Assembly (NCBI GenBank): GCA_042408785.1
Contig: JBHOQU010000039.1
Span: 22,606 to 86,605 of the forward strand
Origin: Dehalococcoidia bacterium
GTDB lineage: Bacteria; Chloroflexota; Dehalococcoidia; JAUQQI01
DNA: 64,000 nucleotides
Direction: 5' to 3'
Shown one piece after another: positions 1 to 64,000 of this stretch; position 1 is the stretch's first letter, and each line of letters opens with the position of its first letter. The notes under the pieces were generated by a model. It was given only the letters and a program-made list of their open reading frames with translations, ran no database searches and was not told the origin of the DNA. The position numbers and the translations under genes are program-made.

Positions 1-1
1 C

Positions 2-481
2 ATTATCGACTTCTGGCAGGGCGTGCTCGGCATGCGCCTGGTCCTGGAACAGCCCAACCTCGACGTGCCCGAGGAGACTCACCTCTTCTTCGACCCGGGC
101 GACGGCCGGCTCATAACCTTCTTCGTCCGGGAGAACCGACCCAACGACCCGACCCCGGTCCCTGAAGTGGTCGGCAGCGTCCACCACATCGCCTTCGCCG
201 TCTCCCGGGAAACCTTCGACCGGGCGGCCGAGCGCCTCAGCGCCCTCGGCTACCCGAATACCGGCCGGATCGACCGGGGCTTTATGGACTCCCTCTATTT
301 CCGCGACCCGAACGGTTTCAGGATTGAGCTTTCGGTCTACAAGTTCAGCCCGCCGCCGGGCCGTACCACCGCGGAGGTGCTGGCCGAGGCCCACCGGGTC
401 CGGGTGGAGGAGGGGGCCCCGGCCATTGCGGAGCGGCACGTAAAGCTGGCCGTCGAACGGCTCCAGTCCCGGCAGGCCTAA
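2..481 (+). CDS. VOC (glyoxalase/bleomycin-resistance/dioxygenase fold) family protein, 5' partial
   Basis: The frame stays open to the window edge (IIDFWQGVLGMRLV precedes and includes the GTG at 23). HHIAFAV and FRDPNGFRIEL segments are typical of VOC beta-alpha-beta modules. Confidence 0.6.
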   Translation: MIDFWQGVLGMRLVLEQPNLDVPEETHLFFDPGDGRLITFFVRENRPNDPTPVPEVVGSVHHIAFAVSRETFDRAAERLSALGYPNTGRIDRGFMDSLYFRDPNGFRIELSVYKFSPPPGRTTAEVLAEAHRVRVEEGAPAIAERHVKLAVERLQSRQA

Positions 482-1282
482 ATGTCCCGGAAGCGGTGCC
501 CCCTGCGCTCCGACATCGCCTGGAGCGCCCCGGACCGGATCGTCGTCCGGGGCTACGACCTGGCCGGGGAGCTCCTGGGCCGGGTCAACCTGGGGGATAT
601 GGCCTTCCTGGGGCTGATGGGCCGGCTGCCGACACCCCAGGAGTCGGCGGTATTCAACGCGATGCTGGTGGCCCTGGTGGAGCACGGCCTGACGCCGAGC
701 GCCCTGGCCGCCCGCCTCACCTACCTGGGGGCGCCCGAGGCCCTGCAGGGGGCGGTGGCCGCCGGCCTGCTGGGCCTCGGCAGCGTCTTCGTTGGGAGCC
801 TGGAGGGGGCGGCCTGGATGCTCCAGGAGGCCCTTGAAGGCGTCCCGGCCGGGGCCGACCTGCGGCCCATTGCGGCCCGGGTCGTGGCCGGGTTCGCCGA
901 GCGGAAAGCGCTGATTCCGGGAATCGGCCACCCGATTCACAAGCCGGTCGACCCCCGAACTCCCCGCCTCTTTGCCATCGCCGCCGAGAACGGCTTTGCC
1001 GGCCGCTACGTGGAGCTCATCCAGCTCATCGCCGCCGAGGCCGAGGCCCGGTTCGGCCGGAGCCTGCCGGTGAACGCCACCGGGGCGGTCGGGGCCCTGG
1101 CCAGCGAGCTGGGTATACCGTGGCAGGTCTGCCGGGGACTGGGGGTGATGGCCCGGGCGGTGGGGCTGGTGAGCCACATCCTCGAGGAGATGCGGCAGCC
1201 CCTGGCCGAGGAGGTGTGGCTTCGGGTCGAGGAGGAAGCCACCGCCCACCTCCGGGACCAGGCCGGGCGGTCCGGCCCCTAG
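482..1282 (+). CDS. citryl-CoA lyase / citrate-synthase-like small protein
   Basis: 266 aa with GIGHPIHKPVDPR and a following helical region resembling the citrate synthase catalytic domain. The ATG abuts the upstream stop (TAAATG). Confidence 0.6.
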   Translation: MSRKRCPLRSDIAWSAPDRIVVRGYDLAGELLGRVNLGDMAFLGLMGRLPTPQESAVFNAMLVALVEHGLTPSALAARLTYLGAPEALQGAVAAGLLGLGSVFVGSLEGAAWMLQEALEGVPAGADLRPIAARVVAGFAERKALIPGIGHPIHKPVDPRTPRLFAIAAENGFAGRYVELIQLIAAEAEARFGRSLPVNATGAVGALASELGIPWQVCRGLGVMARAVGLVSHILEEMRQPLAEEVWLRVEEEATAHLRDQAGRSGP

Positions 1283-4200
1283 CTACCCGGCCCGAACCCG
1301 GTAGATGGTTACCGGCCCGGCCCGGTAGGCCACCTCGAGGAGGCCCTGCCGGGCCATCTGCTCAAATTTGGCCAGCCCGGCCGGCTCATAATAGGCCCGT
1401 TCCAGCTCCCCCACCACCACGTACCGGACGCCGTACTTGTCCAGCAGCCGGAGGGCCTGGGCCGGGTCGGTGGTATTGTAAATGGCGGCCACGTCCTGAA
1501 TCCGCCGCTCCACCAGGGGCTCGGTGTAGATGGCCCGCTGCTGGCGCTCGTGCCAGTTCCACCCAATAACGGTCGGCAGGCCGGTGTACACCGCAAAGCG
1601 GGCGCCCCAGCGGTATTCGGGGGTGTGGCCTTCCAGGATAACCGGCGACCCCCGCACGTTATCCAGAAGCCAGTCAATGGCCATCCGGTCGTATTTAAGG
1701 TTGATGGGCTGGCGGTCGAAGTAAACGGCCCCCTCCATAAAGGCCCGGCCATCCAGGGTGAAACCTTCCGCCCCGGGGAAGCGGTCCCGGACCTTTGCAG
1801 CGGTGGCCAGCACCGGGTAGCTCAGGGCCGCCGCCAGCAGCACCCCCAAAACCCCAACCCAAACCGGCCGGAGGCTTGGATTCCAGCCGCGGATTCCCCC
1901 AAGCAGGTCGGCCAGGCCCACGGCGGCCGAAAGCCCCCAGAGGACCCAAACCTGGACGTAGAACTTAAAGACCGTATTCATCCGGCCGATGTCCCCCCGC
2001 AGGACCAGAACCTCCACGGCCAGGGTGAGGGCGGCCCCGGCCCCCGCCAGGGCGAAGGCCAGTCGGCGGACGGCCGGAACTTCCGGCCGCATGAAGTTGA
2101 GCAGGCTCAGGCCCAGGAGGGCCGCGGCCGTAAGCTGGGCCCCGGCCCCAACGGCCAGCAGGACCCCGGCCAGGGCCAGGCCGGCGTACAGGGTGAGCCG
2201 TTCCGGGAGGTCGGGCCCCGGCCGCAGGAAAGGCCAGGCTTCCCACAGAAGCCAGGAGCCCACCACGAAGACGAAGAGGCCGTGGACCGTAAGGTAATCC
2301 AGAAAGCCGGTTCTGGGTCCCCGCCAGATTTCAAAGCTGGTGTAGGCCGCGGCGTAGTGGGCAAAAAACGGCCAGAAGAGAACCCGGCTCAGAACCAGGA
2401 CGGCCGCCGCCTGCCAACCGCAGGCCAGGGCCCAGTTCAGGTCGAGGCGGCCAAGCCGGCGGTGCTCGGCCAGGCCGATGGCCAGCACCCCCAGCCCCAG
2501 GTAGGTGGGGAAATCCCAGGTGTTGGTGGGCCAGAGGGCGCCGACAACTAGGCCGAGGAGAAGAACCCGCAGCAGGCGTTCCCCAAGGCCCCCGGCTTTG
2601 GGGGACGCGGCCACCGCCCCCACCGCCCCGGCCAGGGCCCCCAGGGTGAGGGGCAGGGCCAGCAGGTGGGGGTGGAGGTCGGCGTAAAGGAACGTAAAGA
2701 AGGGGAACTCATTGATGGTGTCCGGGATCACCCGGGTCGGGTTCCAGTAGGGCCACTCCGGCCGGAATGGGAGGGGCTGGCCCTCGGCCAGCACCCGCCC
2801 GAGGCCGGCGATTACCCGGAGCAGACCACCCAGGGCCGGAACGGTGCTCCGAACGTCCCCCCCGAGGGCGGCCAGGCCCTCCAGGTAAAGTTTTGCCTCG
2901 CCCAGGTTGCCCAAGACGGCCACAAAGAGGGTCCCCAGCAGGCCGAAGCCTACCGTCCGCCCGGGCCCCGACGCCCGGGCCAGCCCGGCCGCAACCCCAA
3001 AGGCCCCGGCCGCCGTCAGGCCGAACCAGGTGGGAATCGCCAGGTTGTAGGCAATCCAGGGCAGGATGCCCGTGAGCCTGATCAGGACGGCGGCCAGCAC
3101 AAAGCCGAAGTAGTAATAGTTAATATACCCGCCCGCAAACCACGGGTCGTACGGGGGGAAGTAGGGGCTTCGGAGCACCCCATTAAGAAAGGCAAAATCC
3201 ATCGGCTTTTCGCCCCCCATAATCGGGTGCCAGAGGTCCGGGTTGCCCATCCGGACCAGCAGAAAGGCCCCGAATCCCCCCAGAAAAACGGCCTCCCCCG
3301 CCGCCACCGCCCACCAGCGGTCGGCCAAGAACTCCCGGAGCTCCCGCCGGGTTTTCCAGGCGAAGAGCAGGCCCAGCCCGGCCAGGCCGGCCAGCCCGGC
3401 GGCCACAGCTAGGCTGCTGAAGGCAAAGAGCCGCAGGCTTGCCCCAAACCAGACCGCCCAGCCCAGGGCCATCAGGCCGAAAGTCTTCGCCACGGCCCAG
3501 CCCCCGTCGGGCAGCCCCCCCAGGGCAGACCGGACGATGGGAAAGGCGGCGAGGCCGATAAACTCTACGGGCAGGAGCCAGGCCAGCACCGTCAGAAGCC
3601 CGCCGGCATTGACCGGACTTTCCCGGTCGAAGGTTTCCGACCAGGTGAAGGCCTGCTCGTAAATGAGGCGGTCCTCGGGTCGGAGCATCAGGCCGGTGGG
3701 GGCGCGGGTGGCCTCGAGGGGAGTTACCCGGCGGACGGCCTCCCAGTCCACGCCGCCCAGGACCCGCTCGGCCCGGGCCCGGGAGTAGGCCGGGGTCTTT
3801 TTAAAAATATCCACCTGGGGGTGGTCGTAAACCGTGAAGGCCTCCTCGGCCCCCTGGTCGTTAATCGTCAGGCCGAAGAGGCCGGGGAACGAGTTGAAGG
3901 TCTTTATGCGCTCGAAGCCCAGCTCCCCGCCGAAGAGGGCCTGGTAGTAGCGGGTGGTCATCGGGTAGCGCATCGGCAGGCGGGGAATGGACCCGTAGAG
4001 CCGGTTGCTGCTCAGGATGATGTAGTCGGCCTGGTCCAGTTTGTCCAGCAGGCCTGACCCCGGCTGATTGGGATGGCCGTAAAGTTTTTCGGGGGTGTCC
4101 TCGTTGTAGAGGGGCAGTTCCACCCCCCGGTAGAGCTCCGCCGGGTTCCGGCCGTCGATGGGGAGGGGAAGGGGGTCGTCCCAGTGCTCGTAGGCCAGGA

Positions 4201-5599
4201 CCGACCCCGGCGGGATGTTGGCGTAGACCCAGCGGGAGGCTTCGATGCGGGAATGGGGCTGGCGGTAGACCTGGGTAAAGGCCAGGGCCCAGAGGACGGT
4301 GGCCCCGACCACGGCCGCCACCAGTCCGGCCGCAGCCGTCGCCCCAACCCGGCCCAGCCGCCCCCGAATCCCCCAGAGGCGGGCCAGCAGGTAGGCCGCC
4401 AGCAGGACCAGGGCCGGGTAAATGGGGAAAAGATAGCGCATGGTCAGGACGAACCCCCCGCCCAGGTAGCCGAACACCACCAGCACCCAGGCCAGGGGAA
4501 GCAGGTGCTCGGTGCGCCGATGGAAGACGGCCTCGTAGGCGGCGAGGGCCGCCCCGGCCCAGGCCGTCAGGCCCAGGGGCCAGCCCAGCCCCCACTGGAC
4601 CATGTTAACCCACGGGAAGACGTAGGGCGTCCGGAAGGCCCACTGGTGGCTCGGGGGGTAGTCGATTTCGCCGGAGATAAGCCGGCCGATCATGTCCATA
4701 TCCTGGACCCACTGGGGGTTTAAGCCCAGGCCCATAAAGGCGTACGGCTGGGCCACCCGGAAGGCCAGAAACGCCACCCCCAGGGTGAGGCCGAAGCCGA
4801 GGGCAGTTCCCAGCAGGGACCCCTGCACCCCGCCGGGACCCGTCGGGCGGGCCTGAAGGTAAAGCTCCCAGCCGCCGATGCGCCCCGACCAGCCGCGGGG
4901 GCTGGGGAAGCCCGGTTCCGGCCGGCCCCGCAGGTGGAGCCAGCGCAGGGCCCAGGCCAGGGCCACCACTACCCCGAAAAGCCCCAGGTTTATCTTGGTG
5001 GCCAGGGCAAGGCCGAAGCTCAAGCCCAGGCCCGCAAGGGCCGGAAGGGTCCGTCCCCCAAAGGCCAGGTCCACCGCAAAGTAAAGGCCCAGGGTTACGA
5101 GGAAGGTCCCGGGGGCGTCCACCGTCCAGAAGTGGGCCTGCTGAATGTGGAGGACGGTGAAGGCCAGCAGGCCGGCGGCCAGCAGGCCCACTCCCGTCCC
5201 GTAGAGGCGGCGTCCGATGAAAAAGGTGAGGAGCACGGTGCCCAGGTCCAGCAGGGCCGAAAGGGCCCGGCCCACCAGAAAGATGCGGTCGTAGCCGGGC
5301 ATATCTAAAAGCTTTTCGGCGACGAACTTTGTTAGAAAGAGGGGAAAGGTTCCGTAGACGTAGGTGCCGAAGTGGCGATTGTAGGGGTTGAGGGGGGAGG
5401 CGGCCGTATTGAAATACTCGCCCACGCTCCCGGGCCACTCGATGGCGGTGGCCACCATGGTGATAAAGCGCTCGTCGGGGTGCAGGTGGGTGTTCTGGTC
5501 CCAGTTGAGGCCCTGAAAGCGCAGGGCCGCCGCGGCCCCCAGGATGAGCAGCAGAAGGGGCAGGCTAAAGGCCCGCGCCGGGGCCGGCCGCAGTTTCAT
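1283..5599 (-). CDS. very large polytopic membrane protein, GT-C (GT39/ArnT-like) N-terminal part plus DUF2298-like region
   Basis: 1438-aa ORF with many hydrophobic helices throughout and a soluble C-terminal domain. The family assignment is from remembered sequence patterns and was not searched. Confidence 0.55.
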   Translation of the reverse strand: MKLRPAPARAFSLPLLLLILGAAAALRFQGLNWDQNTHLHPDERFITMVATAIEWPGSVGEYFNTAASPLNPYNRHFGTYVYGTFPLFLTKFVAEKLLDMPGYDRIFLVGRALSALLDLGTVLLTFFIGRRLYGTGVGLLAAGLLAFTVLHIQQAHFWTVDAPGTFLVTLGLYFAVDLAFGGRTLPALAGLGLSFGLALATKINLGLFGVVVALAWALRWLHLRGRPEPGFPSPRGWSGRIGGWELYLQARPTGPGGVQGSLLGTALGFGLTLGVAFLAFRVAQPYAFMGLGLNPQWVQDMDMIGRLISGEIDYPPSHQWAFRTPYVFPWVNMVQWGLGWPLGLTAWAGAALAAYEAVFHRRTEHLLPLAWVLVVFGYLGGGFVLTMRYLFPIYPALVLLAAYLLARLWGIRGRLGRVGATAAAGLVAAVVGATVLWALAFTQVYRQPHSRIEASRWVYANIPPGSVLAYEHWDDPLPLPIDGRNPAELYRGVELPLYNEDTPEKLYGHPNQPGSGLLDKLDQADYIILSSNRLYGSIPRLPMRYPMTTRYYQALFGGELGFERIKTFNSFPGLFGLTINDQGAEEAFTVYDHPQVDIFKKTPAYSRARAERVLGGVDWEAVRRVTPLEATRAPTGLMLRPEDRLIYEQAFTWSETFDRESPVNAGGLLTVLAWLLPVEFIGLAAFPIVRSALGGLPDGGWAVAKTFGLMALGWAVWFGASLRLFAFSSLAVAAGLAGLAGLGLLFAWKTRRELREFLADRWWAVAAGEAVFLGGFGAFLLVRMGNPDLWHPIMGGEKPMDFAFLNGVLRSPYFPPYDPWFAGGYINYYYFGFVLAAVLIRLTGILPWIAYNLAIPTWFGLTAAGAFGVAAGLARASGPGRTVGFGLLGTLFVAVLGNLGEAKLYLEGLAALGGDVRSTVPALGGLLRVIAGLGRVLAEGQPLPFRPEWPYWNPTRVIPDTINEFPFFTFLYADLHPHLLALPLTLGALAGAVGAVAASPKAGGLGERLLRVLLLGLVVGALWPTNTWDFPTYLGLGVLAIGLAEHRRLGRLDLNWALACGWQAAAVLVLSRVLFWPFFAHYAAAYTSFEIWRGPRTGFLDYLTVHGLFVFVVGSWLLWEAWPFLRPGPDLPERLTLYAGLALAGVLLAVGAGAQLTAAALLGLSLLNFMRPEVPAVRRLAFALAGAGAALTLAVEVLVLRGDIGRMNTVFKFYVQVWVLWGLSAAVGLADLLGGIRGWNPSLRPVWVGVLGVLLAAALSYPVLATAAKVRDRFPGAEGFTLDGRAFMEGAVYFDRQPINLKYDRMAIDWLLDNVRGSPVILEGHTPEYRWGARFAVYTGLPTVIGWNWHERQQRAIYTEPLVERRIQDVAAIYNTTDPAQALRLLDKYGVRYVVVGELERAYYEPAGLAKFEQMARQGLLEVAYRAGPVTIYRVRAG

Positions 5600-5653
5600 C
5601 GCTAAAAAGTTAACACAAACCCGCCGGTGCCAAACCGCCCGGTCCCCTTGCGC

Positions 5654-5673
5654 GGGCGCACGGCCGTGCGCCC
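5654..5673. repeat. REP-like perfect 20-bp palindrome GGGCGCACGGCCGTGCGCCC
   Basis: Read directly in intergenic DNA. The 17-mer CGCACGGCCGTGCGCCC (5657-5673) recurs at 7090-7106. Confidence 0.7.
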
Positions 5674-5772
5674 ATGCAAAAAGGTCAGCGGTTATGTAGT
5701 AACTGTGTCAAAGAAGGCCGTGAAAACCAGCCCTGGCGGCGGACACGGGGCTTTGCTAAAATACTAGTGCGG

Positions 5773-5847
5773 CGGGGAGTAGCGCAGCCTGGTTAGCGCG
5801 CGGCAATCGGGGTGCCGAGGCCCCGGGTTCAAATCCCGGCTCCCCGA
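5773..5847 (+). tRNA. tRNA-Pro (anticodon CGG)
   Basis: Hand-folded 75-nt cloverleaf. Acceptor CGGGGAG/CTCCCCG, D stem GCGC/GCGC, anticodon stem CGGCA/TGCCG with loop AUCGGGG (CGG at 5808-5810), T arm CCGGG-TTCAAAT-CCCGG, discriminator A. CCA is not encoded. Confidence 0.9.
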
Positions 5848-5855
5848 CCGGAAAG

Positions 5856-5890
5856 GGGCCCCAGGCGATGCCTGGGGCCCGCCATTTTCC
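5856..5890 (+). terminator. hairpin terminator after tRNA-Pro (possibly bidirectional)
   Basis: 11-bp GC stem GGGCCCCAGGC / GCCTGGGGCCC with a 3-nt loop, then GCCATTTT. It lies between the tRNA and the stop of the convergent gene at 5928. Confidence 0.5.
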
Positions 5891-5927
5891 CCGCAGGCCG
5901 GTGCTTTTAGCCGGCCCGGCTGCCAGC

Positions 5928-6410
5928 CTATTTCCCGGGGCGGGCGGCCCTTGGGGACCTTGCCGGGTGCTCCAGCTTGAAACGCAACTTGAGGGGCGGC
6001 CCGAAAACCCGCTCCTCGCCGTCGGCCCGGAGAAACACATTGAAGTTAAAGGCCCGCCCCCGAAGCCCCCCGGGTACGGTGGCCGTCACCGTGACCTGAT
6101 AGGTCGTCCCGGGCTGGAGGGTATCAGGGAGGCCGGATACGACGACACTTCCCTGGAACTTCTTGGGCCTGACCACGGCCTCGGGGCTAGTGATGGGCTG
6201 GGTTACGGTTAAGTTCACCGTGCGGGTTATGGTTGCACCCAGACCAACCGTTCCCGTTATCCGCCCCGGACTCCAATTGAGTATCGCGGGCCTCTCCGGG
6301 CCTTCGGCCGCGGCGGGAGATGTGCCAGCCACCAGCAGGGCCGCCGAGGCCAGCACGAGCAGGCCCCCGGTGAAAAGCAGGGCCAGAGGTCCGCGTCCCA
6401 CAGGCCACAC
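5928..6410 (-). CDS. hypothetical exported protein (signal/anchor helix, beta-rich body)
   Basis: 160 aa. N-terminal hydrophobic segment LALLFTGGLLVLASAALLVAG, then T/V-rich strands (TVNLTVTQ, TYQVTVTATV). No recognised catalytic motif. Confidence 0.5.
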   Translation of the reverse strand: MWPVGRGPLALLFTGGLLVLASAALLVAGTSPAAAEGPERPAILNWSPGRITGTVGLGATITRTVNLTVTQPITSPEAVVRPKKFQGSVVVSGLPDTLQPGTTYQVTVTATVPGGLRGRAFNFNVFLRADGEERVFGPPLKLRFKLEHPARSPRAARPGK

Positions 6411-6467
6411 CCACCGCTAAAACGGCGGCGGGGGCCCGAAAGTTACGGGCGGTTTGCCCACCTTGGG

Positions 6468-7002
6468 TCAGGCTGGGCCGGGCTCGGGTCCGAATAGGCG
6501 CTCGAAGTTTTCCGCCAGAATCAGTCGTTCCACCTCTACACCAAGTCTGGCCTGTTTTACGGTTTCAACCGGGCTGTCATCACCCATGTCGAAAGGGTAG
6601 TCTGAGCCCAGCACCACCCGCTCCGGCCCGACCAGCTCGACCAGGAATCGCAGTAGGGTCGGGTCGTGGGTTACCGTGTCGTAGTAGAAATCGGCCAGAT
6701 ATTCACCGGGGGGCCTTCTGAAGCTTGCCCCGGGTTTCCGGCCGCACGTGAAAGCCGCGGTTGAAGCGGCCCCGCAGCCAGGGTGGCACGCCGCCCCCGT
6801 GGGCGAGCAGGACCTTCAGGTTCGGATAGGCATCCATGACCGCCGCACACAACCCGGTCTCAACCGGGTTGCCAAAAAGGTTTGAAAGCTGGAGCTTCTC
6901 GGTCAGCGCCGCCGGGTCTTCTGCAAGTTTTGTCGCCCGGGCGCCACCCACAACCCGGCGGCCGCAACCCGGGGTCAGCACCGGTGCGGGCAAGGCTATC
7001 AT
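6468..7002 (-). pseudogene. amidohydrolase-2 (ACMSD-like metal-dependent hydrolase) remnant, 5'-truncated and frameshifted
   Basis: ORF 6703-7002 carries LKVLLAHGGG. In another frame, 6468-6702 reads GEYLADFYYDTVTHDPTLLRFLVELVGPERVVLGSDYPFDMG...*, the typical C-terminus of this family. About the first half of a normal protein is absent. Confidence 0.65.
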
Positions 7003-7030
7003 ACTGTAAGTTTTTGCAGGACAGAGCTTG

Positions 7031-7315
7031 GGGCTTTCCAGTTTTATGGCCTAAGAGTTATTGGGCGGCGACCAGGCAGTCTGTAGGGACGCACGGCCGT
7101 GCGCCCCTACAGAACAAACGACCCACTGTATGCTAGCAATTTTGCCATAACGGGAAAGCCCCGACCGGGCGCCCCAGGGCTTTCCAGTCACCCGGGCAAC
7201 TGCTATCAGTCAGCGTCTAGTTAAGTTGCAGAGGCGTAGGGCCCCGCCCCCCAATAACGGGCCGGCTTTTGCGCCCCGGTGCCAAAACTGGAAAGCCCGG
7301 GGCGCAAAAGCCGGC
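7031..7315. repeat. nested inverted-repeat block (MITE-like or structured RNA)
   Basis: GGGCTTTCCAGTTTT (7031-7045) is the exact reverse complement of 7284-7298. Shorter internal copies sit at 7153-7161 (GGAAAGCCC) and 7178-7189 (GGGCTTTCCAGT). A perfect 19-bp stem pairs 7261-7279 with 7297-7315. Confidence 0.6.
7081..7112. repeat. REP-like 32-nt near-perfect palindrome CTGTAGGGACGCACGGCCGTGCGCCCCTACAG
   Basis: Shares the 17-mer CGCACGGCCGTGCGCCC with the palindrome at 5654-5673. Confidence 0.7.
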
Positions 7316-7320
7316 GGCGC

Positions 7321-7349
7321 TTGACAACGTCCGGCGTCGCTGTTAGATT
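7321..7349 (+). promoter_or_regulatory. sigma-70-type promoter of the Trp T-box leader
   Basis: TTGACA (7321-7326), 17-nt spacer, TAGATT (7344-7349). Confidence 0.6.
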
Positions 7350-7355
7350 TATTGT

Positions 7356-7727
7356 TGAAAATCGAAGACGGCTTAACGGCTGCGAACGGGACTAGTAGGC
7401 TCTGTGTCGGGCCCCAAAAGGCCCGGCGGCGCGGCCCAGAGAGCCGGGGTAAGGTGGAAGCCCGGTGCCGGCGCAGGAGCTGAATGGACCCGGGAGCCGC
7501 AACCCGAAATCGCCCCGGCGGCGAGAGTAGGCGTTGCCGGAGCTGCCACCGTTATCAGGGCGTAGGGTATCGCCGGGCCGAGTTCCCGGCCGCTAGCCGC
7601 CTTTTTCCGTCGGCTGGCGGTCCGGCCGTACCCGCCGTTGAGGGCCGCGCCGGGCGGCCGAAGTAGGGTGGCACCACGAAGGCTTGAAAGCCTCTCGTCC
7701 CTTCGGACGAGAGGCTTTTTGATTTTA
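7356..7727 (+). promoter_or_regulatory. T-box riboswitch leader, tryptophan specifier (UGG)
   Basis: Elements occur in canonical order: AGAGAG (7438-7443), distal-loop GGTGGAA, specifier context GAA-UGG-A (UGG 7485-7487), GAGAGTAGG, F-box CCGTTA (7549-7554), T-box AAGTAGGGTGGCACCACG (7661-7678), then a terminator hairpin. Confidence 0.85.
7687..7727 (+). terminator. T-box intrinsic terminator
   Basis: AAAGCCTCTCGTCC-CTTC-GGACGAGAGGCTTT followed by TTGATTTT. Its 5' arm can alternatively pair with the T-box sequence to form the antiterminator. Confidence 0.8.
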
Positions 7728-7745
7728 CGTGCTCAGGAGGCTGAG

Positions 7746-8994
7746 GTGTCGACCGTTAAATACGTGCTGACCGAAGACGATATGCCCAGGTACTGGTACA
7801 ACATCCTGGCGGACCTTCCCTTTCCGCTGCCGCCGATCCTGGCCCGGCCGGGCGGGCCCGGCCGGGCCATCGGCCCGGGTGACCTGGCTCTCCTCTTTCC
7901 CAGGGCCCTCATCGCCCAGGAGGTGACCACCGAGCGGGAGGTGGAGATCCCCGAGCCCGTGCGGGAGGTTTACCGCCTCTGGCGGCTGACACCCCTCTTC
8001 CGGGCCCGCCGCCTGGAGAAGGTCCTGGGAACGCCGGCCCGCATCTACTACAAGTACGAGGGGGTCAGTCCGGCCGGCAGTCACAAGCCGAACACCGCCG
8101 TGGCCCAGGCCTGTCCGCCGCCTCACCACCGAGACGGGGGCCGGCCAGTGGGGCAGTGCCCTGGCCATGGCCTGCAGCTTCTTCGGCCTGGAATGCAAGG
8201 TCTACATGTTGAAGGTTAGCTGCCGGATGCTTATGGAGACGTGGGGTGCCCAGGTGGTGCCCAGTTTGAGTCCGGACACCCAGGCGGGCCGGGCCGTGCT
8301 GGCCCAAAACCCTGACTCGCCGGGCACCCTCGGCATCGCCATCAGCGAGGCGGTGGAGGACACCGCCAGCCGGGAGGATACCAAGTATTCCCTGGGCAGC
8401 GTCCTTAACCACGTGCTCTTACACCAGACCATCATCGGCCTAAAGGCCAAGAAGCAGCTGGAGCTGGCCGGCGATTACCCGGACGTGGTCATCGGCTGTG
8501 TCGGCGGGGGGTCGAACTTTGCCGGACTGGCGTTCCCATTCGTGGCCGACAAGCTGCGGGGTAAAGACCTGCGGGTGATTGCGGTGGAGCCCGAGGCCTG
8601 TCCCAGCCTCACCCGGGGAATCTACACCTACGGGCTGCGGTACCACGGGATGGCGCCCCTGGTGAGCCTCCTTTACGAAAACGGCATTATCGAGGCCCGG
8701 GCCGAGCACCAGACGGCGGTGTTCAGGGCGGCGGTGGAGTTTGCCCGGGCCGAGGGAATTGTGCCGGCCCCGGAGTCGGCCCACGCCGTCAAGGTGGCCA
8801 TGGACCTGGCCCTGGAAGCCCGGGAAGCCGGCCGGCCGCAGGCGATCCTGTTCAACCTGAGCGACCGCGGCCACTTCGACCTGGCCGCCTACGAGCAGTA
8901 CCTGGCCGGCAAGCTGGAAGATTACGCCCACCTGCGGGAGCGGGTGAAAGAGGCGTTAAAGGGTCTGCCAAAGGTTCCCGTAACGGGTGATTGA
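7746..8994 (+). pseudogene. trpB2-type tryptophan synthase beta-like gene, decayed (frameshift plus two internal deletions)
   Basis: The N-terminus [15 protein letters not shown]...[20 protein letters not shown] is TrpB2-like. After AQA only 7 nt separate it from [30 protein letters not shown], which is in another frame. [13 protein letters not shown] lacks the usual YxQKPYR segment. [10 protein letters not shown] lacks about 25-30 residues. Confidence 0.75.
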
Positions 8995-9011
8995 TAAGGA
9001 GGGGATGAGCC

Positions 9012-10052
9012 GTGGAAGTTACTCGGGGTAAAAAGGGCAGGTTGCTCACCGGAGACCGGCCCACGGGGAAACTGCACCTGGGGCATTACGTGGGCTCCCT
9101 GGAGAACCGGGTGAAGCTTCAGGACGAGTACGAGTGCTTTTTCCTCGTTGCCGATTACCACGCCCTGACCACCCGGCCCACCCGTCAGGATATCGCCGAA
9201 ATCCCCGAAAACATCCGGGAGATGGTCCTGGATTACCTGGCGGTGGGCATCGACCCGAGTAAAAGCACCATCTATATCCAGTCCCTGGTTCCGGAAGTGA
9301 CCGCCTTACACCTCCTCTTCTCGATGCTGGTCACCGTGCCCAGGCTCCAGCGGATCCCCACCATCAAGCAGATGGCCCGGGATGCCGGCCTCGAGGCGAT
9401 CCCCTACGGCCTGCTGGGCTATCCGGTCCTGCAGTCGGCCGACATCCTGATGGTCCGGGCCGAGGTGGTGCCCGTGGGCAAGGACAACGTGGCCCACGTG
9501 GAGCTGACGCGGGAGATTGCCCGCCGGTTTAACCACCTTTACGGCCGGGTCTTCCCGGAGCCCCAGGTGCTCCTGGGCCGCTCGCCCATTCTGCCCGGGA
9601 TCGACGGCCAGAAGAAGATGAGCAAATCCCTGGGCAACGCCATCTTCCTTTCGGACGATGAGCAGACGGTGACCCAGAAGGTGATGCGCATGTACACCGA
9701 CCCCCGGCGCATCCGGGCCGACATCCCGGGCCGAACCCGGGGCAACCCGGTCTTCATCTACCACGACCTCTTCAACTCCGACCGGGAGGAGGTGGAGGAC
9801 CTGAAGCGGCGCTACCGGCAGGGTCGGGTGGGGGATGTAGAGGTCAAGCAGAAGCTGGCCCGGGCCCTCAACCGGTTCCTGGAGCCCATCCGGCAGCGGC
9901 GGGCCGAGTTCGAAAGGCAGCCGGGCCTGGTGGAGGAGATCCTTATCGAGGGGAGCAAGGTGGCCCGGCGGGAGGCCCAGGAAACCCTCCGGCTGGCGGA
10001 GGAGGCCATGGGCCTGACTTACTTCCGGCGGCGGGAGGTTCCGGTCGGGTGA
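9012..10052 (+). CDS. trpS: tryptophan--tRNA ligase
   Basis: 346 aa. HIGH-type motif [14 protein letters not shown] present (KKMSKSLGN). RBS TAAGGAGGGG lies upstream of the GTG. Confidence 0.93.
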
Positions 10053-11515
10053 GGCTACAACCCTCCCTGGGGCAGGTCCGGACCATGGCCGGGCCCGGCC
10101 GACTGGTTCCGGTTTACGCCGAGCTTCTGGCCGACCTGGAGACACCGGTTTCCGCCTACCTAAAGCTGGCCGCCGGCGAACCCTATGCATTCCTGCTGGA
10201 AAGCGTGGAGGGGGGCGAGCGGCTGGGCAGGTTCAGCTTCATCGGGGCCGGATTCCGGCAGGTCATCAGCGTCCGGGGCGAAGACCCCCTGCCCCGTCTG
10301 GCCGACCTGGTGGGCCGGCGGGAGGTGGTGCGGCTCCCGGGCCTGCCCCGGTTCGTGGGCGGGGCCATCGGTTACCTGGCCTACGACGCGGTCCGGTTCT
10401 TTGAGCCCAGGGTGGCCTTGCCGGAGGCCGACCCCCTCGGCCTGCCGGACGCCGTCTTTATGCTGGCGGACACGGTGCTGGTCTTCGACCACCTCAAGCA
10501 CCGGATGCTGGCCCTAAGCCTGGTGGGCGGCGACGGCGACGTCAGGGCGGAATACCTGAAGGCCGGGGAACGGATAGAGGCGGTGGTGGCCCGCCTGGAA
10601 CGGCCGGCCGGCCGGACGGCGGCCCTCAGGCTCTCCGGTCGGGGGGAGGTCGGGGAGGTGCCGGTGGCCTCGAATCTGACCCGGGAAGGCTTTACCCGAA
10701 TCGTAGAGCGTACCCTCGAATACATCCGGGCCGGGGACATCATCCAGGCGGTCCTTTCCCAGCGTTTCAGCCGGCCGACGGCCGCCGGGCCCCTGGCCAT
10801 TTACCGGGCCCTCCGGCACATTAACCCGTCGCCCTACATGTTCCTGCTGGCCCTGGGAGATTTTCACCTAATCGGGGCCTCCCCGGAGATGCTGGTCCGG
10901 GTCGAGGACGGCCTCATCGAAGTCCACCCCATCGCCGGCACCCGCCCCCGGGGCTTAAGCCCCGAGGAGGATGCGGCCCTGGAGGCCGAGCTGCGCTCCG
11001 ACGAGAAGGAGCGGGCCGAGCACATCATGCTGGTGGACCTGGCCCGTAACGATGTGGGGCGGGTGAGCGTGCCCGGAAGCGTGAAGGTTTCCCAGCTGAT
11101 GGAGGTAGAGCGGTACTCCCACGTGATGCACCTGGTCTCCCACGTGACCGGCCGGCTCCGGCCGGACCGGACCTGCTTCGACGCCCTGCGGTCGTGCTTC
11201 CCGGCCGGAACCCTTTCGGGGGCGCCGAAGGTCCGGGCGATGGAGATAATCTCGGAGCTCGAGCCGGAGCGGCGGGGCCCGTATGGGGGAGCGGTGGGCT
11301 ACGTGGGGTTCAACGGCAACCTGGATACGGCCATCACCATCCGGACCGTCATCTTGAAGGACGGGGTCGGGTACGTCCAGGCCGGGGCCGGCGTCGTGGC
11401 CGATTCCAGGCCCGAGGCCGAATACCAGGAGACCGTGAACAAGGCCCGGGCCCTCCTCCGGGCCATGGACCTGGCCGAGGAGCTTTCGGCCCTCGGGGCG
11501 GAGGCGGACCGGTGA
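10049..11515 (+). CDS. trpE: anthranilate synthase component I
   Basis: 488 aa with typical TrpE C-terminal chorismate-binding motifs ([19 protein letters not shown]). The start GTGA overlaps the trpS stop. An alternative ATG is at 10085. Confidence 0.92.
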
Positions 11516-12126
11516 TCCTGCTCATCGATAATTACGACAGCTTCACTTATAACCTCTATCAATACCTGTCGGAGCTGGGGGCCCGGGTGGAGGTGGTCCG
11601 AAACGACGAGGTTACCGTCGAGGAGGTGGAGGCCCTCCGGCCGGAAAAGGTGGTTATCTCCCCCGGCCCCTGCACCCCCCGGGAGGCCGGCATCTCCCTG
11701 GAGGTGGTCCGCCGGCTGGGTCCCCGGGTACCCATCCTGGGCGTCTGCCTCGGCCACCAGTGCATCGGGGAGGCCTTCGGCGGCCGGGTCGTCCGGGCCG
11801 ACGAGCTTTACCACGGCAAAACCTCCCCCATTTACCACGACGGTCGGGGAATTTTCCGGGGGGTGCCGAGCCCCTTCCGGGCCATCCGCTACCACTCCCT
11901 GGTGGTGGCCCCCGAAGGGCTCCCGGCCTGCCTGGAAGTCACCGCCCGGACGGAACGGGGGCTCATCATGGGACTGCGGCACCGGCGGTTCCCGGTGGAG
12001 GGGGTACAGTTCCACCCCGAGTCGATAATGACCGAGCACGGCAAAACCCTTTTAAGAAACTTTTTGGCCTACCGTCAGGAGGTAAGGGATGATTCGGGAA
12101 GCCATTGCCAAGATAACGGCCGGTGA
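11512..12126 (+). CDS. trpG: anthranilate synthase component II (glutamine amidotransferase)
   Basis: [19 protein letters not shown] start and GVCLGHQ catalytic Cys motif. The GTG overlaps the trpE stop. The longer ORF from 11194 is out-of-frame overlap with trpE. Confidence 0.9.
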
Positions 12127-13117
12127 GAACCTCTCGGCCGACGAGGCGGCGGAAGTGATGGCCGAGATCATGGACGGGGCGGCCACCCCGGCCCAGATCG
12201 GGGCCTTCCTGGTCGGCCTGCGGATGAAAGGGGAAACGGCCGATGAGATCACGGGGATGGCCCGGGTGATGCGGGCCCGCTGCCGGCGGGTGGACGGCCT
12301 GACGGGGCTGGTGGACACCTGCGGCACGGGCGGCGACGGGTTCGGGACCTTTAACATTTCGACGGCCGCCGCCTTCGTGGCGGCCGGGGCGGGCCTTAAG
12401 GTGGCCAAGCACGGCAACCGGGCGATGTCCAGCCGGTGCGGGTCGGCCGACGTTTTAGAGGCCCTGGGGGTGAAGATCGACCTGGAGCCCGAGGAGGTGG
12501 CGGCCTGCATCCGGGAGGAGGGCATCGGCTTCCTCTTCGCCCCCATCTACCACCCGGCCATGAAGCACGCCGCCGGACCCCGCCGGGAGGTGGGCATCCG
12601 GACGGTGTTTAACTGGCTGGGCCCCCTCACCAACCCGGCGGGGGCCGAGTACCAGGTGCTGGGGGTTGCCGATGCCGCCGCCGCGCCCAAGCTGGCCCAG
12701 GCCCTCCAGAACCTGGGAACCCGGCGGGCCTTCGTGGTGCACGGCCACGACGGGGTGGACGAGGTCTCCATCAGCGCCCCCACCACCGTCTACGACGTCT
12801 CCCCCGACGGGATCCGGACGTTCGTCCTCAGCCCCGAGGAACTGGGGTTTAAGCGGGCAAGCCTGATGGAGGTGGCCGGGGGCACGGCGGCCCTCAACGC
12901 CGTCCTGGTGCGGGAGGTGCTTACCGGGGTGCCCGGACCCCGCCGGGACGTGGTGGTGCTGAATGCGGCCGCCGCCCTGGTGGTGGGGGGCGTGGCCGAA
13001 GACTTCCGGGAGGGGATAGAGCTGGCCCGTCGGTCCATCGACAGCGGGGCGGCCCAGGCCAAGCTCGAGGGCCTCATCAGCCGAAGCCGGATGCTCGGCC
13101 TGCCGAAGGGGTATTAG
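12089..13117 (+). CDS. trpD: anthranilate phosphoribosyltransferase
   Basis: 342 aa with CGTGGDG and KHGNRA motifs. Confidence 0.93.
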
Positions 13118-13119
13118 CG

Positions 13120-13929
13120 GTGGCCGGCGACCGGGATACCCTTGCCCAGATCGTGGCCGCCGTCCGGCACCGGGTCGAGGACCGGGCGGCCCGCAACGGC
13201 CGGCAGGTGGAGCTGGCCGCTGCCGGTGCCCCCCCGCCCCGGGACTTCGCCGGGGCCCTGCGGGGGCCGGGCCTTTCGGTCATTGCCGAGGTTAAGTTTG
13301 CCTCCCCATCGGCCGGCCGGATCCGCCCGGAGGGGGACCTGGAAACCGTGGTGGCCGGGTACGTCTCGGCGGGGGCGGCGGCCCTCTCGGTCCTTACGGA
13401 GCCGGAATTCTTCGCCGGAAGCCTCGACCACCTGCGCCGGGCCCGGGAGCTCGCCGCCCGACTCGGTCGGCCCCTGCCGGTCCTTCAGAAGGACTTTATC
13501 GTGACCGAGTATCAGCTCTACGAGGCCCGGGCGGCCGGAGCCGATGCGGTCCTGCTCATCGCGGCGGCCCTGAAGCCCCCCGAACTGGGACGGCTGCTTC
13601 GCCTGGCCCACGACCTGGGGCTGGCCGCCCTGGTGGAGGTCCATACCGAGGCCGAGCTGGATGCGGCCCTGGCCGCCGGGGCCCGAATCGTCGGGGTGAA
13701 CAACCGGAACCTGAGAACCCTCAAGGTGGACCTTGAGACCTGCCTGAGCCTTCGGCCCAGGATTCCGCCGGGGGTTGTGGCGGTGGCCGAAAGCGGGGTA
13801 AGGACCCCCGACGACGTGCGGCGGGTGGCGGCCGCCGGCTACGACGCCGTTCTGGTCGGCGAGGCCCTGATGCGGGCGCCGGACCCCGGCCGGGCCCTGG
13901 CGGGGCTGGTTGGGGCGGTGAGGGTCTGA
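13120..13929 (+). CDS. trpC: indole-3-glycerol-phosphate synthase
   Basis: 269 aa with VIAEVKFASPS and VNNRNL motifs. Confidence 0.92.
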   Translation: MAGDRDTLAQIVAAVRHRVEDRAARNGRQVELAAAGAPPPRDFAGALRGPGLSVIAEVKFASPSAGRIRPEGDLETVVAGYVSAGAAALSVLTEPEFFAGSLDHLRRARELAARLGRPLPVLQKDFIVTEYQLYEARAAGADAVLLIAAALKPPELGRLLRLAHDLGLAALVEVHTEAELDAALAAGARIVGVNNRNLRTLKVDLETCLSLRPRIPPGVVAVAESGVRTPDDVRRVAAAGYDAVLVGEALMRAPDPGRALAGLVGAVRV

Positions 13930-14570
13930 TGGGCGGGCTGCTGGTGAAAATCTGCGGCCTCAAGAGCCGGGCCGACCTGGAGGCGGCCCGGGAGGCCGGA
14001 GCCGACTTTGTCGGGTTTGTTTTCGCCCCCAGCCGGCGGCAGGTAACCCCCGCCCAGGTGCGGGCCATCGTCGACGGCCTCAACCCGAAGGGGCGGCCGT
14101 GGCTGGTGGGCGTTTTCGTTAACCCGGACCCTGCCGAACTGGAGGAGATTATCGACCTCTGCCGGCTGGACCGGGTTCAGCTGAGCGGGAGCGAACCGCC
14201 CGAGCTTTGCCGGCGGCTGCGGGTCCCGGTCTGGAAGACCGTCCACCTGGCCGGGCCGGCGGCGCTGGCCGCCGTCGACCGGTATGCCGGCCTGGTGGAG
14301 TTTCTTCACCTGGACGCCCACGTCCCCGGGCGGTACGGTGGGACGGGCACCACCGCCGACTGGGACCTTGCCGCCCAGGTGGCCCGGGCCCACCCGGTCA
14401 TCCTGGCCGGGGGCCTCACCCCGGAGAATGTGGCGGCGGCGGTGGGGCTGGTCCGGCCGGCCGGGGTGGACGTCTCCAGCGGGGTGGAGACGGGTGGGGT
14501 TAAGGACCCGGCAAAGATTCGGGCGTTCGTTCGGCGGGCGCGGGACGCCACCCTGGTGTTAAAACAATAA
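13929..14570 (+). CDS. trpF: phosphoribosylanthranilate isomerase
   Basis: 213 aa starting VKICGL, with DVSSGVE near the C-terminus. TGATG overlap with trpC. Confidence 0.9.
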   Translation: MGGLLVKICGLKSRADLEAAREAGADFVGFVFAPSRRQVTPAQVRAIVDGLNPKGRPWLVGVFVNPDPAELEEIIDLCRLDRVQLSGSEPPELCRRLRVPVWKTVHLAGPAALAAVDRYAGLVEFLHLDAHVPGRYGGTGTTADWDLAAQVARAHPVILAGGLTPENVAAAVGLVRPAGVDVSSGVETGGVKDPAKIRAFVRRARDATLVLKQ

Positions 14571-14588
14571 GCGGGTGGTCCGAGGTCT

Positions 14589-15773
14589 ATGACTTCCGCA
14601 CCGGAACAGCTGCCCGACGGGCGCGGCCGTTTCGGCCGGTTCGGCGGCCGCTACGTTCCCGAGACCCTTATCCCGGCCCTTCAGGAGCTGGAGGCGGCCT
14701 ACGAGTGGTTTCGGGGAGACCCGGCCTTCCGGGCCGAGCTGGAATACTACCAGCGCCACTACATCGGCCGACCCACCCCCCTCTACCACGCCCGCCGGCT
14801 CGGGGACCGGGCCGGGGCCGCCATCTACCTCAAGCGGGAAGACCTGGCCCACACCGGGGCCCACAAGATAAACAACGCCCTGGGGCAGGCCCTCCTGGCC
14901 CGGCGGCTGGGCAAACGGCGGGTGGTGGCCGAGACGGGGGCGGGCCAGCACGGGGTGGCCGCCGCCACCGTCTGCGCCATGCTCGGCCTCGAGTGCGTCG
15001 TCTACATGGGAGCCGAGGACGTGCGCCGGCAGGCGCTAAATGTCCGCCGGATGCGGCTGCTGGGGGCCGATGTCCGGCCGGTGACGGCCGGCAGCCAGAC
15101 CCTCAAAGACGCCATTAACGAGGCCATCCGGGACTGGGTAACCAACGTCCGCACCACCTACTATCTCATCGGCAGCGTGGTCGGGCCCCACCCCTACCCC
15201 CGAATCGTCCGGGACTTCCAGGCCGTTATCGGGCAGGAGGCCCGGGCCCAGATCCTGGCGCTGGCCGGGCGCCTACCCGACTACGTGGTGGCTTGTGTGG
15301 GGGGCGGAAGCAACGCCATCGGCATCTTTTACGGGTTCTTGCAGGACTCGGGGGTCAGGCTGGTGGGGGTTGAGGCCGGGGGCCTGGGCCTGGGGACGGA
15401 GGCCCACGCCGCCAGCCTGGTGGGCGGCCGGCCCGGGGTCCTTCACGGCGCCTACACCTACGTCTTGCAGGACGAGGCCGGCCAGATCCGGGAGACCCAC
15501 AGCGTGGCCCCGGGCCTGGACTACCCGGGGGTGGGACCTGAGCACGCCTTTCTTAAAGAGAGCGGCCGGGTAACTTACGTGACGGTTGATGACCAGGCCG
15601 CCCTGGCTGCCTTCCGGACCCTGGCCGAGACCGAGGGCATCCTGCCGGCCCTGGAGGCGGCCCACGCCCTGGCCTACGCCCTGGAGCTGGGCCGAAGGGA
15701 GCCGGGCCGGCTGATCCTGGTCAACCTGAGCGGCCGGGGGGATAAGGACCTGGACTTAGTCCCGCTGGAGTGA
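14589..15773 (+). CDS. trpB: tryptophan synthase beta chain (TrpB1 type)
   Basis: 394 aa with [16 protein letters not shown] (PLP lysine), GGGSNAIG and NLSGRGDKD. Confidence 0.95.
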
Positions 15774-15776
15774 GGG

Positions 15777-16577
15777 ATGAGCCGGATCGACGAGCTCTTT
15801 GGCCGGCTTAAGGCCGAAGGCCGACTGGGCCTCTTTATGTACCTCACCGTCGGCTACCCGGACCTTACGGCCGGCCGGGAGCTGGCCCGGATGGTTCTGG
15901 ACGCTGGGGCGGACCTGCTGGAGCTGGGGATTCCCTTCAGCGACCCCCTCGCCGACGGGGCCACCATCCAGCGGGCCAGCCACCGGGCCCTCCAGGCCGG
16001 GACCCGGCCCGAGGATCTCCTGGACCTGGCCGCCGGCCTCCGGGCGGCCGGGTACACCCAGCCCCTGGTGGTGATGACCTATTTTAACCCCGTGCTGGCC
16101 CGGGGGGAGGAACGTTTCTGCGCCGAGCTGGCCGCGGCCAGAATCGACGGCCTGATCATTCCCGACCTGCCCCCCGACGAGGCCGAAGGACTGCGGGCGG
16201 CGGCCCGGGCCCGCGGCCTGGACCTGGTCTTCCTGGCGGCCCCCAATTCGCCCCCGGACCGCCTCAAGCAGGTGGCCGGGGCGTCTTCAGGCTTTCTTTA
16301 CTGCGTGAGCCTCACCGGGGTTACTGGGGCGCGGGATACCCTGCCCCCGGGGTTGGGGCAATTTCTGGGCCGGGTTCGGGCCGTCTCGGCCCTCCCCCTG
16401 GCGGTGGGCTTCGGAATCTCCCGGCCGGAGCAGGTGCGGGCGCTGCGGGGCCTGGCCGACGCCGTCGTGGTGGGCAGCGGCCTCATCGACCGGGTTGAGG
16501 GGACGCCTCCGGAGCGGTGGGGGGTGGAGGTGCGGGGCTACGTGCGGGCGCTGCGGGCCGCAACCGCCCCGGACTAG
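15777..16577 (+). CDS. trpA: tryptophan synthase alpha chain
   Basis: 266 aa with [13 protein letters not shown] and [10 protein letters not shown] motifs. Confidence 0.93.
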
Positions 16578-16780
16578 GCATCGCCCGGGCCGGGGCCCTG
16601 GGGCGGCCCCGGTTCCTTGGTCTCCTGGGTCGGAAGCCGTTCCTCGCCCCGGACGGAGCGCTGAAACTCCCGCAGGCCCGTTCCCAGGGCCTTCCCCAGG
16701 TCCGGCAGTTTGCCCGGACCGAAGACAATCAGGGCGATGACCAAGATTATTAAAAGCTCGGGTATTCCCAGGTTAGGCAC
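16574..16780 (-). CDS. tatA: twin-arginine translocase TatA/E family protein
   Basis: [29 protein letters not shown] is a classic TatA N-terminus. GTG start with GGAGG 7 nt upstream. The longer ORF to 16840 lacks an RBS. Confidence 0.85.
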
Positions 16781-16820
16781 GCTTTCTACCTCCGTCTGGT
16801 CGGCCGTTTCCCCGCCCGGC

Positions 16821-17069
16821 TCAGGGGCTCCGGTCACCAATCAGACAAAAGCCTAGAAGCCCGACTTCCAGGAGGAAAACGCCCACCCCGAACCCGACGA
16901 CCCAGCCGGCATTTTCGGCCAGCACCTGGTAGCCGACCGCGCCCAGCACCGTGCAGAGCCCCAGGAAAAGATAGGCGATGAGCTCCCAGCGCCGCGACTT
17001 TCGGGCCGGCGGCCGCGGCGGGGCCGGCTCCGGCGCGGCGGGAGCTTTGACTTCAGGTAGTCGGGTCAT
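16821..17069 (-). CDS. small membrane protein (2 TM), hypothetical
   Basis: 82 aa. Pro/Ala-rich N-terminus, then two hydrophobic helices. ATGA overlap with the upstream IclR stop. Confidence 0.5.
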
Positions 17070-17896
17070 TGGGCCGTAATCCCGCCCGCCGGGGCCTCAA
17101 CGGCGCCGTCGGCCTTAAGGGCGGCCGACAGACCCGCGGCCGCCCGGCGCAGCGCCCCCAGCACCCCCTCGGCCTCCTGAAACCTGAGCCGCCGGGCCGG
17201 GGCGGCCACCCCCAGGGCCGCCGCGTGGCGGTCGCCCAGGGGCACCGGGACGGCCAGGGCCCGAACCCCGGGGCTGAACTCCTCGTCCTCGGCGGCAAAA
17301 CCCCGGACCCGAACCTCCTCCAGCTGACGGCGGAGGACGTCGGGGGTGGTAACCGTCCGGTCGGTGTAGGCCCGAAGGGTGGCCCGGCCGAGCCATACGG
17401 CCAGTCGGTTGGGCGGCCAGAATGCCAGCAGCGCCTTGCCCACGGCGGTGGCGTGGAGGGGCAAGAGCTGCCTGGGGCCCAAGGTTACCCGGAGCCAGTC
17501 TTCGGCCTCGGCCGCGGCCACCACGAAGGCCGAATCGTACTTAGCAACGGCGACGAAGGCCGTCTCGCCCACCTCGTCCCGCAGCCGGCGAACGGCCTCT
17601 TCGGCCTGGGGACCCAGTAGCCGGTCCGGGCCACAGTCCAGGGTAAGCCGGAGGAGGGCGGGCCCCACCGTGTAGCGGCCGGTGGCCGGGTCCTGGGCGA
17701 TGAAGCCGGCCCGGACCAGGCTGCGGCAGAGGCGGTGGGCGGTGCTGGGGGGCAGGCCCAGGGTGCGCGCGAGCTGGACGATACCGATAGGCTCCTGGGC
17801 CGAACTCAAAAGCTCCAGCAGGTCCACGGCCCGCAGGACAGAGCGGACCAGGCCGCCTTCCACGCTGGCGAATTGGTCGGTCCTTTTGGCGGACAT
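17066..17896 (-). CDS. IclR-family transcriptional regulator
   Basis: 276 aa. N-terminal winged-HTH pattern (VLRAVDLLELL...IGIVQLARTLGLPPSTAHRL) and a C-terminal IclR effector-domain pattern. Confidence 0.85.
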   Translation of the reverse strand: MSAKRTDQFASVEGGLVRSVLRAVDLLELLSSAQEPIGIVQLARTLGLPPSTAHRLCRSLVRAGFIAQDPATGRYTVGPALLRLTLDCGPDRLLGPQAEEAVRRLRDEVGETAFVAVAKYDSAFVVAAAEAEDWLRVTLGPRQLLPLHATAVGKALLAFWPPNRLAVWLGRATLRAYTDRTVTTPDVLRRQLEEVRVRGFAAEDEEFSPGVRALAVPVPLGDRHAAALGVAAPARRLRFQEAEGVLGALRRAAAGLSAALKADGAVEAPAGGITAQ

Positions 17897-18060
17897 CCTC
17901 CAATCCCTCCCGGGCGGGGTCTGCTTCTTCCCTTCGGAAGGGATTTTGGATGAGGAAGGCTTAAGGGGGTCTAAAAAATCGGGCGGTGGCCGTCAAAATT
18001 TTCTTAAGATTCCGTCAAACGGTACAGAGCCGGCCGGGGAGCCCTCCGCCGCCGGCCCTT

Positions 18061-18180
18061 CTATTTGCGGCCCCGGAGCCAGCGGAAGAGCTCCCAAGCG
18101 CCGACCCCCAGACCGCTGGCTAAAATGACGGCGGCGGTCAGCCACTCCCGGTTGCGCAGAAACCAGTCAACTAACGGCAC
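18061..18180 (-). CDS. possible 39-aa single-TM micro-protein
   Basis: Not in the ORF track (<60 aa). GTG preceded by GGGGGAAGG. Reads VPLVDWFLRNREWLTAAVILASGLGVGAWELFRWLRGRK*. Confidence 0.3.
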   Translation of the reverse strand: MPLVDWFLRNREWLTAAVILASGLGVGAWELFRWLRGRK

Positions 18181-18263
18181 CGGCCTTCCCCCTCAGACTT
18201 ACACGATTGTATACTTTCTTTACCCGGGCCGGCATTCACCGGTACCCTCGCCCGGAGTTGAAC

Positions 18264-19511
18264 GTGGCCCAAGCTTCACCAGGCCCCCTCGGCCGGCTTC
18301 TGGCCGGCCTCGGGAGGGCCTTCGAGGCGCTGAAGGTTCGCAACTACCGGCTGTTTTGGCTGGGCCAGCTCGTGTCCCAGATGGGCACCTGGGTCCAGCG
18401 GGTGGCCCAGGCGTGGCTGGTGCTGACCCTGACCGATTCACCCCTGGCCCTGGGCACGGTGACGGCCCTGCAGTTCCTGCCCATCCTCTGCTTCTCGCTG
18501 GTGGGCGGCATGCTGGCCGACCGGGTTCCCAAGCGCCGGCTCCTGCTGGTCACCCAGAGCCTGATGGCCTGCCAGGCCCTGCTTCTCGCCGCCCTCACCG
18601 CTTTCGGGGTCATCCGGCTGTGGCACATCTACGCCCTGGCCTTTTTCCTGGGCCTGGTCAACGCCCTGGATAACCCTGCCCGCCAGTCCTTCGTCCCCGA
18701 GCTGGTGGGTCGGGGCCAGGTCCCCAACGCGGTGGCCCTCAACTCAATGGTGTTCAACGTCTCCCGCATTCTGGGCCCCAGTATCGGGGGCTTCGGGGTG
18801 GCTGCGGTGGGGTTTGCCGGGTGCTTCTTCGCCAACGCCCTGAGCTTCCTGGCCACCATCGGGGCCCTGATACTTATGGACCCCAAACGGTTCTTCGTCG
18901 CCGGGAACGGCGGGCGCCGGCGGGCCGCCGGCCTGGGGCCGGCCCTCCGCTACGCCGTGACGACGCCGACGGTACTGACCGTGATTATCTTGCTCGCCTT
19001 GGTGGGGACCTTCGGCTACAACTTTACGGTGGTCCTGCCCCTGGTGGCCCGCTACGTGGTGGGGGTGGGGGCGGCCGGGTTCGGCCTGATGACCGGCGCC
19101 ATGGGGGTGGGGTCCGTTCTGGCGGCCCTCTGGCTCGCCTACCAGCGGCGGCCTACTTTGCGCCGGCTCCTGGCCGGGGCTGCGGCCTTCTCCCTGTTCC
19201 TGCTGATGGTGGCCTTTTCCCGGGTTTTTATCCTGACCCTGGGTCTGCTGGTCCTGCTGGGCTTTGCCAGCGTCTTCTTCACGGCCAACGCCCAGACCCT
19301 GCTGCAGCTGGCGGCCCCGGACGAGCTGCGGGGTCGGATTATGAGCCTGTACACCCTGCTTTTCCTGGGAACAACCCCCATCGGCAGCTCCTTTGTGGGG
19401 GCGGTGGCCGAGGGGTGGGGGGTGCAGGCCGCCGTGGCAATAGCCGCCGGCCTCTGCTGGGTCGGGGTTGCGGCCGCCTTTGCCTACGCCCGCCGCTGGC
19501 AGGCCGCCTAG
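18264..19511 (+). CDS. MFS transporter (EntS/DUF894-like subfamily)
   Basis: About 12 hydrophobic helices. NYRLFWLGQLVSQMGTW start region. GTG at 18264 with GGAG 6 nt upstream. The TTG at 18207 lies inside a TATACT -10-like element. Confidence 0.8.
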   Translation: MAQASPGPLGRLLAGLGRAFEALKVRNYRLFWLGQLVSQMGTWVQRVAQAWLVLTLTDSPLALGTVTALQFLPILCFSLVGGMLADRVPKRRLLLVTQSLMACQALLLAALTAFGVIRLWHIYALAFFLGLVNALDNPARQSFVPELVGRGQVPNAVALNSMVFNVSRILGPSIGGFGVAAVGFAGCFFANALSFLATIGALILMDPKRFFVAGNGGRRRAAGLGPALRYAVTTPTVLTVIILLALVGTFGYNFTVVLPLVARYVVGVGAAGFGLMTGAMGVGSVLAALWLAYQRRPTLRRLLAGAAAFSLFLLMVAFSRVFILTLGLLVLLGFASVFFTANAQTLLQLAAPDELRGRIMSLYTLLFLGTTPIGSSFVGAVAEGWGVQAAVAIAAGLCWVGVAAAFAYARRWQAA

Positions 19512-19553
19512 ACATCGGGACACCGAGGACCCGGGCGGGTTCTTCTGGCGGAG

Positions 19554-22500
19554 TTACCGAAAGCTGTGGGCGGCGCCGACCTCCCCCAGGGCGGCCAGGC
19601 CCGGCGGCTCGATAAGCCGAAGGTCCCACCCGCCCGGCCCGCTTTGCCCGGCCGCCGGCATGCCGGCGGCCGGCACCCGGAGCCGGCGGACCTCCTCGGC
19701 CAGGAGGGAAAGGCTGCCCCGACTCCGGTTGACCCGACCCGAAACCACCAGCAGGGGCGCCGTCCGGACGGTGTCCCGGTGCCGCTTGTAGAGGCCGGGC
19801 AGGATAACCACGTCGGCCTCGCCGAACTCATCGTGCAGGGTTATAAAGCAGATGCCCCGGGCATTTTCGGGCCGCTGGCGAGCAACCACCAGCCCGGCCA
19901 CCACCACCCGGGTCCCGTCGGGCAGGCCGCCGAGGGCCCCCAGCGGAATCACGCCCTCCCCCAGGGCCGGACGGAGCAGGGCCAGGGGGTGGTAGGCCGT
20001 CGAGAGGCCCATCACCCGGTAGTCGGCCAGCATCCGGTCCCAGCTGGACATCTCCGGGAGGCGGGGTAGGCGGCCCGGGTCCAGGGGAAGGGCCGGCTGC
20101 CAGGCCCTGCCGGCCCGGCGGCCCCCCAGAACCAGCCCCAGCTGCCAGAGGAGCTCCCGGCGGCCGAGGCCGAAGGAATCGCAGGCGCCGACCAGAATCA
20201 GGTTTTCCAGGGCCTGCCGGGGTAGGCTCACCCGGCGCGCCAGGTCACCCAGCCACCGGAAGGGGCCGTCCCGCCGGGCCTCCGCGATGGCCCGGGCCCC
20301 GGCCTCCCCGATCCCCTTAACGAAGGCCAGGCCCAGCCGCACCGCCCCGCCCTCGATGGTGCATTTGGTCTGACTCAGGTTAACATCCGGCGGCAGGACC
20401 ACCACCCCGTGACGCTGGGCATCTTTTATAAGCACATCCGGGGCGTAAAAGCCCAAGGGATAGTTATTAAGCAGGGCGCAGAGAAACTCGGCCGGGTAAT
20501 AAAGCTTCAGCCAGGCCGTCTGGTAGGCAAGCTGGGCGAAGGCCACGGCGTGGGACTGGGGGTAGCCGTAGGCCGAAAATCCCCGGATCTTGTCGAAGAC
20601 CCGGCGGGCCGTCGCCTCGGGGATCCCCTGGGCCAGGGCCCCCTGACGGAAGTCTTCCCAGAAGGCGGCAATCGCCGCCTCCGACCGGCGGCGGGAGAGG
20701 GCCCGGCGCAGGGCATCGGCCCTGGCCGGCGAGAATCCCCCGATGGCCATGGCCGCCTGGATGGCCTGGTCCTGGTAGACCATCACCCCGTAGGTGTGGG
20801 CCAGGTAAGGCTCCAGCTTCGGGTGGTCGTAGGTTACCGGCTCGAGGCCGTGCTTGCGGCGGGCGTAGATCCGGCCGCCCCCGCCGTTTCCCGGCCCCGG
20901 CCGGACCAGGGCGTCCTGGTCGGCCAGCTCCTTGAGGTTGCGGGGCCTGGTCTGGACCAGGAGCTGGCGCTGGGCCCGGCTCCCCATCTGGAAGGTTCCG
21001 ATGGTGTCGGCCCGGCCGAGCATGTCGTAGACGGCCGGGTCGTCGAAGGGGATTCGGCTCAGGTCGATGAGGGGGCCGCCGTTTTCGGCGATAAGGTCCA
21101 CCGCCTCCTCCACGGCGGAAAGCATCCCCAGGGAGAGAAAGTCGATTTTGGCAAAGCCGGCGTCCTCGCACGAGTCCTTATCCCACTGGCAGATAAACCG
21201 GCCGGGAATGGCCGCCGGGATGATGGGAACCATCTCGATGAGGGGTGTGGAAGAGATGACCATCCCCCCGATGTGCTGTCCGAGCTGCCGGGGAAAGCCG
21301 GCCAGGGCCTCCACCAGGTCGGCGAACCGGGCCCAGAGGGCCTCCCCGAGGCGAGCCCGGTATTCGGGCCGGCGCCGAAGCTCGGCCCGGATCGCCCGGG
21401 CCGAGCCGTCTTCGCACAGCCGGGCCAGCCGGTCCACCTCCCCGGCCGGCAGGCCGAGGGCCTTCCCCACCGCCCGCACTGCCCCCCGCAGCCGGAAGGT
21501 GGAAACGGCGGCCACCAGGGCGGCGTGCTCGGGGCCGTAATGCTGGTAGATGCGCAGGATAACCCGCTCCCGAATTTCCCGGGGCATGTCGATGTCGATG
21601 TCGGGCAGCGACTGCATCCCCTCGTTGAGAAAACGCCCCAGGAAGAGGTTGGCGGCGACGGGGTCCACCCGGGACAGGCCGATAAGGTAGCAGACCAGGG
21701 ACGAGACCGAGCTTCCCCGGCCGAGGACGGGGCTGACCGGGGCCGAACCCCGCACCTCCGCCGCCACCTCCCGGATGAGGCGGACGATGTCCCGGTAAAC
21801 CAGGAAAAAGCCGGCCAGGTTGTGGCCGGCAATAAGCCTGAGTTCCTCCTCGAGCCGCTCCCGGGCCCGCCGGTAAAGAACCGGGTCGGTAAAGCGGTTA
21901 TAAACCTCATCCAGCCGCCGGCGGCAGTACTCGGCCAGGATCACATCGGCCGGCCGGTCGCCTTCGGCCTGGAAGTCCGGCAGCCGGTAGCCCAGGTCCC
22001 GGGTCAGGTCGAAGCCGGCGAGCCGTTCGGCCAGCTCCCGGGCATTTCTGACCGCCTCCGGGTAATCGGCAAAGGCCGCCTCCAGCTCGGCCGGCGGCCG
22101 GAGATAAAACCGGTCGTTGGGGTAGCAAAGCTGCCCGGCCAGGTCGAGGGGCCGGTTGTGATGGATGGCGACCAGGGCGCCCTGAAGCAGGCCCCGGTCC
22201 GGGCGGTGGTAGTGAACGTCGCCCGTGGCGACCAGCCCGACCCCAAACTCCCCGGCTAGGGCCTCCAGGGCCCGGTTGCGGGCCCGGTCCCCCGGGGCCA
22301 GGTTGTTCTGGACCTCAAAGAAAAGGTTTTGGGAACCGAAAAGGTCCAGGTAGCGGCGGATGAGGTCCCGGGCCGCCGTCCTATCAGCCCCTTCGATAAG
22401 CCGGGCCAGGTCGCTCCGGCGGCCGCCGGTAAGACAGACCAGCCCCTCCGTCCGCCCGGAGAGCTCCGCCGGGTCCAGGGCCGGCCGACGCCGGTCGGCC

Positions 22501-22787
22501 CGGTGGGCCAGGCTGATGAGCCGGCAGAGGTTGGCATAGCCCCGCCGGCTTTCGGCCAGGAGCACCAGCCGGCCGCCGGTTCGGAGGGTGATTTCGGCCC
22601 CGGTAACCGGCCGGATCCCCCAGGCTTTGGCCGCCAGCGCAAACTCCAGAGCCCCGGCCAGGCTATCCCGGTCGGTAACGGCCAGGATTTTATAGCCCAG
22701 CTCGGCCGCCCGGGTAATATATTCTTCCGGCAGGGATGCCCCCTGCCCGAAGGAATAGGCCGTGTGAAGGTGAAGCTCGACGTCCAC
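19554..22787 (-). CDS. dnaE2: error-prone DNA polymerase III alpha-like subunit DnaE2 (ImuC)
   Basis: About 1077 aa. PHP-domain start VELHLHTAYSFGQGAS, Pol III alpha core, and an OB-fold C-terminus. GTG at 22785-22787 lies 4 nt after the upstream stop. The ORF-track extension to 22982 is out-of-frame overlap. Confidence 0.9.
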   Translation of the reverse strand: MDVELHLHTAYSFGQGASLPEEYITRAAELGYKILAVTDRDSLAGALEFALAAKAWGIRPVTGAEITLRTGGRLVLLAESRRGYANLCRLISLAHRADRRRPALDPAELSGRTEGLVCLTGGRRSDLARLIEGADRTAARDLIRRYLDLFGSQNLFFEVQNNLAPGDRARNRALEALAGEFGVGLVATGDVHYHRPDRGLLQGALVAIHHNRPLDLAGQLCYPNDRFYLRPPAELEAAFADYPEAVRNARELAERLAGFDLTRDLGYRLPDFQAEGDRPADVILAEYCRRRLDEVYNRFTDPVLYRRARERLEEELRLIAGHNLAGFFLVYRDIVRLIREVAAEVRGSAPVSPVLGRGSSVSSLVCYLIGLSRVDPVAANLFLGRFLNEGMQSLPDIDIDMPREIRERVILRIYQHYGPEHAALVAAVSTFRLRGAVRAVGKALGLPAGEVDRLARLCEDGSARAIRAELRRRPEYRARLGEALWARFADLVEALAGFPRQLGQHIGGMVISSTPLIEMVPIIPAAIPGRFICQWDKDSCEDAGFAKIDFLSLGMLSAVEEAVDLIAENGGPLIDLSRIPFDDPAVYDMLGRADTIGTFQMGSRAQRQLLVQTRPRNLKELADQDALVRPGPGNGGGGRIYARRKHGLEPVTYDHPKLEPYLAHTYGVMVYQDQAIQAAMAIGGFSPARADALRRALSRRRSEAAIAAFWEDFRQGALAQGIPEATARRVFDKIRGFSAYGYPQSHAVAFAQLAYQTAWLKLYYPAEFLCALLNNYPLGFYAPDVLIKDAQRHGVVVLPPDVNLSQTKCTIEGGAVRLGLAFVKGIGEAGARAIAEARRDGPFRWLGDLARRVSLPRQALENLILVGACDSFGLGRRELLWQLGLVLGGRRAGRAWQPALPLDPGRLPRLPEMSSWDRMLADYRVMGLSTAYHPLALLRPALGEGVIPLGALGGLPDGTRVVVAGLVVARQRPENARGICFITLHDEFGEADVVILPGLYKRHRDTVRTAPLLVVSGRVNRSRGSLSLLAEEVRRLRVPAAGMPAAGQSGPGGWDLRLIEPPGLAALGEVGAAHSFR

Positions 22788-22791
22788 CGCC

Positions 22792-23025
22792 CTACCCCCA
22801 CCCGCCCTGCTCGAACCAGCGGCCGGCCGACTCATCATAAAAGACCGTGAGCCGCCGGCCGTTAACCAGAAGCAGCCTGAAGTACGAACGCCGAACCGGG
22901 GCGTCTGTCCAGAGCCGGTCGGTGAGCTCCCAGCGGTCCAGGATGGCCGCAACCCCGACCAGGGGCCTGCCCCGGCGGGCAACGGCCGCCGGGAGGCCGT
23001 CCCGGGTGGTAACCCGGACCGGCAC
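22792..23025 (-). CDS. small protein resembling the C-terminal module of ImuB (DUF6504-like)
   Basis: VPVRVTTRDG...RWELTDRLWTDAPVRRSYFRLLLVNGRRLTVFYDESAGRWFEQG. GTG at 23023-23025 lies 8 nt after the imuB stop. An alternative TTG at 23091 overlaps imuB by 58 nt. Confidence 0.55.
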   Translation of the reverse strand: MPVRVTTRDGLPAAVARRGRPLVGVAAILDRWELTDRLWTDAPVRRSYFRLLLVNGRRLTVFYDESAGRWFEQGGWG

Positions 23026-23033
23026 CGGCCGGT

Positions 23034-24251
23034 TCAGAAAGCGAAGTCGACTTCCACCAGGGCAAAGCGGCGCTCGGGTAGCCTGCTCCAAGGGTCAACC
23101 TCCCGGATAAAGCCGAGGTTTGGGCGGCCGTAGCGGGCCTTTAGCTGTTCCGCCACCCCCTTAAGCCACTCCCACCGCCCCCCAAGGCCCGGCCAGAAGC
23201 GAACCTGCCGGGCCGGCTCCCCGGCGGCCGCCTCGAGTTTAAGCCCGATGCCGGCCACCGCCACCCCACCCGCCCCCCGGCGGTTGGGCCCGGCCAGGAG
23301 GGCTTCCAGGGCCCGGACCAGCCCCGGCTCGAGGGACTCGGCCCGGGCCGAAGGGGTTTTAAAAACCAGGCGGCGCTCCAGCACTGGCCCCCGGTCTGGC
23401 CGGAGCCGGAGCCAGGCCCGGACAACGGCCCGGCCCCGAAGCTCGGGCCGCCCCAGGGCCTGCCTGAGGAGCCGGCAAAGGACCAGCCTGACGGCATCGA
23501 AGGTTATCAGGGGTTCGAAAAAGTCGGCGGCCTCGGTAACGGCCGGCGGTCGGGGCCGGGGCTTAAGGGGCACGGCGTCGACGCCCCTGAGGAGGTCGAA
23601 AAGCCGGTCCCCTTCCCAGCCGAACTGGGCGATAAGGTCGGCCCGGCCGAAGGCCAGAAGCTCCCCGGCCCTTGTAATGCCGAGGAGCCCGAGCCGGCGC
23701 CGGGCCTCCGCCGATACCGGCAAGAGGTCCGCCGGCGTCCGGTCCAGCAGCCGGGCGATTTCGGCCGGGTCCACCGCCCGAAAGCCTCCGGGCCGGCAGG
23801 CGGCGGCCGCAAGCCGGGCGATGAATCGGCCGGGTCCGACCCCCACGGCGGCGGGGTAGTCACCGGCGGCCCGCCGAAGCCGCCGGGCCAGGCCCGCCAG
23901 CCCGCCGTAAAGGTTGACCAGGCCGTCGGCCGCCACGTAGGCACATCCCGGCTCCGCCGGCTCCACCACCGGGCTTACGGTTTCCAGGGCCTCCAGCAGA
24001 TTCGAAAACTCATCGTCGTAGTAAAGATGGTCGGCCGGAAGGACCGTCAGGCCCGGACAGACGGCCTGGGCCTCCCGCAGGCCCATCCCCACCCGCACCC
24101 CGCCGGCCCGGGCCTCGGGCGAGGCGTCGACCACAACCCGCCGCCCCGCCGGGTCGCCGACAAGGGCTACTGGCCGGCCGTTAAGGCCGGGGTTTCTGCA
24201 GGCCTCGCAGACCCAGCGAAAATTCCGGACCAGCACGCACCCCACCAGCAC
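23034..24251 (-). CDS. imuB: ImuB-like Y-family DNA polymerase homologue
   Basis: RPVALVGD...VVDASPEARAGGVRVGMGLREAQAVCPGL is a Y-family palm-like N-terminus. The position directly upstream of dnaE2 fits ImuB. GTG at 24249-24251 is preceded by AGGGGGTGG. Confidence 0.8.
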   Translation of the reverse strand: MLVGCVLVRNFRWVCEACRNPGLNGRPVALVGDPAGRRVVVDASPEARAGGVRVGMGLREAQAVCPGLTVLPADHLYYDDEFSNLLEALETVSPVVEPAEPGCAYVAADGLVNLYGGLAGLARRLRRAAGDYPAAVGVGPGRFIARLAAAACRPGGFRAVDPAEIARLLDRTPADLLPVSAEARRRLGLLGITRAGELLAFGRADLIAQFGWEGDRLFDLLRGVDAVPLKPRPRPPAVTEAADFFEPLITFDAVRLVLCRLLRQALGRPELRGRAVVRAWLRLRPDRGPVLERRLVFKTPSARAESLEPGLVRALEALLAGPNRRGAGGVAVAGIGLKLEAAAGEPARQVRFWPGLGGRWEWLKGVAEQLKARYGRPNLGFIREVDPWSRLPERRFALVEVDFAF

Positions 24252-24261
24252 GGTCCACCCC

Positions 24262-24516
24262 CTAAGTTCGGGACGCCAAACCGGCCCGCACCCCGGAGTA
24301 GAGGCCGCTGGCGGCCAGCCCGGCAATTATGCCCGTAAGGATCCCCTCCGGGGCCGGCCGGCCCAGGCTTAAGGCGACCCCCACGTTGAGGCCGACCCCG
24401 AAGCCCAGGGCCAGAAGCGGATACCAGCGGCTGTCCTTAACCCAGAGCTTGGCAACCTCCACCAGGCCGACGATGACCGGAACCCCGGCCAGGCCGATGA
24501 ATTCCCGAACGTCCAA
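24262..24516 (-). CDS. phage holin-like 3-TM protein (A118/Phage_holin_1-like architecture)
   Basis: 84 aa, TTG start with GGAAAGGGGG RBS. Three TM segments and a GIIAGLAASGLYSGV third helix, as in small Gram-positive phage holins. Confidence 0.6.
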   Translation of the reverse strand: MDVREFIGLAGVPVIVGLVEVAKLWVKDSRWYPLLALGFGVGLNVGVALSLGRPAPEGILTGIIAGLAASGLYSGVRAGLASRT

Positions 24517-24534
24517 GGCTTACACCCCCTTTCC

Positions 24535-24552
24535 GTGTTTCACGTGAAACAC
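24535..24552. promoter_or_regulatory. perfect 18-bp palindrome GTGTTTCACGTGAAACAC (candidate operator)
   Basis: Read directly. It sits between the stop of the 71-aa gene (24555) and the RBS of the holin-like gene. Confidence 0.4.
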
Positions 24553-24554
24553 CC

Positions 24555-24770
24555 CTAGGCCCAGACGGCCACCACAACTTCCTGCTCCCCGCCCAGGGGT
24601 CCCGGACCCGCCACCAGCACCCGCCGGCCGGGGACCATCTCGGCGGCCGGAATCCCCCGGCTGGCGGCGACCACCACCGCCCCGGTCGGGCTCCCCACCG
24701 GGCGGACGGTGGCCCGGTACGTGGCGCCGTCGAAGCCGGTTAAGATTCCCCACCAGACCTCGAAGTTCAC
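24555..24770 (-). CDS. small beta-rich phage-like protein, hypothetical
   Basis: 71 aa. The GTG overlaps the stop of the upstream 650-aa gene (GTGA). Reads VNFEVWWGILTGFDGATYRATVRPVG.... The remainder of track ORF 24555-25316 is a shadow frame. Confidence 0.5.
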   Translation of the reverse strand: MNFEVWWGILTGFDGATYRATVRPVGSPTGAVVVAASRGIPAAEMVPGRRVLVAGPGPLGGEQEVVVAVWA

Positions 24771-26719
24771 CCCACACCCCCCAGCAGAAGCTCCTGCTCG
24801 TAGCGGCCGGAGCCGTACTTTACCCGCAGGCCAAGGACCCTTCCCCGCCGCCCCGACACCCCGGCCGCCGGGTCGTTCACCTCCACCACGTCCCCGACTT
24901 CCAGCCCGGGGTGCGGCCGGATCACCACCCGGTCCTGCCGGGCCGACCTTGTCCCCCGGCCGGCCAGGGCTTCGGCCAGGTCGGCCAGGGCCGCCGGGGA
25001 GCGGCCGGGCTCGTAGTCCGACCCCAGCCGGAAAAAGACCCCGCCGGCCGACCCCGCCCCGGCCAGACGCTGGGCCGCCGCCGTTTCCGAGACGGCCCGG
25101 GCCCAGTCCGGGTCGGCCGAAAGGTCGGCGTATTCGCCGGCCAGCAGGGGCCAGTCCTCCGGCCCGACCCCCAGAACGGCCGGGTCCGCGGCCTCCCAGG
25201 CTACGGCCAGAACCCCGGGGCCGTCCGGCCGAAGGACCTCCCGCAGCCCCCCGGCCAGGGCCCGCCAGGCCGGGTAGAGGGACTGGCCGGGCAGGACCCG
25301 CAGGCCGGGATACCACCGGGTCGACGAATCGGAGCCGGCGGCCTGGCCGATTTCAAACCCGGCCAGGCCGCCGATGGCGTCCAGAATCTGCCGGGCCGAG
25401 GCGGTCCCGGCCGGATACTGGAGGGAAAACATCAGCCGGGTGGCTTTAAGCAGGACGGCGTAACCCTCGGCCGCCAGGGTCAAGGTCCCGGGGCCCGGCC
25501 GGACGGCCGTAAGCCAGTAGGTGGGGGGCGCGGCGGTGACCTTCTCGGCCCCCGCCGCCGTCACATAGCCCGGGTAGACCTGGAGCTGACCGCCCGGCCG
25601 CAGGCCCGAGTAGGCCCCGTGGTCGTTCCGGAGGGTGGCCGTCAGCCGGCCCCCTTCCGGGTCCTGGGTATAATCGAGGCTTAAGATGTCGGCGAAGGGC
25701 ACCGTCAGGAAGGCCGCCTGCGGGGCCGACCAGACCCCGCCGGCCGTGCAGGCCCAGACCCGCCCCCCGGACAGGCCGGCGATGGCCGCCCCGTAACTGC
25801 CCGGGGCGGCCCCGGCCCGGTCCTGGGGAAGCAAAGGCGATGGGGCCCGCCAGCGGCCGGCCGTAAAGCCTGCGGGCGGGTAGACGTCGCGCTGAAGGAG
25901 GGTCGAAGCCCCGCCGAAGCCGAGCACATAGGTGAGCCTGAGGGTATCTGCCAGGGCCAGCCTGGGGTATTTAAACTCCAGGGCCGCGTCCGGGTCGGCC
26001 TGCTCCAGGGGGTAAAGGCCGCCCCAGGCCCCGCCCCCGTTAAGGTCGAAGGTGGTCCAGCTCAGAATCGGCCGGTTAGCAGGGTCTTTCCCGGCCACAA
26101 CAACCAAATAGCGGTCGAAGGCCCAGACCGCCGTCAGGTGGGCGATTTGCCCGAATGCCGTCGGGTGGCTTACGGCGGGCTGCCAGCCCAGGGCCCGGCC
26201 CCACTTCCGGGCCCGGAGGGTATTGCCCCCGGCGGCCCGGTAGAAAACGGCAAAGTTGTCGGGGTCCTTATAGGCGGCCGCCAGGGGTGGGGCGCCGTCG
26301 TGGGCCGGAACGGCCGCCCCGGCCGGCCAGCTGAGGCCGTAGTCGGGGCTCTCCCGGTAGGTGAGGGTTCCGGACCCGTCGTCGGAAAGCCAGAGCACGT
26401 AAGGGCCGGGGGAGGCGGCCAGGGCCTCGGCAGTCCCGGCCGGTCCCAGGTCCTGCCAGCCGCCGAAGGCGGCCGCCGGGGTCGGGTTGGGAACCCGGGC
26501 GTACTGCCGGGCCGAGCCGGGTTCCCCGTAGCGCAGCCGGAGCAGGCTCCCGTCGGCCGCCACGGCCGCCTGGATGTTCCGGTCGGCCGGGTCGGCGTAG
26601 TGGCGCTCGTAGCGGTGGTTGTCGACGTTGCCCCAGCGGTCGGCGTAGGCCAGCTCCACGTAGGGGGTGGCGGCCGGGGCCTTTGCGGCGGCCAGGAGGG
26701 TTGGGCTTACCGACCGCAT
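24767..26719 (-). CDS. phage tail / host-recognition-like protein with BNR (Asp-box) repeats
   Basis: 650 aa from the ATG at 26717-26719, 2 nt after the SLT stop. Asp-box SPDYGLSW and a weaker LSDDGSGT. The C-terminal part ends like tail hub/baseplate proteins (VVIRPHPGLEVGDVVEV...YEQELLLGG). Confidence 0.55.
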   Translation of the reverse strand: MRSVSPTLLAAAKAPAATPYVELAYADRWGNVDNHRYERHYADPADRNIQAAVAADGSLLRLRYGEPGSARQYARVPNPTPAAAFGGWQDLGPAGTAEALAASPGPYVLWLSDDGSGTLTYRESPDYGLSWPAGAAVPAHDGAPPLAAAYKDPDNFAVFYRAAGGNTLRARKWGRALGWQPAVSHPTAFGQIAHLTAVWAFDRYLVVVAGKDPANRPILSWTTFDLNGGGAWGGLYPLEQADPDAALEFKYPRLALADTLRLTYVLGFGGASTLLQRDVYPPAGFTAGRWRAPSPLLPQDRAGAAPGSYGAAIAGLSGGRVWACTAGGVWSAPQAAFLTVPFADILSLDYTQDPEGGRLTATLRNDHGAYSGLRPGGQLQVYPGYVTAAGAEKVTAAPPTYWLTAVRPGPGTLTLAAEGYAVLLKATRLMFSLQYPAGTASARQILDAIGGLAGFEIGQAAGSDSSTRWYPGLRVLPGQSLYPAWRALAGGLREVLRPDGPGVLAVAWEAADPAVLGVGPEDWPLLAGEYADLSADPDWARAVSETAAAQRLAGAGSAGGVFFRLGSDYEPGRSPAALADLAEALAGRGTRSARQDRVVIRPHPGLEVGDVVEVNDPAAGVSGRRGRVLGLRVKYGSGRYEQELLLGGVG

Positions 26720-26721
26720 CT

Positions 26722-27126
26722 TCAGCCGCCGTAGAGGATGAGCCGCAGGTACCTGCGGGTCTCCTCGGGCAGGATGAGCCACCAGCGGTCGCCGTAGCGG
26801 CGGATGCCCCGGTCCACCCGACCCCGCCCGCTGTTGTAGGCGGCCAGGGCCTTGGCATAATCGCCCCCGAAGTGGTCCAGATACTCCCGCATCAGCCGGG
26901 CTGCGTACCGGAGGGAGGCCTCCGGGTCGTACGGGTCCACGTCCGGGTGAAATTCCGGCACGATCTGGGCGATGCCCACCGCTCCGGCCGGGGAGATGGC
27001 GTTCGGGTCAAAACCCGATTCCAGGTCAATCTGCCGGACGAAGAGGGCCGGGTCGACCCCCTCGTTCTGGGCCGCCGCCCAGGCGTAGTCGTGGTAGTAA
27101 GAGTAGTCCTTCGGCCGCTCAGGCAT
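26722..27126 (-). CDS. lytic transglycosylase (SLT domain)
   Basis: 134 aa with the catalytic-Glu context QIDLESGFDPNA, plus GIAQIVP and AYNSG motifs. Confidence 0.85.
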   Translation of the reverse strand: MPERPKDYSYYHDYAWAAAQNEGVDPALFVRQIDLESGFDPNAISPAGAVGIAQIVPEFHPDVDPYDPEASLRYAARLMREYLDHFGGDYAKALAAYNSGRGRVDRGIRRYGDRWWLILPEETRRYLRLILYGG

Positions 27127-27742
27127 CGCTTTTGCCTCCGTTAGAGGTTGGGATGTGAAGGCGCGAAGACCTTACCCGACCGGTGCGCCCCCGCCTGGCC
27201 AGCTCGGACCGAAACCTGGCCAGGGTTGCCTCGGCCCACTTTAAGAAGTCGGCCTGGGCGCTGCGGGTAAGGTTCACCCGGTTGATGGCGTGGTTGGCCA
27301 GGGCCCGGACGGCGTACCCGGCCGCCCCGAGGAGCAGAAGCTCCTCCTGGTCGGGGCTTAACGTCGAGCCGGTGTCGGTCAGGGTGTGCCGGCCGAGCCA
27401 GCAAACCCGGACCTGCGCCCCGGCCGCCGGGGGCGAATCCACCAGCAGGGTGAGGGTGCTGGCCCGGCGGGCCCAGCCGACGTAAGCCGGCGGAAACAGC
27501 CCGGCCGGGTACTCCACCGCCTCAACGACCAGAAGCCCGGCCAGGCCCGAAAGGTCGACCTCCCGGGTGCCGCCCGGCATGATGAGGTCGGTCTGCTGCT
27601 CCCGGGGCATCCCCACGCTCAGGTCGGAGAGGGCCCGGTCCAGGTGGCGGTCAAGCTCGGCATCGGACCAGCGCTGGGCGGCCGGGTCCTCGTCCTTAAG
27701 CTCCCGCCGCAGCCGGGCCCGCAGTTCGGTTCGGGTGCTCAT
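27119..27742 (-). CDS. phage head-tail adaptor/connector-like protein, hypothetical
   Basis: 207 aa. The N-terminal LRARLRRELKDED...RWSDAELDRHLDRAL pattern is common in phage adaptor proteins. Position is downstream of the capsid gene. Confidence 0.4.
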   Translation of the reverse strand: MSTRTELRARLRRELKDEDPAAQRWSDAELDRHLDRALSDLSVGMPREQQTDLIMPGGTREVDLSGLAGLLVVEAVEYPAGLFPPAYVGWARRASTLTLLVDSPPAAGAQVRVCWLGRHTLTDTGSTLSPDQEELLLLGAAGYAVRALANHAINRVNLTRSAQADFLKWAEATLARFRSELARRGRTGRVRSSRLHIPTSNGGKSDA

Positions 27743-27757
27743 CGCCGGCTCCGAATA

Positions 27758-27982
27758 CTACTCCGGTCCGGGCAGGGATAGGCCCAGGTCGATGAGCCGG
27801 TGCCGCCGGTCGACCTGCTGAAACTCCCGGAAGAGGCTTTCGGCCGGGCCGGCCTCGCACCAGGCCCGGTAGCGGATGGCCCCGGCCTCGGGGGAGGTTT
27901 TTAAAACCTCGATGAGCCGGCGGTAGACCCGCTCGAGGACCTCCGGCCGGTGGGCGTGGACGATGATAACGCCTTTAAACAT
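27758..27982 (-). CDS. hypothetical small phage-associated protein
   Basis: 74 aa, 13 nt after the capsid gene stop. No motif recognised. Confidence 0.4.
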   Translation of the reverse strand: MFKGVIIVHAHRPEVLERVYRRLIEVLKTSPEAGAIRYRAWCEAGPAESLFREFQQVDRRHRLIDLGLSLPGPE

Positions 27983-27995
27983 CGGACCCTTCCCC

Positions 27996-28883
27996 CTACG
28001 GCCGGACGCCGTACAGCCTGGCGACCTTCAGGGTGGAGAAGAGGGCCAGGCCGCAGTACCACTTGACCCGGTTCCGGGTGGCATCCCGGGCCTCCAGGGA
28101 GCCGACCCGCTCCACCTGAATCCAGCCGTTGGTCAGGCCCACCAGGCCGTCCTCGCCGAAGGCGACGGCGTAAATCGACGAGCAGTCGGTCGAGGTGCCC
28201 ACCGTCTCGTTGTCGGGCACGAAGTCCGAAACGGCAATGGGGATGCCGTTGTAAAGCTCGACCCAGCGGCCGAACTCGTTAACGACCCCCTCGATCTGGG
28301 AGCTGGCCGCCCGACGCAGTTCGTTGAGCTTCCGGCGCGACCGTCGGGACATGATGATAAGGTCGGGCTTCCCGGGCCGGATAAGGTCCAGCATCTCGTC
28401 AAGCTTGGCCAGGGTGAGGGTTGCGCCGTTGGTGCCCATCGTGACGGCCTGAGACCCGGTGCCGATGATGGTGCGCAGGCCGTCAAAGGCGTTCGGGTCG
28501 ACGGTTGAGTCGCCGGTGATGGCGGTCTCCTCAAACTTGTGGGCGACGGCCTTGACCTTAAGCTCCAGAACGACCGCCTCGATATCCTGGATGTTGGAGC
28601 GGGTCTGCCGCAGGTAGTTGTCCACGTCGGCGTCGCCGCCCAGAATCTTAAGGGAGGTGGTCACCTGGGTGAAGGTTGGGGTATCCTCGGCCCAGGCGGC
28701 GCCGACGGCGTAGAAGGCGGCCGTTCCGGGGCCGGCCTCCCGGTTGTAGGTTAAGGCGTTGCCCGAGACCTCGATAAAGGGCATCCGCTCGAGCAGGGGC
28801 GAGGCCTTCACCACCGTCTCGAAGACGCCCTTAACCAGCAGGTCGTTGGAGAGCTTGGCAGCTTCGGCAAGGGTAAGGGCCAT
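27996..28883 (-). CDS. phage major capsid protein (HK97-fold type)
   Basis: 295 aa. The N-terminal LSNDLLVKGVFETVVKASPLLERMPFIEVSGNALTYNRE pattern and the FDGL...LDEMLD...PDLIIMS layout are typical of small tailed-phage capsid proteins. Preceded by a coiled-coil scaffold gene. Confidence 0.7.
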   Translation of the reverse strand: MALTLAEAAKLSNDLLVKGVFETVVKASPLLERMPFIEVSGNALTYNREAGPGTAAFYAVGAAWAEDTPTFTQVTTSLKILGGDADVDNYLRQTRSNIQDIEAVVLELKVKAVAHKFEETAITGDSTVDPNAFDGLRTIIGTGSQAVTMGTNGATLTLAKLDEMLDLIRPGKPDLIIMSRRSRRKLNELRRAASSQIEGVVNEFGRWVELYNGIPIAVSDFVPDNETVGTSTDCSSIYAVAFGEDGLVGLTNGWIQVERVGSLEARDATRNRVKWYCGLALFSTLKVARLYGVRP

Positions 28884-28897
28884 TTATATCCTCCTTC

Positions 28898-29257
28898 TCA
28901 GAGTTGGCGGCCTTGAAGGCCGAGCCGGATCTTTTCGACGGCCGGCAGCGCGTCGAGGTCGGGCTGGACCCGGCCCGGCGGGACCGGCGGAACCTGCCGG
29001 ACGGCCTCCCGGCGGGCCTCTTCGGCCGCCTGCTTTCGGACCCGCTCCACCAGGGTTCGGGCCTGCTCAAAGGCCCGGTCCAGGTCCTCGACCGAGTCGC
29101 CGCTTATGAGCTCGGCGGCCTCCGGAAGCAGACCCTGCAGGCGAACCCGGTAGGCCTCGACGGCCGCCCGGTACTGCCGGTCCAGGGCCTCGAGCCGGGC
29201 GGCCAGTTCGGCGTCCGGCCCGGTGGCTTCGGGTATCGGCTTTTGGCCTTCGTTCAC
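28898..29257 (-). CDS. phage scaffolding-like coiled-coil protein
   Basis: 119 aa from the GTG at 29255-29257 (AAAGGAGGTG RBS 8 nt upstream). Alanine/glutamate/arginine-rich helical sequence directly upstream of the capsid gene. Confidence 0.55.
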   Translation of the reverse strand: MNEGQKPIPEATGPDAELAARLEALDRQYRAAVEAYRVRLQGLLPEAAELISGDSVEDLDRAFEQARTLVERVRKQAAEEARREAVRQVPPVPPGRVQPDLDALPAVEKIRLGLQGRQL

Positions 29258-29316
29258 CGGTAAAGCACCTCCTTTAGTGGTCTCACCCGATAGTGTTCGC
29301 CCCAACCCTTAAAAAC

Positions 29317-29330
29317 TGCACAAATGTTCT
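29317..29330 (-). promoter_or_regulatory. near-consensus LexA (Cheo-type GAAC-N4-GTTC) box, AGAACATTTGTGCA
   Basis: One mismatch in the second half-site (GTGC vs GTTC). It lies in the 17-nt spacer between TTTACT (29331-29336) and TTTAAG (29308-29313) on the minus strand, about 60 nt upstream of the scaffold gene. Confidence 0.35.
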
Positions 29331-29408
29331 AGTAAAATCTGGCGAGGGCTCCGGTCCCGGGCCGAAGGCCAATGCCAGGGTGCTTATTTAAAAATATGGT
29401 TTCGGTTC

Positions 29409-29437
29409 TTGACAAAACACGGGGCACTAATTATAAT
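29409..29437 (+). promoter_or_regulatory. consensus sigma-70 promoter of the formate dehydrogenase operon
   Basis: TTGACA (29409-29414), 17-nt spacer, TATAAT (29432-29437). Confidence 0.65.
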
Positions 29438-29494
29438 AAGCCAGCATCAGGTGGCAGACTCAGCGAAAATCATATTCTCTCACGGGGGGGTTCC

Positions 29495-32400
29495 ATGGCG
29501 GTTACAATTTCCAGGCGGAATTTCCTCAAGCTGGGGGTGGCCGGGGCGGCGGCAACGGCCTTCGGCTTCGACCTTAAGCCCGTTGTCGCCCGCACCCGCG
29601 GCCTTAAGATCGACCGGACCACCGAGACCCGCAGCATCTGCCCCTACTGTTCCGTAAGCTGTGGGGTTATCATTCACACCCTCGGGGACCGGGCCGGCAA
29701 CGTAACGGGCACCACCGTGGTCCACGTCGAGGGCGACCCCGACAGCCCCATCAACCGGGGGACCCTCTGCCCCAAGGGGGCAACCTTAAAGCACAACATC
29801 GTAAACGAGCTCAGGCTTACCAAGGTCCTTTACCGGGCCCCGGGTAGCGACCGCTGGGAGGAAAAGTCCTGGGACTGGGCCATCGACCGGATCGCCCGGC
29901 TGATTAAAGAGACCCGGGACGCCAAGCTCATCGAGCGGGACCATCGGGGCCGGGTCGTCAACGCCCTTACGGCCATTGCCGTTATCGGCGGCTGCACCGA
30001 CTCCAACGAGAACAACTACCTTATCCAGAAGGCCTTCCGGGCAGGCTTAAGCATCATCCCCGTCGAACAGCAGGCCCGGATATGACACGGCCCCACGGTG
30101 GCCAGTTTGGCCGCCACGTTCGGTCGGGGCGCCATGACCAACGGCTGGACCGACATCGCCAATGCCGACGTCATCCTGGCGATGGGCGGAAACCCGGCCG
30201 AGAACCACCCCTGCGGCTTCAAGTTCGTGATGGAGGCCAAGCGGAAGCGGAACGCCAAGCTGGTGGCGGTGGACATCCGCTTCCAGCGCACGGCGGCCGT
30301 TGCCGACCACTTCGTTCAGATCCGGGCCGGAACGGACATCGCCTTCCTGGGCGGCCTCATCAACTACGCCCTCACCAACAACCGCTACCACGAGGAGTAC
30401 CTCCGGCTCCACACTAACGCCCCCTTCATCGTCCGGGAAGACTTCAAGTTTGACGAGGAGAACGGCGTTTTCTCCGGCTGGGACGAGGCCAGGGGCCAGT
30501 ACGACCCCACCAGCTGGGACTACGAGTACGACGAGAACGGCTACGCCAGGGTCGACCTGACGATGCAGCACCCGCGGTCGGTCTTCCAGCTCCTTAAGAA
30601 GTTCTACTCCCGCTACACCCCGGAGCGGGTGGCCCAGATCTGCGGCTGCAGCGTCGACGACTTCCTCAAGGCGGCCGATATCATCACCTCCACCTACGCT
30701 CCCGACAGGGCCGGAACCATCATGTACGCCCTGGGCTGGACCCACCACAGCTTCTCGGTCCAGCTTATCAAGGCGGCGGCCACCCTCCAGCTCATCCTCG
30801 GCAACGTGGGGCGGCCGGGCGGGGGCGTAAACGCCCTGCGGGGCCACGCCAACATCCAGGGCGGGACCGACATGGGCATGGGCTACCACAACACCCCGGG
30901 CTACATCCCCATCCCCAAGGCCCCCCACCAGAGCCTCCAGCAGTTCCTGGAGGCCGTGACCCCCAAGGCCCTGCGGCCCAACTCCGTCAACTACTGGCAG
31001 AACATGCCCAAGTTCGTCGTAAGCCAGCTTAAGGCCTTCTACGGCGACGCCGCCACCAAGGAGAACGAGTTCGCCTACCACCTCCACCCCAAACTCCCCG
31101 AGGACCCGGCCACCGGCCGCCTGGAGAACTGGAGCTGGGCCTTCATCTTCGACCACATGGCCCAGGGCCGGGTGGACGGCCTCATCAGCTTCGGGATGAA
31201 CCCGGTTAACAACGGCCCCCACACCCGCAAGGTCATCTACGCCCTCTCCCAGCTCAAGTGGCTGGTGGTGGCCGAGAACTTCATGACCGAAACCGCCTAC
31301 TTCTGGCGGCCCGACATCCTGGCCACCATCGGCAAGAAGCCTGAGGATGTCAAGACCGAGGTCTTCGTTCTGCCGGCGGCCAACTTCGCCGAAAAGTCCG
31401 GCTCCTTCACCAACTCGGCCCGCTGGGCCCAGTGGAAGTGGAAGGCCATCGACCCGCCGGGCGAGGCCAAGGCCGACCAGGAGATCGTGGGCCGCATCTT
31501 TATGAAGGTCCGGGAGCTCTACCAGAAAGAGGGGGGCCGCTTCCCCGACCCCGTCCTCAAGCTGGACTGGCCCTACACTAACCCCTACGCGCCCTCCGAA
31601 GAGGAGATTGCCCGGGAGATCAACGGCAAAGACCTCACCACCGGCAAACAGCTCCCCCTCTTCACCGCCCTTCGGGACGACGGCACCACCTCCTGCGGCA
31701 ACTGGCTCTACTGCGGCTCCTGGACCGAAGAGGGCAACCTGATGGCCCGGCGGAACCTGGACGACCCCACCGGCCTGGGCTTCTTCCACAACTGGGCCTT
31801 CAACTGGCCGGCCAACCGCCGGATCCTGTACAACCGGGCCTCGGCCGACGCCCAGGGCCGGCCCTGGGACCCCTCCCGGCCCGGGATCGTCTGGGACGGC
31901 AAGCGCTGGGTCGGGGATGTGCCCGACTACCCGGCCACGGCCCCGCCGGAGCAGGGCTGGGGCGCCTTCATCATGATTCCCGAGGGCGTTGCCCGCCTCT
32001 TCGCCCCGAAGGGCGCATTTGTGGACGGCCCCTTCGCCGAGTTCTACGAGCCCCTGGAGTCGCCGGTGCCCAACCTGCTGCACCCGAAGCGGAGCCAGAA
32101 CCCGGTGGCGGTCGTCTTTAAGACCACCGAGTGGGACCGGCTGGGCCGGGCCGAGGAGTTCCCCATTGTGGCCACCACTTACCGCCTCACCGAGATGTTC
32201 CACTACTGGACCAAGAACAACCCGTACCTGGTCCAGCTCCAGCCGGAGTTCTTTATCGAGATGCCTTCGGAGCTGGCGGCCGAAAAGGGCATCAAAAACG
32301 GCGACATGGTGCGGGTCATCTCGGCCCGGGGCGAGGTTAAGGGCCGGGCCCTTATCACCAACCGGATCCGGCCCATGCGGGTGGGTGACCGGACGGTTTA

Positions 32401-32548
32401 CCCCATCGGCATGCCCATCCATTGGGGCTTCATCGGCCTCGGCCGACAGGAGGGCGGGGCGGCCAACATCCTGACGCCGACGGTGCTGGACCCCAACTCC
32501 TTCTGCCCCGAGTACAAGGGCTTCCTGGTCAGGGTCGAAAAGGCGTAA
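29495..32548 (+). CDS. fdnG: formate dehydrogenase-N-type catalytic subunit, selenocysteine-containing, Tat-exported
   Basis: Tat signal SRRNFLKLGVAGAAATA and 4Fe-4S motif CPYCSVSCG. In-frame TGA at 30083-30085 sits in ARI-U-HGPTVASLAATFGRGAMTN, the conserved Sec position. ORFs 29372-30085 and 30098-32548 share one frame. Confidence 0.9.
30083..30115 (+). other. UGA-Sec recoding site with candidate SECIS hairpin
   Basis: TGA at 30083-30085. A GC-rich hairpin GGTGGCC-AGTTT-GGCCGCC (30097-30115, one G-U pair) starts 11 nt downstream. Confidence 0.6.
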
Positions 32549-32561
32549 GGGGGAGACTGCC

Positions 32562-33473
32562 ATGGCGTTCGAACCTACGGCGATAAAGGCGGTTTCGGCG
32601 TCGGTCACCCCGGCGCCGGGCATTAAAAACGTCCCGGAGGTAATCAAACTCATCGACGTCTCGTCCTGCATCGGGTGCAAGGCCTGCGAGGTGGCCTGCC
32701 AGGAGTGGAACGACCTGCCGGCCAACGTCAACCGCCCCTTCTTCGGCTCCTACCAGACCCTGCCCGACCTTGACTGGAACTTCTGGCAGCTCATCAAGTT
32801 CAACGAGGTCCAGCGGGACGGCCGGTTCATCTGGACCCTGACCAAGTACCAGTGCATGCACTGCGGCGACCCGGGGTGCCTGCGGGCCTGCCCGGCCCCC
32901 GGGGCCATCGTCCAGTATGCCAACGGCATCGTCGACTTCGTCCAGGAGAACTGCATCGGCTGCGGCTTCTGCATAACCGGCTGCCCCTTCGACGTGCCCA
33001 GGCTCAGCCCGTCCACCGGCAAGGTCTACAAGTGTACCCTCTGCTCCGACCGGGTAAGCGCCGGGCTTGAGCCGGCCTGCGTCAAGGCCTGCCCGACCAA
33101 GTGCCTGAGCTTCGGCACCAAGGACCAGATGCTGGCCCAGGCCAGCTACCGGGTGGAACAGCTTCGGGCCATCGGCTACGACAAGGCCGCGGTTTACAAC
33201 CCGCCGGGGGTGGGCGGGACCCACGCCGTCTACGTCCTGCCCTACGGGGATTCGCCCGAGATTTACGGCCTGCCCCGGAACCCGACCGTCTCCTTTGTGG
33301 ACGTCTGGAAGGGCGGCCTCAGGTGGCTCGGCAACCTGGTAATCTTCGGGGGCATCCTCGGGGCCATCTTGCACTACCTGCGGTTTGGGCCCCGCCGGGT
33401 GCCCGCCGAAGAGGCGGCCCCGGCCGCCCCAGGCCCGCGGCCGACCGAGCCCGTTCCGGGCGACAACGGCTAA
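32562..33473 (+). CDS. fdnH: formate dehydrogenase iron-sulfur subunit
   Basis: 303 aa. Multiple ferredoxin-type CxxCxxCxxxC clusters (CIGCKACEVAC, CMHCGDPGC, CIGCGFCITGC, CTLCSDR) and a C-terminal TM helix. Confidence 0.9.
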   Translation: MAFEPTAIKAVSASVTPAPGIKNVPEVIKLIDVSSCIGCKACEVACQEWNDLPANVNRPFFGSYQTLPDLDWNFWQLIKFNEVQRDGRFIWTLTKYQCMHCGDPGCLRACPAPGAIVQYANGIVDFVQENCIGCGFCITGCPFDVPRLSPSTGKVYKCTLCSDRVSAGLEPACVKACPTKCLSFGTKDQMLAQASYRVEQLRAIGYDKAAVYNPPGVGGTHAVYVLPYGDSPEIYGLPRNPTVSFVDVWKGGLRWLGNLVIFGGILGAILHYLRFGPRRVPAEEAAPAAPGPRPTEPVPGDNG

Positions 33474-33497
33474 AACCTTCGAGCGGGAGGTCCGACA

Positions 33498-34157
33498 ATG
33501 GCTTTCCAGGAGCGCCGGCGGGTACTGGTGAGGCGCTACAGCCTTTTTGAGCGGATTGTCCACTGGGTCGTGGCCGTAACCTTCGTTTACCTAATGCTCA
33601 GCGGCCTTGCCCTATTCTGGCCGCCCTTCTTCTGGCTGACCCAGGTCCTCGGCGGCCCAACCCTCGTCCGGGTCGTCCATCCCATCGTCGGCATCGCCTT
33701 CATCGTGGCCCTGCTGGTGATGCTGGCCATGTGGGCAAAGGATATGGTTTTGGACCGGCTCGACATCGAGTGGCTAAAGGCCGCCCCGAAATATGCCACC
33801 GGTCAGGAGGAGGGGGTCCCCGAGTCGGGCCGCTTTAACGCCGGCCAGAAGCTCCTCTTCTACCTGCAGGTTGTGGCCGGGATTTTGCTCTTGCTTTCCG
33901 GCATTGTCCTCTGGTTCCCCATGCAGTTTCCGGCCGGCCTCCGGCAGGCGAGCTTCATCGTCCACGACCTGTTCGCCATCGCCGCCATCGGGGCCCTCAT
34001 TCTCCACATTTACATGGGCCTCTTCTACATCCGGGGCAGCCTCCAGGGCATGGTCGAAGGGGTGGTTTCCCGGGCCTGGGCCCGGGCCCACCACGGCCGC
34101 TGGTACCGGCAGGTGGAGGGCACTTCGGCGGTGATTACCGAAGAGGCCCATGATTAA
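33498..34157 (+). CDS. fdnI: formate dehydrogenase cytochrome b556 (gamma) subunit
   Basis: 219 aa with four TM helices and conserved histidines (ERIVHW..., HPIVG, IVHDL, ILHIY). Confidence 0.85.
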   Translation: MAFQERRRVLVRRYSLFERIVHWVVAVTFVYLMLSGLALFWPPFFWLTQVLGGPTLVRVVHPIVGIAFIVALLVMLAMWAKDMVLDRLDIEWLKAAPKYATGQEEGVPESGRFNAGQKLLFYLQVVAGILLLLSGIVLWFPMQFPAGLRQASFIVHDLFAIAAIGALILHIYMGLFYIRGSLQGMVEGVVSRAWARAHHGRWYRQVEGTSAVITEEAHD

Positions 34158-35040
34158 CCGGACCGCCCGGACGCCGGCCTTCACCTTCGAACGCCGGGTC
34201 GAGCGGGCCATCGAGCTGGCCGAAAGGCTCGACTACGCCCGCGAGGTGCTCGGCTTTTACCGGGAGGTGGCCGGGTTTCAGCTCCGCCTCTACGATGGCC
34301 TCAAGGCCAGGCTGGAGCCCGCCGACATTCCCTGGGGGGAAGGCCGGCCCATCCACCCCGGGCTGCTGGGCCGGCACCTGCCGGTTCTCCTGCCCGAGTT
34401 CCCCGGGCTGCTGGTTTTGGTCCGGCGGGTTGGACCCGAGCTGTTAACCCGGGCGGCCGACGAGCTCCTGACGGAGTTCAGCCCCGACGACTGGACGGTC
34501 CTCCTTGAGGAGTACTGGCAGGCGGCCACCGACCCGGGCCGGGATGAACAGGCCGAGCCGGACGTGACCGGCTTTTTCCCCAAGGCCTTCCTGCAGCCCT
34601 ACGCCGAATTTCTCGCGGCCCACTGCCCCTGGCTGCCCCCGGACGACGAGGCCGAGTGGCGGGTGGCGGCCGGACGGGCCAGGTGTCCGGTCTGCGGGGC
34701 CCGGCCGCAGGTCTCGGTCCTCCGGCCCGAATCCCACGGGGCCCGCCGGTTCCTGCTCTGCTCCCTTTGCGGCTTCGAATGGCGGTACAAGCGGCTCTGC
34801 TGTCCCGCCTGCGGCGAGGAGGAGTTTAAAAAGCTAGCCTACCATAAGCCGCCCGACTTCGAGCTGCCCCACGTCCGGGTGGAGGTCTGCGAAACCTGCA
34901 AAGGGTATATTAAAGGTGTGGACCTGACCGAATACGGCCTCGCCGTGCCCATTGTCGATGAGCTGGCGGCTTTGGCCCTGGATGTCTGGGCGGTGGAGCA
35001 GGGCTACCGCAAGGTCGAGTTAAACCTGGCCGGAATTTGA
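34150..35040 (+). CDS. fdhE: formate dehydrogenase accessory protein FdhE
   Basis: 296 aa with paired CxxC motifs (CPVCG, CSLCG, CPACG, CETCKGY) characteristic of FdhE. Confidence 0.85.
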   Translation: MINRTARTPAFTFERRVERAIELAERLDYAREVLGFYREVAGFQLRLYDGLKARLEPADIPWGEGRPIHPGLLGRHLPVLLPEFPGLLVLVRRVGPELLTRAADELLTEFSPDDWTVLLEEYWQAATDPGRDEQAEPDVTGFFPKAFLQPYAEFLAAHCPWLPPDDEAEWRVAAGRARCPVCGARPQVSVLRPESHGARRFLLCSLCGFEWRYKRLCCPACGEEEFKKLAYHKPPDFELPHVRVEVCETCKGYIKGVDLTEYGLAVPIVDELAALALDVWAVEQGYRKVELNLAGI

Positions 35041-35053
35041 GGAGGTTTTGGGG

Positions 35054-35932
35054 ATGTCGGCGGCTGGGCGGCCCGGCCGCACCGTCTCGGCCCGAATAAT
35101 CTGCGCCCGCAACGGCTCGGCCTACAGCCGGGTCGACGAGCTGGCCACCGAAGAGCCCCTGGAAGTCCGGGTCGCCTGCTTCCAGGACGGGGTGGAGGTC
35201 CGCCGGAGCATCGCCGTCACCATGCGGACCCCCGGCAACGACTTTGAGCTGGCGGCAGGCTTTCTCTACAGCGAGGGGGTAATCACCGGGCCTGAATCGA
35301 TAGACCGCATCGCCTACTGCACCGATATCGAAGGCCCCCAGATGTACAACGTCGTAACCGTCCACCTGCGGCCGGGGGTTCCGTTCGACCCCGAGCGGCT
35401 CAGCCGCAACGTTTACACCACCTCAAGCTGCGGCGTCTGCGGCAAGGCCTCCCTGGAGCTGGTCCGAACCGTCTGCCCCGGCCGGCCGGTGGGCAACCTT
35501 AAGCTCCGGCCGGAGCTGATCCTCAGCCTGCCAGGGGCCCTGGCCAGGGCCCAATCGGTCTTTGCCCGGACGGGCGGACTGCACGCCTCGGCCCTCTTCG
35601 ACGCCGCCGGGAACCTCCTGCTGGCCCGGGAGGATGTGGGCCGCCACAACGCCATGGACAAGCTTATCGGGTCCCTGCTGCTGGCCGGGAAACTTCCGGC
35701 CGCAAACACCATTGTCCTGGTGAGCGGCCGGGCCAGCTTCGAGCTGGTCCAGAAGGCCGTCATGGCCGGGATTCCGGTCCTGGCGGCGGTTGGGGCGCCC
35801 AGCAGCCTGGCCGTCGAGCTGGCCCGGGAGTTCGGCCTGACCCTGATCGGCTTTCTGCGGGGCGACCGGTTTAACGTCTACGCCGGGGCCGAGCGGGTCC
35901 AGGGGCTGGGCGCGTTGGCCGGGACCCGGTAA
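35054..35932 (+). CDS. fdhD: formate dehydrogenase accessory sulfurtransferase FdhD
   Basis: SSCGVCGKASLE and GRHNAMDKLIG motifs. ATG at 35054 lies 8 nt after GAGGAGG. An alternative TTG is at 35048. Confidence 0.88.
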   Translation: MSAAGRPGRTVSARIICARNGSAYSRVDELATEEPLEVRVACFQDGVEVRRSIAVTMRTPGNDFELAAGFLYSEGVITGPESIDRIAYCTDIEGPQMYNVVTVHLRPGVPFDPERLSRNVYTTSSCGVCGKASLELVRTVCPGRPVGNLKLRPELILSLPGALARAQSVFARTGGLHASALFDAAGNLLLAREDVGRHNAMDKLIGSLLLAGKLPAANTIVLVSGRASFELVQKAVMAGIPVLAAVGAPSSLAVELAREFGLTLIGFLRGDRFNVYAGAERVQGLGALAGTR

Positions 35933-35943
35933 AATAAATCGTT

Positions 35944-36033
35944 GGAGGGGTGGCCGAGCGGTTTAAGGCGGCCGTCTTGAAAACGGCTATGGGGTGCGGA
36001 GCCCCATCGTGGGTTCGAATCCCACCCCCTCCG
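35944..36033 (+). tRNA. tRNA-Ser (anticodon UGA)
   Basis: 90 nt. Acceptor GGAGGGG/CCCCTCC, anticodon stem GCCGT/ACGGC with loop CUUGAAA (UGA), long variable arm, T arm GTGGG-TTCGAAT-CCCAC, discriminator G. Confidence 0.9.
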
Positions 36034-36829
36034 CCCAGAACCTGCACCCCGCCCGGACCGGGCAGACCCCGCACCGGGGCTCCCTGCGGCAGGCGGCCTT
36101 GCCGTGGGCGACGATAAGGGCGTGAAACTCCCCCAGGGCCGCCGGGTCCGGGCCGAGGGCGTCCTCCACTAGCCGCCGAATCCTTTCATACGGCTGGGGT
36201 TCCGCCAGAATCCCGTATCGTAAAAACAGCCGCCGGGCGTACGCGTCCACCGGGAAATATGGGCGGCCGGCGGCGTAAAGCAGGATGCTGTCGGCCGTTT
36301 CCGGCCCGATCCCCGGCACCGAAAGGAGCCAGGTCCGGAGGCTTTCCGGGTCCGCCCTGAGAAACGCCCCGAGGGAGCCGAAATCCCCCTTGAGGGCCGC
36401 AACGAAGGCTTTCAGCCGGCTGGCCTTCACCCGGGGATATCCGGCCGGGCGGATGAGCTCGGCCAGCCGGGCCGGGTCCACCTCGGCCAGCCTTTCGGGG
36501 TCCAGAAGCCCGGCCCCTTTAAGCCGGGCGATGGCCTTCTCAACGTTTACCCAGGCCGTCCCCTGGGTGAGAATCGCCCCGACGATGACCTCGAAGGGGG
36601 TCTCGGCCGGCCACCAGTGCTGGGGGCCGTAGTGGGCCAGCAGGTCGGCAAAGAGCCGACGAACCTTCGGCCCTACCCCTTCCGAATCGACTGGCTCAGC
36701 ACCGACGAGCGGCTTACCAGCCAGCGTCCGTCCACTTTCTTGGCCTGGAGAACCCCCTTGCGAATAAGGTACCTGACCTGGACCCGGGTCAGGCCGAGGA
36801 GTCGGGCTGCCGTCGCGGTGGTTATCCAT
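35987..36829 (-). CDS. endonuclease III-like HhH-GPD base-excision protein (start uncertain)
   Basis: YGPQHWWPAETPFEVIVGAILTQGTAW, HhH (VPGIGPETADSILLY) and a Cys cluster (CRREPRCGVCPVRAGC). The only canonical in-frame start (ATG 36829) lies inside the HTH ORF. The 3' end runs antisense into tRNA-Ser. Confidence 0.7.
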   Translation of the reverse strand: MDNHRDGSPTPRPDPGPGQVPYSQGGSPGQESGRTLAGKPLVGAEPVDSEGVGPKVRRLFADLLAHYGPQHWWPAETPFEVIVGAILTQGTAWVNVEKAIARLKGAGLLDPERLAEVDPARLAELIRPAGYPRVKASRLKAFVAALKGDFGSLGAFLRADPESLRTWLLSVPGIGPETADSILLYAAGRPYFPVDAYARRLFLRYGILAEPQPYERIRRLVEDALGPDPAALGEFHALIVAHGKAACRREPRCGVCPVRAGCRFWAEGVGFEPTMGLRTP

Positions 36830-36846
36830 TCCTGCTCCTGGTCCAT
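36673..36846 (-). CDS. excisionase-family (HTH_17/MerR-like) small DNA-binding protein
   Basis: 57 aa, below the ORF-track cutoff. Reads MDQEQEWITTATAARLLGLTRVQVRYLIRKGVLQAKKVDGRWLVSRSSVLSQSIRKG*. GGAGG lies 11 nt upstream of the ATG. Confidence 0.6.
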   Translation of the reverse strand: MDQEQEWITTATAARLLGLTRVQVRYLIRKGVLQAKKVDGRWLVSRSSVLSQSIRKG

Positions 36847-36910
36847 CGCCCCGTGAGCCTCCGCCGACGTCTTTAAAACCGTGGGCCTGCCGCCTGAGAC
36901 GGCCGGAAGT

Positions 36911-37093
36911 TTAACCTGCGGGCGTCTGCCGACCGGTTGAGCTCTCGCCCCTGGCCTGGGGTAGCGTCAGGCCGATGAGGGCCGCCAGCGCCACCACACC
37001 GGCGAAGACGGCGGCGATGACAAGGGCGGCAGCAACCAGAAGCAGAATCAGCGCCAGCGGCCAGTCCAGGACAACGGGTTGGGTTGCCACCAT
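36911..37093 (-). CDS. small membrane protein, hypothetical
   Basis: 60 aa with one long hydrophobic stretch (LALILLLVAAALVIAAVFAGVVALAALIGL). Starts 3 nt after the proS stop. Confidence 0.4.
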   Translation of the reverse strand: MVATQPVVLDWPLALILLLVAAALVIAAVFAGVVALAALIGLTLPQARGESSTGRQTPAG

Positions 37094-37096
37094 CGG

Positions 37097-38563
37097 CTAA
37101 TAGGCCCTGGCAAAGAGCACCCGCCGCTCCGAGGGCTTGCCGCACCAGATGCACTGCCCGGGTGCCGTCGGCACGCCCTCCGGCTGGTCGAAGGGTATAA
37201 CCCGGATGGTTGCGCCGGTCTGGTCCTTAATGGCGGCCTCGCAAGCGGCCGAGCCGCACCAGTGGGCGTAGACAAACCCCCGCTGACCGGCGAAAACCGC
37301 CTCGAAATCTTCCAGCCGGTCGATATTGTAACTGTTTGCCCGCTGGAAGTCCAGGGCCCTGCGGAATAGGGCCCGCTGAACCTCGTCGAGCAGGCCCTTG
37401 ACGTTTTCGACCAGGTTCTCGAAGGGCACCGTCCGCCGCTCCCGGGTGTCCCGCCGGACCAGAACGGCCTGCCGATTCTCCACATCCCGGGGCCCGATTT
37501 CGACCCGGACGGGCACCCCGCGCAGGTCCCACTCGTTGAACTTCCAGCCGGGCGTGTACTCATCCCGCAGGTCGGATATCACCCGAACGTCGTGGCTTCT
37601 CAGGCCGGCTTCGGCCTCCCGGACGACGGCCGTCACCCGCTCCCGTTCGGCCTCGGAGCGCCAGATGGGCACGATGACGGCCTGGTAGGGGGCCACCTTG
37701 GGGGGCAGGATGAGGCCGTCGGCGTCCCCGTGGACCATGATGATGGCTCCGACCAGCCGGGTCGAGGATCCCCAGCTCGTCTGCCAGACGTATTTCCGCT
37801 GGCCGTCCCGGTCCAGGAAGGTGATGTCGAAGGCCTTGGCGAAATGCTGGCCCAGGTTGTGGGAGGTGGCCGCCTGGAGGGCCCGCCGGTCGGCCATCAT
37901 CGCCTCGATGGCGTAGGTTCGGAGGGCGCCGGCAAACTTCTCCGACTCCGTCTTCCGCCCGGCCACCACCGGTATCGCCAGGTCGTTCTCGACGAAGTCC
38001 TTATAAATGCCCAGAATCTTTAAAGCCTCCGCTTCGGCCTCCTCTTCGGCGGCGTGGGCGGTGTGGCCCTCCTGCCAGAGAAACTCGGTGGTTCGCAGAA
38101 AGAGGGTGGTCCGCTTCTCCCACCGGACCACGTTGCACCACTGGTTGATGAGCACCGGCAGGTCCCGGTAAGACTGGATCCATTTGGCGTACATGGCCCC
38201 GATGATGGCCTCGGAGGTGGGCCGTACGGCCAGCCGCTCGCCCAGGGGCTCATCGCCCCCCTGGGTAACCCAGGCCACCTGGGGGGCAAAGCCTTCGACG
38301 TGTTCGGCCTCCTTCTTGAGAAAGCCCTCCGGGATGAAGAGGGGGAAGTAGGCGTTAACGTGGCCGGCATCTTTAAAGCGGCGGTCCAGGCGGGCCTGCA
38401 TATTCTCCCAGAGGGCGTAGCCGTAGGGCCGGATCACCATGCAGCCCCGGACGGGGGCGTAATCGGCCAGCTCCGCCCGCAGGATCACCTCGGTGTACCA
38501 GCCCGAAAAATCCGTCTCCCGGTCGGGCAACGCGGTTACGAAGCGCTTCACGGCCTCGGTCAT
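37097..38563 (-). CDS. proS: proline--tRNA ligase (archaeal/eukaryote-like type)
   Basis: 488 aa. FSGWYTEVILRAELADY...GCMVIRPYGYALWE start, class II motifs, and a C-terminal zinc-binding-type domain (HWCGSAACE...CIWCG). Confidence 0.92.
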   Translation of the reverse strand: MTEAVKRFVTALPDRETDFSGWYTEVILRAELADYAPVRGCMVIRPYGYALWENMQARLDRRFKDAGHVNAYFPLFIPEGFLKKEAEHVEGFAPQVAWVTQGGDEPLGERLAVRPTSEAIIGAMYAKWIQSYRDLPVLINQWCNVVRWEKRTTLFLRTTEFLWQEGHTAHAAEEEAEAEALKILGIYKDFVENDLAIPVVAGRKTESEKFAGALRTYAIEAMMADRRALQAATSHNLGQHFAKAFDITFLDRDGQRKYVWQTSWGSSTRLVGAIIMVHGDADGLILPPKVAPYQAVIVPIWRSEAERERVTAVVREAEAGLRSHDVRVISDLRDEYTPGWKFNEWDLRGVPVRVEIGPRDVENRQAVLVRRDTRERRTVPFENLVENVKGLLDEVQRALFRRALDFQRANSYNIDRLEDFEAVFAGQRGFVYAHWCGSAACEAAIKDQTGATIRVIPFDQPEGVPTAPGQCIWCGKPSERRVLFARAY

Positions 38564-38682
38564 CGCCTTCCCCCTTCGCCTTTACTCCGGTTCTAAGTCT
38601 AGCATACCGCCTGCGCCGTTGCGCCCGGATGGACGTCGGGTTATAATAGGCCAGAACATTTACCTCACAGGGGAGGCAAACC

Positions 38683-39939
38683 GTGCAGCGGGTCACCCGG
38701 AGGGAATTCCTTAAGCTGGCAGGGGCCGCGGCGGGCATCATCGGGCTTGAGTCGGCTGTGGTCGGGTGTCAGGTTGCCGGTCAGGTCGGGGGGCCGGGGC
38801 CTCAGCCGGCCCAGGAGATCCCCATGCTGGGCATCTGGCCCTTCACCGGAGCCTTCGCCGACGTGGGGCCCGTTCTCGACCGGGGAATGAGCCTGGCCCT
38901 GGAGGAGTGGGGTTACAAAGTCAACGGCCGTCCCATCAAATATGTCAAGCGGGACAGCGAAACCAAGGCGGATACCGCCACCCGCCGGGTGGAAGAGGCC
39001 ATCGAAACCGAGGGCGTCAAGTACGTTATCGGCCCTTGGTCCAGCGGCGTCGCCCTCGCCGTCTCCGAAGTGGCCAAGCGCCGGAAGGTGCTCCACTTCT
39101 TCAGCGGCGGCACCGAGGACATCAGCGGCAAGCGCTGCCACCGGTACTCCTTCCAGTGGGCCGCCCACGCCTACACGGCCGCCGATACGGTCGTAAAAAC
39201 CTTCCTCCGGGAAAACCCCGGGGCCAAGCGCTGGTACCTGCTCATTGCCGACTACGCCTTCGGCTGGTCCCTGGAAAAATACTTAAAGCTTGTGGGCGAA
39301 AAGTACGGCATCCAGGTTATCGGTTCGGACCGCCACCCCCTGGGCGAGCGGGAATTCAGCGGCTACGTCTCCAAGGCCGTCGGCGCCCGACCCGACGTGG
39401 TGGCCATGGTCAACTTCGGCCAGGACGCCATCCAGGCAGTCCGGACCTTTTACAACTTCGGCTGGCAGCCCAAGCAGCCCCTGATCATGAGCTGGAGCGC
39501 CGGAGTCGAAGAACTGGTTCAGCTTGAGCCGGAAATGCGGGAGAACGTCTGGGTCGGCACCAACTTCTACTACACCCTCGACACCCCCGTCGCCCGGGAG
39601 TTTGTCAAGCGCTACCGGGAAAAGTACAATGAGCCCCCGGGCTACGCCCCGGCCGCGGCCTACGGGATGACTCGCCTAGTCCTGCGGGCCATCGAGAAGG
39701 CCCGGAGCGCCGAAGTCCCCGACGTGATTCAGGCCCTGGAAGGCTGGGAGGGCGAGGACCTGCTCGGCAAGATGAGCATCGACCCCAGGACCCACCAGAC
39801 CATGCGGCCCTATTTCTTCCTGCGCTGCAAAAAGAAAGCCGATATGAAGGACCAGTGGGACTTTGCAGACCTGATCGGCATGGGCGATACGCCCCAGCCG
39901 CGCGAGCTCAACGAGTGCCAGGATATCGGGTCGTTATAA
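38683..39939 (+). CDS. branched-chain-amino-acid-type ABC transporter substrate-binding lipoprotein
   Basis: 418 aa. RREFLKLAGAAAG signal with lipobox-like VVGC. Type-1 periplasmic-binding-fold pattern. Followed by livHMGF. Confidence 0.85.
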   Translation: MQRVTRREFLKLAGAAAGIIGLESAVVGCQVAGQVGGPGPQPAQEIPMLGIWPFTGAFADVGPVLDRGMSLALEEWGYKVNGRPIKYVKRDSETKADTATRRVEEAIETEGVKYVIGPWSSGVALAVSEVAKRRKVLHFFSGGTEDISGKRCHRYSFQWAAHAYTAADTVVKTFLRENPGAKRWYLLIADYAFGWSLEKYLKLVGEKYGIQVIGSDRHPLGEREFSGYVSKAVGARPDVVAMVNFGQDAIQAVRTFYNFGWQPKQPLIMSWSAGVEELVQLEPEMRENVWVGTNFYYTLDTPVAREFVKRYREKYNEPPGYAPAAAYGMTRLVLRAIEKARSAEVPDVIQALEGWEGEDLLGKMSIDPRTHQTMRPYFFLRCKKKADMKDQWDFADLIGMGDTPQPRELNECQDIGSL

Positions 39940-39987
39940 GGCTGGGGGCCTGAACCCCGCATACCGGCCGTCATCCGAGGTTGCGTC

Positions 39988-40857
39988 GTGGAAAATCTCG
40001 TTCCGACTCTGACGGTTCAGTTTTTTAACGGCCTCGTTGTAGGTATGCTCTACGCCCTCATCGGCATCGGCCTCACGCTGATCCTGGGCCTCCTGGACAT
40101 CCCCAACTTCGCCCACGGGGCCCTTTACGCCCTCGGCGCGTACTTGTTAATTCAGCTTCTTGGGCTGACGGGCAGTTTCTGGCTGGGCCTGCTCATTGCC
40201 CCCGTCGTGGTCTTCATTCTGAGCATGATTTTGGAGCGCCTGATGATTCGGCCCTTGTATCCGGTCGGGGCCAATTACGTGCTCCTCTTTACCTTTGCCG
40301 TTTCGGTCATTGTGCAGGAGCTGATCATCATCCTGTGGGGCCCGGTCGGATTCAGCGTTTTGCCACCCCCGGTGCTGGCCGGCAGCGTCGAGCTGGGGCT
40401 CTTCTCCTATCCAAGGTATCACCTTTTTGTGATGTTCGTTTCGGTGGCCGTTATCGTCGCCCTCTGGTTCTTGCTGGAGCACACCCGCTACGGGGCGATT
40501 ATGCGGGCCGGGATTGAGAACAAAACGATGGTCAGCGCCCTGGGCATTGACGTTTACCGGCTGTTCACCGTCGGTTTCGGGTTGGGGGCCTACCTGGCGG
40601 GCCTGGCCGGTGTCCTGATCGCCCCGATCCGGGGGCTCACGCCCTACATGGGGGTCGACATTTTGCCCTTCGCCTTCGTCATAGTTGCCCTGGGCGGGCT
40701 CGGCAACATCATCGGGGCCATTGTCGCCGGCCTCATCATCGGCGTCACCCAGACCCTGACCACCCAGTTCTGGCCCCAGGGCTCCACCATCACCATCTTT
40801 GCGGTAATGGCCCTGATTCTGCTCACCCGGCCTCAGGGCCTCTTCGGGGCCCGCTGA
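39988..40857 (+). CDS. livH: branched-chain amino acid ABC transporter permease
   Basis: 289 aa. LivH-like start QFFNGLVVGMLYALIGIGLTLILG. Confidence 0.88.
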   Translation: MENLVPTLTVQFFNGLVVGMLYALIGIGLTLILGLLDIPNFAHGALYALGAYLLIQLLGLTGSFWLGLLIAPVVVFILSMILERLMIRPLYPVGANYVLLFTFAVSVIVQELIIILWGPVGFSVLPPPVLAGSVELGLFSYPRYHLFVMFVSVAVIVALWFLLEHTRYGAIMRAGIENKTMVSALGIDVYRLFTVGFGLGAYLAGLAGVLIAPIRGLTPYMGVDILPFAFVIVALGGLGNIIGAIVAGLIIGVTQTLTTQFWPQGSTITIFAVMALILLTRPQGLFGAR

Positions 40858-40858
40858 G

Positions 40859-41854
40859 ATGGCCAAGCTCCGCCGGCGACTCGGTCCCATCGCCCCCTGG
40901 GTGCTGCTCGGCATCGTCGTGCTCGTGCTCCCCGACCTGATGCGCACCACGGTGGCCACAGAGGTCTGGATTTTCGCCATCCTCGCCCTGGCTTTCAACC
41001 TGCTGCTGGGCTATACGGGCCTGCTTTCCTTCGGGCAGGCGACGTTTTTCGGCGCCGGCGCCTACACCGCCGGCCTTCTGCTGATTCATCAGCGGGTCCA
41101 CCCCCTGGTGGCCCTGGCCGCGGCCGCCCTGGCCGGCGGCCTTGTCGCCGCCGTTGTGGGCTACCTGTGCATCCGGCGGGTCGGCCTCTACTTCATCATG
41201 CTGACCTTCGCCTTCAACCTGATGGCCTATTTCATCGTCTACCAGGCCTCGTCGATAACCGGCGGCGTCGACGGCCTGCCGGGGGTGCCCAGGCCCCCGG
41301 TAGACCTCTACGTCGTATCCTGGGACATCCGACCGGGCGTCTCTTACTACCTGTTCGTAAGCCTTATCTTTCTGGCCTCTGCCCTGACCCTCAAAGGGGT
41401 GGCGGATTCGCCCCTCGGGCTGGTGCTCCAGGCCATCCGGGAAAATGAGGCCCGGGCCGCCGCCCTGGGCTACAACACCTCGGCCTTCAAGCGGCTGGCC
41501 TTCGTCACCTCCGGTGTCTTCTCCGGGCTGGCCGGCGCCCTTTACGGGATGCTCTTCGGCATCGTGCCCATCGACACCATCTACTGGGTGACGTCGGGCA
41601 ACATCGTCTTTATGACCCTCATCGGGGGTACCAGCAGCTTTTTCGGCCCCGTAGTTGGCGCAATTTTCTTTATCTGGTTAGCCGAAACAATAAGCGTTCG
41701 CTGGGAGCGGTGGCCCCTCCTGTTCGGGCTGGTGTTCGTCTTTGTAATCTTCTTCTTCCGGGGCGGTTTCGTGGAAGTCTGGCGGCGGCTCCAGACCCTC
41801 CTGTCCCGCCCCGGCCGGAAGTTGGAGCCGGACCGTGGTCCTGCTAAGGACTGA
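40859..41854 (+). CDS. livM: branched-chain amino acid ABC transporter permease
   Basis: 331 aa. LLLGYTGLLSFGQATFFGAGAY LivM signature. Confidence 0.88.
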   Translation: MAKLRRRLGPIAPWVLLGIVVLVLPDLMRTTVATEVWIFAILALAFNLLLGYTGLLSFGQATFFGAGAYTAGLLLIHQRVHPLVALAAAALAGGLVAAVVGYLCIRRVGLYFIMLTFAFNLMAYFIVYQASSITGGVDGLPGVPRPPVDLYVVSWDIRPGVSYYLFVSLIFLASALTLKGVADSPLGLVLQAIRENEARAAALGYNTSAFKRLAFVTSGVFSGLAGALYGMLFGIVPIDTIYWVTSGNIVFMTLIGGTSSFFGPVVGAIFFIWLAETISVRWERWPLLFGLVFVFVIFFFRGGFVEVWRRLQTLLSRPGRKLEPDRGPAKD

Positions 41855-42578
41855 GGACCTGACCGTCCGATTCGGCGCCCTGACGGCCGTGGACCGGGTA
41901 AGCTTAGAGATTCAGCCCGGAACGGTCTACTCCATCATCGGCCCCAACGGTGCCGGCAAAACCACCCTCTTTAACGCGATAACCGGGGAAATAAGGCCCA
42001 CCTCGGGCCGGGTCCTCTTCCTGGACCGGGATATCACCAACCTGACCGTCTACCAGCGGGCCCAGCTGGGTATTGGCCGCTCCTTCCAGCGGACCAACAT
42101 CTTTCCCAACCTGACGGTCTTCGAAAACGTCTGGCTTGCCAGTTTCGCCCGGCTTCACCCCTCCAGCCTCCCCCACCGGATACCCCGCCATCACCTGGCC
42201 GAAGCCAAAGACCGCGTCTACGAGGTCCTGGCCGAAGTCGGCCTGGCCGACCGGGCCAACCACCAGGCCGCCGAACTCTCCCACGGGGACCAGCGGCTGC
42301 TTGAGGTTGCCATTGCCCTCGGGCTGTCGCCAAAGCTCCTTATGCTGGATGAGCCCACGGCCGGCCTTTCGCCCGAAGAAACCCGCCGCATGATGGAACT
42401 TATAAAACAGTTGGCCGCCAAATACACGATATTGCTCATCGAGCATAAAATTCACCTCGTCATGGAAGTCTCGCAAATCGTTTCCGTGATGCATTTCGGT
42501 CGTATAATTGCCCAGGGTTCCCCCGAGCAAATCCAAAGGGACCCGGCCGTTCAAGAAGCATACCTGGGTAGGCGATGA
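41835..42578 (+). CDS. livG: branched-chain amino acid ABC transporter ATP-binding protein
   Basis: Walker A GPNGAGKTT, signature LSHGDQR, Walker B LLMLDEP. Confidence 0.9.
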   Translation: MVLLRTEDLTVRFGALTAVDRVSLEIQPGTVYSIIGPNGAGKTTLFNAITGEIRPTSGRVLFLDRDITNLTVYQRAQLGIGRSFQRTNIFPNLTVFENVWLASFARLHPSSLPHRIPRHHLAEAKDRVYEVLAEVGLADRANHQAAELSHGDQRLLEVAIALGLSPKLLMLDEPTAGLSPEETRRMMELIKQLAAKYTILLIEHKIHLVMEVSQIVSVMHFGRIIAQGSPEQIQRDPAVQEAYLGRR

Positions 42579-43273
42579 TTCTGGAAGTCAAAGAAATTCA
42601 CGTCTACTACGGCCTGGCCCACGTCCTGCACGGCGTATCCCTTCAAGTCGACCGGGGTGAGGTTGTGGCCCTGCTGGGCCGCAACGGTGCCGGCAAAAGC
42701 ACAACCATTAAGGCCATCATGGGGGTCGCACCGCCCAGGTCGGGAAGGGTGGTCTTTAAGGGGATTGATATTACCGGCTGGCCGCCGCATCGGGTGGCCC
42801 GCCTGGGGGTCGGATATGTGCCCGAGACCCGGGATATCTTCTCCCATCTGACCGCCGAGGAAAACCTCCTGATCGCTTACAACCGGCGTTCCCGCTGGGC
42901 CCCCGAGAGCATCGTGGAACTGTTTCCGAAGCTGGCGGAGCTCAAGAACAGGCGGGGTCGGCACCTCAGTGGCGGCGAACAGCAGATGCTGGCCATCGCC
43001 CGCGCCCTGCTGACCGGCCCGGAGCTTCTCCTCCTCGACGAACCCTCCCAGGGCCTGGCCCCTATCGTGGTCGAATCCATCCTCGATGCCGTCAGGCGCC
43101 TTAAAGGGCAGGGGCTGAGCATGCTGCTGGTCGAGCAAAACTTCGACCTGGCCGTACAGCTCGCCGACCGCGTCTACCTGATCGACCACGGGCAGATCGT
43201 CTTCGAGGGGACCGTGGCCGACCTCATGGCCAGGCCGGAGCTCACCACCCGCTACCTGGGCGTAACCGTCTAA
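42575..43273 (+). CDS. livF: branched-chain amino acid ABC transporter ATP-binding protein
   Basis: Walker A GRNGAGKST, signature LSGGEQQ, Walker B LLLLDEP. Confidence 0.9.
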   Translation: MILEVKEIHVYYGLAHVLHGVSLQVDRGEVVALLGRNGAGKSTTIKAIMGVAPPRSGRVVFKGIDITGWPPHRVARLGVGYVPETRDIFSHLTAEENLLIAYNRRSRWAPESIVELFPKLAELKNRRGRHLSGGEQQMLAIARALLTGPELLLLDEPSQGLAPIVVESILDAVRRLKGQGLSMLLVEQNFDLAVQLADRVYLIDHGQIVFEGTVADLMARPELTTRYLGVTV

Positions 43274-43286
43274 AGCATCCCCGGGT

Positions 43287-43316
43287 TTGACAAGGCTCGG
43301 CGGGCGTCCATATATT
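43287..43316 (+). promoter_or_regulatory. candidate promoter of the kinase gene (would give a near-leaderless mRNA)
   Basis: TTGACA (43287-43292), 18-nt spacer, TATATT (43311-43316). The ATG at 43327 is only 10 nt past the -10. Confidence 0.4.
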
Positions 43317-43326
43317 GCCGATTGGG

Positions 43327-45066
43327 ATGGGTACGACGGAGCGGGAAGAGCTTCTGGCCGAAATCGAGCGGCTCCGGGCCGAGAACGAGCGGCTTAAGGC
43401 CCAGATCGAGGACGAACTTATCCGCCGCATCGCCCAGCTCAATGCCCTGCATCGGGTCAATGCCGCCGCCAACAGCTCCCTCAACCTGGATGAGATGCTC
43501 CGCCTCACCGTCCACACCGTCAGCGAGGTGATGCGCACCGACGCCTGCTCCGTCTACCTGTTCGAGCCCGGCGACCGCCTCGTCCTGCGGGCCACCGTCG
43601 GCCTGAACCCGGAGGCCGTGGGCAAGTACTCCATCCGCCTCGGCGCCGGCATCACCGGCCTGGCCGCCGCCCAGGGCCGCCCCATCGCCGTAAAGGACGC
43701 CTGGGGCGACCCCCGCTTCATGGTGGCCCCCGGCCTCGGCGAGGAACCCTACAACTCCATGCTCTCCGTCCCCATCATCCTCTTCGCCGCCAGCGGCACC
43801 AAGCTCGTCGGCGTCCTCAACCTGATGACCCGTCAGCCCCGGGACTTCACCCCGGACGAGCTCAACTTCTTAGAGACCGTGGCCGGCCAGCTGGCCATCG
43901 CCATTGAAAATGCCCGCCTTTACAGCTACACCGACCAGAAACTCCAGGAGAAGATCGCCCAGCTCTCAACCCTCCAACAGGTCTTCCACCTGATGACCTC
44001 CACCCTGGATATCGGCCAGGTGCTCAAGGTCATCGTCGACCAGGCCGTCGCCTTAACCCGCTGCGATGCCGCCGCCATCTTCCAGCTCGACCCCGATTCG
44101 GAGTTTCTGACCATCGTCGCCGCCCACGGCCTGCCGGAAAACTTAACCCGAACCTGGCGGGCCCGGCCTGGCGAGACCGCCCCCGGCCTGGTCGTCCGCA
44201 CCGGCCTGCCCCTGGTCATCCCGGACACGGCCGAGCTGGTGGGCCGGAAGGTGGTCCCCCTGGGTGAGGTTACCGATTTCCGGGCCGTCTTCTGCGTGCC
44301 CCTGGCCACTCAGGGCCAGACCTTCGGCGCCCTGGGCATCTACTGCCGCGACCGCCACGATTTTGACCCCGACGAGGTGATGTTCCTCTCAACCTTTGCC
44401 GACCAGGCGGCCGTCGCCCTGACCAACGCCCGGCTCTACTCCGAGGCCCAGCGCAACCTGGCGGCCAAGTCGGCGATGCTGGCCGAAATGCATCACCGGG
44501 TCAAAAACAACCTCCAGAACGTGGCCGCCCTGCTTTCCCTCCAGTACCGGCGCAGCCGCACCGAGGAGGCCCGCCGGGTCCTCAAAGAGAGCCTGGGGCG
44601 GATCGAGGCCATCGCCGCCGTCCACGACCTGCTTTCCGGGGGACAGGCCGAATGCACCACCTTGCAGCGGGTCGCCCACCAGATCGCCGACGTGGTCCTG
44701 AGCCACCTGGTGCCGCCCCGGCTCCAGGTGGAGTTCGGGGTCGACGGCGACGAGATCCCCCTGCCGGCCCGGGCCGCCACCGTCTTTGCCCTGGTGCTGA
44801 ACGAGCTTTTAAACAACGCCATCGACCACGGGCGGCCGGCGGAGGGACCCCTGCGGGTCAAGATCACCGGCCAGTATTCCGACGAGGAGGTCCGGGTCAT
44901 CGTGGCCGATAACGGTCCCGGCTTTCCGCCCGATTTCAGCGTCGACCGGCACGGGGGCCTGGGCCTCCGGATCGTCCGAACACTGGTGGAGCAGGACCTG
45001 GGGGGTAGGCTGCGCTTCGGAACCAATGGGGGGGCGGTAATAACCATCACCTTCCCGCCCCAATGA
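43327..45066 (+). CDS. sensor histidine kinase: coiled coil, two GAF domains, HisKA_2 and HATPase
   Basis: HHRVKNNLQNVAALLSLQ H-box, NELLNNAIDHG N-box, GLGLRIV G-box. Two GAF-like repeats. The track start TTG 43315 falls inside the putative -10. Confidence 0.85.
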   Translation: MGTTEREELLAEIERLRAENERLKAQIEDELIRRIAQLNALHRVNAAANSSLNLDEMLRLTVHTVSEVMRTDACSVYLFEPGDRLVLRATVGLNPEAVGKYSIRLGAGITGLAAAQGRPIAVKDAWGDPRFMVAPGLGEEPYNSMLSVPIILFAASGTKLVGVLNLMTRQPRDFTPDELNFLETVAGQLAIAIENARLYSYTDQKLQEKIAQLSTLQQVFHLMTSTLDIGQVLKVIVDQAVALTRCDAAAIFQLDPDSEFLTIVAAHGLPENLTRTWRARPGETAPGLVVRTGLPLVIPDTAELVGRKVVPLGEVTDFRAVFCVPLATQGQTFGALGIYCRDRHDFDPDEVMFLSTFADQAAVALTNARLYSEAQRNLAAKSAMLAEMHHRVKNNLQNVAALLSLQYRRSRTEEARRVLKESLGRIEAIAAVHDLLSGGQAECTTLQRVAHQIADVVLSHLVPPRLQVEFGVDGDEIPLPARAATVFALVLNELLNNAIDHGRPAEGPLRVKITGQYSDEEVRVIVADNGPGFPPDFSVDRHGGLGLRIVRTLVEQDLGGRLRFGTNGGAVITITFPPQ

Positions 45067-46280
45067 CGGTCCGGGGCCTCAAACCCGAGACGGTCGCCTG
45101 GGCCGTCCTCTGGACCGCCTTTGGGGTTTTCCTCCTGCTCTGCGCCGGGACCATCCTGGCCGTCCGGTGGTTTATCCAGTCGGCCACGGTTACCGAGGAG
45201 GCCCAGTTAACCGTCACCGGCGGCACCGTGGCCATCCGGCCCCTGAGCCAGGGCGGCCCCGACTGGGTCGTCGCCCCGTCCCAGGCAGCCCTCAGGGAGT
45301 CCGACCAGGTGCGGACCGACGAAGGCTCCACCGCTTTCATCCGGCTGCCCGACGGTTCCACGGTCTCGGTTCTGCCGGGCACCGAACTTGCCCTAAGCCG
45401 GCTTCGGAGGTTCAGGTTCGGCGAGCCGGGTTACCTGCTGGACATCACCATCAAGTCGGGGCGGCTGATTCTGGGGGTGGCCCACCCGATTGGGCGGCCC
45501 ACTGAGTTCCGGATTTTGGACGGGGGCGCCGAGGTGCGGCTGACCGAGGGCAACTACGCCGTCCGCAAGGAGGCCGACCGGCTCGAGGTGCGGGTCCGCC
45601 AGCTGGGCAGCGCCCTGGTCCGGAGCGGCCCCTTCGAGGTCAACCTGGGCTCCCTCCAGCGGGCCGTGGCTTACCCAGGCCGGGTGGACGGGCCCCTGCC
45701 CCCGGAGGACGACCTGATCAGGGCCGGCGATTTCAGCCAGGGGGTCGACGACCGGGCCTGGCAGCCGGTGGTCGAAGAGGCCTGCTGGGCCGCGCCCCAG
45801 GTTCAGAATCGCCTCGAACCGGCCCGGGTGGATGGGGAGCTGGCGGTCCGGTTCTTCCGCCAGGACAGTGAGGGCACCCCCTGCCAGATGTTCCTCCACC
45901 AGGAGATAAACCGGGACGTCTCGGACCTGATATCCCTGCGGCTCAGGATTGAGTTCCGGATCAACCGCCAGACCCTTTCAGGGGGCGGCTACCTGGGGAG
46001 CGAATACCCGGTCCAGGTCAGGATGCTTTACCGGGGCGCCGACGGGGGCGAGCGGCTCTGGGTCCGGGGATTTTATATCCAGAATGTAGAGGGCCGACGG
46101 ACCGACCACGGCGTAAAAGTCGACGGCGGCCGCTGGGTTGAGTACTGGGTTCCCGATGCCGAGGACCCGAGCCTGCTAAGCTTGGCCGGGGGCGTCCGGT
46201 ACATCCGGTGGATCGAGGTCATGGCCAGCGGCCACGACTTCGAATCCTATGTCCGCCGGGTAAGCCTCCTCGGGCAGTGA
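45063..46280 (+). CDS. membrane-anchored FecR-domain-like protein with unknown C-terminal beta domain
   Basis: 405 aa, ATGA overlap with the kinase stop. N-terminal TM helix, then VRTDEGSTAFIRLPDGSTVSVLPGTEL, a typical FecR pattern. Confidence 0.6.
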   Translation: MTVRGLKPETVAWAVLWTAFGVFLLLCAGTILAVRWFIQSATVTEEAQLTVTGGTVAIRPLSQGGPDWVVAPSQAALRESDQVRTDEGSTAFIRLPDGSTVSVLPGTELALSRLRRFRFGEPGYLLDITIKSGRLILGVAHPIGRPTEFRILDGGAEVRLTEGNYAVRKEADRLEVRVRQLGSALVRSGPFEVNLGSLQRAVAYPGRVDGPLPPEDDLIRAGDFSQGVDDRAWQPVVEEACWAAPQVQNRLEPARVDGELAVRFFRQDSEGTPCQMFLHQEINRDVSDLISLRLRIEFRINRQTLSGGGYLGSEYPVQVRMLYRGADGGERLWVRGFYIQNVEGRRTDHGVKVDGGRWVEYWVPDAEDPSLLSLAGGVRYIRWIEVMASGHDFESYVRRVSLLGQ

Positions 46281-46332
46281 GGGGGGCACAGGACCGCATG
46301 TGGTAGTATAGTAGGGTAAGGAGGCGAGGGAG

Positions 46333-46671
46333 ATGGATGCGGGAAAACAGCTCCGTAAAAGCAACACCAACCGGCTGCTCTTCGGGGTCTGCGGCGGCCT
46401 CGGCGAGTACTTCAACGTCGACCCCCTGGTCTTCCGGGTCGCCTTTATTGCCCTGGCCTTGGTGCAGGGCCTGGGGATCCTGCTCTACCTGTTGCTGGTG
46501 TTCCTCATGCCAAGGCCGGCGGCGTCGAGCACCGACCTGCCCAACGCCCTTAAGGACAACCTGAGGTCGGCGCCCGCCGAAGCCACCGAGGCCGGGCGCC
46601 GGGCAATCCGGATCCTCCGGGGCCAGCCGGTCGCATCAGCCGAAGGCGGGGAGCATCCGGAGGGGCCCTAA
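46333..46671 (+). CDS. PspC-domain membrane protein
   Basis: LRKSNTNRLLFGVCGGLGEYFNVDPLVFRVAF is the PspC domain signature. AAGGAGG RBS. Confidence 0.8.
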   Translation: MDAGKQLRKSNTNRLLFGVCGGLGEYFNVDPLVFRVAFIALALVQGLGILLYLLLVFLMPRPAASSTDLPNALKDNLRSAPAEATEAGRRAIRILRGQPVASAEGGEHPEGP

Positions 46672-46676
46672 ATCTG

Positions 46677-46698
46677 GGGCGGCCCGGTCGGGCCGCTA
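46677..46698. terminator. short GC hairpin between convergent genes
   Basis: GCGGCCC-GGTC-GGGCCGC, a 7-bp perfect stem. No clear U-tract. Confidence 0.35.
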
Positions 46699-46702
46699 AC
46701 GC

Positions 46703-46936
46703 CTAGTAGCGATTCGAGAGGTCGCGATAGACCTGGGCGGTGTTTTCTTCGAAATAGAGAAAAGCGGCGTCGACCTGTTCCTCGGAAAGCTCGGGGAAGT
46801 GCCGGGCGATGGCCGCAAATGAGCCGCCGCTGTTATTGTAGACAAAGATAATATCGGCCACGGCGATGTCGGTTCCGCGGATATAGGCGGTTCCGTCCGG
46901 GCCGACCTCGATAAACTCCTCGAAAGCTTGCCCCAT
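46703..46936 (-). CDS. DUF433-domain protein (antitoxin-like HTH)
   Basis: 77 aa. GTAYIRGTDIAVADIIFVY...SFAAIARHFPELSEEQVDAAFLY matches the DUF433 pattern. Confidence 0.7.
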   Translation of the reverse strand: MGQAFEEFIEVGPDGTAYIRGTDIAVADIIFVYNNSGGSFAAIARHFPELSEEQVDAAFLYFEENTAQVYRDLSNRY

Positions 46937-47140
46937 CGAAGCGACGACTCCTTATTTTTACCCAAATTTTAGCCCCCATCCCCTCCCCCCGTCAAAGAAG
47001 CCGACCAGGCTGGCAAGTCGCTGCCTTCTGAAGGGCTTCTGGTTCCGTTTGACGGTCTGGAGTCGGCTTGACAATGGCAATCCCGCAGATACCAAACTTT
47101 TTCGCTAACCGCAACCATTACCCAGAAAGGAGGAATTCGA

Positions 47141-48061
47141 ATGGCTCGGGAGCGGAGGCGATTAACCCGGCGGGCTTTTATTGCGGCGGGGGCGGCGACG
47201 CTGGCCGCGGCCTGTACTCAGGCGGCCCAGGAACAGCGGCCCCAGCAGCCCCAGGCCCAGCCACCAGCCGCCCAGCAGGAGGCGGCCCGAACGGCCAGAA
47301 CCTTTACCTGGAAGATGCAGAGCACCTGGACTGCCGGCGACTGGCACCAGCAGAACCCGAAAAACTTCGTCGACATGGTCCAGGAAATGTCCGGCGGCCG
47401 CCTGCGCATTGAGCTCCTGCCGGTCGGGGCGGTGGTGCCGGCCTTCGAGGTTCTGGATGCCGTTCATAAGGGGCTTCTAGATGCCGGCAACTCCTGGCCC
47501 GGCTACTGGTACGGGAAGCACCCGGCGGCCACCCTTTTCGGCAGCATCCCGGGCGGGCCCTTCGGCATGAACTCGGAGGACTTCCTCGGCTGGATGTACC
47601 TGGGCGGCGGGCTCGAGCTCTACAACGAGCTCCTTCAGAAAGAGCTCGGGCTTAATGTGGTTGCATTCCCGTCTTTCGGCGAGACCCCTGAACCCCTCGG
47701 TTGGTTCCCGCGGCCCATCCGGAACGTGGCCGATTTTAAAGGCCTTAAATTCCGGGCCGCCGGGATGTCCGCCGAGGTGTTCAGCGAGTTTGGGATGTCG
47801 GTGGTTACGCTGCCCGGCGGCGAGATAATTCCTGCCCTCGAACGCAAAGTCATCGACGCCGCCGAGTTCAGCGACCCCACCTCCGACATGTCCCTGGGAT
47901 TCCAGGACGTTTTAAAGCACTACCACCTGCCGGGCATCCACCAGCCCACCGGCATTATGGAGATTCTCATCAACAAACAGAAGTGGGACGAACTTCCCAC
48001 CGACCTGAAGGCCATCGTGTGGAGGTTCTTCGGGAGCTTATTTTCGGCATCGTCCCCATAG
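47141..48061 (+). pseudogene. TRAP transporter substrate-binding protein (COG4663-like, Tat signal), 3'-truncated by deletion
   Basis: RRLTRRAFIAAGAATLAAAC signal and FTWKMQSTW... body. After INKQKWDELPTDLKAIV the frame runs into unrelated WRFFGSLFSASSP*, where homologues continue about 70 residues. Confidence 0.6.
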
Positions 48062-48690
48062 CGACCCTGATCTTCGCCGCCCTCGGAAGCATCCTGGCCG
48101 GCCTGGCGACCCCAACCGAGGCCGCGGCCATGGGGGCCTCTGCGGCCCTGGTGCTTACGGCCCTTTACCGGCGCCTTAACTTCCGACTGCTTCGGGAGGC
48201 GGTGGTCCGAACCCTGGAGACCACCAGCATGATCCTTTTCCTGGCGGTGTCGGCAAACTTTTACGCGGCCGTTTTCGGCCGGCTGGGCACCGGCACCTGG
48301 CTCACCGAACAGATTCTGGCCCTGCCGGTCGACCCTATAGTCATGCTGATTTTAATTATGGCCCTTATCTTTCTGCTAGGCTGGCCCCTTGAATGGCCGG
48401 CAATCATCCTGATTTTTCTGCCCATCATCCTGCCCGTGGTTCAGGCCCTCGGTTTTAACCTGCTCTGGTTCTGCATCTTGGTGGCGGTCAACCTTCAGAC
48501 GGCGTTCCTCTCGCCGCCGGTGGCCGTGGCGGCCTATTACCTCAAGGGTGTGGCCCCCGAGTTTGACCTGAAAGACATCTACGCCGGCATGCTGGAGTTT
48601 ATGGTGCTGCAGCTGGTGGGCCTGGCCCTGGTTTTCCTGTTCCCCGACCTTGCCCTATGGCTGCCGCGGCTGCTTTACGGCGGACAGTAG
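47983..48690 (+). pseudogene. C-terminal fragment of TRAP large permease (DctM-like)
   Basis: From ELIFGIVPIATLIFAALGSILAGLATPTEAAAMGA onward it matches the second half of DctM. The N-terminal half and any DctQ are missing. The frame overlaps the tail of the SBP ORF. Confidence 0.6.
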
Positions 48691-48702
48691 GGACAGGGCC
48701 TG

Positions 48703-49656
48703 CTACTGGATGAGCACCTCGTACATTTCGCCGATGGAGAGGCCCAGGTGAATCCGACGGATCGCCTCGGCGAAGAGGGGCGCAACCGAAAGGACGGTTA
48801 TCTTCCCGATCCGCTTCTCCGGGGGCAAGGGCAGCGTGTCGGTTACGACGACCTCCTCAAAGGGGCCCTGGGCCAGCCGTTCAATGGCCGGGCCGGAAAA
48901 CACCCCGTGGGTGGCAACGGCATAAATTGACCGCGCCCCGGCGGCCAGCAGCGCCTCGGCCGCCCGGGTCATGGTCCCCGCCGTGTCGATCTCGTCGTCA
49001 AAGACCACCGCATCCCGGCCCGCCACGTCCCCGATAACCGTGAGCACCTCCACCCGGGTCCCGGTGGGGGCCCGCCGCTTTTCAATGATGGCCGTCGGCA
49101 CATTTAAATACTCGGCAAAGTTTCGGGCCCGCTTGGCAACCCCAATGTCGGCCGCAACCACCACCGGGTTAAGCAGCCGCCGGGTGCGCACGTAGTCGGC
49201 CAGGGTAAAGAAGGCCGTAAGCTCGTCCACAGGTATCGTGAAGAAGCCCTGAATCTGCCCGGCGTGCAGGTCCATGGTTACCACCCGGTTGGCCCCGGCC
49301 ACCTGCAGAAAGTCGGCGATAAGTCGGGCGGTAATGGGGACGCGGGGCTGGTCTTTTTTGTCCGTCCGGCCGTAAGCGTAGTAGGGGATTACGGCCGTGA
49401 TGCGCTCGGCCGAGGCCCGCCGGGCCGCATCCAGCATGATGAAAAGCTCCATCAAGTTGCGGTTCACCGGCGAAGCGATGGGCTGGATGATAAAGACGTC
49501 GTGGGACCGAATGGAGGAATGATAACGGACGAAGATATTCTCATTCGAAAACTCAAAGACATCCACCCCGCCCAGCTCCACCCCGAGGACCTCACAGACT
49601 CGCCGGGCAAATTCCGGGTGGGCGTTGCCAGAGAATATACTCAGCCGCTGGTACAA
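48703..49656 (-). CDS. prs: ribose-phosphate pyrophosphokinase
   Basis: About 317 aa from the TTG at 49654-49656 (YQRLSIFSGNAHPEFA). PRPP-binding loop VVFDDEIDTAGT. The ORF-track extension to 49962 is Arg/Pro-rich with no homology pattern. Confidence 0.9.
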   Translation of the reverse strand: MYQRLSIFSGNAHPEFARRVCEVLGVELGGVDVFEFSNENIFVRYHSSIRSHDVFIIQPIASPVNRNLMELFIMLDAARRASAERITAVIPYYAYGRTDKKDQPRVPITARLIADFLQVAGANRVVTMDLHAGQIQGFFTIPVDELTAFFTLADYVRTRRLLNPVVVAADIGVAKRARNFAEYLNVPTAIIEKRRAPTGTRVEVLTVIGDVAGRDAVVFDDEIDTAGTMTRAAEALLAAGARSIYAVATHGVFSGPAIERLAQGPFEEVVVTDTLPLPPEKRIGKITVLSVAPLFAEAIRRIHLGLSIGEMYEVLIQ

Positions 49657-49840
49657 GGTCGCCGTTGCCCCCTCGGCCTCGATTTTCGATGCCTCCGTCG
49701 CAGATTTTAATACACCCCGGACCCCCACGCCAGGTGCGGGCTGCCCCGGTCTCGACAGGCTGTAGGGGCACCGCCGCTTTTTACGCCAGCCCGACCCTCG
49801 CAAACTCAAACTGAGGTAAAGTCTAACCGGAACGGCGGCG

Positions 49841-50824
49841 ATGCCTGCACCTCGCCTGCGCTGGCTTCTGCTGGGATTCTGGCTTCTGCTTGCCGGCGGG
49901 TCGCTGGCCCTTATCCGCCTGGGCCAGCCCGCAAGCGGCCCTCTGCCGGCCCCGGCAGGCACCCCAGGCCCTGCGGGCCAGGTTCTCCGCTACCGGCTGG
50001 ACCCGGAAAGGTTTATCCTGCTGGAGGTCGAACCCCTCAAGCCGGGACCCAACGATTTCCGGGTAACCCTCCTCGACCGGAATCTCCAGCCGATACCGGC
50101 CGGGGGGCTTTACCTGCGGCTACGGCGGCTCGACCAGGACAGCCCTCCGATAGACCTCCCCCTTAGCCGAGCCGATAACCGGCCCGGCTTTTCGGCCCGC
50201 CACGACCTTGAACCGGGCTGGTGGGCGGCCGAGGGGGGCCTCGCCGGTGGCCCGGCCCAGACCTTTTACTTGCTGGTCGGGTCGCCCGGTGGGGCGGCCT
50301 CCGACCCCGGGGCAGCGGAGCTGTTGAACCGGGCCGTTGACGAGTTCGGCCGGCTTGCAGGCGTGCGCTGGGAGGAGCAGCTCACCAGCGGCCTGCCCTA
50401 TCCTACTGAGGCCGGGGCCTGGGTCCTGACCGAGGCGGAGGCCCAGGCCCCCGACCGGGTCCACCTGAAGGTGACCCTGGACGGGTCGGTCCGGGAAACG
50501 TATCAGGTCGGGGGCCGGCGCTGCGACCGGGAAGGCGGCGGACCCTGGCAGTGCGCCGACGCAACCCCGCTAAATCCCTTCGACCGGAGCCCCTTCCGCT
50601 CGGCCGCTCAGGTCAGCCTGGGCCGCCAGGAAACTGTCGACGGGGAGCCGGCCCGGGTGGTATTTTTCTATTACCCGGCCGCCGAAGCCTGGTACGCCTG
50701 GTGGGTTGGGGAACAGACCGGCTGGCTGCGGCGGGAAGTTATGCTGGCCCCCGGCCACGTGATGGTTGCCCGCTATTTCGACCACAACCTCCCCTTAAAT
50801 ATCGGCCTCCCGTCGGGCGGTTAA
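49841..50824 (+). CDS. hypothetical exported protein
   Basis: 327 aa. N-terminal signal/anchor LRWLLLGFWLLLAGGSLALI. Real-looking composition. No recognised catalytic motif. Confidence 0.5.
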   Translation: MPAPRLRWLLLGFWLLLAGGSLALIRLGQPASGPLPAPAGTPGPAGQVLRYRLDPERFILLEVEPLKPGPNDFRVTLLDRNLQPIPAGGLYLRLRRLDQDSPPIDLPLSRADNRPGFSARHDLEPGWWAAEGGLAGGPAQTFYLLVGSPGGAASDPGAAELLNRAVDEFGRLAGVRWEEQLTSGLPYPTEAGAWVLTEAEAQAPDRVHLKVTLDGSVRETYQVGGRRCDREGGGPWQCADATPLNPFDRSPFRSAAQVSLGRQETVDGEPARVVFFYYPAAEAWYAWWVGEQTGWLRREVMLAPGHVMVARYFDHNLPLNIGLPSGG

Positions 50825-52332
50825 GTCCGCCCCGCCTCCCGCAGGGCCAGCTCCACCAGGGTCCGAACGCCGACGCCGGTGCCGCCCTTCGGAATGTAAG
50901 GCTGCTCCTTATCGGCCCGAGCCGTGCCGGCGATGTCCAGGTGGACCCAGGGCGTATCCTCGGCAAACGCCCGGATGAAGTAGGCCGCGGTGATGGCCCC
51001 GGCCTCCCGGCCGCCCACGTTCTTGAGGTCAGCGCAGTCGCTTTTAAGCTGCTGCCGGTACTCCTCGAACATGGGCAGCTCCCAGATTTTCTCCCCGGCC
51101 GCGTCGGCCGCGGCCTTCACCTTGCCCAGGAGCTCGGGGTTGTTCGTAAAGGCCCCGCTGGCCACGGTGCCCAGGGCAACGACGCAGGCCCCGGTAAGGG
51201 TCGCCAGGTCCACGATAGCCCTGGCCCCCAGCTTCCGGGCGTAGCAGACGCAGTCGGCCAGCACCAGCCGGCCCTCGGCGTCGGTGTTGATAATCTCCAC
51301 GGTGGTGCCGTTCATCGCCCGGACGATATCCCCGGGCCGGGTCGCCGTACCCGAGGGCATGTTCTCGGTGCAGCCGGCCAGGCCGATGACGTTCAGCTTC
51401 GGCTTGAGCCGGGCGATGGCCTGCATCGCCCCCAGCACGGCCGCCGCCCCGGACATGTCGGTCTTCATCTCCTCCATCCCCTGGGCCGGCTTCATCGAGA
51501 TGCCGCCGGTGTCGAAGGTTATCCCCTTGCCGATGAAGGCGATGGGCGGCTGGGCGCGGTCGGTGCCCCAGTATTTGAGGACGATAAGCTTAGGCGGCTG
51601 GGCACTGCCGGCGGCGACGGCCAGGAACGCCCCCATCCCCAGGGACTCCATCTGCTCCCGGTCCAGAACCTCGTACTCCAGCCCGTAGCGGTCGGCAAGC
51701 TCCCGGGCCCGGTTGGCCATCTCGGTGGGAGTAAGCACGTTGGCCGGCTCGTTAACCAGGTCCCGGGCAAAATTCACCGCCTCGGCGATGATACGGCCCC
51801 GCTCGACCCCCTCGGTCAGGACCGGCACCTTGGCGGCGTCGAACTCGACCACCTGAACTTCCTCGAGGTGGCCGCCGTTCTCCTCCCGGTTCGTCAGGTA
51901 TTTATCAAAACGATAGAGACCCAGCAGGGTGCCCTCGGTCAGCGCCTGGGCGGCCGCGGCGGGGTCCAGGCCGCCGATGCCGGCCCCGTGGACGATGGTA
52001 GCGATTTTCTGACAACCAGCCTTCCGTAGGGTCTTGGCCGCCGTGGCCGACACCTGCCGGACCCGGTCCAGGTCAAACTCCGAGGACTTCCCCAGGCCCA
52101 CCACCAGCACGTTATCGGCCGGAATCCGGCCAAAGGTCGGGACCACAAAGGTTTCGTTAAGTTTGCCCTTAATGTAACCTTTGGCGATGAGCCGGCTGAT
52201 CTCGCCCCCAAGGGCGCGGTCCACCGCCCCAGTTGCCCCACCCGGGCGGGTTACGCCCTCGAAGAGGTTCACCACCAGCCCGTCCACCTGGGCTTCGGCA
52301 ATATTCCCGGCTACAACCCGTACCTCGGTCAC
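50821..52332 (-). CDS. pepA: leucyl aminopeptidase (M17)
   Basis: NTDAEGRLVLAD signature and GKGITFDTGG. GTG at 52330-52332 is preceded by AAAGGAGG. Confidence 0.92.
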   Translation of the reverse strand: MTEVRVVAGNIAEAQVDGLVVNLFEGVTRPGGATGAVDRALGGEISRLIAKGYIKGKLNETFVVPTFGRIPADNVLVVGLGKSSEFDLDRVRQVSATAAKTLRKAGCQKIATIVHGAGIGGLDPAAAAQALTEGTLLGLYRFDKYLTNREENGGHLEEVQVVEFDAAKVPVLTEGVERGRIIAEAVNFARDLVNEPANVLTPTEMANRARELADRYGLEYEVLDREQMESLGMGAFLAVAAGSAQPPKLIVLKYWGTDRAQPPIAFIGKGITFDTGGISMKPAQGMEEMKTDMSGAAAVLGAMQAIARLKPKLNVIGLAGCTENMPSGTATRPGDIVRAMNGTTVEIINTDAEGRLVLADCVCYARKLGARAIVDLATLTGACVVALGTVASGAFTNNPELLGKVKAAADAAGEKIWELPMFEEYRQQLKSDCADLKNVGGREAGAITAAYFIRAFAEDTPWVHLDIAGTARADKEQPYIPKGGTGVGVRTLVELALREAGRT

Positions 52333-52435
52333 TGTGGGGTCCTCCTTTCGGGGTAAGGGGTAATTTAACCAGACACAGTTTAGACCCACCCCCAGCCCCT
52401 GGTCAACGGACGGCATCTGCTAGACTTTAGTCGAG

Positions 52436-53224
52436 ATGGTCTACATCGGCACCTCGGGCTTCAGCTACGACGACTGGGTTGGGCCCTACTACCCGGCCGG
52501 GCTGCCCCGTCGGGGCTGGCTGGAGTACTACGCCCGGGAGTTCAACACCGTCGAAATTAACTCCACCTACTACGCCATCCCCAGCGCCCGGACCATGGCC
52601 GCCCTGGCCCGGCGGGTCCCGGCCGGCTTTCTCTTCGCCGTGAAGCTCCCCCGGGAGCTCACCCACGAGCGGACGGCCGACGGGGCCGAGGTCTTCCGCC
52701 GGTTCCGGGCCGCCCTCGACCCCCTCATCGCCGCCGGAAAGCTGGGGGCCCTGCTGGCCCAGTTCCCCAACAGCTTCCGGCCCGACCCCAGAGCCTGGGA
52801 TTACATCGCCCGCCTCCGGGACCTGGCCGCCGACCTGCCCCTGGTCGTCGAGTTCCGCCACGTCGGATGGGTGCGCCCCGAAACCTTCGGGCAGCTCCGT
52901 CGCCTCGGGGTCGGCTTCTGCTGCGTGGATGAGCCCCAGCTGCCGGGCCTGCTGCCCCCAGTCGCTGAGGCCACCGGGCCGGTGGGCTACGTGCGCTTCC
53001 ACGGGCGGAACAAGGCCAAGTGGTGGAAACACGAGCACGCCTACGAGCGCTACGATTACACCTACTCCGTCGAGGAGCTGGAGGAGTGGGTCCCGAAAAT
53101 CCGCCGCATCGCCGGCCTCACGGAGCGAACCTTCGTCTTCGCCAACAACCACTTCCAGGCCCAGGCGATCCAGACCGCCCGCCAGCTCCGAATGCTCCTC
53201 GAACAACCGGCACCGCTCCCCTAG
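52436..53224 (+). CDS. DUF72 (UPF0759) family protein
   Basis: 262 aa. The start IGTSGFSYDDWVGPYYP...YYAREFNTVEINSTYY is the DUF72 signature. Confidence 0.85.
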   Translation: MVYIGTSGFSYDDWVGPYYPAGLPRRGWLEYYAREFNTVEINSTYYAIPSARTMAALARRVPAGFLFAVKLPRELTHERTADGAEVFRRFRAALDPLIAAGKLGALLAQFPNSFRPDPRAWDYIARLRDLAADLPLVVEFRHVGWVRPETFGQLRRLGVGFCCVDEPQLPGLLPPVAEATGPVGYVRFHGRNKAKWWKHEHAYERYDYTYSVEELEEWVPKIRRIAGLTERTFVFANNHFQAQAIQTARQLRMLLEQPAPLP

Positions 53225-53227
53225 CCG

Positions 53228-53746
53228 ATGCGCAGCCCGGCCTGCAAATCCCTGGACGTCCTCCTGATCGGCGGGGGCGTTCTCATTGCCGACCAGGTAA
53301 CCAAGGCCCTGGTTCGGGTCCACCTGCCCCCGGGGGCCTCTTTCCCGGCCGAGTGGCCGGTCCGGCTCACCCACGTGACCAACACCGGGGCCGCCTTCGG
53401 CCTTTTCACCAACCAGAGCCTGATCCTGACGTTTGTGGCGTTCTTGGCCATTGGGCTGATAATTTATTATTACCGGAGGTTGCCCGAGGGGGCCTGGGCC
53501 CTGCGGGCCGCCCTGGGTCTCCAGCTGGGCGGGGCCGTCGGCAACCTGATTGACCGCATCTGGCAGGGCTACGTAACCGACTTCATCGACCTGCGTTTCT
53601 GGCCGGTCTTTAACATTGCCGATTCGGCCATAACCGTTGGCGCGGTCTTGCTGGCCGTAAGCATCCTTTGGCCGGACCTTATTAAGGGCCGTGGGCCGGT
53701 CGAACATGCACCCACCAGTGCCGGCGACCGCCGGGGCGAGGCCTGA
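53228..53746 (+). CDS. lspA: lipoprotein signal peptidase II
   Basis: 172 aa with NTGAAFG, GNLIDR and FNIADSAITVG motifs. Confidence 0.9.
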   Translation: MRSPACKSLDVLLIGGGVLIADQVTKALVRVHLPPGASFPAEWPVRLTHVTNTGAAFGLFTNQSLILTFVAFLAIGLIIYYYRRLPEGAWALRAALGLQLGGAVGNLIDRIWQGYVTDFIDLRFWPVFNIADSAITVGAVLLAVSILWPDLIKGRGPVEHAPTSAGDRRGEA

Positions 53747-54761
53747 GGTCCGCCGGTTCACGGCCTCCAGTCCCGGCGAACGTCTCGACCGCTTCCTGGC
53801 CGCCCAGTGTCCCGACCTTTCCCGGAGCCGCATCCAGGAGCTGATTCGGGACGGGCGGGTTAGGGTGGACGGGGTTGTCGTCGTCAAGCCGGCCCACCGG
53901 CTCCGGGGCGGCGAGCTTATCGATGTGGAGGTCATTCCCAAGCCGCGCCCCGGGGTCGTTCCGACTCCCCTGCCCCTTAAGGTCGTTTACGAGGACGAGG
54001 ACCTGCTGGTTATCGATAAGCCGGCCGGGCTTGTGGTCCACCCGGGCGCCGGCCACCACACCGACACCCTGGCCAACGCCCTGGTGGCCTACCTGGGTCG
54101 GGCCCCCACTCCCGACGAGCGGCCGGGCATCGTCCACCGGCTGGATAAAGACACCTCGGGCCTGATGGTGGCGGCCAAAAATGAGGCCGCCCACCGCCGC
54201 CTTCAGGCCGACCTCAAGGCCCGCCGCTTTAAGAAGGGCTACCTGGCCCTGGTCGAAGGCCGACTTGCCCCGCCCGAGGGGACCATCGACGCCCCGGTGG
54301 GCCGGGACCCCCGCCGCCGAACCCGGATGGCAGTGGTGAGCACTGGCCGGCCGGCCGCAACCCGCTACCGGGTTTTAGAGTATCTAGCGGGCTCAACCCT
54401 GGTGGAGGTCTGGCCCGAGACCGGCCGGACCCACCAGATCCGGGTCCACTTTTCCAGCCTCCGCCACCCCCTGGTGGGCGATGCCCTGTACGGCCGCCCG
54501 TGCCCGTCCCTCAACCGGCATTTCCTGCACGCGTTTTACCTGGGGTTTCCCCACCCCCAGACGGGGCAGTGGCTGGAGTTTACTTCGCCCCTTCCCCCCG
54601 AGCTCGAGGCCGAACTCGCCCGCCGCCGGGCACCCTTGGGGCTTTCCGGCGGCCTTAACCCCTTCACCCATGCCGCAGGCGCACCACCGTGGGTCTCTCC
54701 AAGGGGGGAAGGGACTTCCAGCCCCATCAGCCCGTCAGGCTTTATAATCTTCCCGGGGTAA
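53706..54761 (+). CDS. rluD: RluA-family 23S rRNA pseudouridine synthase (RluD-like)
   Basis: S4 domain (RLDRFLA...SRSRIQELI), catalytic HRLDKDTSGL, and THQIRVH. It has an unusual C-terminal tail of about 50 aa. Confidence 0.88.
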   Translation: MHPPVPATAGARPEVRRFTASSPGERLDRFLAAQCPDLSRSRIQELIRDGRVRVDGVVVVKPAHRLRGGELIDVEVIPKPRPGVVPTPLPLKVVYEDEDLLVIDKPAGLVVHPGAGHHTDTLANALVAYLGRAPTPDERPGIVHRLDKDTSGLMVAAKNEAAHRRLQADLKARRFKKGYLALVEGRLAPPEGTIDAPVGRDPRRRTRMAVVSTGRPAATRYRVLEYLAGSTLVEVWPETGRTHQIRVHFSSLRHPLVGDALYGRPCPSLNRHFLHAFYLGFPHPQTGQWLEFTSPLPPELEAELARRRAPLGLSGGLNPFTHAAGAPPWVSPRGEGTSSPISPSGFIIFPG

Positions 54762-54765
54762 TGTT

Positions 54766-55812
54766 ATGTCCAGGCAGGCCCTCGTCACCGGGGGCGCAGG
54801 CTTTATCGGGGTCAATCTGGCGGCCGCCCTGGCCGCCGACGGCTGGAACGTCCATATCTTCGACCTGCTGGCCCGGCCCGGAACGGAGTGGAACCTGAGC
54901 TGGCTTAAACGCCAGTACCCCGCCCGGGTCACCTTCACCCGGGCGGATATCCGGGACTTCCCGGCCGTCCGTGAAGCCGTCCGACGGGCCGATGTCATCT
55001 TCCACCTGGCCGCCCAGGTGGCTGTCACCACCTCCTTGGTCGACCCCCGAACAGATTTTGAGGTGAACGCCCTGGGCACCCTGAATGTGCTGGAGGCAGT
55101 CCGGCAGTCCGGTGTCCGCCGCCCCCTCCTTTACACGTCAACCAATAAAGTCTACGGCGCGCTGGCTGGGGCTCCGGTGGTCGAGGAGGCCACCCGCTAC
55201 CGCTACACTGACCGGCCCTGGGGAATCGACGAAACCCAGCCCCTCGATTTTCATTCCCCTTACGGCTGTTCCAAGGGGGCGGCCGACCAGTACGTTCGGG
55301 ACTACGCCCGGGTTTACGGGCTGCCCACGGTGGTGTTCCGAATGTCCTGCATTTACGGCCCCCACCAGTTTGGGACCGAGGACCAGGGCTGGGTGGCCCA
55401 TTTTGTAATCTCGGCCCTTGCCGGCCGGCCCATCACCATCTACGGCGACGGCAAACAGGTGCGGGATGTCCTCTTTGTAACCGACCTGGTGGCCGCCATG
55501 CGGGCGGCCATAGACCGCATCGACGTCACCGCCGGCCGGGTCTACAACATCGGGGGTGGGCCGGAAAATACCCTCTCGGTCTGGCACGAGTTCGGACCCC
55601 TTCTGGCCGACGTCCTGGGTGCTCCCCTGCCCCCGCCGACCTTTGCATCCTGGCGGCCGGGGGACCAGAAAGTGTACGTGAGCGATATCCGGCGGGCAAT
55701 GCAAGACCTGGGCTGGCGGCCCCTGGTCGGTGTGCGGGAGGGCCTGCGAATCCTGGCCGACTGGGTTCGGGCCCACCGTGACCAGGTTGCGGCAGACCGA
55801 ACGGCCCGGTGA
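54766..55812 (+). CDS. NAD-dependent sugar epimerase/dehydratase (extended SDR, CDP-paratose-2-epimerase-like)
   Basis: VTGGAGFIG Rossmann motif and YGCSKGAADQY catalytic YxxxK. Confidence 0.85.
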   Translation: MSRQALVTGGAGFIGVNLAAALAADGWNVHIFDLLARPGTEWNLSWLKRQYPARVTFTRADIRDFPAVREAVRRADVIFHLAAQVAVTTSLVDPRTDFEVNALGTLNVLEAVRQSGVRRPLLYTSTNKVYGALAGAPVVEEATRYRYTDRPWGIDETQPLDFHSPYGCSKGAADQYVRDYARVYGLPTVVFRMSCIYGPHQFGTEDQGWVAHFVISALAGRPITIYGDGKQVRDVLFVTDLVAAMRAAIDRIDVTAGRVYNIGGGPENTLSVWHEFGPLLADVLGAPLPPPTFASWRPGDQKVYVSDIRRAMQDLGWRPLVGVREGLRILADWVRAHRDQVAADRTAR

Positions 55813-56969
55813 AGCTTCTCATCGCCCTCACCTACTACCGGCCCCACATCAGCGGTCTCACCATCTACGTGGAACGGGTGGCCGGGGCCCTGGCCGCCCG
55901 GGGCCACGAGGTGCAGATTCTTACTTCCCGGTACGACCCCGCCCTGCCCCTGGTTGAGGTGCGGGAGGGCGTTAAGGTCAGGCGGGTGCCGGTCCTGATG
56001 CGCATAAGCAAGGGCGTGGTCATGCCCACCATCGGCCTCTGGGCCACTAAACTCGTCCGCTGGGCCGATGTGGTCTGGCTGCACCTGCCCCAGTTCGACG
56101 CTGCCGGCATCGGCCTGCGGGGCCGGCTCTTCGGCAGGCCGGTGGTGCTCACCTATCACTGCGACATCCGCCTGCCCCCGGGCCTTCTCAACCGGGCCGC
56201 CAACCTGGTGGTGCATCTGATGGACCATGTGGCGGCCTGGACAGCCGATGCCATCGTAGCCTACACCGAGGACTACGCCCGCCACTCCCCCTATCTTTCC
56301 AGATACATGCGCAAGGTCCGGGTCATCCCACCCCCGGTTGAGCTTCCGGCACCCGAACCCGGCCGGGTGGCGGCCTTCCGTAAGAAATGGGGCCTCGACG
56401 GGCAGGTCGTCGTTGGGATGATGGCCCGGCTGGCGGCGGAGAAGGGTGTGGAGTACCTTCTGGAGGCTCTTCCCCACATTCTGGCCGTTTACCCCAATAC
56501 CCGGGTGCTCTTCGCCGGACCCTACGAGAACGTGGTGGGCGAGGCCGCCTACGCCCGGCGGCTTCGGCCCCTCTTCGAACGCTACCGGGACCACTGGACC
56601 TTTGTCGGGGTCCTGGACCCGGCCGAGGCCGTCGCCTTCTTCGCCAACTGCCACGTAACCGTCCTGCCCAGCATCAATGCCACCGAGTCCTTCGGCCTGG
56701 TCCAGGTCGAGTCTATGCTCTGCGGCACCCCGGTGGTGGCCAGCGACCTGCCCGGCGTCCGGGTGCCGACGGCCACCACCGGCATGGGCCGGACCGTTCC
56801 GCCCCGCAACGGCCGGGCCCTGGCCGAAGCCATCCTTGAAGTGCTGGCCCACCGGGAGGCCTACGTCCGCCCCCGGGAGGAGGTCGAGCGTCACTACAGC
56901 ACCGGGCGCACCGCAGCCGCCTATGAGGAGCTCTTCAAAACCCTGCTCGACCGGCGCGCTTTCCAGTAG
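55809..56969 (+). CDS. glycosyltransferase family 4 (GT-B)
   Basis: 386 aa. ESFGLVQVESMLCGTPVV E-x7-E motif. GTGA overlap with the epimerase. Confidence 0.85.
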   Translation: MKLLIALTYYRPHISGLTIYVERVAGALAARGHEVQILTSRYDPALPLVEVREGVKVRRVPVLMRISKGVVMPTIGLWATKLVRWADVVWLHLPQFDAAGIGLRGRLFGRPVVLTYHCDIRLPPGLLNRAANLVVHLMDHVAAWTADAIVAYTEDYARHSPYLSRYMRKVRVIPPPVELPAPEPGRVAAFRKKWGLDGQVVVGMMARLAAEKGVEYLLEALPHILAVYPNTRVLFAGPYENVVGEAAYARRLRPLFERYRDHWTFVGVLDPAEAVAFFANCHVTVLPSINATESFGLVQVESMLCGTPVVASDLPGVRVPTATTGMGRTVPPRNGRALAEAILEVLAHREAYVRPREEVERHYSTGRTAAAYEELFKTLLDRRAFQ

Positions 56970-56976
56970 GGCCCCG

Positions 56977-57771
56977 GTGCCGTCAGGAGAGGACCTTCTG
57001 CGGGCCCACCTGCGGGAAGTGCCGGCTTTCCGGGCGCTGCTCAGGTCCGTGGAGGCCCGGTTCTACCGGGACCTGCCCCTGGCGGGCCCGGTCCTCGACC
57101 TCGGGTGCGGGGATGGGCATTTCGCCAGCCTCGCCCTGTCGGACCTGGCCCCGGTTGGGGTGGACCTGTCGGCCGGAGCCCTGCGGGAGGCCGTCCGGCG
57201 CCGGGTCTACCGGGCGGTCATCCGGGCCGACGCCGCCTGCCTGCCCTTTCGCTCGGAAGTTTTCGGCACCGTGGTGAGCAACTCGGTTCTCGAGCACATT
57301 CCCGGGGTCGAGGCCGTCCTGGCCGAAATAAGCCGCGTGTTGAAGGCGGGGGGCCGACTGGCTTTCTCCGTCCCCAGCGAGCACTTTGCCGAGTATTTAT
57401 CCGTCGGCCGGATCCTTGAGCGGCTGGGGCTCGGCCGTCTGGCCGGGGCCTACCAGCGGTTCTTCAACCGCATTTCCCGCCACGTTACCTGCGAAAGCCC
57501 GGCCTGGTGGGCCGCCCGACTGAAGGCGGTGGGCCTCGAGCCCGTGGAGTATCATTACTACTTCTCACCAGGGGCCACGGCCCTGCTGGAATGGGGCCAT
57601 CTTTACGGCCTCCCCGCCCTTGGGTTTAAAAAGCTGGTCGGCCGCTGGGTCTTAGCGCCCTGGACCTGGAGCCTCTGGCCGGTGGCGCGGGTTCTCCGTC
57701 GGTATTATTTGGAGCCCCCGGCCGAGGCCGGGGCCTATTTCTTCATGATTGCGGCCAAACCCCAAAGCTGA
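56977..57771 (+). CDS. class I SAM-dependent methyltransferase
   Basis: VLDLGCGDG motif I. GTG at 56977. The upstream part of track ORF 56677-57771 overlaps GT4 out of frame. Confidence 0.8.
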   Translation: MPSGEDLLRAHLREVPAFRALLRSVEARFYRDLPLAGPVLDLGCGDGHFASLALSDLAPVGVDLSAGALREAVRRRVYRAVIRADAACLPFRSEVFGTVVSNSVLEHIPGVEAVLAEISRVLKAGGRLAFSVPSEHFAEYLSVGRILERLGLGRLAGAYQRFFNRISRHVTCESPAWWAARLKAVGLEPVEYHYYFSPGATALLEWGHLYGLPALGFKKLVGRWVLAPWTWSLWPVARVLRRYYLEPPAEAGAYFFMIAAKPQS

Positions 57772-59744
57772 TGGCGGCCCCGTACCTACCGCCCATCTTT
57801 TTAAGCTTTCTCTTGGCCGTCGGCGGCCAATTCGTCCTGGACGGCAGCCCCCGGGATCGCCTGCCGATGTTCGGGCTGCTCCTCTACGCCTTAGCCGCCG
57901 CGGTCGGCTTCTGGGCCTTCTGGCGGGGCCGGTTGGGGCCGGGACCGCCCGGCCCACCGCCACGGGCCGACCCCAAACGGACGGGGAGGGTTCCCAGGCT
58001 CCCCTGGCTGGCCCTCAGCCTTGGGGGAATGGTTCTAGCCTTTGCCGGCGCCGGGGGGAACCAGTTTCGCCTCCCCGGCCTCGTGGCCTGGGCCGTAGGG
58101 GTCGTCGCCTGGTTTGCGGCCTGGTGGTGCGAACCGATACGGCCAAGCCCAGACCCCGTCCGGCGACCTTTCACCGTCGGTTGGTGGCATCTGCTGGCCA
58201 TCGGGGTCCTGGGCCTTGGGATTGCCTTCCGCTACTGGGACCTTAACGGCCTTCCCCACGACGTTAACAGCGACCACGCCGAGAAGCTGCTGGACGTGCG
58301 GGACGTGCTGGCCGGAGATTACAAAATTTTCTTCCCCAGGAATACCGGCCGGGAAGCCTTCCAGTTTTACTTAGCCGCCGCAACGGTCGAAATCTTTAAC
58401 CTTCCGCTCCACAAGTATGCCCTTCAGGTAGGTACCGCCTTCATCGGGACGCTGATGCTCCCGGCCCTCTACCTGCTGGGGGCGGCATTGTGGGGAAGAG
58501 CCGGTGGCCTCTGGACCATGTTTTTCGGGGCGGTGGCGTCCTGGGCAGTTATCCCCGCCCGGGTGGGCCTGCGGTACCCATTTCTGCCCACCTTCGCGGC
58601 CTGGACCTTGGCCTTCCTCGTTCGGGGGCTTCGTTCGGGAAGCCGGTCGGATTTCCTCTGGATGGGGTTTTTCCTGGGCGTCGGCCTCTACGGTTACTCA
58701 CCCTTCCGGGGGATGCTGGCCGCCCTTCCCGTCGGATTCCTGGCAGCCTGGGCCCTCCGCCGGGGTTGGAGGACCCCAGACGGCCGCCGGCTCCTCGGCA
58801 ACTTCGCCATCGGGATGCTTACGGCGGTGCCCGTGCTTGCACCCATGCTACGCTTTGTTTTCGACAACCCGGTCGTCTTCTTCGGCCGGGTGTTCACCCG
58901 GGTCTCCACCTGGGAAAAGCCCATCGAAGGAGACCCGGTGGGGATTCTGGCCGAAAACCTTGGTCGAGCCCTGCTTATGTTCCACTGGACCGGGGACGAA
59001 GTTTACGTTGCCACCCTACCCTTTCGGCCGATGCTCGACCCGGTTCTCGGCGGCCTTCTGGTCCTCGGCCTGACGGGGGCCGTCATCTGGGTTTGGTCTC
59101 GACGGGACCCGGTGCCCGTAGCCGTGGCTGCGGCCGGCCTGATCATGCTGCTACCTTCGGCCTTAAACCTTGCCTTCCCCCGGGAAAATCCAAGCACCGT
59201 CCGGGCCGCCGGGGCCCTGCCGACGGTCCTAGCCCTGGCCGCATTGCCCCCGAGCCTCTGGGTATTTAGGCAGGGGCGGGAGAATTGGGCAGCCGCCGCG
59301 GCTCGGCTCGTGGGGGCCGCGGTCCTTGCTTTTATTCTTTTGCGGACCAATGCCGACCGGATATTCGTCGCCTATGCCGAGGCCTACTGTCAGCGGGCCT
59401 TGAACGCTGCCGAGGCGGCCGAACTTATCAGCGGATTTTACCGGCTGACCGGCTCACAGCGGGACGCCTTCTACGTGGCCTATCCTTACTGGTTTGACTC
59501 CCGCCTTATCGGGATGTGGCTTGGGAACCTGGACTGGCCTCACACGGTTCTAAGCGAGGAGTTGCCCGGTGTCCTCCCCGACCACCTGCGCCGGCCGGGA
59601 CCGAAGCTTTACCTGATTCATCCCCAGGACCGGCTCAGCCTGCTGACCCTTCAGTCAGCCTACCCACGGGGCGTCCCCACCGAGGTTCCCAGGCAGAGAT
59701 GCGCCGGCGAAGGTATGGTGGCCTTTTGGGTACCCCCGAACTGA
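57771..59744 (+). CDS. GT-C family (GT39/ArnT-like) membrane glycosyltransferase
   Basis: 657 aa, polytopic. The first-loop motif region NSDHAEKLLDVRDV and a C-terminal soluble domain. ATGA overlap with the methyltransferase. Confidence 0.7.
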   Translation: MAAPYLPPIFLSFLLAVGGQFVLDGSPRDRLPMFGLLLYALAAAVGFWAFWRGRLGPGPPGPPPRADPKRTGRVPRLPWLALSLGGMVLAFAGAGGNQFRLPGLVAWAVGVVAWFAAWWCEPIRPSPDPVRRPFTVGWWHLLAIGVLGLGIAFRYWDLNGLPHDVNSDHAEKLLDVRDVLAGDYKIFFPRNTGREAFQFYLAAATVEIFNLPLHKYALQVGTAFIGTLMLPALYLLGAALWGRAGGLWTMFFGAVASWAVIPARVGLRYPFLPTFAAWTLAFLVRGLRSGSRSDFLWMGFFLGVGLYGYSPFRGMLAALPVGFLAAWALRRGWRTPDGRRLLGNFAIGMLTAVPVLAPMLRFVFDNPVVFFGRVFTRVSTWEKPIEGDPVGILAENLGRALLMFHWTGDEVYVATLPFRPMLDPVLGGLLVLGLTGAVIWVWSRRDPVPVAVAAAGLIMLLPSALNLAFPRENPSTVRAAGALPTVLALAALPPSLWVFRQGRENWAAAAARLVGAAVLAFILLRTNADRIFVAYAEAYCQRALNAAEAAELISGFYRLTGSQRDAFYVAYPYWFDSRLIGMWLGNLDWPHTVLSEELPGVLPDHLRRPGPKLYLIHPQDRLSLLTLQSAYPRGVPTEVPRQRCAGEGMVAFWVPPN

Positions 59745-59756
59745 GCCGACCCGCCG

Positions 59757-61034
59757 TCAGAGGGTAAGCTTTGCCTCGAGCTCGTCGGGGGGGCGGTTAA
59801 GGCCGACCAGGCTCAGGCGCAGCCGCTCCGTGCGGAAAAGGTCCCGGGCCACCCGCAGGACGTCGTCGGCGGTCACCGCCTCGATCCGCTCCAGCCGCTC
59901 CTGGGGCGTCATGATCTGCCCCAGGACGGCCTCCTGCAGGCCGTAGTAGGCCGAAAGGTTCTCCGACCGCTCCAGTTGGAACATCAGGGTCACCTTCTGC
60001 CGCTCCTTGGCCCGGGCCAGCTCGTCGGCCGGCACCGGCTCCTGCCGGAGGCGGTCGAGCTCCGTCAGGATCGTGGTGAGGGCCAGGTCAAACCGGCCGG
60101 GGTCGAGGCCGGCGTAAACGACCAGCTGGCCGGTATCCTTGTGCCCGACCACGTACGAATAGACCGAGTAGGCCAGCCCCAGCCGCTCCCGAACGTTTAA
60201 AAAGAGCCGGGAGCTCATCCCCTCGCCCAGAACCGAGTTCATAACCATGGCCGCAAACCGGTCCGGGTGCCAGAGGGAGTAAGCCTGGACCCCCAGGTTT
60301 ATGTGAACCTGGTTCGTCGGCTTATCCCCCACCACAACCCGCGGGCCGCCGTCGGTTGATTTAAACGCCGGTTCGGGCCGCTCCGGCCCCGGCGCCCACT
60401 CCCCCAGGTACGACCTGGCCAGCTCCACCAGCTCATCGGCGACCAGCCGCCCGGCCCCCACCAAAACCGCCCGCTGGGGCCGGTAATGGAAATCCAGAAA
60501 GCCCGCCATATCCTCCCGCCGAACCCCGGCCACCGTCTCCCGGAACCCGATGATGGGCCGGCCCAGGGGGTCGTCGGGGAAAAGGAGCCGCTGAAAGAGC
60601 AGCGAAACGTAAGTTTCCGGCTGGTCCTCGTAGCGGCTTATCTCCTGCTGGATGACGCCTTTTTCCCGCTCCAGCTCCGCCGGGTCCAGCAGGGGGTTTA
60701 AAACCAGGTCTGAAACGACGTCGACCGCCGTCTCCAGGTGCTCCGGGGTCACCTTGGCGTAGAAGTTGGTGTATTCAAAGCCGGTGGCGGCATTGAGCTG
60801 CCCCCCAATGCCCTCGATGGCCTCGCTGATCTGGCGGGCCGTCGGCCGCTTCTTCGTACCCTTGAAGACCATGTGCTCCAGAAAGTGGGAGATGCCGGCC
60901 AGGTTATCCGGCTCGTAGCGGCTGCCGACGGCCACAAAAAGCCGAACGGCCACCGATAGGGCTCCAGGTTGTTCGGCCGCTATTACCCGCAGCCCGTTTT
61001 CCAGCTGAATTCGGCTGAACTTCCAGTCCTGCAT
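59757..61034 (-). CDS. M16-family zinc metallopeptidase (pitrilysin-like)
   Basis: 425 aa. Inverted zinc motif HFLEHMVFKGT. Confidence 0.9.
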   Translation of the reverse strand: MQDWKFSRIQLENGLRVIAAEQPGALSVAVRLFVAVGSRYEPDNLAGISHFLEHMVFKGTKKRPTARQISEAIEGIGGQLNAATGFEYTNFYAKVTPEHLETAVDVVSDLVLNPLLDPAELEREKGVIQQEISRYEDQPETYVSLLFQRLLFPDDPLGRPIIGFRETVAGVRREDMAGFLDFHYRPQRAVLVGAGRLVADELVELARSYLGEWAPGPERPEPAFKSTDGGPRVVVGDKPTNQVHINLGVQAYSLWHPDRFAAMVMNSVLGEGMSSRLFLNVRERLGLAYSVYSYVVGHKDTGQLVVYAGLDPGRFDLALTTILTELDRLRQEPVPADELARAKERQKVTLMFQLERSENLSAYYGLQEAVLGQIMTPQERLERIEAVTADDVLRVARDLFRTERLRLSLVGLNRPPDELEAKLTL

Positions 61035-61046
61035 GCTTTAGTTATT

Positions 61047-62159
61047 TTAATCGAACTCCAGCCGTTTGTGCCGCATGACAATGCTCTCCAGCAGTCCCAG
61101 GGACAGCAGGGTTGTAAGGAGGGAGCTTCCGCCGTAGCTTATAAGGGGCAGGGGAATACCCGTAACGGGCAGAAGGCGGCTGTTGGCCCCGATGTTGATA
61201 AAGGCCTGGGAGAAGATCTGGACCACGATGCCGGTGGCCACCAGCCGGCCGAAGTCGTCCCCGGCCAGCATCCCGGCCCGGATGCCCCGGAAGAGCAGCA
61301 GGATAAATAGGCCGAAAAGGACCATCGCCCCCACAAACCCCAGCTCCTCCCCGATGACGCTGAAGATAAAGTCCGTATACTGGACCCGCAAAAAGTTAAG
61401 CTGCGTCTGGGAGCCCTGGCCCAGGCCCCGGCCGAAAAGTCCCCCCGACCCCACGCTTATCTCCGACTGCCGCACGTTATACCCGGCCCCCAGCGGGTCC
61501 AGCATCGGGTTGAAAAAGACCATAAGCCGCTCTCTCATATAGTCCCGGAGCAAATACCGAAAGGCCAGCGGCGCCGACGCAATCCCCAACGCCGCCAGTC
61601 CCAGCAGGTACCTCAGGCGGACGCCGGCCATAACGGCCATCCCAAACCAGATGGCCCCAAGAATCAGGTCGGTGCCCAGGTCCGGCTGGGCGTAAACCAG
61701 GGCCAGAAAAGGCAACGTCGCCCCAAGACTCAGCCCAAAGACCCGCAAGCTCCTTACCTGTTCCTGATAGACGGTGAAAATCTTGGCCAGGGTAAGAATG
61801 AGGGTAAGCTTGGCCAGCTCGGAGGGCTGGACGGGGATCGGCCCGAAGTTTATCCAGCGGCGGGCCCCGTAAGTTGCGTCCCCCACCAGGAGCACCAGCA
61901 CCAGCAGGGCAATAGTGACGGCGTAAAAGGTTTCGGCCAGGTGGCCGAAGAGCCGGTAATCCACGAAACACACCAGGAAAAACAGGGCGAGGCCGGCCAG
62001 CCCGAAGAGTAGCTGGCGGGCAACGGGGGACTCGAGGGGGTCATCCGGGGTGTTGCCGCTGGCGGCCGCGCTCCAGATCATCACCAGCCCGTAGGCCAGA
62101 AGCCCGGCGGCCGCGGCCAGAAGCCACGGGTCGAAGCGGCGCAGAAGCCTCAGGTCCAT
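61047..62159 (-). CDS. rodA: SEDS-family peptidoglycan polymerase RodA
   Basis: 370 aa. FtsW/RodA motifs (QPSELAKL, PLPLISYGGSS). Directly downstream of PBP2. Confidence 0.88.
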   Translation of the reverse strand: MDLRLLRRFDPWLLAAAAGLLAYGLVMIWSAAASGNTPDDPLESPVARQLLFGLAGLALFFLVCFVDYRLFGHLAETFYAVTIALLVLVLLVGDATYGARRWINFGPIPVQPSELAKLTLILTLAKIFTVYQEQVRSLRVFGLSLGATLPFLALVYAQPDLGTDLILGAIWFGMAVMAGVRLRYLLGLAALGIASAPLAFRYLLRDYMRERLMVFFNPMLDPLGAGYNVRQSEISVGSGGLFGRGLGQGSQTQLNFLRVQYTDFIFSVIGEELGFVGAMVLFGLFILLLFRGIRAGMLAGDDFGRLVATGIVVQIFSQAFINIGANSRLLPVTGIPLPLISYGGSSLLTTLLSLGLLESIVMRHKRLEFD

Positions 62160-64000
62160 TTAGCCCCGCTTGCGGCTGAAGTAAAACTCGAAGATCTGGC
62201 GGGCGGCGGGGGCGGCCGTGAAGGACCCGCCCTGGCTCAGCTCGTGGAAGACCGTCACGACGATTTCGGGGTCATTGTAGGGGGCGAACCCGGTGAACCA
62301 GCCGTGGTAGCGCCGGGCACTGATGGGCCCCCACTCGGCAGTCCCCGTTTTTCCGGCCACCGCCACCCCCGGAATATTTACCACCGTCACGATGCCGCTG
62401 GTCACCCCGTCCCGCATCCCGGCCCGGATAAGCTCTAGATACTCGGGCCGGATGCCCACCTCCCGACGCACCACCGGTTCGAACCGCCAGACGGTGCGGC
62501 CTTCAGGGTCCCTGATTTCCCGCACCAGCTGCGGCTTAAGAAGCTTGCCGCCGTTGGCCACGGCGGCGGTGGCCATGGCCAGCTGCAGGGGGGTAACCGT
62601 GACCTCCCCCTGCCCGATGCCGGCGTTATAAACATCCCCCAGGTAGGCCGGCTCGCCCCGGACCTTGCGGTACCAGTCGTTGCTGGGAATGGTCCCCTCC
62701 GCCTCACCGGGCAGGTCGATGCCCGTCTTCTCCCCGAAGCCGAACCGGTGGGCGTAGTCGGCCAGCCGGTCGATGCCCAGGCCCCGAATCCGCTGGTCCG
62801 GACAGCCGCCGGCGACGCAGCCGAAGTAGACGTTCGATGACATGGCCAGGGCCCGCCTGAAGTTGAGGGCGCCCAGGGCCGCCCAGTCCCGGAAGATGAA
62901 GGGCACCGCCGGGTTAACCTCATTTGCGATCCGGATGTAGCCCGGGCTGTAGATCACGGTGTTGGCGGTTACGATCCCCTCCTGCAGGCCGGCGGCGCCG
63001 GTGACCAGCTTGAAGGTGCTGCCGGGGGCCCAGGCGCCCCCGATGGCGGAGTTGACCAGGGGACGGCGGGGGTCTTCTAAAAGCGCCTCCCACTCCCGGG
63101 TCCCGATCCCCGTCGAAAAGAGGTTGTTGTCGTAGTCGGGGATGGCCACCATCGCCAGAATTTCTCCGGTCTTGGCGTTCACCACCACCGCCGCGGCGTG
63201 GTCCGACCGGCCCATGGTCGCCTTAAGGGCCTGATAAGCAACCCGCTGAAGCTCCAGGTCGATGCTCAGCACCAGGTTGTTGCCGGGCACCGGGTCCTCC
63301 CGCTGCAGCACCTCCACCTTGCGGCCGCTGGCATCCACCACCACCTCCTCCCGCCCCGGCTGGCCCCGAAGCTCCCGCTCGTAGCTGGCCTCAATGCCCT
63401 GCTTGCCCAGCTGGTCGTTAAGGTAGTAGCCTTCCTGGCGCAGCTGGGCATACTCTTCGGCGTCGATGCGGCCGATAAACCCGAGGATGTGGGCCATCAG
63501 GGGGCCCTCCAGGTACTGCCGGATCGGCTGAACCTGCACCTGAACCCCGGGCAGGCTCTCGTGATTCTCCTCAATGACAAAGGCCGTCTTCTGGTCCACG
63601 TTATCCTTTATGGCCACCGGGCTGAAGGGATCCTGACGCCGGCGCTCGTCAATTTTCTGAGAAATCTCGGCGGCCGGGATGTTGAGAATCCGGGCCAGTC
63701 GGCCGGCCACTTCGGCCTGGCGGTCCCGGGGCAGGTCGGCTGGCATAACCGTTACCGAAAAGCTGGGAATGTTGCGGACCAGCAGGTTCCCCCGGGCATC
63801 GTAAATGACCCCCCGGGGGGCGGGCACGGGCACCAGCCGGAGCCGGTTGTTGTCGGCCAGCGTCCGGTAATAGTCGCCCATAACGACCTGCAGCTTCCAG
63901 AGCTGGACGGCCAGAACCAAAAAACCGAGGATAATGAGCCCCTGCAACGCCCGGAACTTAAGCCGGGTCCGCAGGGCCGGGTTAACCGGGGCCGGCCGCT
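62160..64000 (-). CDS. mrdA: penicillin-binding protein 2 (5' partial at window edge)
   Basis: Transpeptidase motifs STFK (PGSTFKLVT), SSN and KTGT. The frame stays open upstream of the TTG at 63947 (…RTRLKFRALQGLIILGF…) to the window end. Confidence 0.9.
   Translation of the reverse strand, partial: RPAPVNPALRTRLKFRALQGLIILGFLVLAVQLWKLQVVMGDYYRTLADNNRLRLVPVPAPRGVIYDARGNLLVRNIPSFSVTVMPADLPRDRQAEVAGRLARILNIPAAEISQKIDERRRQDPFSPVAIKDNVDQKTAFVIEENHESLPGVQVQVQPIRQYLEGPLMAHILGFIGRIDAEEYAQLRQEGYYLNDQLGKQGIEASYERELRGQPGREEVVVDASGRKVEVLQREDPVPGNNLVLSIDLELQRVAYQALKATMGRSDHAAAVVVNAKTGEILAMVAIPDYDNNLFSTGIGTREWEALLEDPRRPLVNSAIGGAWAPGSTFKLVTGAAGLQEGIVTANTVIYSPGYIRIANEVNPAVPFIFRDWAALGALNFRRALAMSSNVYFGCVAGGCPDQRIRGLGIDRLADYAHRFGFGEKTGIDLPGEAEGTIPSNDWYRKVRGEPAYLGDVYNAGIGQGEVTVTPLQLAMATAAVANGGKLLKPQLVREIRDPEGRTVWRFEPVVRREVGIRPEYLELIRAGMRDGVTSGIVTVVNIPGVAVAGKTGTAEWGPISARRYHGWFTGFAPYNDPEIVVTVFHELSQGGSFTAAPAARQIFEFYFSRKRG

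Follow-up and report, generated by a model that had tools for sequence, protein, structure and literature searches.

The question raised by this locus in a Dehalococcoidia (Chloroflexota) chromosome is whether a phage head–tail–lysis module that continues into error-prone polymerase genes is the remnant of a prophage or a unit that the host still uses. The string occupies positions 19554–29257 of the window (the whole 64-kb stretch of DNA analyzed) and consists of 11 co-directional minus-strand genes in the order scaffold, HK97 capsid (MCP), p74, adaptor, SLT lysin, p650, p71, holin, imuB, p99, and dnaE2 (Table 1). The spacings from scaffold to dnaE2 are 14, 13, 15, −8, 2, −4, 38, 10, −58, and 4 nt. 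All 11 open reading frames (ORFs) listed in an earlier note on this DNA exist, with coordinates now corrected, and its statements that no gap exceeds 38 nt and that the holin stop lies 10 nt from the imuB start are borne out by these spacings. Its 71-aa protein was also in the correct frame, with a dN/dS of 0.26; the overlapping 85-aa ORF at 24520–24777, a mechanical call, is in the wrong frame (dN/dS of 1.4).

Table 1. Features of the gene string and its upstream region (window coordinates)
Feature	Position	Strand	Basis or remark
LexA-type (Cheo-like) box AGAACATTTGTGCA	29317..29330	-	59 nt upstream of scaffold start codon
Second invariant upstream block CGAAYACTATCGGGTGAGA	29281..29299	-	Conservation among clade lineages
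Scaffold-like protein, 119 aa	28898..29257	-	GTG start behind AAGGAGG
HK97-fold MCP, 295 aa (epsilon15 gp7 / SU10 type)	27996..28883	-	phrog_212, NF045672
p74, clade-specific small protein	27758..27982	-	Conserved in all clade lineages
Head–tail adaptor-like protein, 207 aa	27119..27742	-	PF24175 SU10_adaptor
SLT lytic transglycosylase, 134 aa	26722..27126	-	PF01464
p650, putative tail hub or nozzle-like protein; N-terminal BNR/Asp-box propeller	24767..26719	-	Family profile
p71, small protein after p650	24555..24770	-	70–81-aa homologues in family loci
14-bp palindrome GTTTCACGTGAAAC, between p71 and holin	24537..24550	.	Clade invariance
Holin, 84 aa, three hydrophobic segments	24262..24516	-	phrog_1299
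ImuB-like, inactive Y-family polymerase, 405 aa	23034..24251	-	PF00817
p99, putative small ImuB partner	22792..23091	-	Homologues follow imuB in phage-free cassettes
DnaE2-type error-prone C-family DNA polymerase, 1077 aa	19554..22787	-	NF004225 best NCBIfam match

The string is embedded in host genes: a selenocysteine formate dehydrogenase (FDH) operon lies at one end, and MFS, IclR, TatA, and trp genes lie at the other. The GC3 of the phage genes (0.86–0.89) equals that of the host genes, in agreement with the host-like composition noted previously. A tblastn search with proteins of L008, another locus of the same capsid family, detected no relative of that family's terminase or portal in the 64-kb window, as had been stated; the companion statement that integrase and repressor are lacking holds for the flanking genes scanned, among which neither was seen.

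Profile searches supported the original capsid, SLT, and holin assignments. The MCP matched phrog_212 (E = 9e−76) and the NCBIfam epsilon15-gp7-like MCP NF045672 (E = 1.5e−59, above the cut-off), and its AF2 model, although mediocre (pLDDT 60), resembled HK97-fold shells. The SLT protein matched PF01464 (E = 1.6e−20); its gene is a clade-specific insertion between adaptor and p650, absent from 158 of 158 family loci outside the clade. The holin matched phrog_1299 (E = 1.9e−16) and shares 57% identity, over 75 residues, with the product of the gene that closes the L008 cluster. The adaptor matched PF24175 SU10_adaptor (E = 6e−6; 27.2 bits, cut-off 27), and its homologues (37–48% identical) follow the MCP in most family loci. 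No Pfam or PHROG match was found for the scaffold-like protein; tblastn matched it to the C-terminal part of a 349-aa protein of L008 and to 130–171-aa scaffold genes elsewhere, and a scaffold gene precedes the MCP in nearly every family locus. Full-length relatives of p650 comprise 280 representative clusters, and in the family loci p650 always follows the adaptor. Its family profile matched sialidase propellers at positions ~75–190 (E = 1.5e−5), confirming the Asp-box repeats reported earlier, and weakly matched a contractile-injection-system protein at 343–456; by sequence, p650 appears to be like a tail hub or nozzle protein. p71 is likely a tail tip or plug: its homologues immediately follow p650 in L025, L061, L063, and L081, and in L008 the p71 domain is the N-terminus of a 495-aa protein. 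p74 is 85–96% identical among all clade lineages and had no match in Pfam, PHROGs, the PDB, or other family loci. The podovirus-like character claimed for the module comes down to the gene order and the absence of tube and tape-measure genes.

In the polymerase part, ImuB matched PF00817 (IMS domain, E = 1e−21), and it is of an inactive Y-family type, its catalytic Asp/Asp/Glu residues being replaced. The imuB start stands behind GGGGGTGG; in every lineage the holin–imuB junction spans 10–13 nt and includes a Shine-Dalgarno sequence, and nothing resembling a terminator was found nearby. The p99 gene, which overlaps the 3′ end of imuB, has homologues following imuB in the phage-free cassettes L014 and L098, and may encode a stand-alone ImuB-C. 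It is the ORF previously described as DUF6504-like: the ORF is real, but the family call is weak (17 bits against a threshold of 24, with one of seven family members matching). For DnaE2, which has PHP, pol3 alpha, finger, HHH, and OB domains, the best NCBIfam match was NF004225, at 932 bits, below the cut-off of 939. The imuB–dnaE2 mutasome proposed earlier is thus present in ImuB and DnaE2 but is not the canonical imuA–imuB–dnaE2 cassette; it is a split type without imuA. It matches the split “iPolY + ImuB-C + DnaE2 (+RecA)” class, described as “DnaE2-iPolY-ImuB-C-RecA” mutasomes (PMC12926913).

The comparison with related genomes suggested in the earlier note showed that the holin–imuB junction and the whole 11-gene string are conserved beside the FDH operon in at least six sampled lineages (ImuB 72–93% identical), with the same gene order and sizes in L002/L180/L181 (ImuB 82%), L015, L009 (77%), L010–13/L016 (72%), and L017 (73%). 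The FDH operon lies upstream in every contig reaching that far, and five contigs share tmk-like, SpoIIIAA-like, and ABC genes downstream. No relative was found that lacks the phage genes at this site or carries phage pseudogenes there. The phage ORFs are intact in the window, as claimed, and nearly all reading frames are intact across lineages, with no frameshifts in the ~5.4 kb of phage genes in most of them. The few lineage-specific lesions, which are possibly erosion in some lineages, are an MCP start changed from ATG to ATA and an in-frame deletion of ~100 aa in p650 in L017, an interrupted imuB in L015, and a 1-nt deletion in the MCP of L180, which is probably an assembly error.

Purifying selection on the phage genes is as strong as on the mutasome genes, or stronger. 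The MCP is the most conserved protein in the string (95–98% identical among lineages), with a dN/dS of 0.03–0.07 at a dS of 0.36–0.60; the corresponding dN/dS ratios are 0.06–0.14 for SLT (90–98% identical), 0.13–0.21 for the holin, 0.21–0.36 for the adaptor, 0.21–0.33 for p650, 0.21–0.37 for p71, 0.15–0.56 for p74, and 0.42–0.46 for the scaffold, and those of the mutasome genes are 0.12–0.16 for dnaE2 (87–93% identical) and 0.26–0.40 for imuB. Because the next ImuB relatives (L014, L098, and L099; 33–37% identical) are encoded in imuB–p99(–dnaE2) cassettes free of phage genes, and imuB or dnaE2 occurs in none of the 158 other capsid-family loci compared (78 metagenomic and 80 IMG/VR), the phage–mutasome fusion is specific to this clade. 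Nor did such a cassette occur in any record of the phage collection.

The phage part of the string is the head–tail unit of a family of elements that is widespread in Chloroflexota. Among its host-embedded members, which are the closest relatives of the window, the genes form separate units of small genes plus terminase, of portal, and of scaffold–capsid–tail, each behind a sigma-70-type promoter with a Cheo-type LexA box, AGAAC-N4-GTTCT, filling its spacer. L008 and L063 are structural-only clusters of 12–14 kb with host-gene flanks; none of their ORFs with a match encodes an integrase, repressor, or replication protein, and several small ORFs had no match. Across 672 kb of family loci, perfect AGAAC-N4-GTTCT occurs at 19 sites against 0.25 expected, mostly immediately upstream of scaffold, MCP, terminase block, or portal and arranged as TTGACA-N4/5-box-AyTAT. 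GAAC-N4-GTTC is reportedly a LexA operator of Dehalococcoides. The same sequence serves as LexA operator in Bacillus and clostridia (PMC4234289).

Upstream of the scaffold gene, the box AGAACATTTGTGCA stands where other family members have a perfect box ahead of scaffold or MCP, and no second LexA-type box was found in the operon. It is invariant in all clade lineages save one spacer base in one lineage, and the intergenic region around it has otherwise diverged. It has two mismatches to the 14-mer consensus, one within the GTTC core; its GTGC variant recurs upstream of the phage-free imuB in L014, within TTCACG-17-TATGAT, and the phage-free cassette L098 has no such box. Since the box is mismatched and the TTGACA and AyTAT hexamers that border the family boxes cannot be recognized around it, regulation may have changed in the clade. 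The block CGAAYACTATCGGGTGAGA, which is conserved in the window, L002, L015, and L016 while neighboring bases vary, may contain a −10-like (C/T)ACTAT.

We favor, with a probability of roughly 60%, the reading that two SOS-type units have been fused into one LexA-repressed operon, which is the first of three explanations that the earlier note offered without preferring any (a domesticated module co-induced with error-prone replication) and which the conserved string, the purifying selection, and the LexA-type box all favor. The two DNA-damage-type transcription units that would have joined are a phage-derived head–tail–lysis unit, from scaffold through holin, and an imuA-less mutasome cassette of inactive ImuB, p99, and DnaE2. 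Judged from its sequence and position, the single box would bind LexA and control the whole string as one transcript, so that DNA damage would induce the error-prone polymerase along with the capsid, tail, and lysis proteins. The phage-derived genes would still build a particle or shell and lyse a fraction of cells, in a GTA-like or PBSX-like manner. Terminase and portal may be supplied from elsewhere in the genome, because in the capsid family they form their own LexA-boxed units. Against the single-operon reading, the missing portal and terminase leave the adaptor and tail proteins without a known assembly site and the DNA unpackageable, and it seems paradoxical for a holin to be constitutively co-expressed with a survival function. 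A conserved, still-selected phage–mutasome string behind a LexA-type site suggests joint switching of particle production or lysis and mutagenesis.

Considerably less probable is an arrangement of two abutting, separately controlled units, with scaffold–p71 expressed from the upstream box and holin–imuB–p99–dnaE2 through a factor binding GTTTCACGTGAAAC. This palindrome, which lies in the largest gap of the string, is the same in all clade lineages amid varying flanks, occurs nowhere else in the window and in none of the 97 loci searched, and could mark separate control of holin–imuB–dnaE2; structural proteins and polymerases are, moreover, needed in very different amounts. However, no −35/−10-like hexamers occur from GTTTCACGTGAAAC to the holin start, its potential hairpin is not unusually stable and lacks a terminating U tract, the short junction would in any case leave the holin and imuB expressed together, and the palindrome could equally attenuate a single transcript.

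That the portal-less shell is an encapsulin-like, damage-induced nanocompartment, with capsid and scaffold under selection and no DNA packaged, is improbable: the sequence profiles assign the capsid to phage MCP families and not to encapsulin families, the same capsid family occurs in terminase–portal modules, the adaptor, p650, and p71 are likewise intact and selected, and no cargo enzyme gene is present. The absence of portal and terminase from the window and the capsid's position as by far the most constrained protein point toward such a shell, as do solitary intact capsid genes of the family, some with their own LexA box, amid host genes in other Chloroflexota. Foldseek gave family 2 encapsulin shells as the top matches of the capsid model (E = 1e−5, TM 0.44–0.47), although the model is the mediocre one mentioned above.

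It is more doubtful still that the structural proteins poison the assembly of related phages upon infection or damage, with holin and SLT causing abortive lysis. An incomplete yet selected gene set, a holin–lysin pair suited to abortive infection, and the abundance in this phylum of the capsid family, to which a more phage-like sister group in IMG/VR belongs, would fit, but the high capsid conservation is contrary to an arms race and the mutasome linkage is left unexplained. Least probable is a prophage remnant that either carries the mutasome as cargo (the second explanation of the earlier note, not supported given that none of the 158 other capsid-family loci has imuB or dnaE2) or decays beside it by coincidence (the third, contradicted by the selection data). 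In its favor, the string lacks the portal, terminase, and endolysin amidase present in L008, and a few lesions occur in L017 and L015; but the string holds one site in at least six lineages at a dS of up to 0.6, with intact frames, dN/dS of 0.03–0.36, host-like composition, and no integrase seen in the flanking genes scanned.

Several known systems resemble parts of the fused operon that we favor. Epsilon15/SU10-type short-tailed phages have the capsid (NF045672, PF17236) and adaptor (PF24175) families and the late-module order scaffold, capsid, adaptor, large tail protein in common with the window; the best cultured-phage match of the capsid is just 44% identical, the matched phages are mostly siphoviruses, and p650 and the adaptor had no tblastn match in 50,697 phage records. 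ImuA–ImuB–DnaE2 and the split class (PMC12926913; PMC6511836) are alike in the inactive Y-family protein, small protein, and DnaE2-type polymerase, in the single orientation and overlapping genes, and in the LexA-type box upstream of the cassette in a phage-free relative. The window cassette differs in lacking imuA and an operator of its own, in seemingly encoding the ImuB C-terminal domain as a separate 99-aa protein, whose identity is weakly supported, and in beginning directly after a phage holin. Family 2 encapsulins share an HK97-fold shell protein of ~300 aa without a portal and match the capsid model best in structure, yet the window capsid has phage-capsid sequence profiles, is followed by adaptor and tail genes, and has no cargo enzyme.

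In SOS-induced defective prophages and tailocins (PBSX of Bacillus subtilis, the R/F pyocins of Pseudomonas) and LexA-repressed phages such as GIL01, DNA damage activates structural and lysis genes of phage origin that no longer yield an infectious phage, as it would in the window, host LexA itself acting as the repressor in GIL01. Unlike the window, these elements keep their own regulators (Xre, PrtR/PrtN, and gp7) and a full assembly gene set, and to our knowledge none is co-operonic with an error-prone polymerase. We know of no particles or DNA transfer for any Chloroflexota element. RcGTA-type gene transfer agents are alike in having a structural cluster of phage origin that lacks genes for replication, integration, and regulation, with host-like composition, vertical inheritance, purifying selection, attached lysis genes, and likely control by a host regulator; LexA is required for RcGTA production as well. 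The window differs from RcGTA in that terminase and portal are outside the cluster and the window, a LexA-type box lies directly on the structural genes, and these genes are fused to DNA-repair genes.

The string of eleven co-directional genes described in the earlier note was confirmed when ORFs, spacings and gene identities were re-examined, and the scaffold end coordinate proposed there agrees with the tabulated start. Its 71-aa protein (p71; unnamed proteins are called by their length in amino acids) is also a real gene, whereas an 85-aa ORF called mechanically at 24520–24777 is in the wrong frame, with a dN/dS of 1.4. The window has a GC content of about 68%, and the string is flanked by ordinary host genes: a divergent selenocysteine formate dehydrogenase (FDH) operon on one side, and on the other a convergent MFS gene with IclR, TatA and trp genes beyond it. 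The true start of the FDH alpha subunit is likely the Met of a Tat signal near 29492. No RNA families were detected within the operon by Rfam. The contig most closely related to the window in the genome collection comes from a Dehalococcoidia MAG (L002) and is collinear with positions 31507–22138 at 90.5% nucleotide identity, and the sole match in an exact-sequence look-up of the major capsid protein (MCP) was a 2-kb Logan contig.

Features of the window and perfect boxes in related loci (dN/dS from eight lineage pairs with dS of 0.2–0.7)
Feature	Position	Strand	Description	dN/dS
Large ORF	1283–5599	minus	1438 aa, host-like codon bias, near window start
MFS/IclR/TatA/trp genes	17066–19511		downstream of dnaE2 in the window lineage only (compared with L009 9731–15810, L180 15408–21047)
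Gene string	19554–29257	minus	11 genes; spacings 14, 13, 15, -8, 2, -4, 38, 10, -58, 4 nt
dnaE2	gene 11	minus	best NCBIfam match NF004225 "error-prone DNA polymerase", 932 bits, 7 bits under curated cut-off	0.12–0.16
imuB	gene 9	minus	Y-family; IMS domain, E 1e-21; catalytic acidic residues replaced	0.26–0.40
Holin	gene 8	minus	phrog_1299, E 1.9e-16; homologous to the holin of L008	0.13–0.21
Palindrome	24537–24550		p71/holin gap; GTTTCACGTGAAAC; invariant in every clade lineage
p71	24555–24770	minus	71 aa
p650	gene 6	minus	no direct match; family profile (53 relatives) against BNR/Asp-box sialidase propellers, E 1.5e-5	0.21–0.33
SLT	gene 5	minus	PF01464, E 1.6e-20	0.06–0.14
Adaptor	gene 4	minus	PF24175, at gathering score	0.21–0.36
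Capsid	gene 2	minus	phrog_212, E 9e-76; NCBIfam epsilon15-gp7-like MCP, E 1.5e-59, above cut-off; 94–98% aa identity	0.03–0.07
Scaffold start	29257	minus	GTG, preceded by AAGGAGG; 119-aa gene call on identical Logan contig agrees
Upstream block 2	29281–29299		CGAAYACTATCGGGTGAGA; conserved among lineages
Upstream block 1	29317–29330		TAGAAC(A/G)TTTGTGCAGTTT, position given for its 14-mer; conserved among lineages
FDH alpha subunit	29372–32548	plus	selenoprotein; in-frame TGA at 30083–30085
FDH alpha promoter	29409–29437		perfect TTGACA-17-TATAAT
SECIS_3 element	30080–30138		after the FDH TGA; RF01989, 64.8 bits, above gathering score
Example family boxes (loci L019–L097)	L081 9340–9353; L085 6155–6168; L063 1791–1804 and 9341–9354; L061 1659, 5333, 6963

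The AlphaFold (AF2) model of the capsid protein, of moderate quality (pLDDT 60), matches HK97-fold shells. The best capsid match among cultured phages is 44% identical, and neither p650 nor the adaptor had a match in 50,697 phage records. Full-length p650 relatives fall into 280 clusters. In the p650 family profile, the C-terminal half weakly matches a contractile-injection-system protein; an AF2 run on a six-sequence alignment of p650 yielded nothing usable (pLDDT 30), and single-sequence PDB searches with p650, the adaptor, MCP, p99, p74 and p71 gave no meaningful match.

At the other end of the string, DnaE2 has the PHP, pol3 alpha, finger, HHH and OB domains of a DnaE2-type second C-family polymerase, and ImuB is catalytically dead: Leu, Arg, Gly and Cys stand at the positions of D8, D10 (an adjacent conserved Asp), D103 and E104 of the reference, a Williamsia DinB recovered in the same ImuB scan of the genome collection that gave L002. 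The string has no ORF for a RecA-like ImuA or ImuA', nor was a RecA-like match found in the window or the compared loci; the holin occupies the slot upstream of imuB. ImuB is only 405 aa long, with no fused ImuB-C domain, and a separate ORF for the 99-aa protein p99 follows it in all relatives and in three independent cassette lineages, making p99 a conserved partner. Its assignment to DUF6504 in the earlier note is not borne out by the p99 family as a whole: the score is below threshold (17.3 versus 24.2 bits), and one of seven members gives a match. Going by this match and a resemblance in motifs, p99 may be a stand-alone ImuB-C. A split class consisting of an inactive PolY, ImuB-C and DnaE2, with or without RecA, was described in 2026 (PMC12926913). 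The window cassette has the inactive PolY and the DnaE2 of this class and may belong to it, with p99 as a candidate for the ImuB-C role.

The joining of the phage genes to the imuB cassette is clade-specific. In all clade lineages the holin-imuB junction measures 10–13 nt, with a Shine-Dalgarno sequence alone between the two genes. Among ImuB relatives, identity falls directly from 72% to 37%, and the distant ones (L014, L098 and L099), in which phage genes are absent, have imuB-p99 either with dnaE2 or without it. The capsid family is far larger, with more than 6,000 matches, hundreds of them at 56–68% identity and nearly all of 295 aa; imuB, dnaE2 and the SLT gene occurred in none of the 78 metagenomic and none of the 80 IMG/VR loci of this family. 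Cultured phages had no ImuB-like gene nearer than generic Pol IV/V homologues.

The intergenic region between FDH and scaffold has diverged among the lineages, except for the two blocks listed in the table. The LexA operator of Gram-positive bacteria is GAAC-N4-GTTC (PMC4234289). The window site GAAC-ATTT-GTGC has one core mismatch to this motif, is conserved, and holds the same position as the perfect boxes (consensus AGAAC-N4-GTTCT) of the capsid family. The LexA of Dehalococcoides also uses GAAC-N4-GTTC. In the phage-free cassette of L014, imuB is preceded at a distance of 41 nt by the GTGC variant of the box, embedded in TTCACG-17-TATGAT. Perfect boxes number 19 in 672 kb of family loci (0.25 expected, 0–1 in shuffles), and most of these, as well as most of the 32 one-mismatch sites, are directly upstream of a scaffold gene, a solitary capsid gene, a terminase block or a portal gene. 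Because of the L014 variant, the excess of perfect sites and their upstream placement, a chance origin of the window box is unlikely. These sites share a fixed arrangement of TTGACA, 4–5 nt, box and AyTAT, in which the promoter spacer is taken up by the box; around the box of the window's clade, canonical hexamers are not recognisable and a promoter cannot be placed. As an internal control, the IMG/VR sister group has only three perfect boxes in 541 kb. The host-embedded branch therefore resembles a collection of units repressed by LexA itself, which suggests that the structural genes of this Chloroflexota family may be under direct LexA control. Neither lexA nor recA, sought for a box on canonical SOS genes, was found in the DNA of the window or the loci. 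A derivation of the box from the imuB cassette was considered and dropped, as the family survey indicated that the box is native to the head-tail unit; it is also not universal for imuB cassettes, since L098 and L099 have no comparable box upstream of imuB.

The invariant palindrome between p71 and the holin gene could instead mark a point of separate control within the string. It is absent from the rest of the window and from 97 loci, and is convincing neither as a terminator nor as a promoter, and we regard separate control there as unlikely.

In the fuller relatives of the phage module, the gene order begins with a small membrane protein, a TerS-like protein, the large terminase and the portal. 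Variable genes come next, then scaffold and capsid, and, after a further set of variable genes, the adaptor, p650, a p71 homologue of 70–81 aa and finally fibre or lysis genes. Clusters of 12–14 kb in L008 (4794–16599) and L063 (1891–15808) lie between host genes and contain terminase, portal, scaffold, capsid, adaptor, p650 and p71 and, variably, amidase and holin; among their ORFs with a match there are no integrase, repressor or replication genes, several small ORFs being matchless, and both clusters look like gene transfer agents (GTAs). The L063 cluster adjoins ruvB. The 119-aa scaffold and p71 were at first regarded as truncated forms of L008 proteins of 349 and 495 aa, a view dropped because scaffolds of 130–171 aa and p71 homologues of 70–81 aa are commonest in the family, so that the L008 proteins are fusions. 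Many family loci have the scaffold-to-p71 block and no terminase or portal within 5–10 kb. The gene order of the window module matches this block, and the module is therefore a complete head-tail unit of the family; it has no terminase-portal unit, and p74 and SLT are two clade-specific gains. The IMG/VR sister group (L100–L179) has a 305-aa capsid of 54–60% identity and, in 52 of 80 loci, a portal gene immediately beside it; this group seems to resemble a phage more than the host-embedded branch does.

Intact capsid genes of 295 aa also stand alone amid host genes, in L029 (10001–10885 of a 2.27-Mb contig), L045, L067 and L083, where the surroundings include genes for P450, beta-lactamase-fold and FeS proteins, ADH and sulfate permease; those of L067 and L083 have their own LexA-type box, and L067 has a scaffold-like gene downstream. 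None of 82 capsid genes surveyed contained a stop codon. These solitary genes, together with the extreme conservation of the capsid and Foldseek matches to family 2 encapsulins, would accord with a capsid forming an encapsulin-like, portal-less shell; however, the Pfam, PHROG and NCBIfam matches are to phage MCP families only, no enzyme cargo gene is present and the likeness is at the level of the fold only, making such a shell quite doubtful.

The string recurs, its gene sizes unchanged, in L002/L180/L181 (ImuB identity 82%), L015, L009 (77%), L010–13/L016 (72%) and L017 (73%). The upstream neighbour is the FDH operon in every contig reaching that far, and five contigs have tmk-like, SpoIIIAA-like and phosphonate-ABC genes in common downstream, indicating that the string has been inherited vertically at one site. 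Genes for a tmk-like protein, a SpoIIIAA-like ATPase and a phosphonate ABC transporter lie 3' of dnaE2 in all lineages other than that of the window, in which none has a close match, the ABC ATPase alone matching weakly (30–35%) at 41898–43225; the 3' border of the string in the window is a lineage-specific rearrangement. Constraint on the phage genes equals or exceeds that on the repair genes, and neutral decay since the lineages split is therefore excluded. Vertical inheritance and purifying selection, as expected of a GTA, extend over at least six lineages at the one site (dN/dS 0.03–0.36). A role in anti-phage interference is improbable, and an ordinary remnant of a prophage, or a prophage with cargo, is less probable still: a cryptic prophage would show relaxed selection, pseudogenes and patchy presence, whereas the frames here are intact, selection is strong and lesions are isolated. 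In L017, the capsid gene (485–1372) starts with ATA instead of ATG and has a 9-nt deletion, and p650 (2643–4286) has lost about 100 aa through an in-frame deletion, possibly lineage-specific erosion. In L015 (11718–12514), imuB is cut after about 75 codons; AT-rich DNA with promoter-like sequences comes next, and then a DNA-methylase-like ORF begins. The break reflects an insertion or else an assembly junction, and upstream of it the phage genes are intact. L180, otherwise identical to L002 in the capsid gene (5372–6258), has a 1-nt deletion there that is probably an assembly error, given that FdhA, an essential gene, is split on the same contig.

The evidence best supports a reading in which two damage-inducible units, a domesticated phage head-tail-lysis unit and a split-ImuB mutasome cassette, were joined and are now retained as a single string with one LexA-type box in front. 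Of the three explanations in the earlier note, this favours the first, a domesticated particle or lysis module that would be co-induced with error-prone replication. The anatomy of the string, its conservation, the selection on it, its clade specificity and the motif statistics are shown by the sequences; from these we infer that LexA binds the box, that the string is read as a single transcript, that particles or shells form, that lysis follows and that a terminase-portal unit lies elsewhere in the genome. A LexA-controlled GTA-like family in Chloroflexota is plausible as the larger story. We give a probability of roughly 0.3 to its full form, in which a widespread system would consist of dispersed SOS-boxed units (terminase block, portal and head-tail block), the head-tail-lysis unit of one Dehalococcoidia clade would be transcriptionally fused to an error-prone polymerase cassette, and one damage signal would tie together mutagenic lesion bypass, the making of capsids or particles, and lysis.

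Both the cassettes of error-prone polymerases and domesticated phage particles count as tools of stress-induced genome change, and to our knowledge they have always been described as separate loci. In the window the two are united in one conserved gene string that is under selection and lies downstream of a damage-type operator. If the coupling is real, this would be the first instance of mutagenesis hard-wired to lysis or to the production of phage-derived particles. It would also be the first candidate for a GTA-like system in Chloroflexota, a phylum that matters in subsurface and dehalogenating communities and is mostly uncultured, and a rare case of a host LexA directly repressing phage structural genes. 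The string also offers a test case of a capsid gene under very strong selection with no adjacent portal or terminase.

The literature searched held no account of this architecture, of DUF6504, of imuB and dnaE2 with a capsid, or of a Dehalococcoides LexA box. Compared with known systems, the cassette shares DnaE2 and a dead ImuB with the canonical ImuA-ImuB-DnaE2 mutasome, and differs from it in having neither imuA nor a fused ImuB-C. The capsid lies outside the encapsulin sequence families and has no adjacent cargo protein. With GTAs, the string shares structural genes unaccompanied by replication, integration or lysogeny genes and a host-like composition, as do L008 and L063 among their matched ORFs; no large terminase or portal relatives were found in the 64-kb window, so the complete head-packaging set of a GTA is not present there. 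The string combines a domesticated phage module and an SOS mutasome cassette, each of a known kind.
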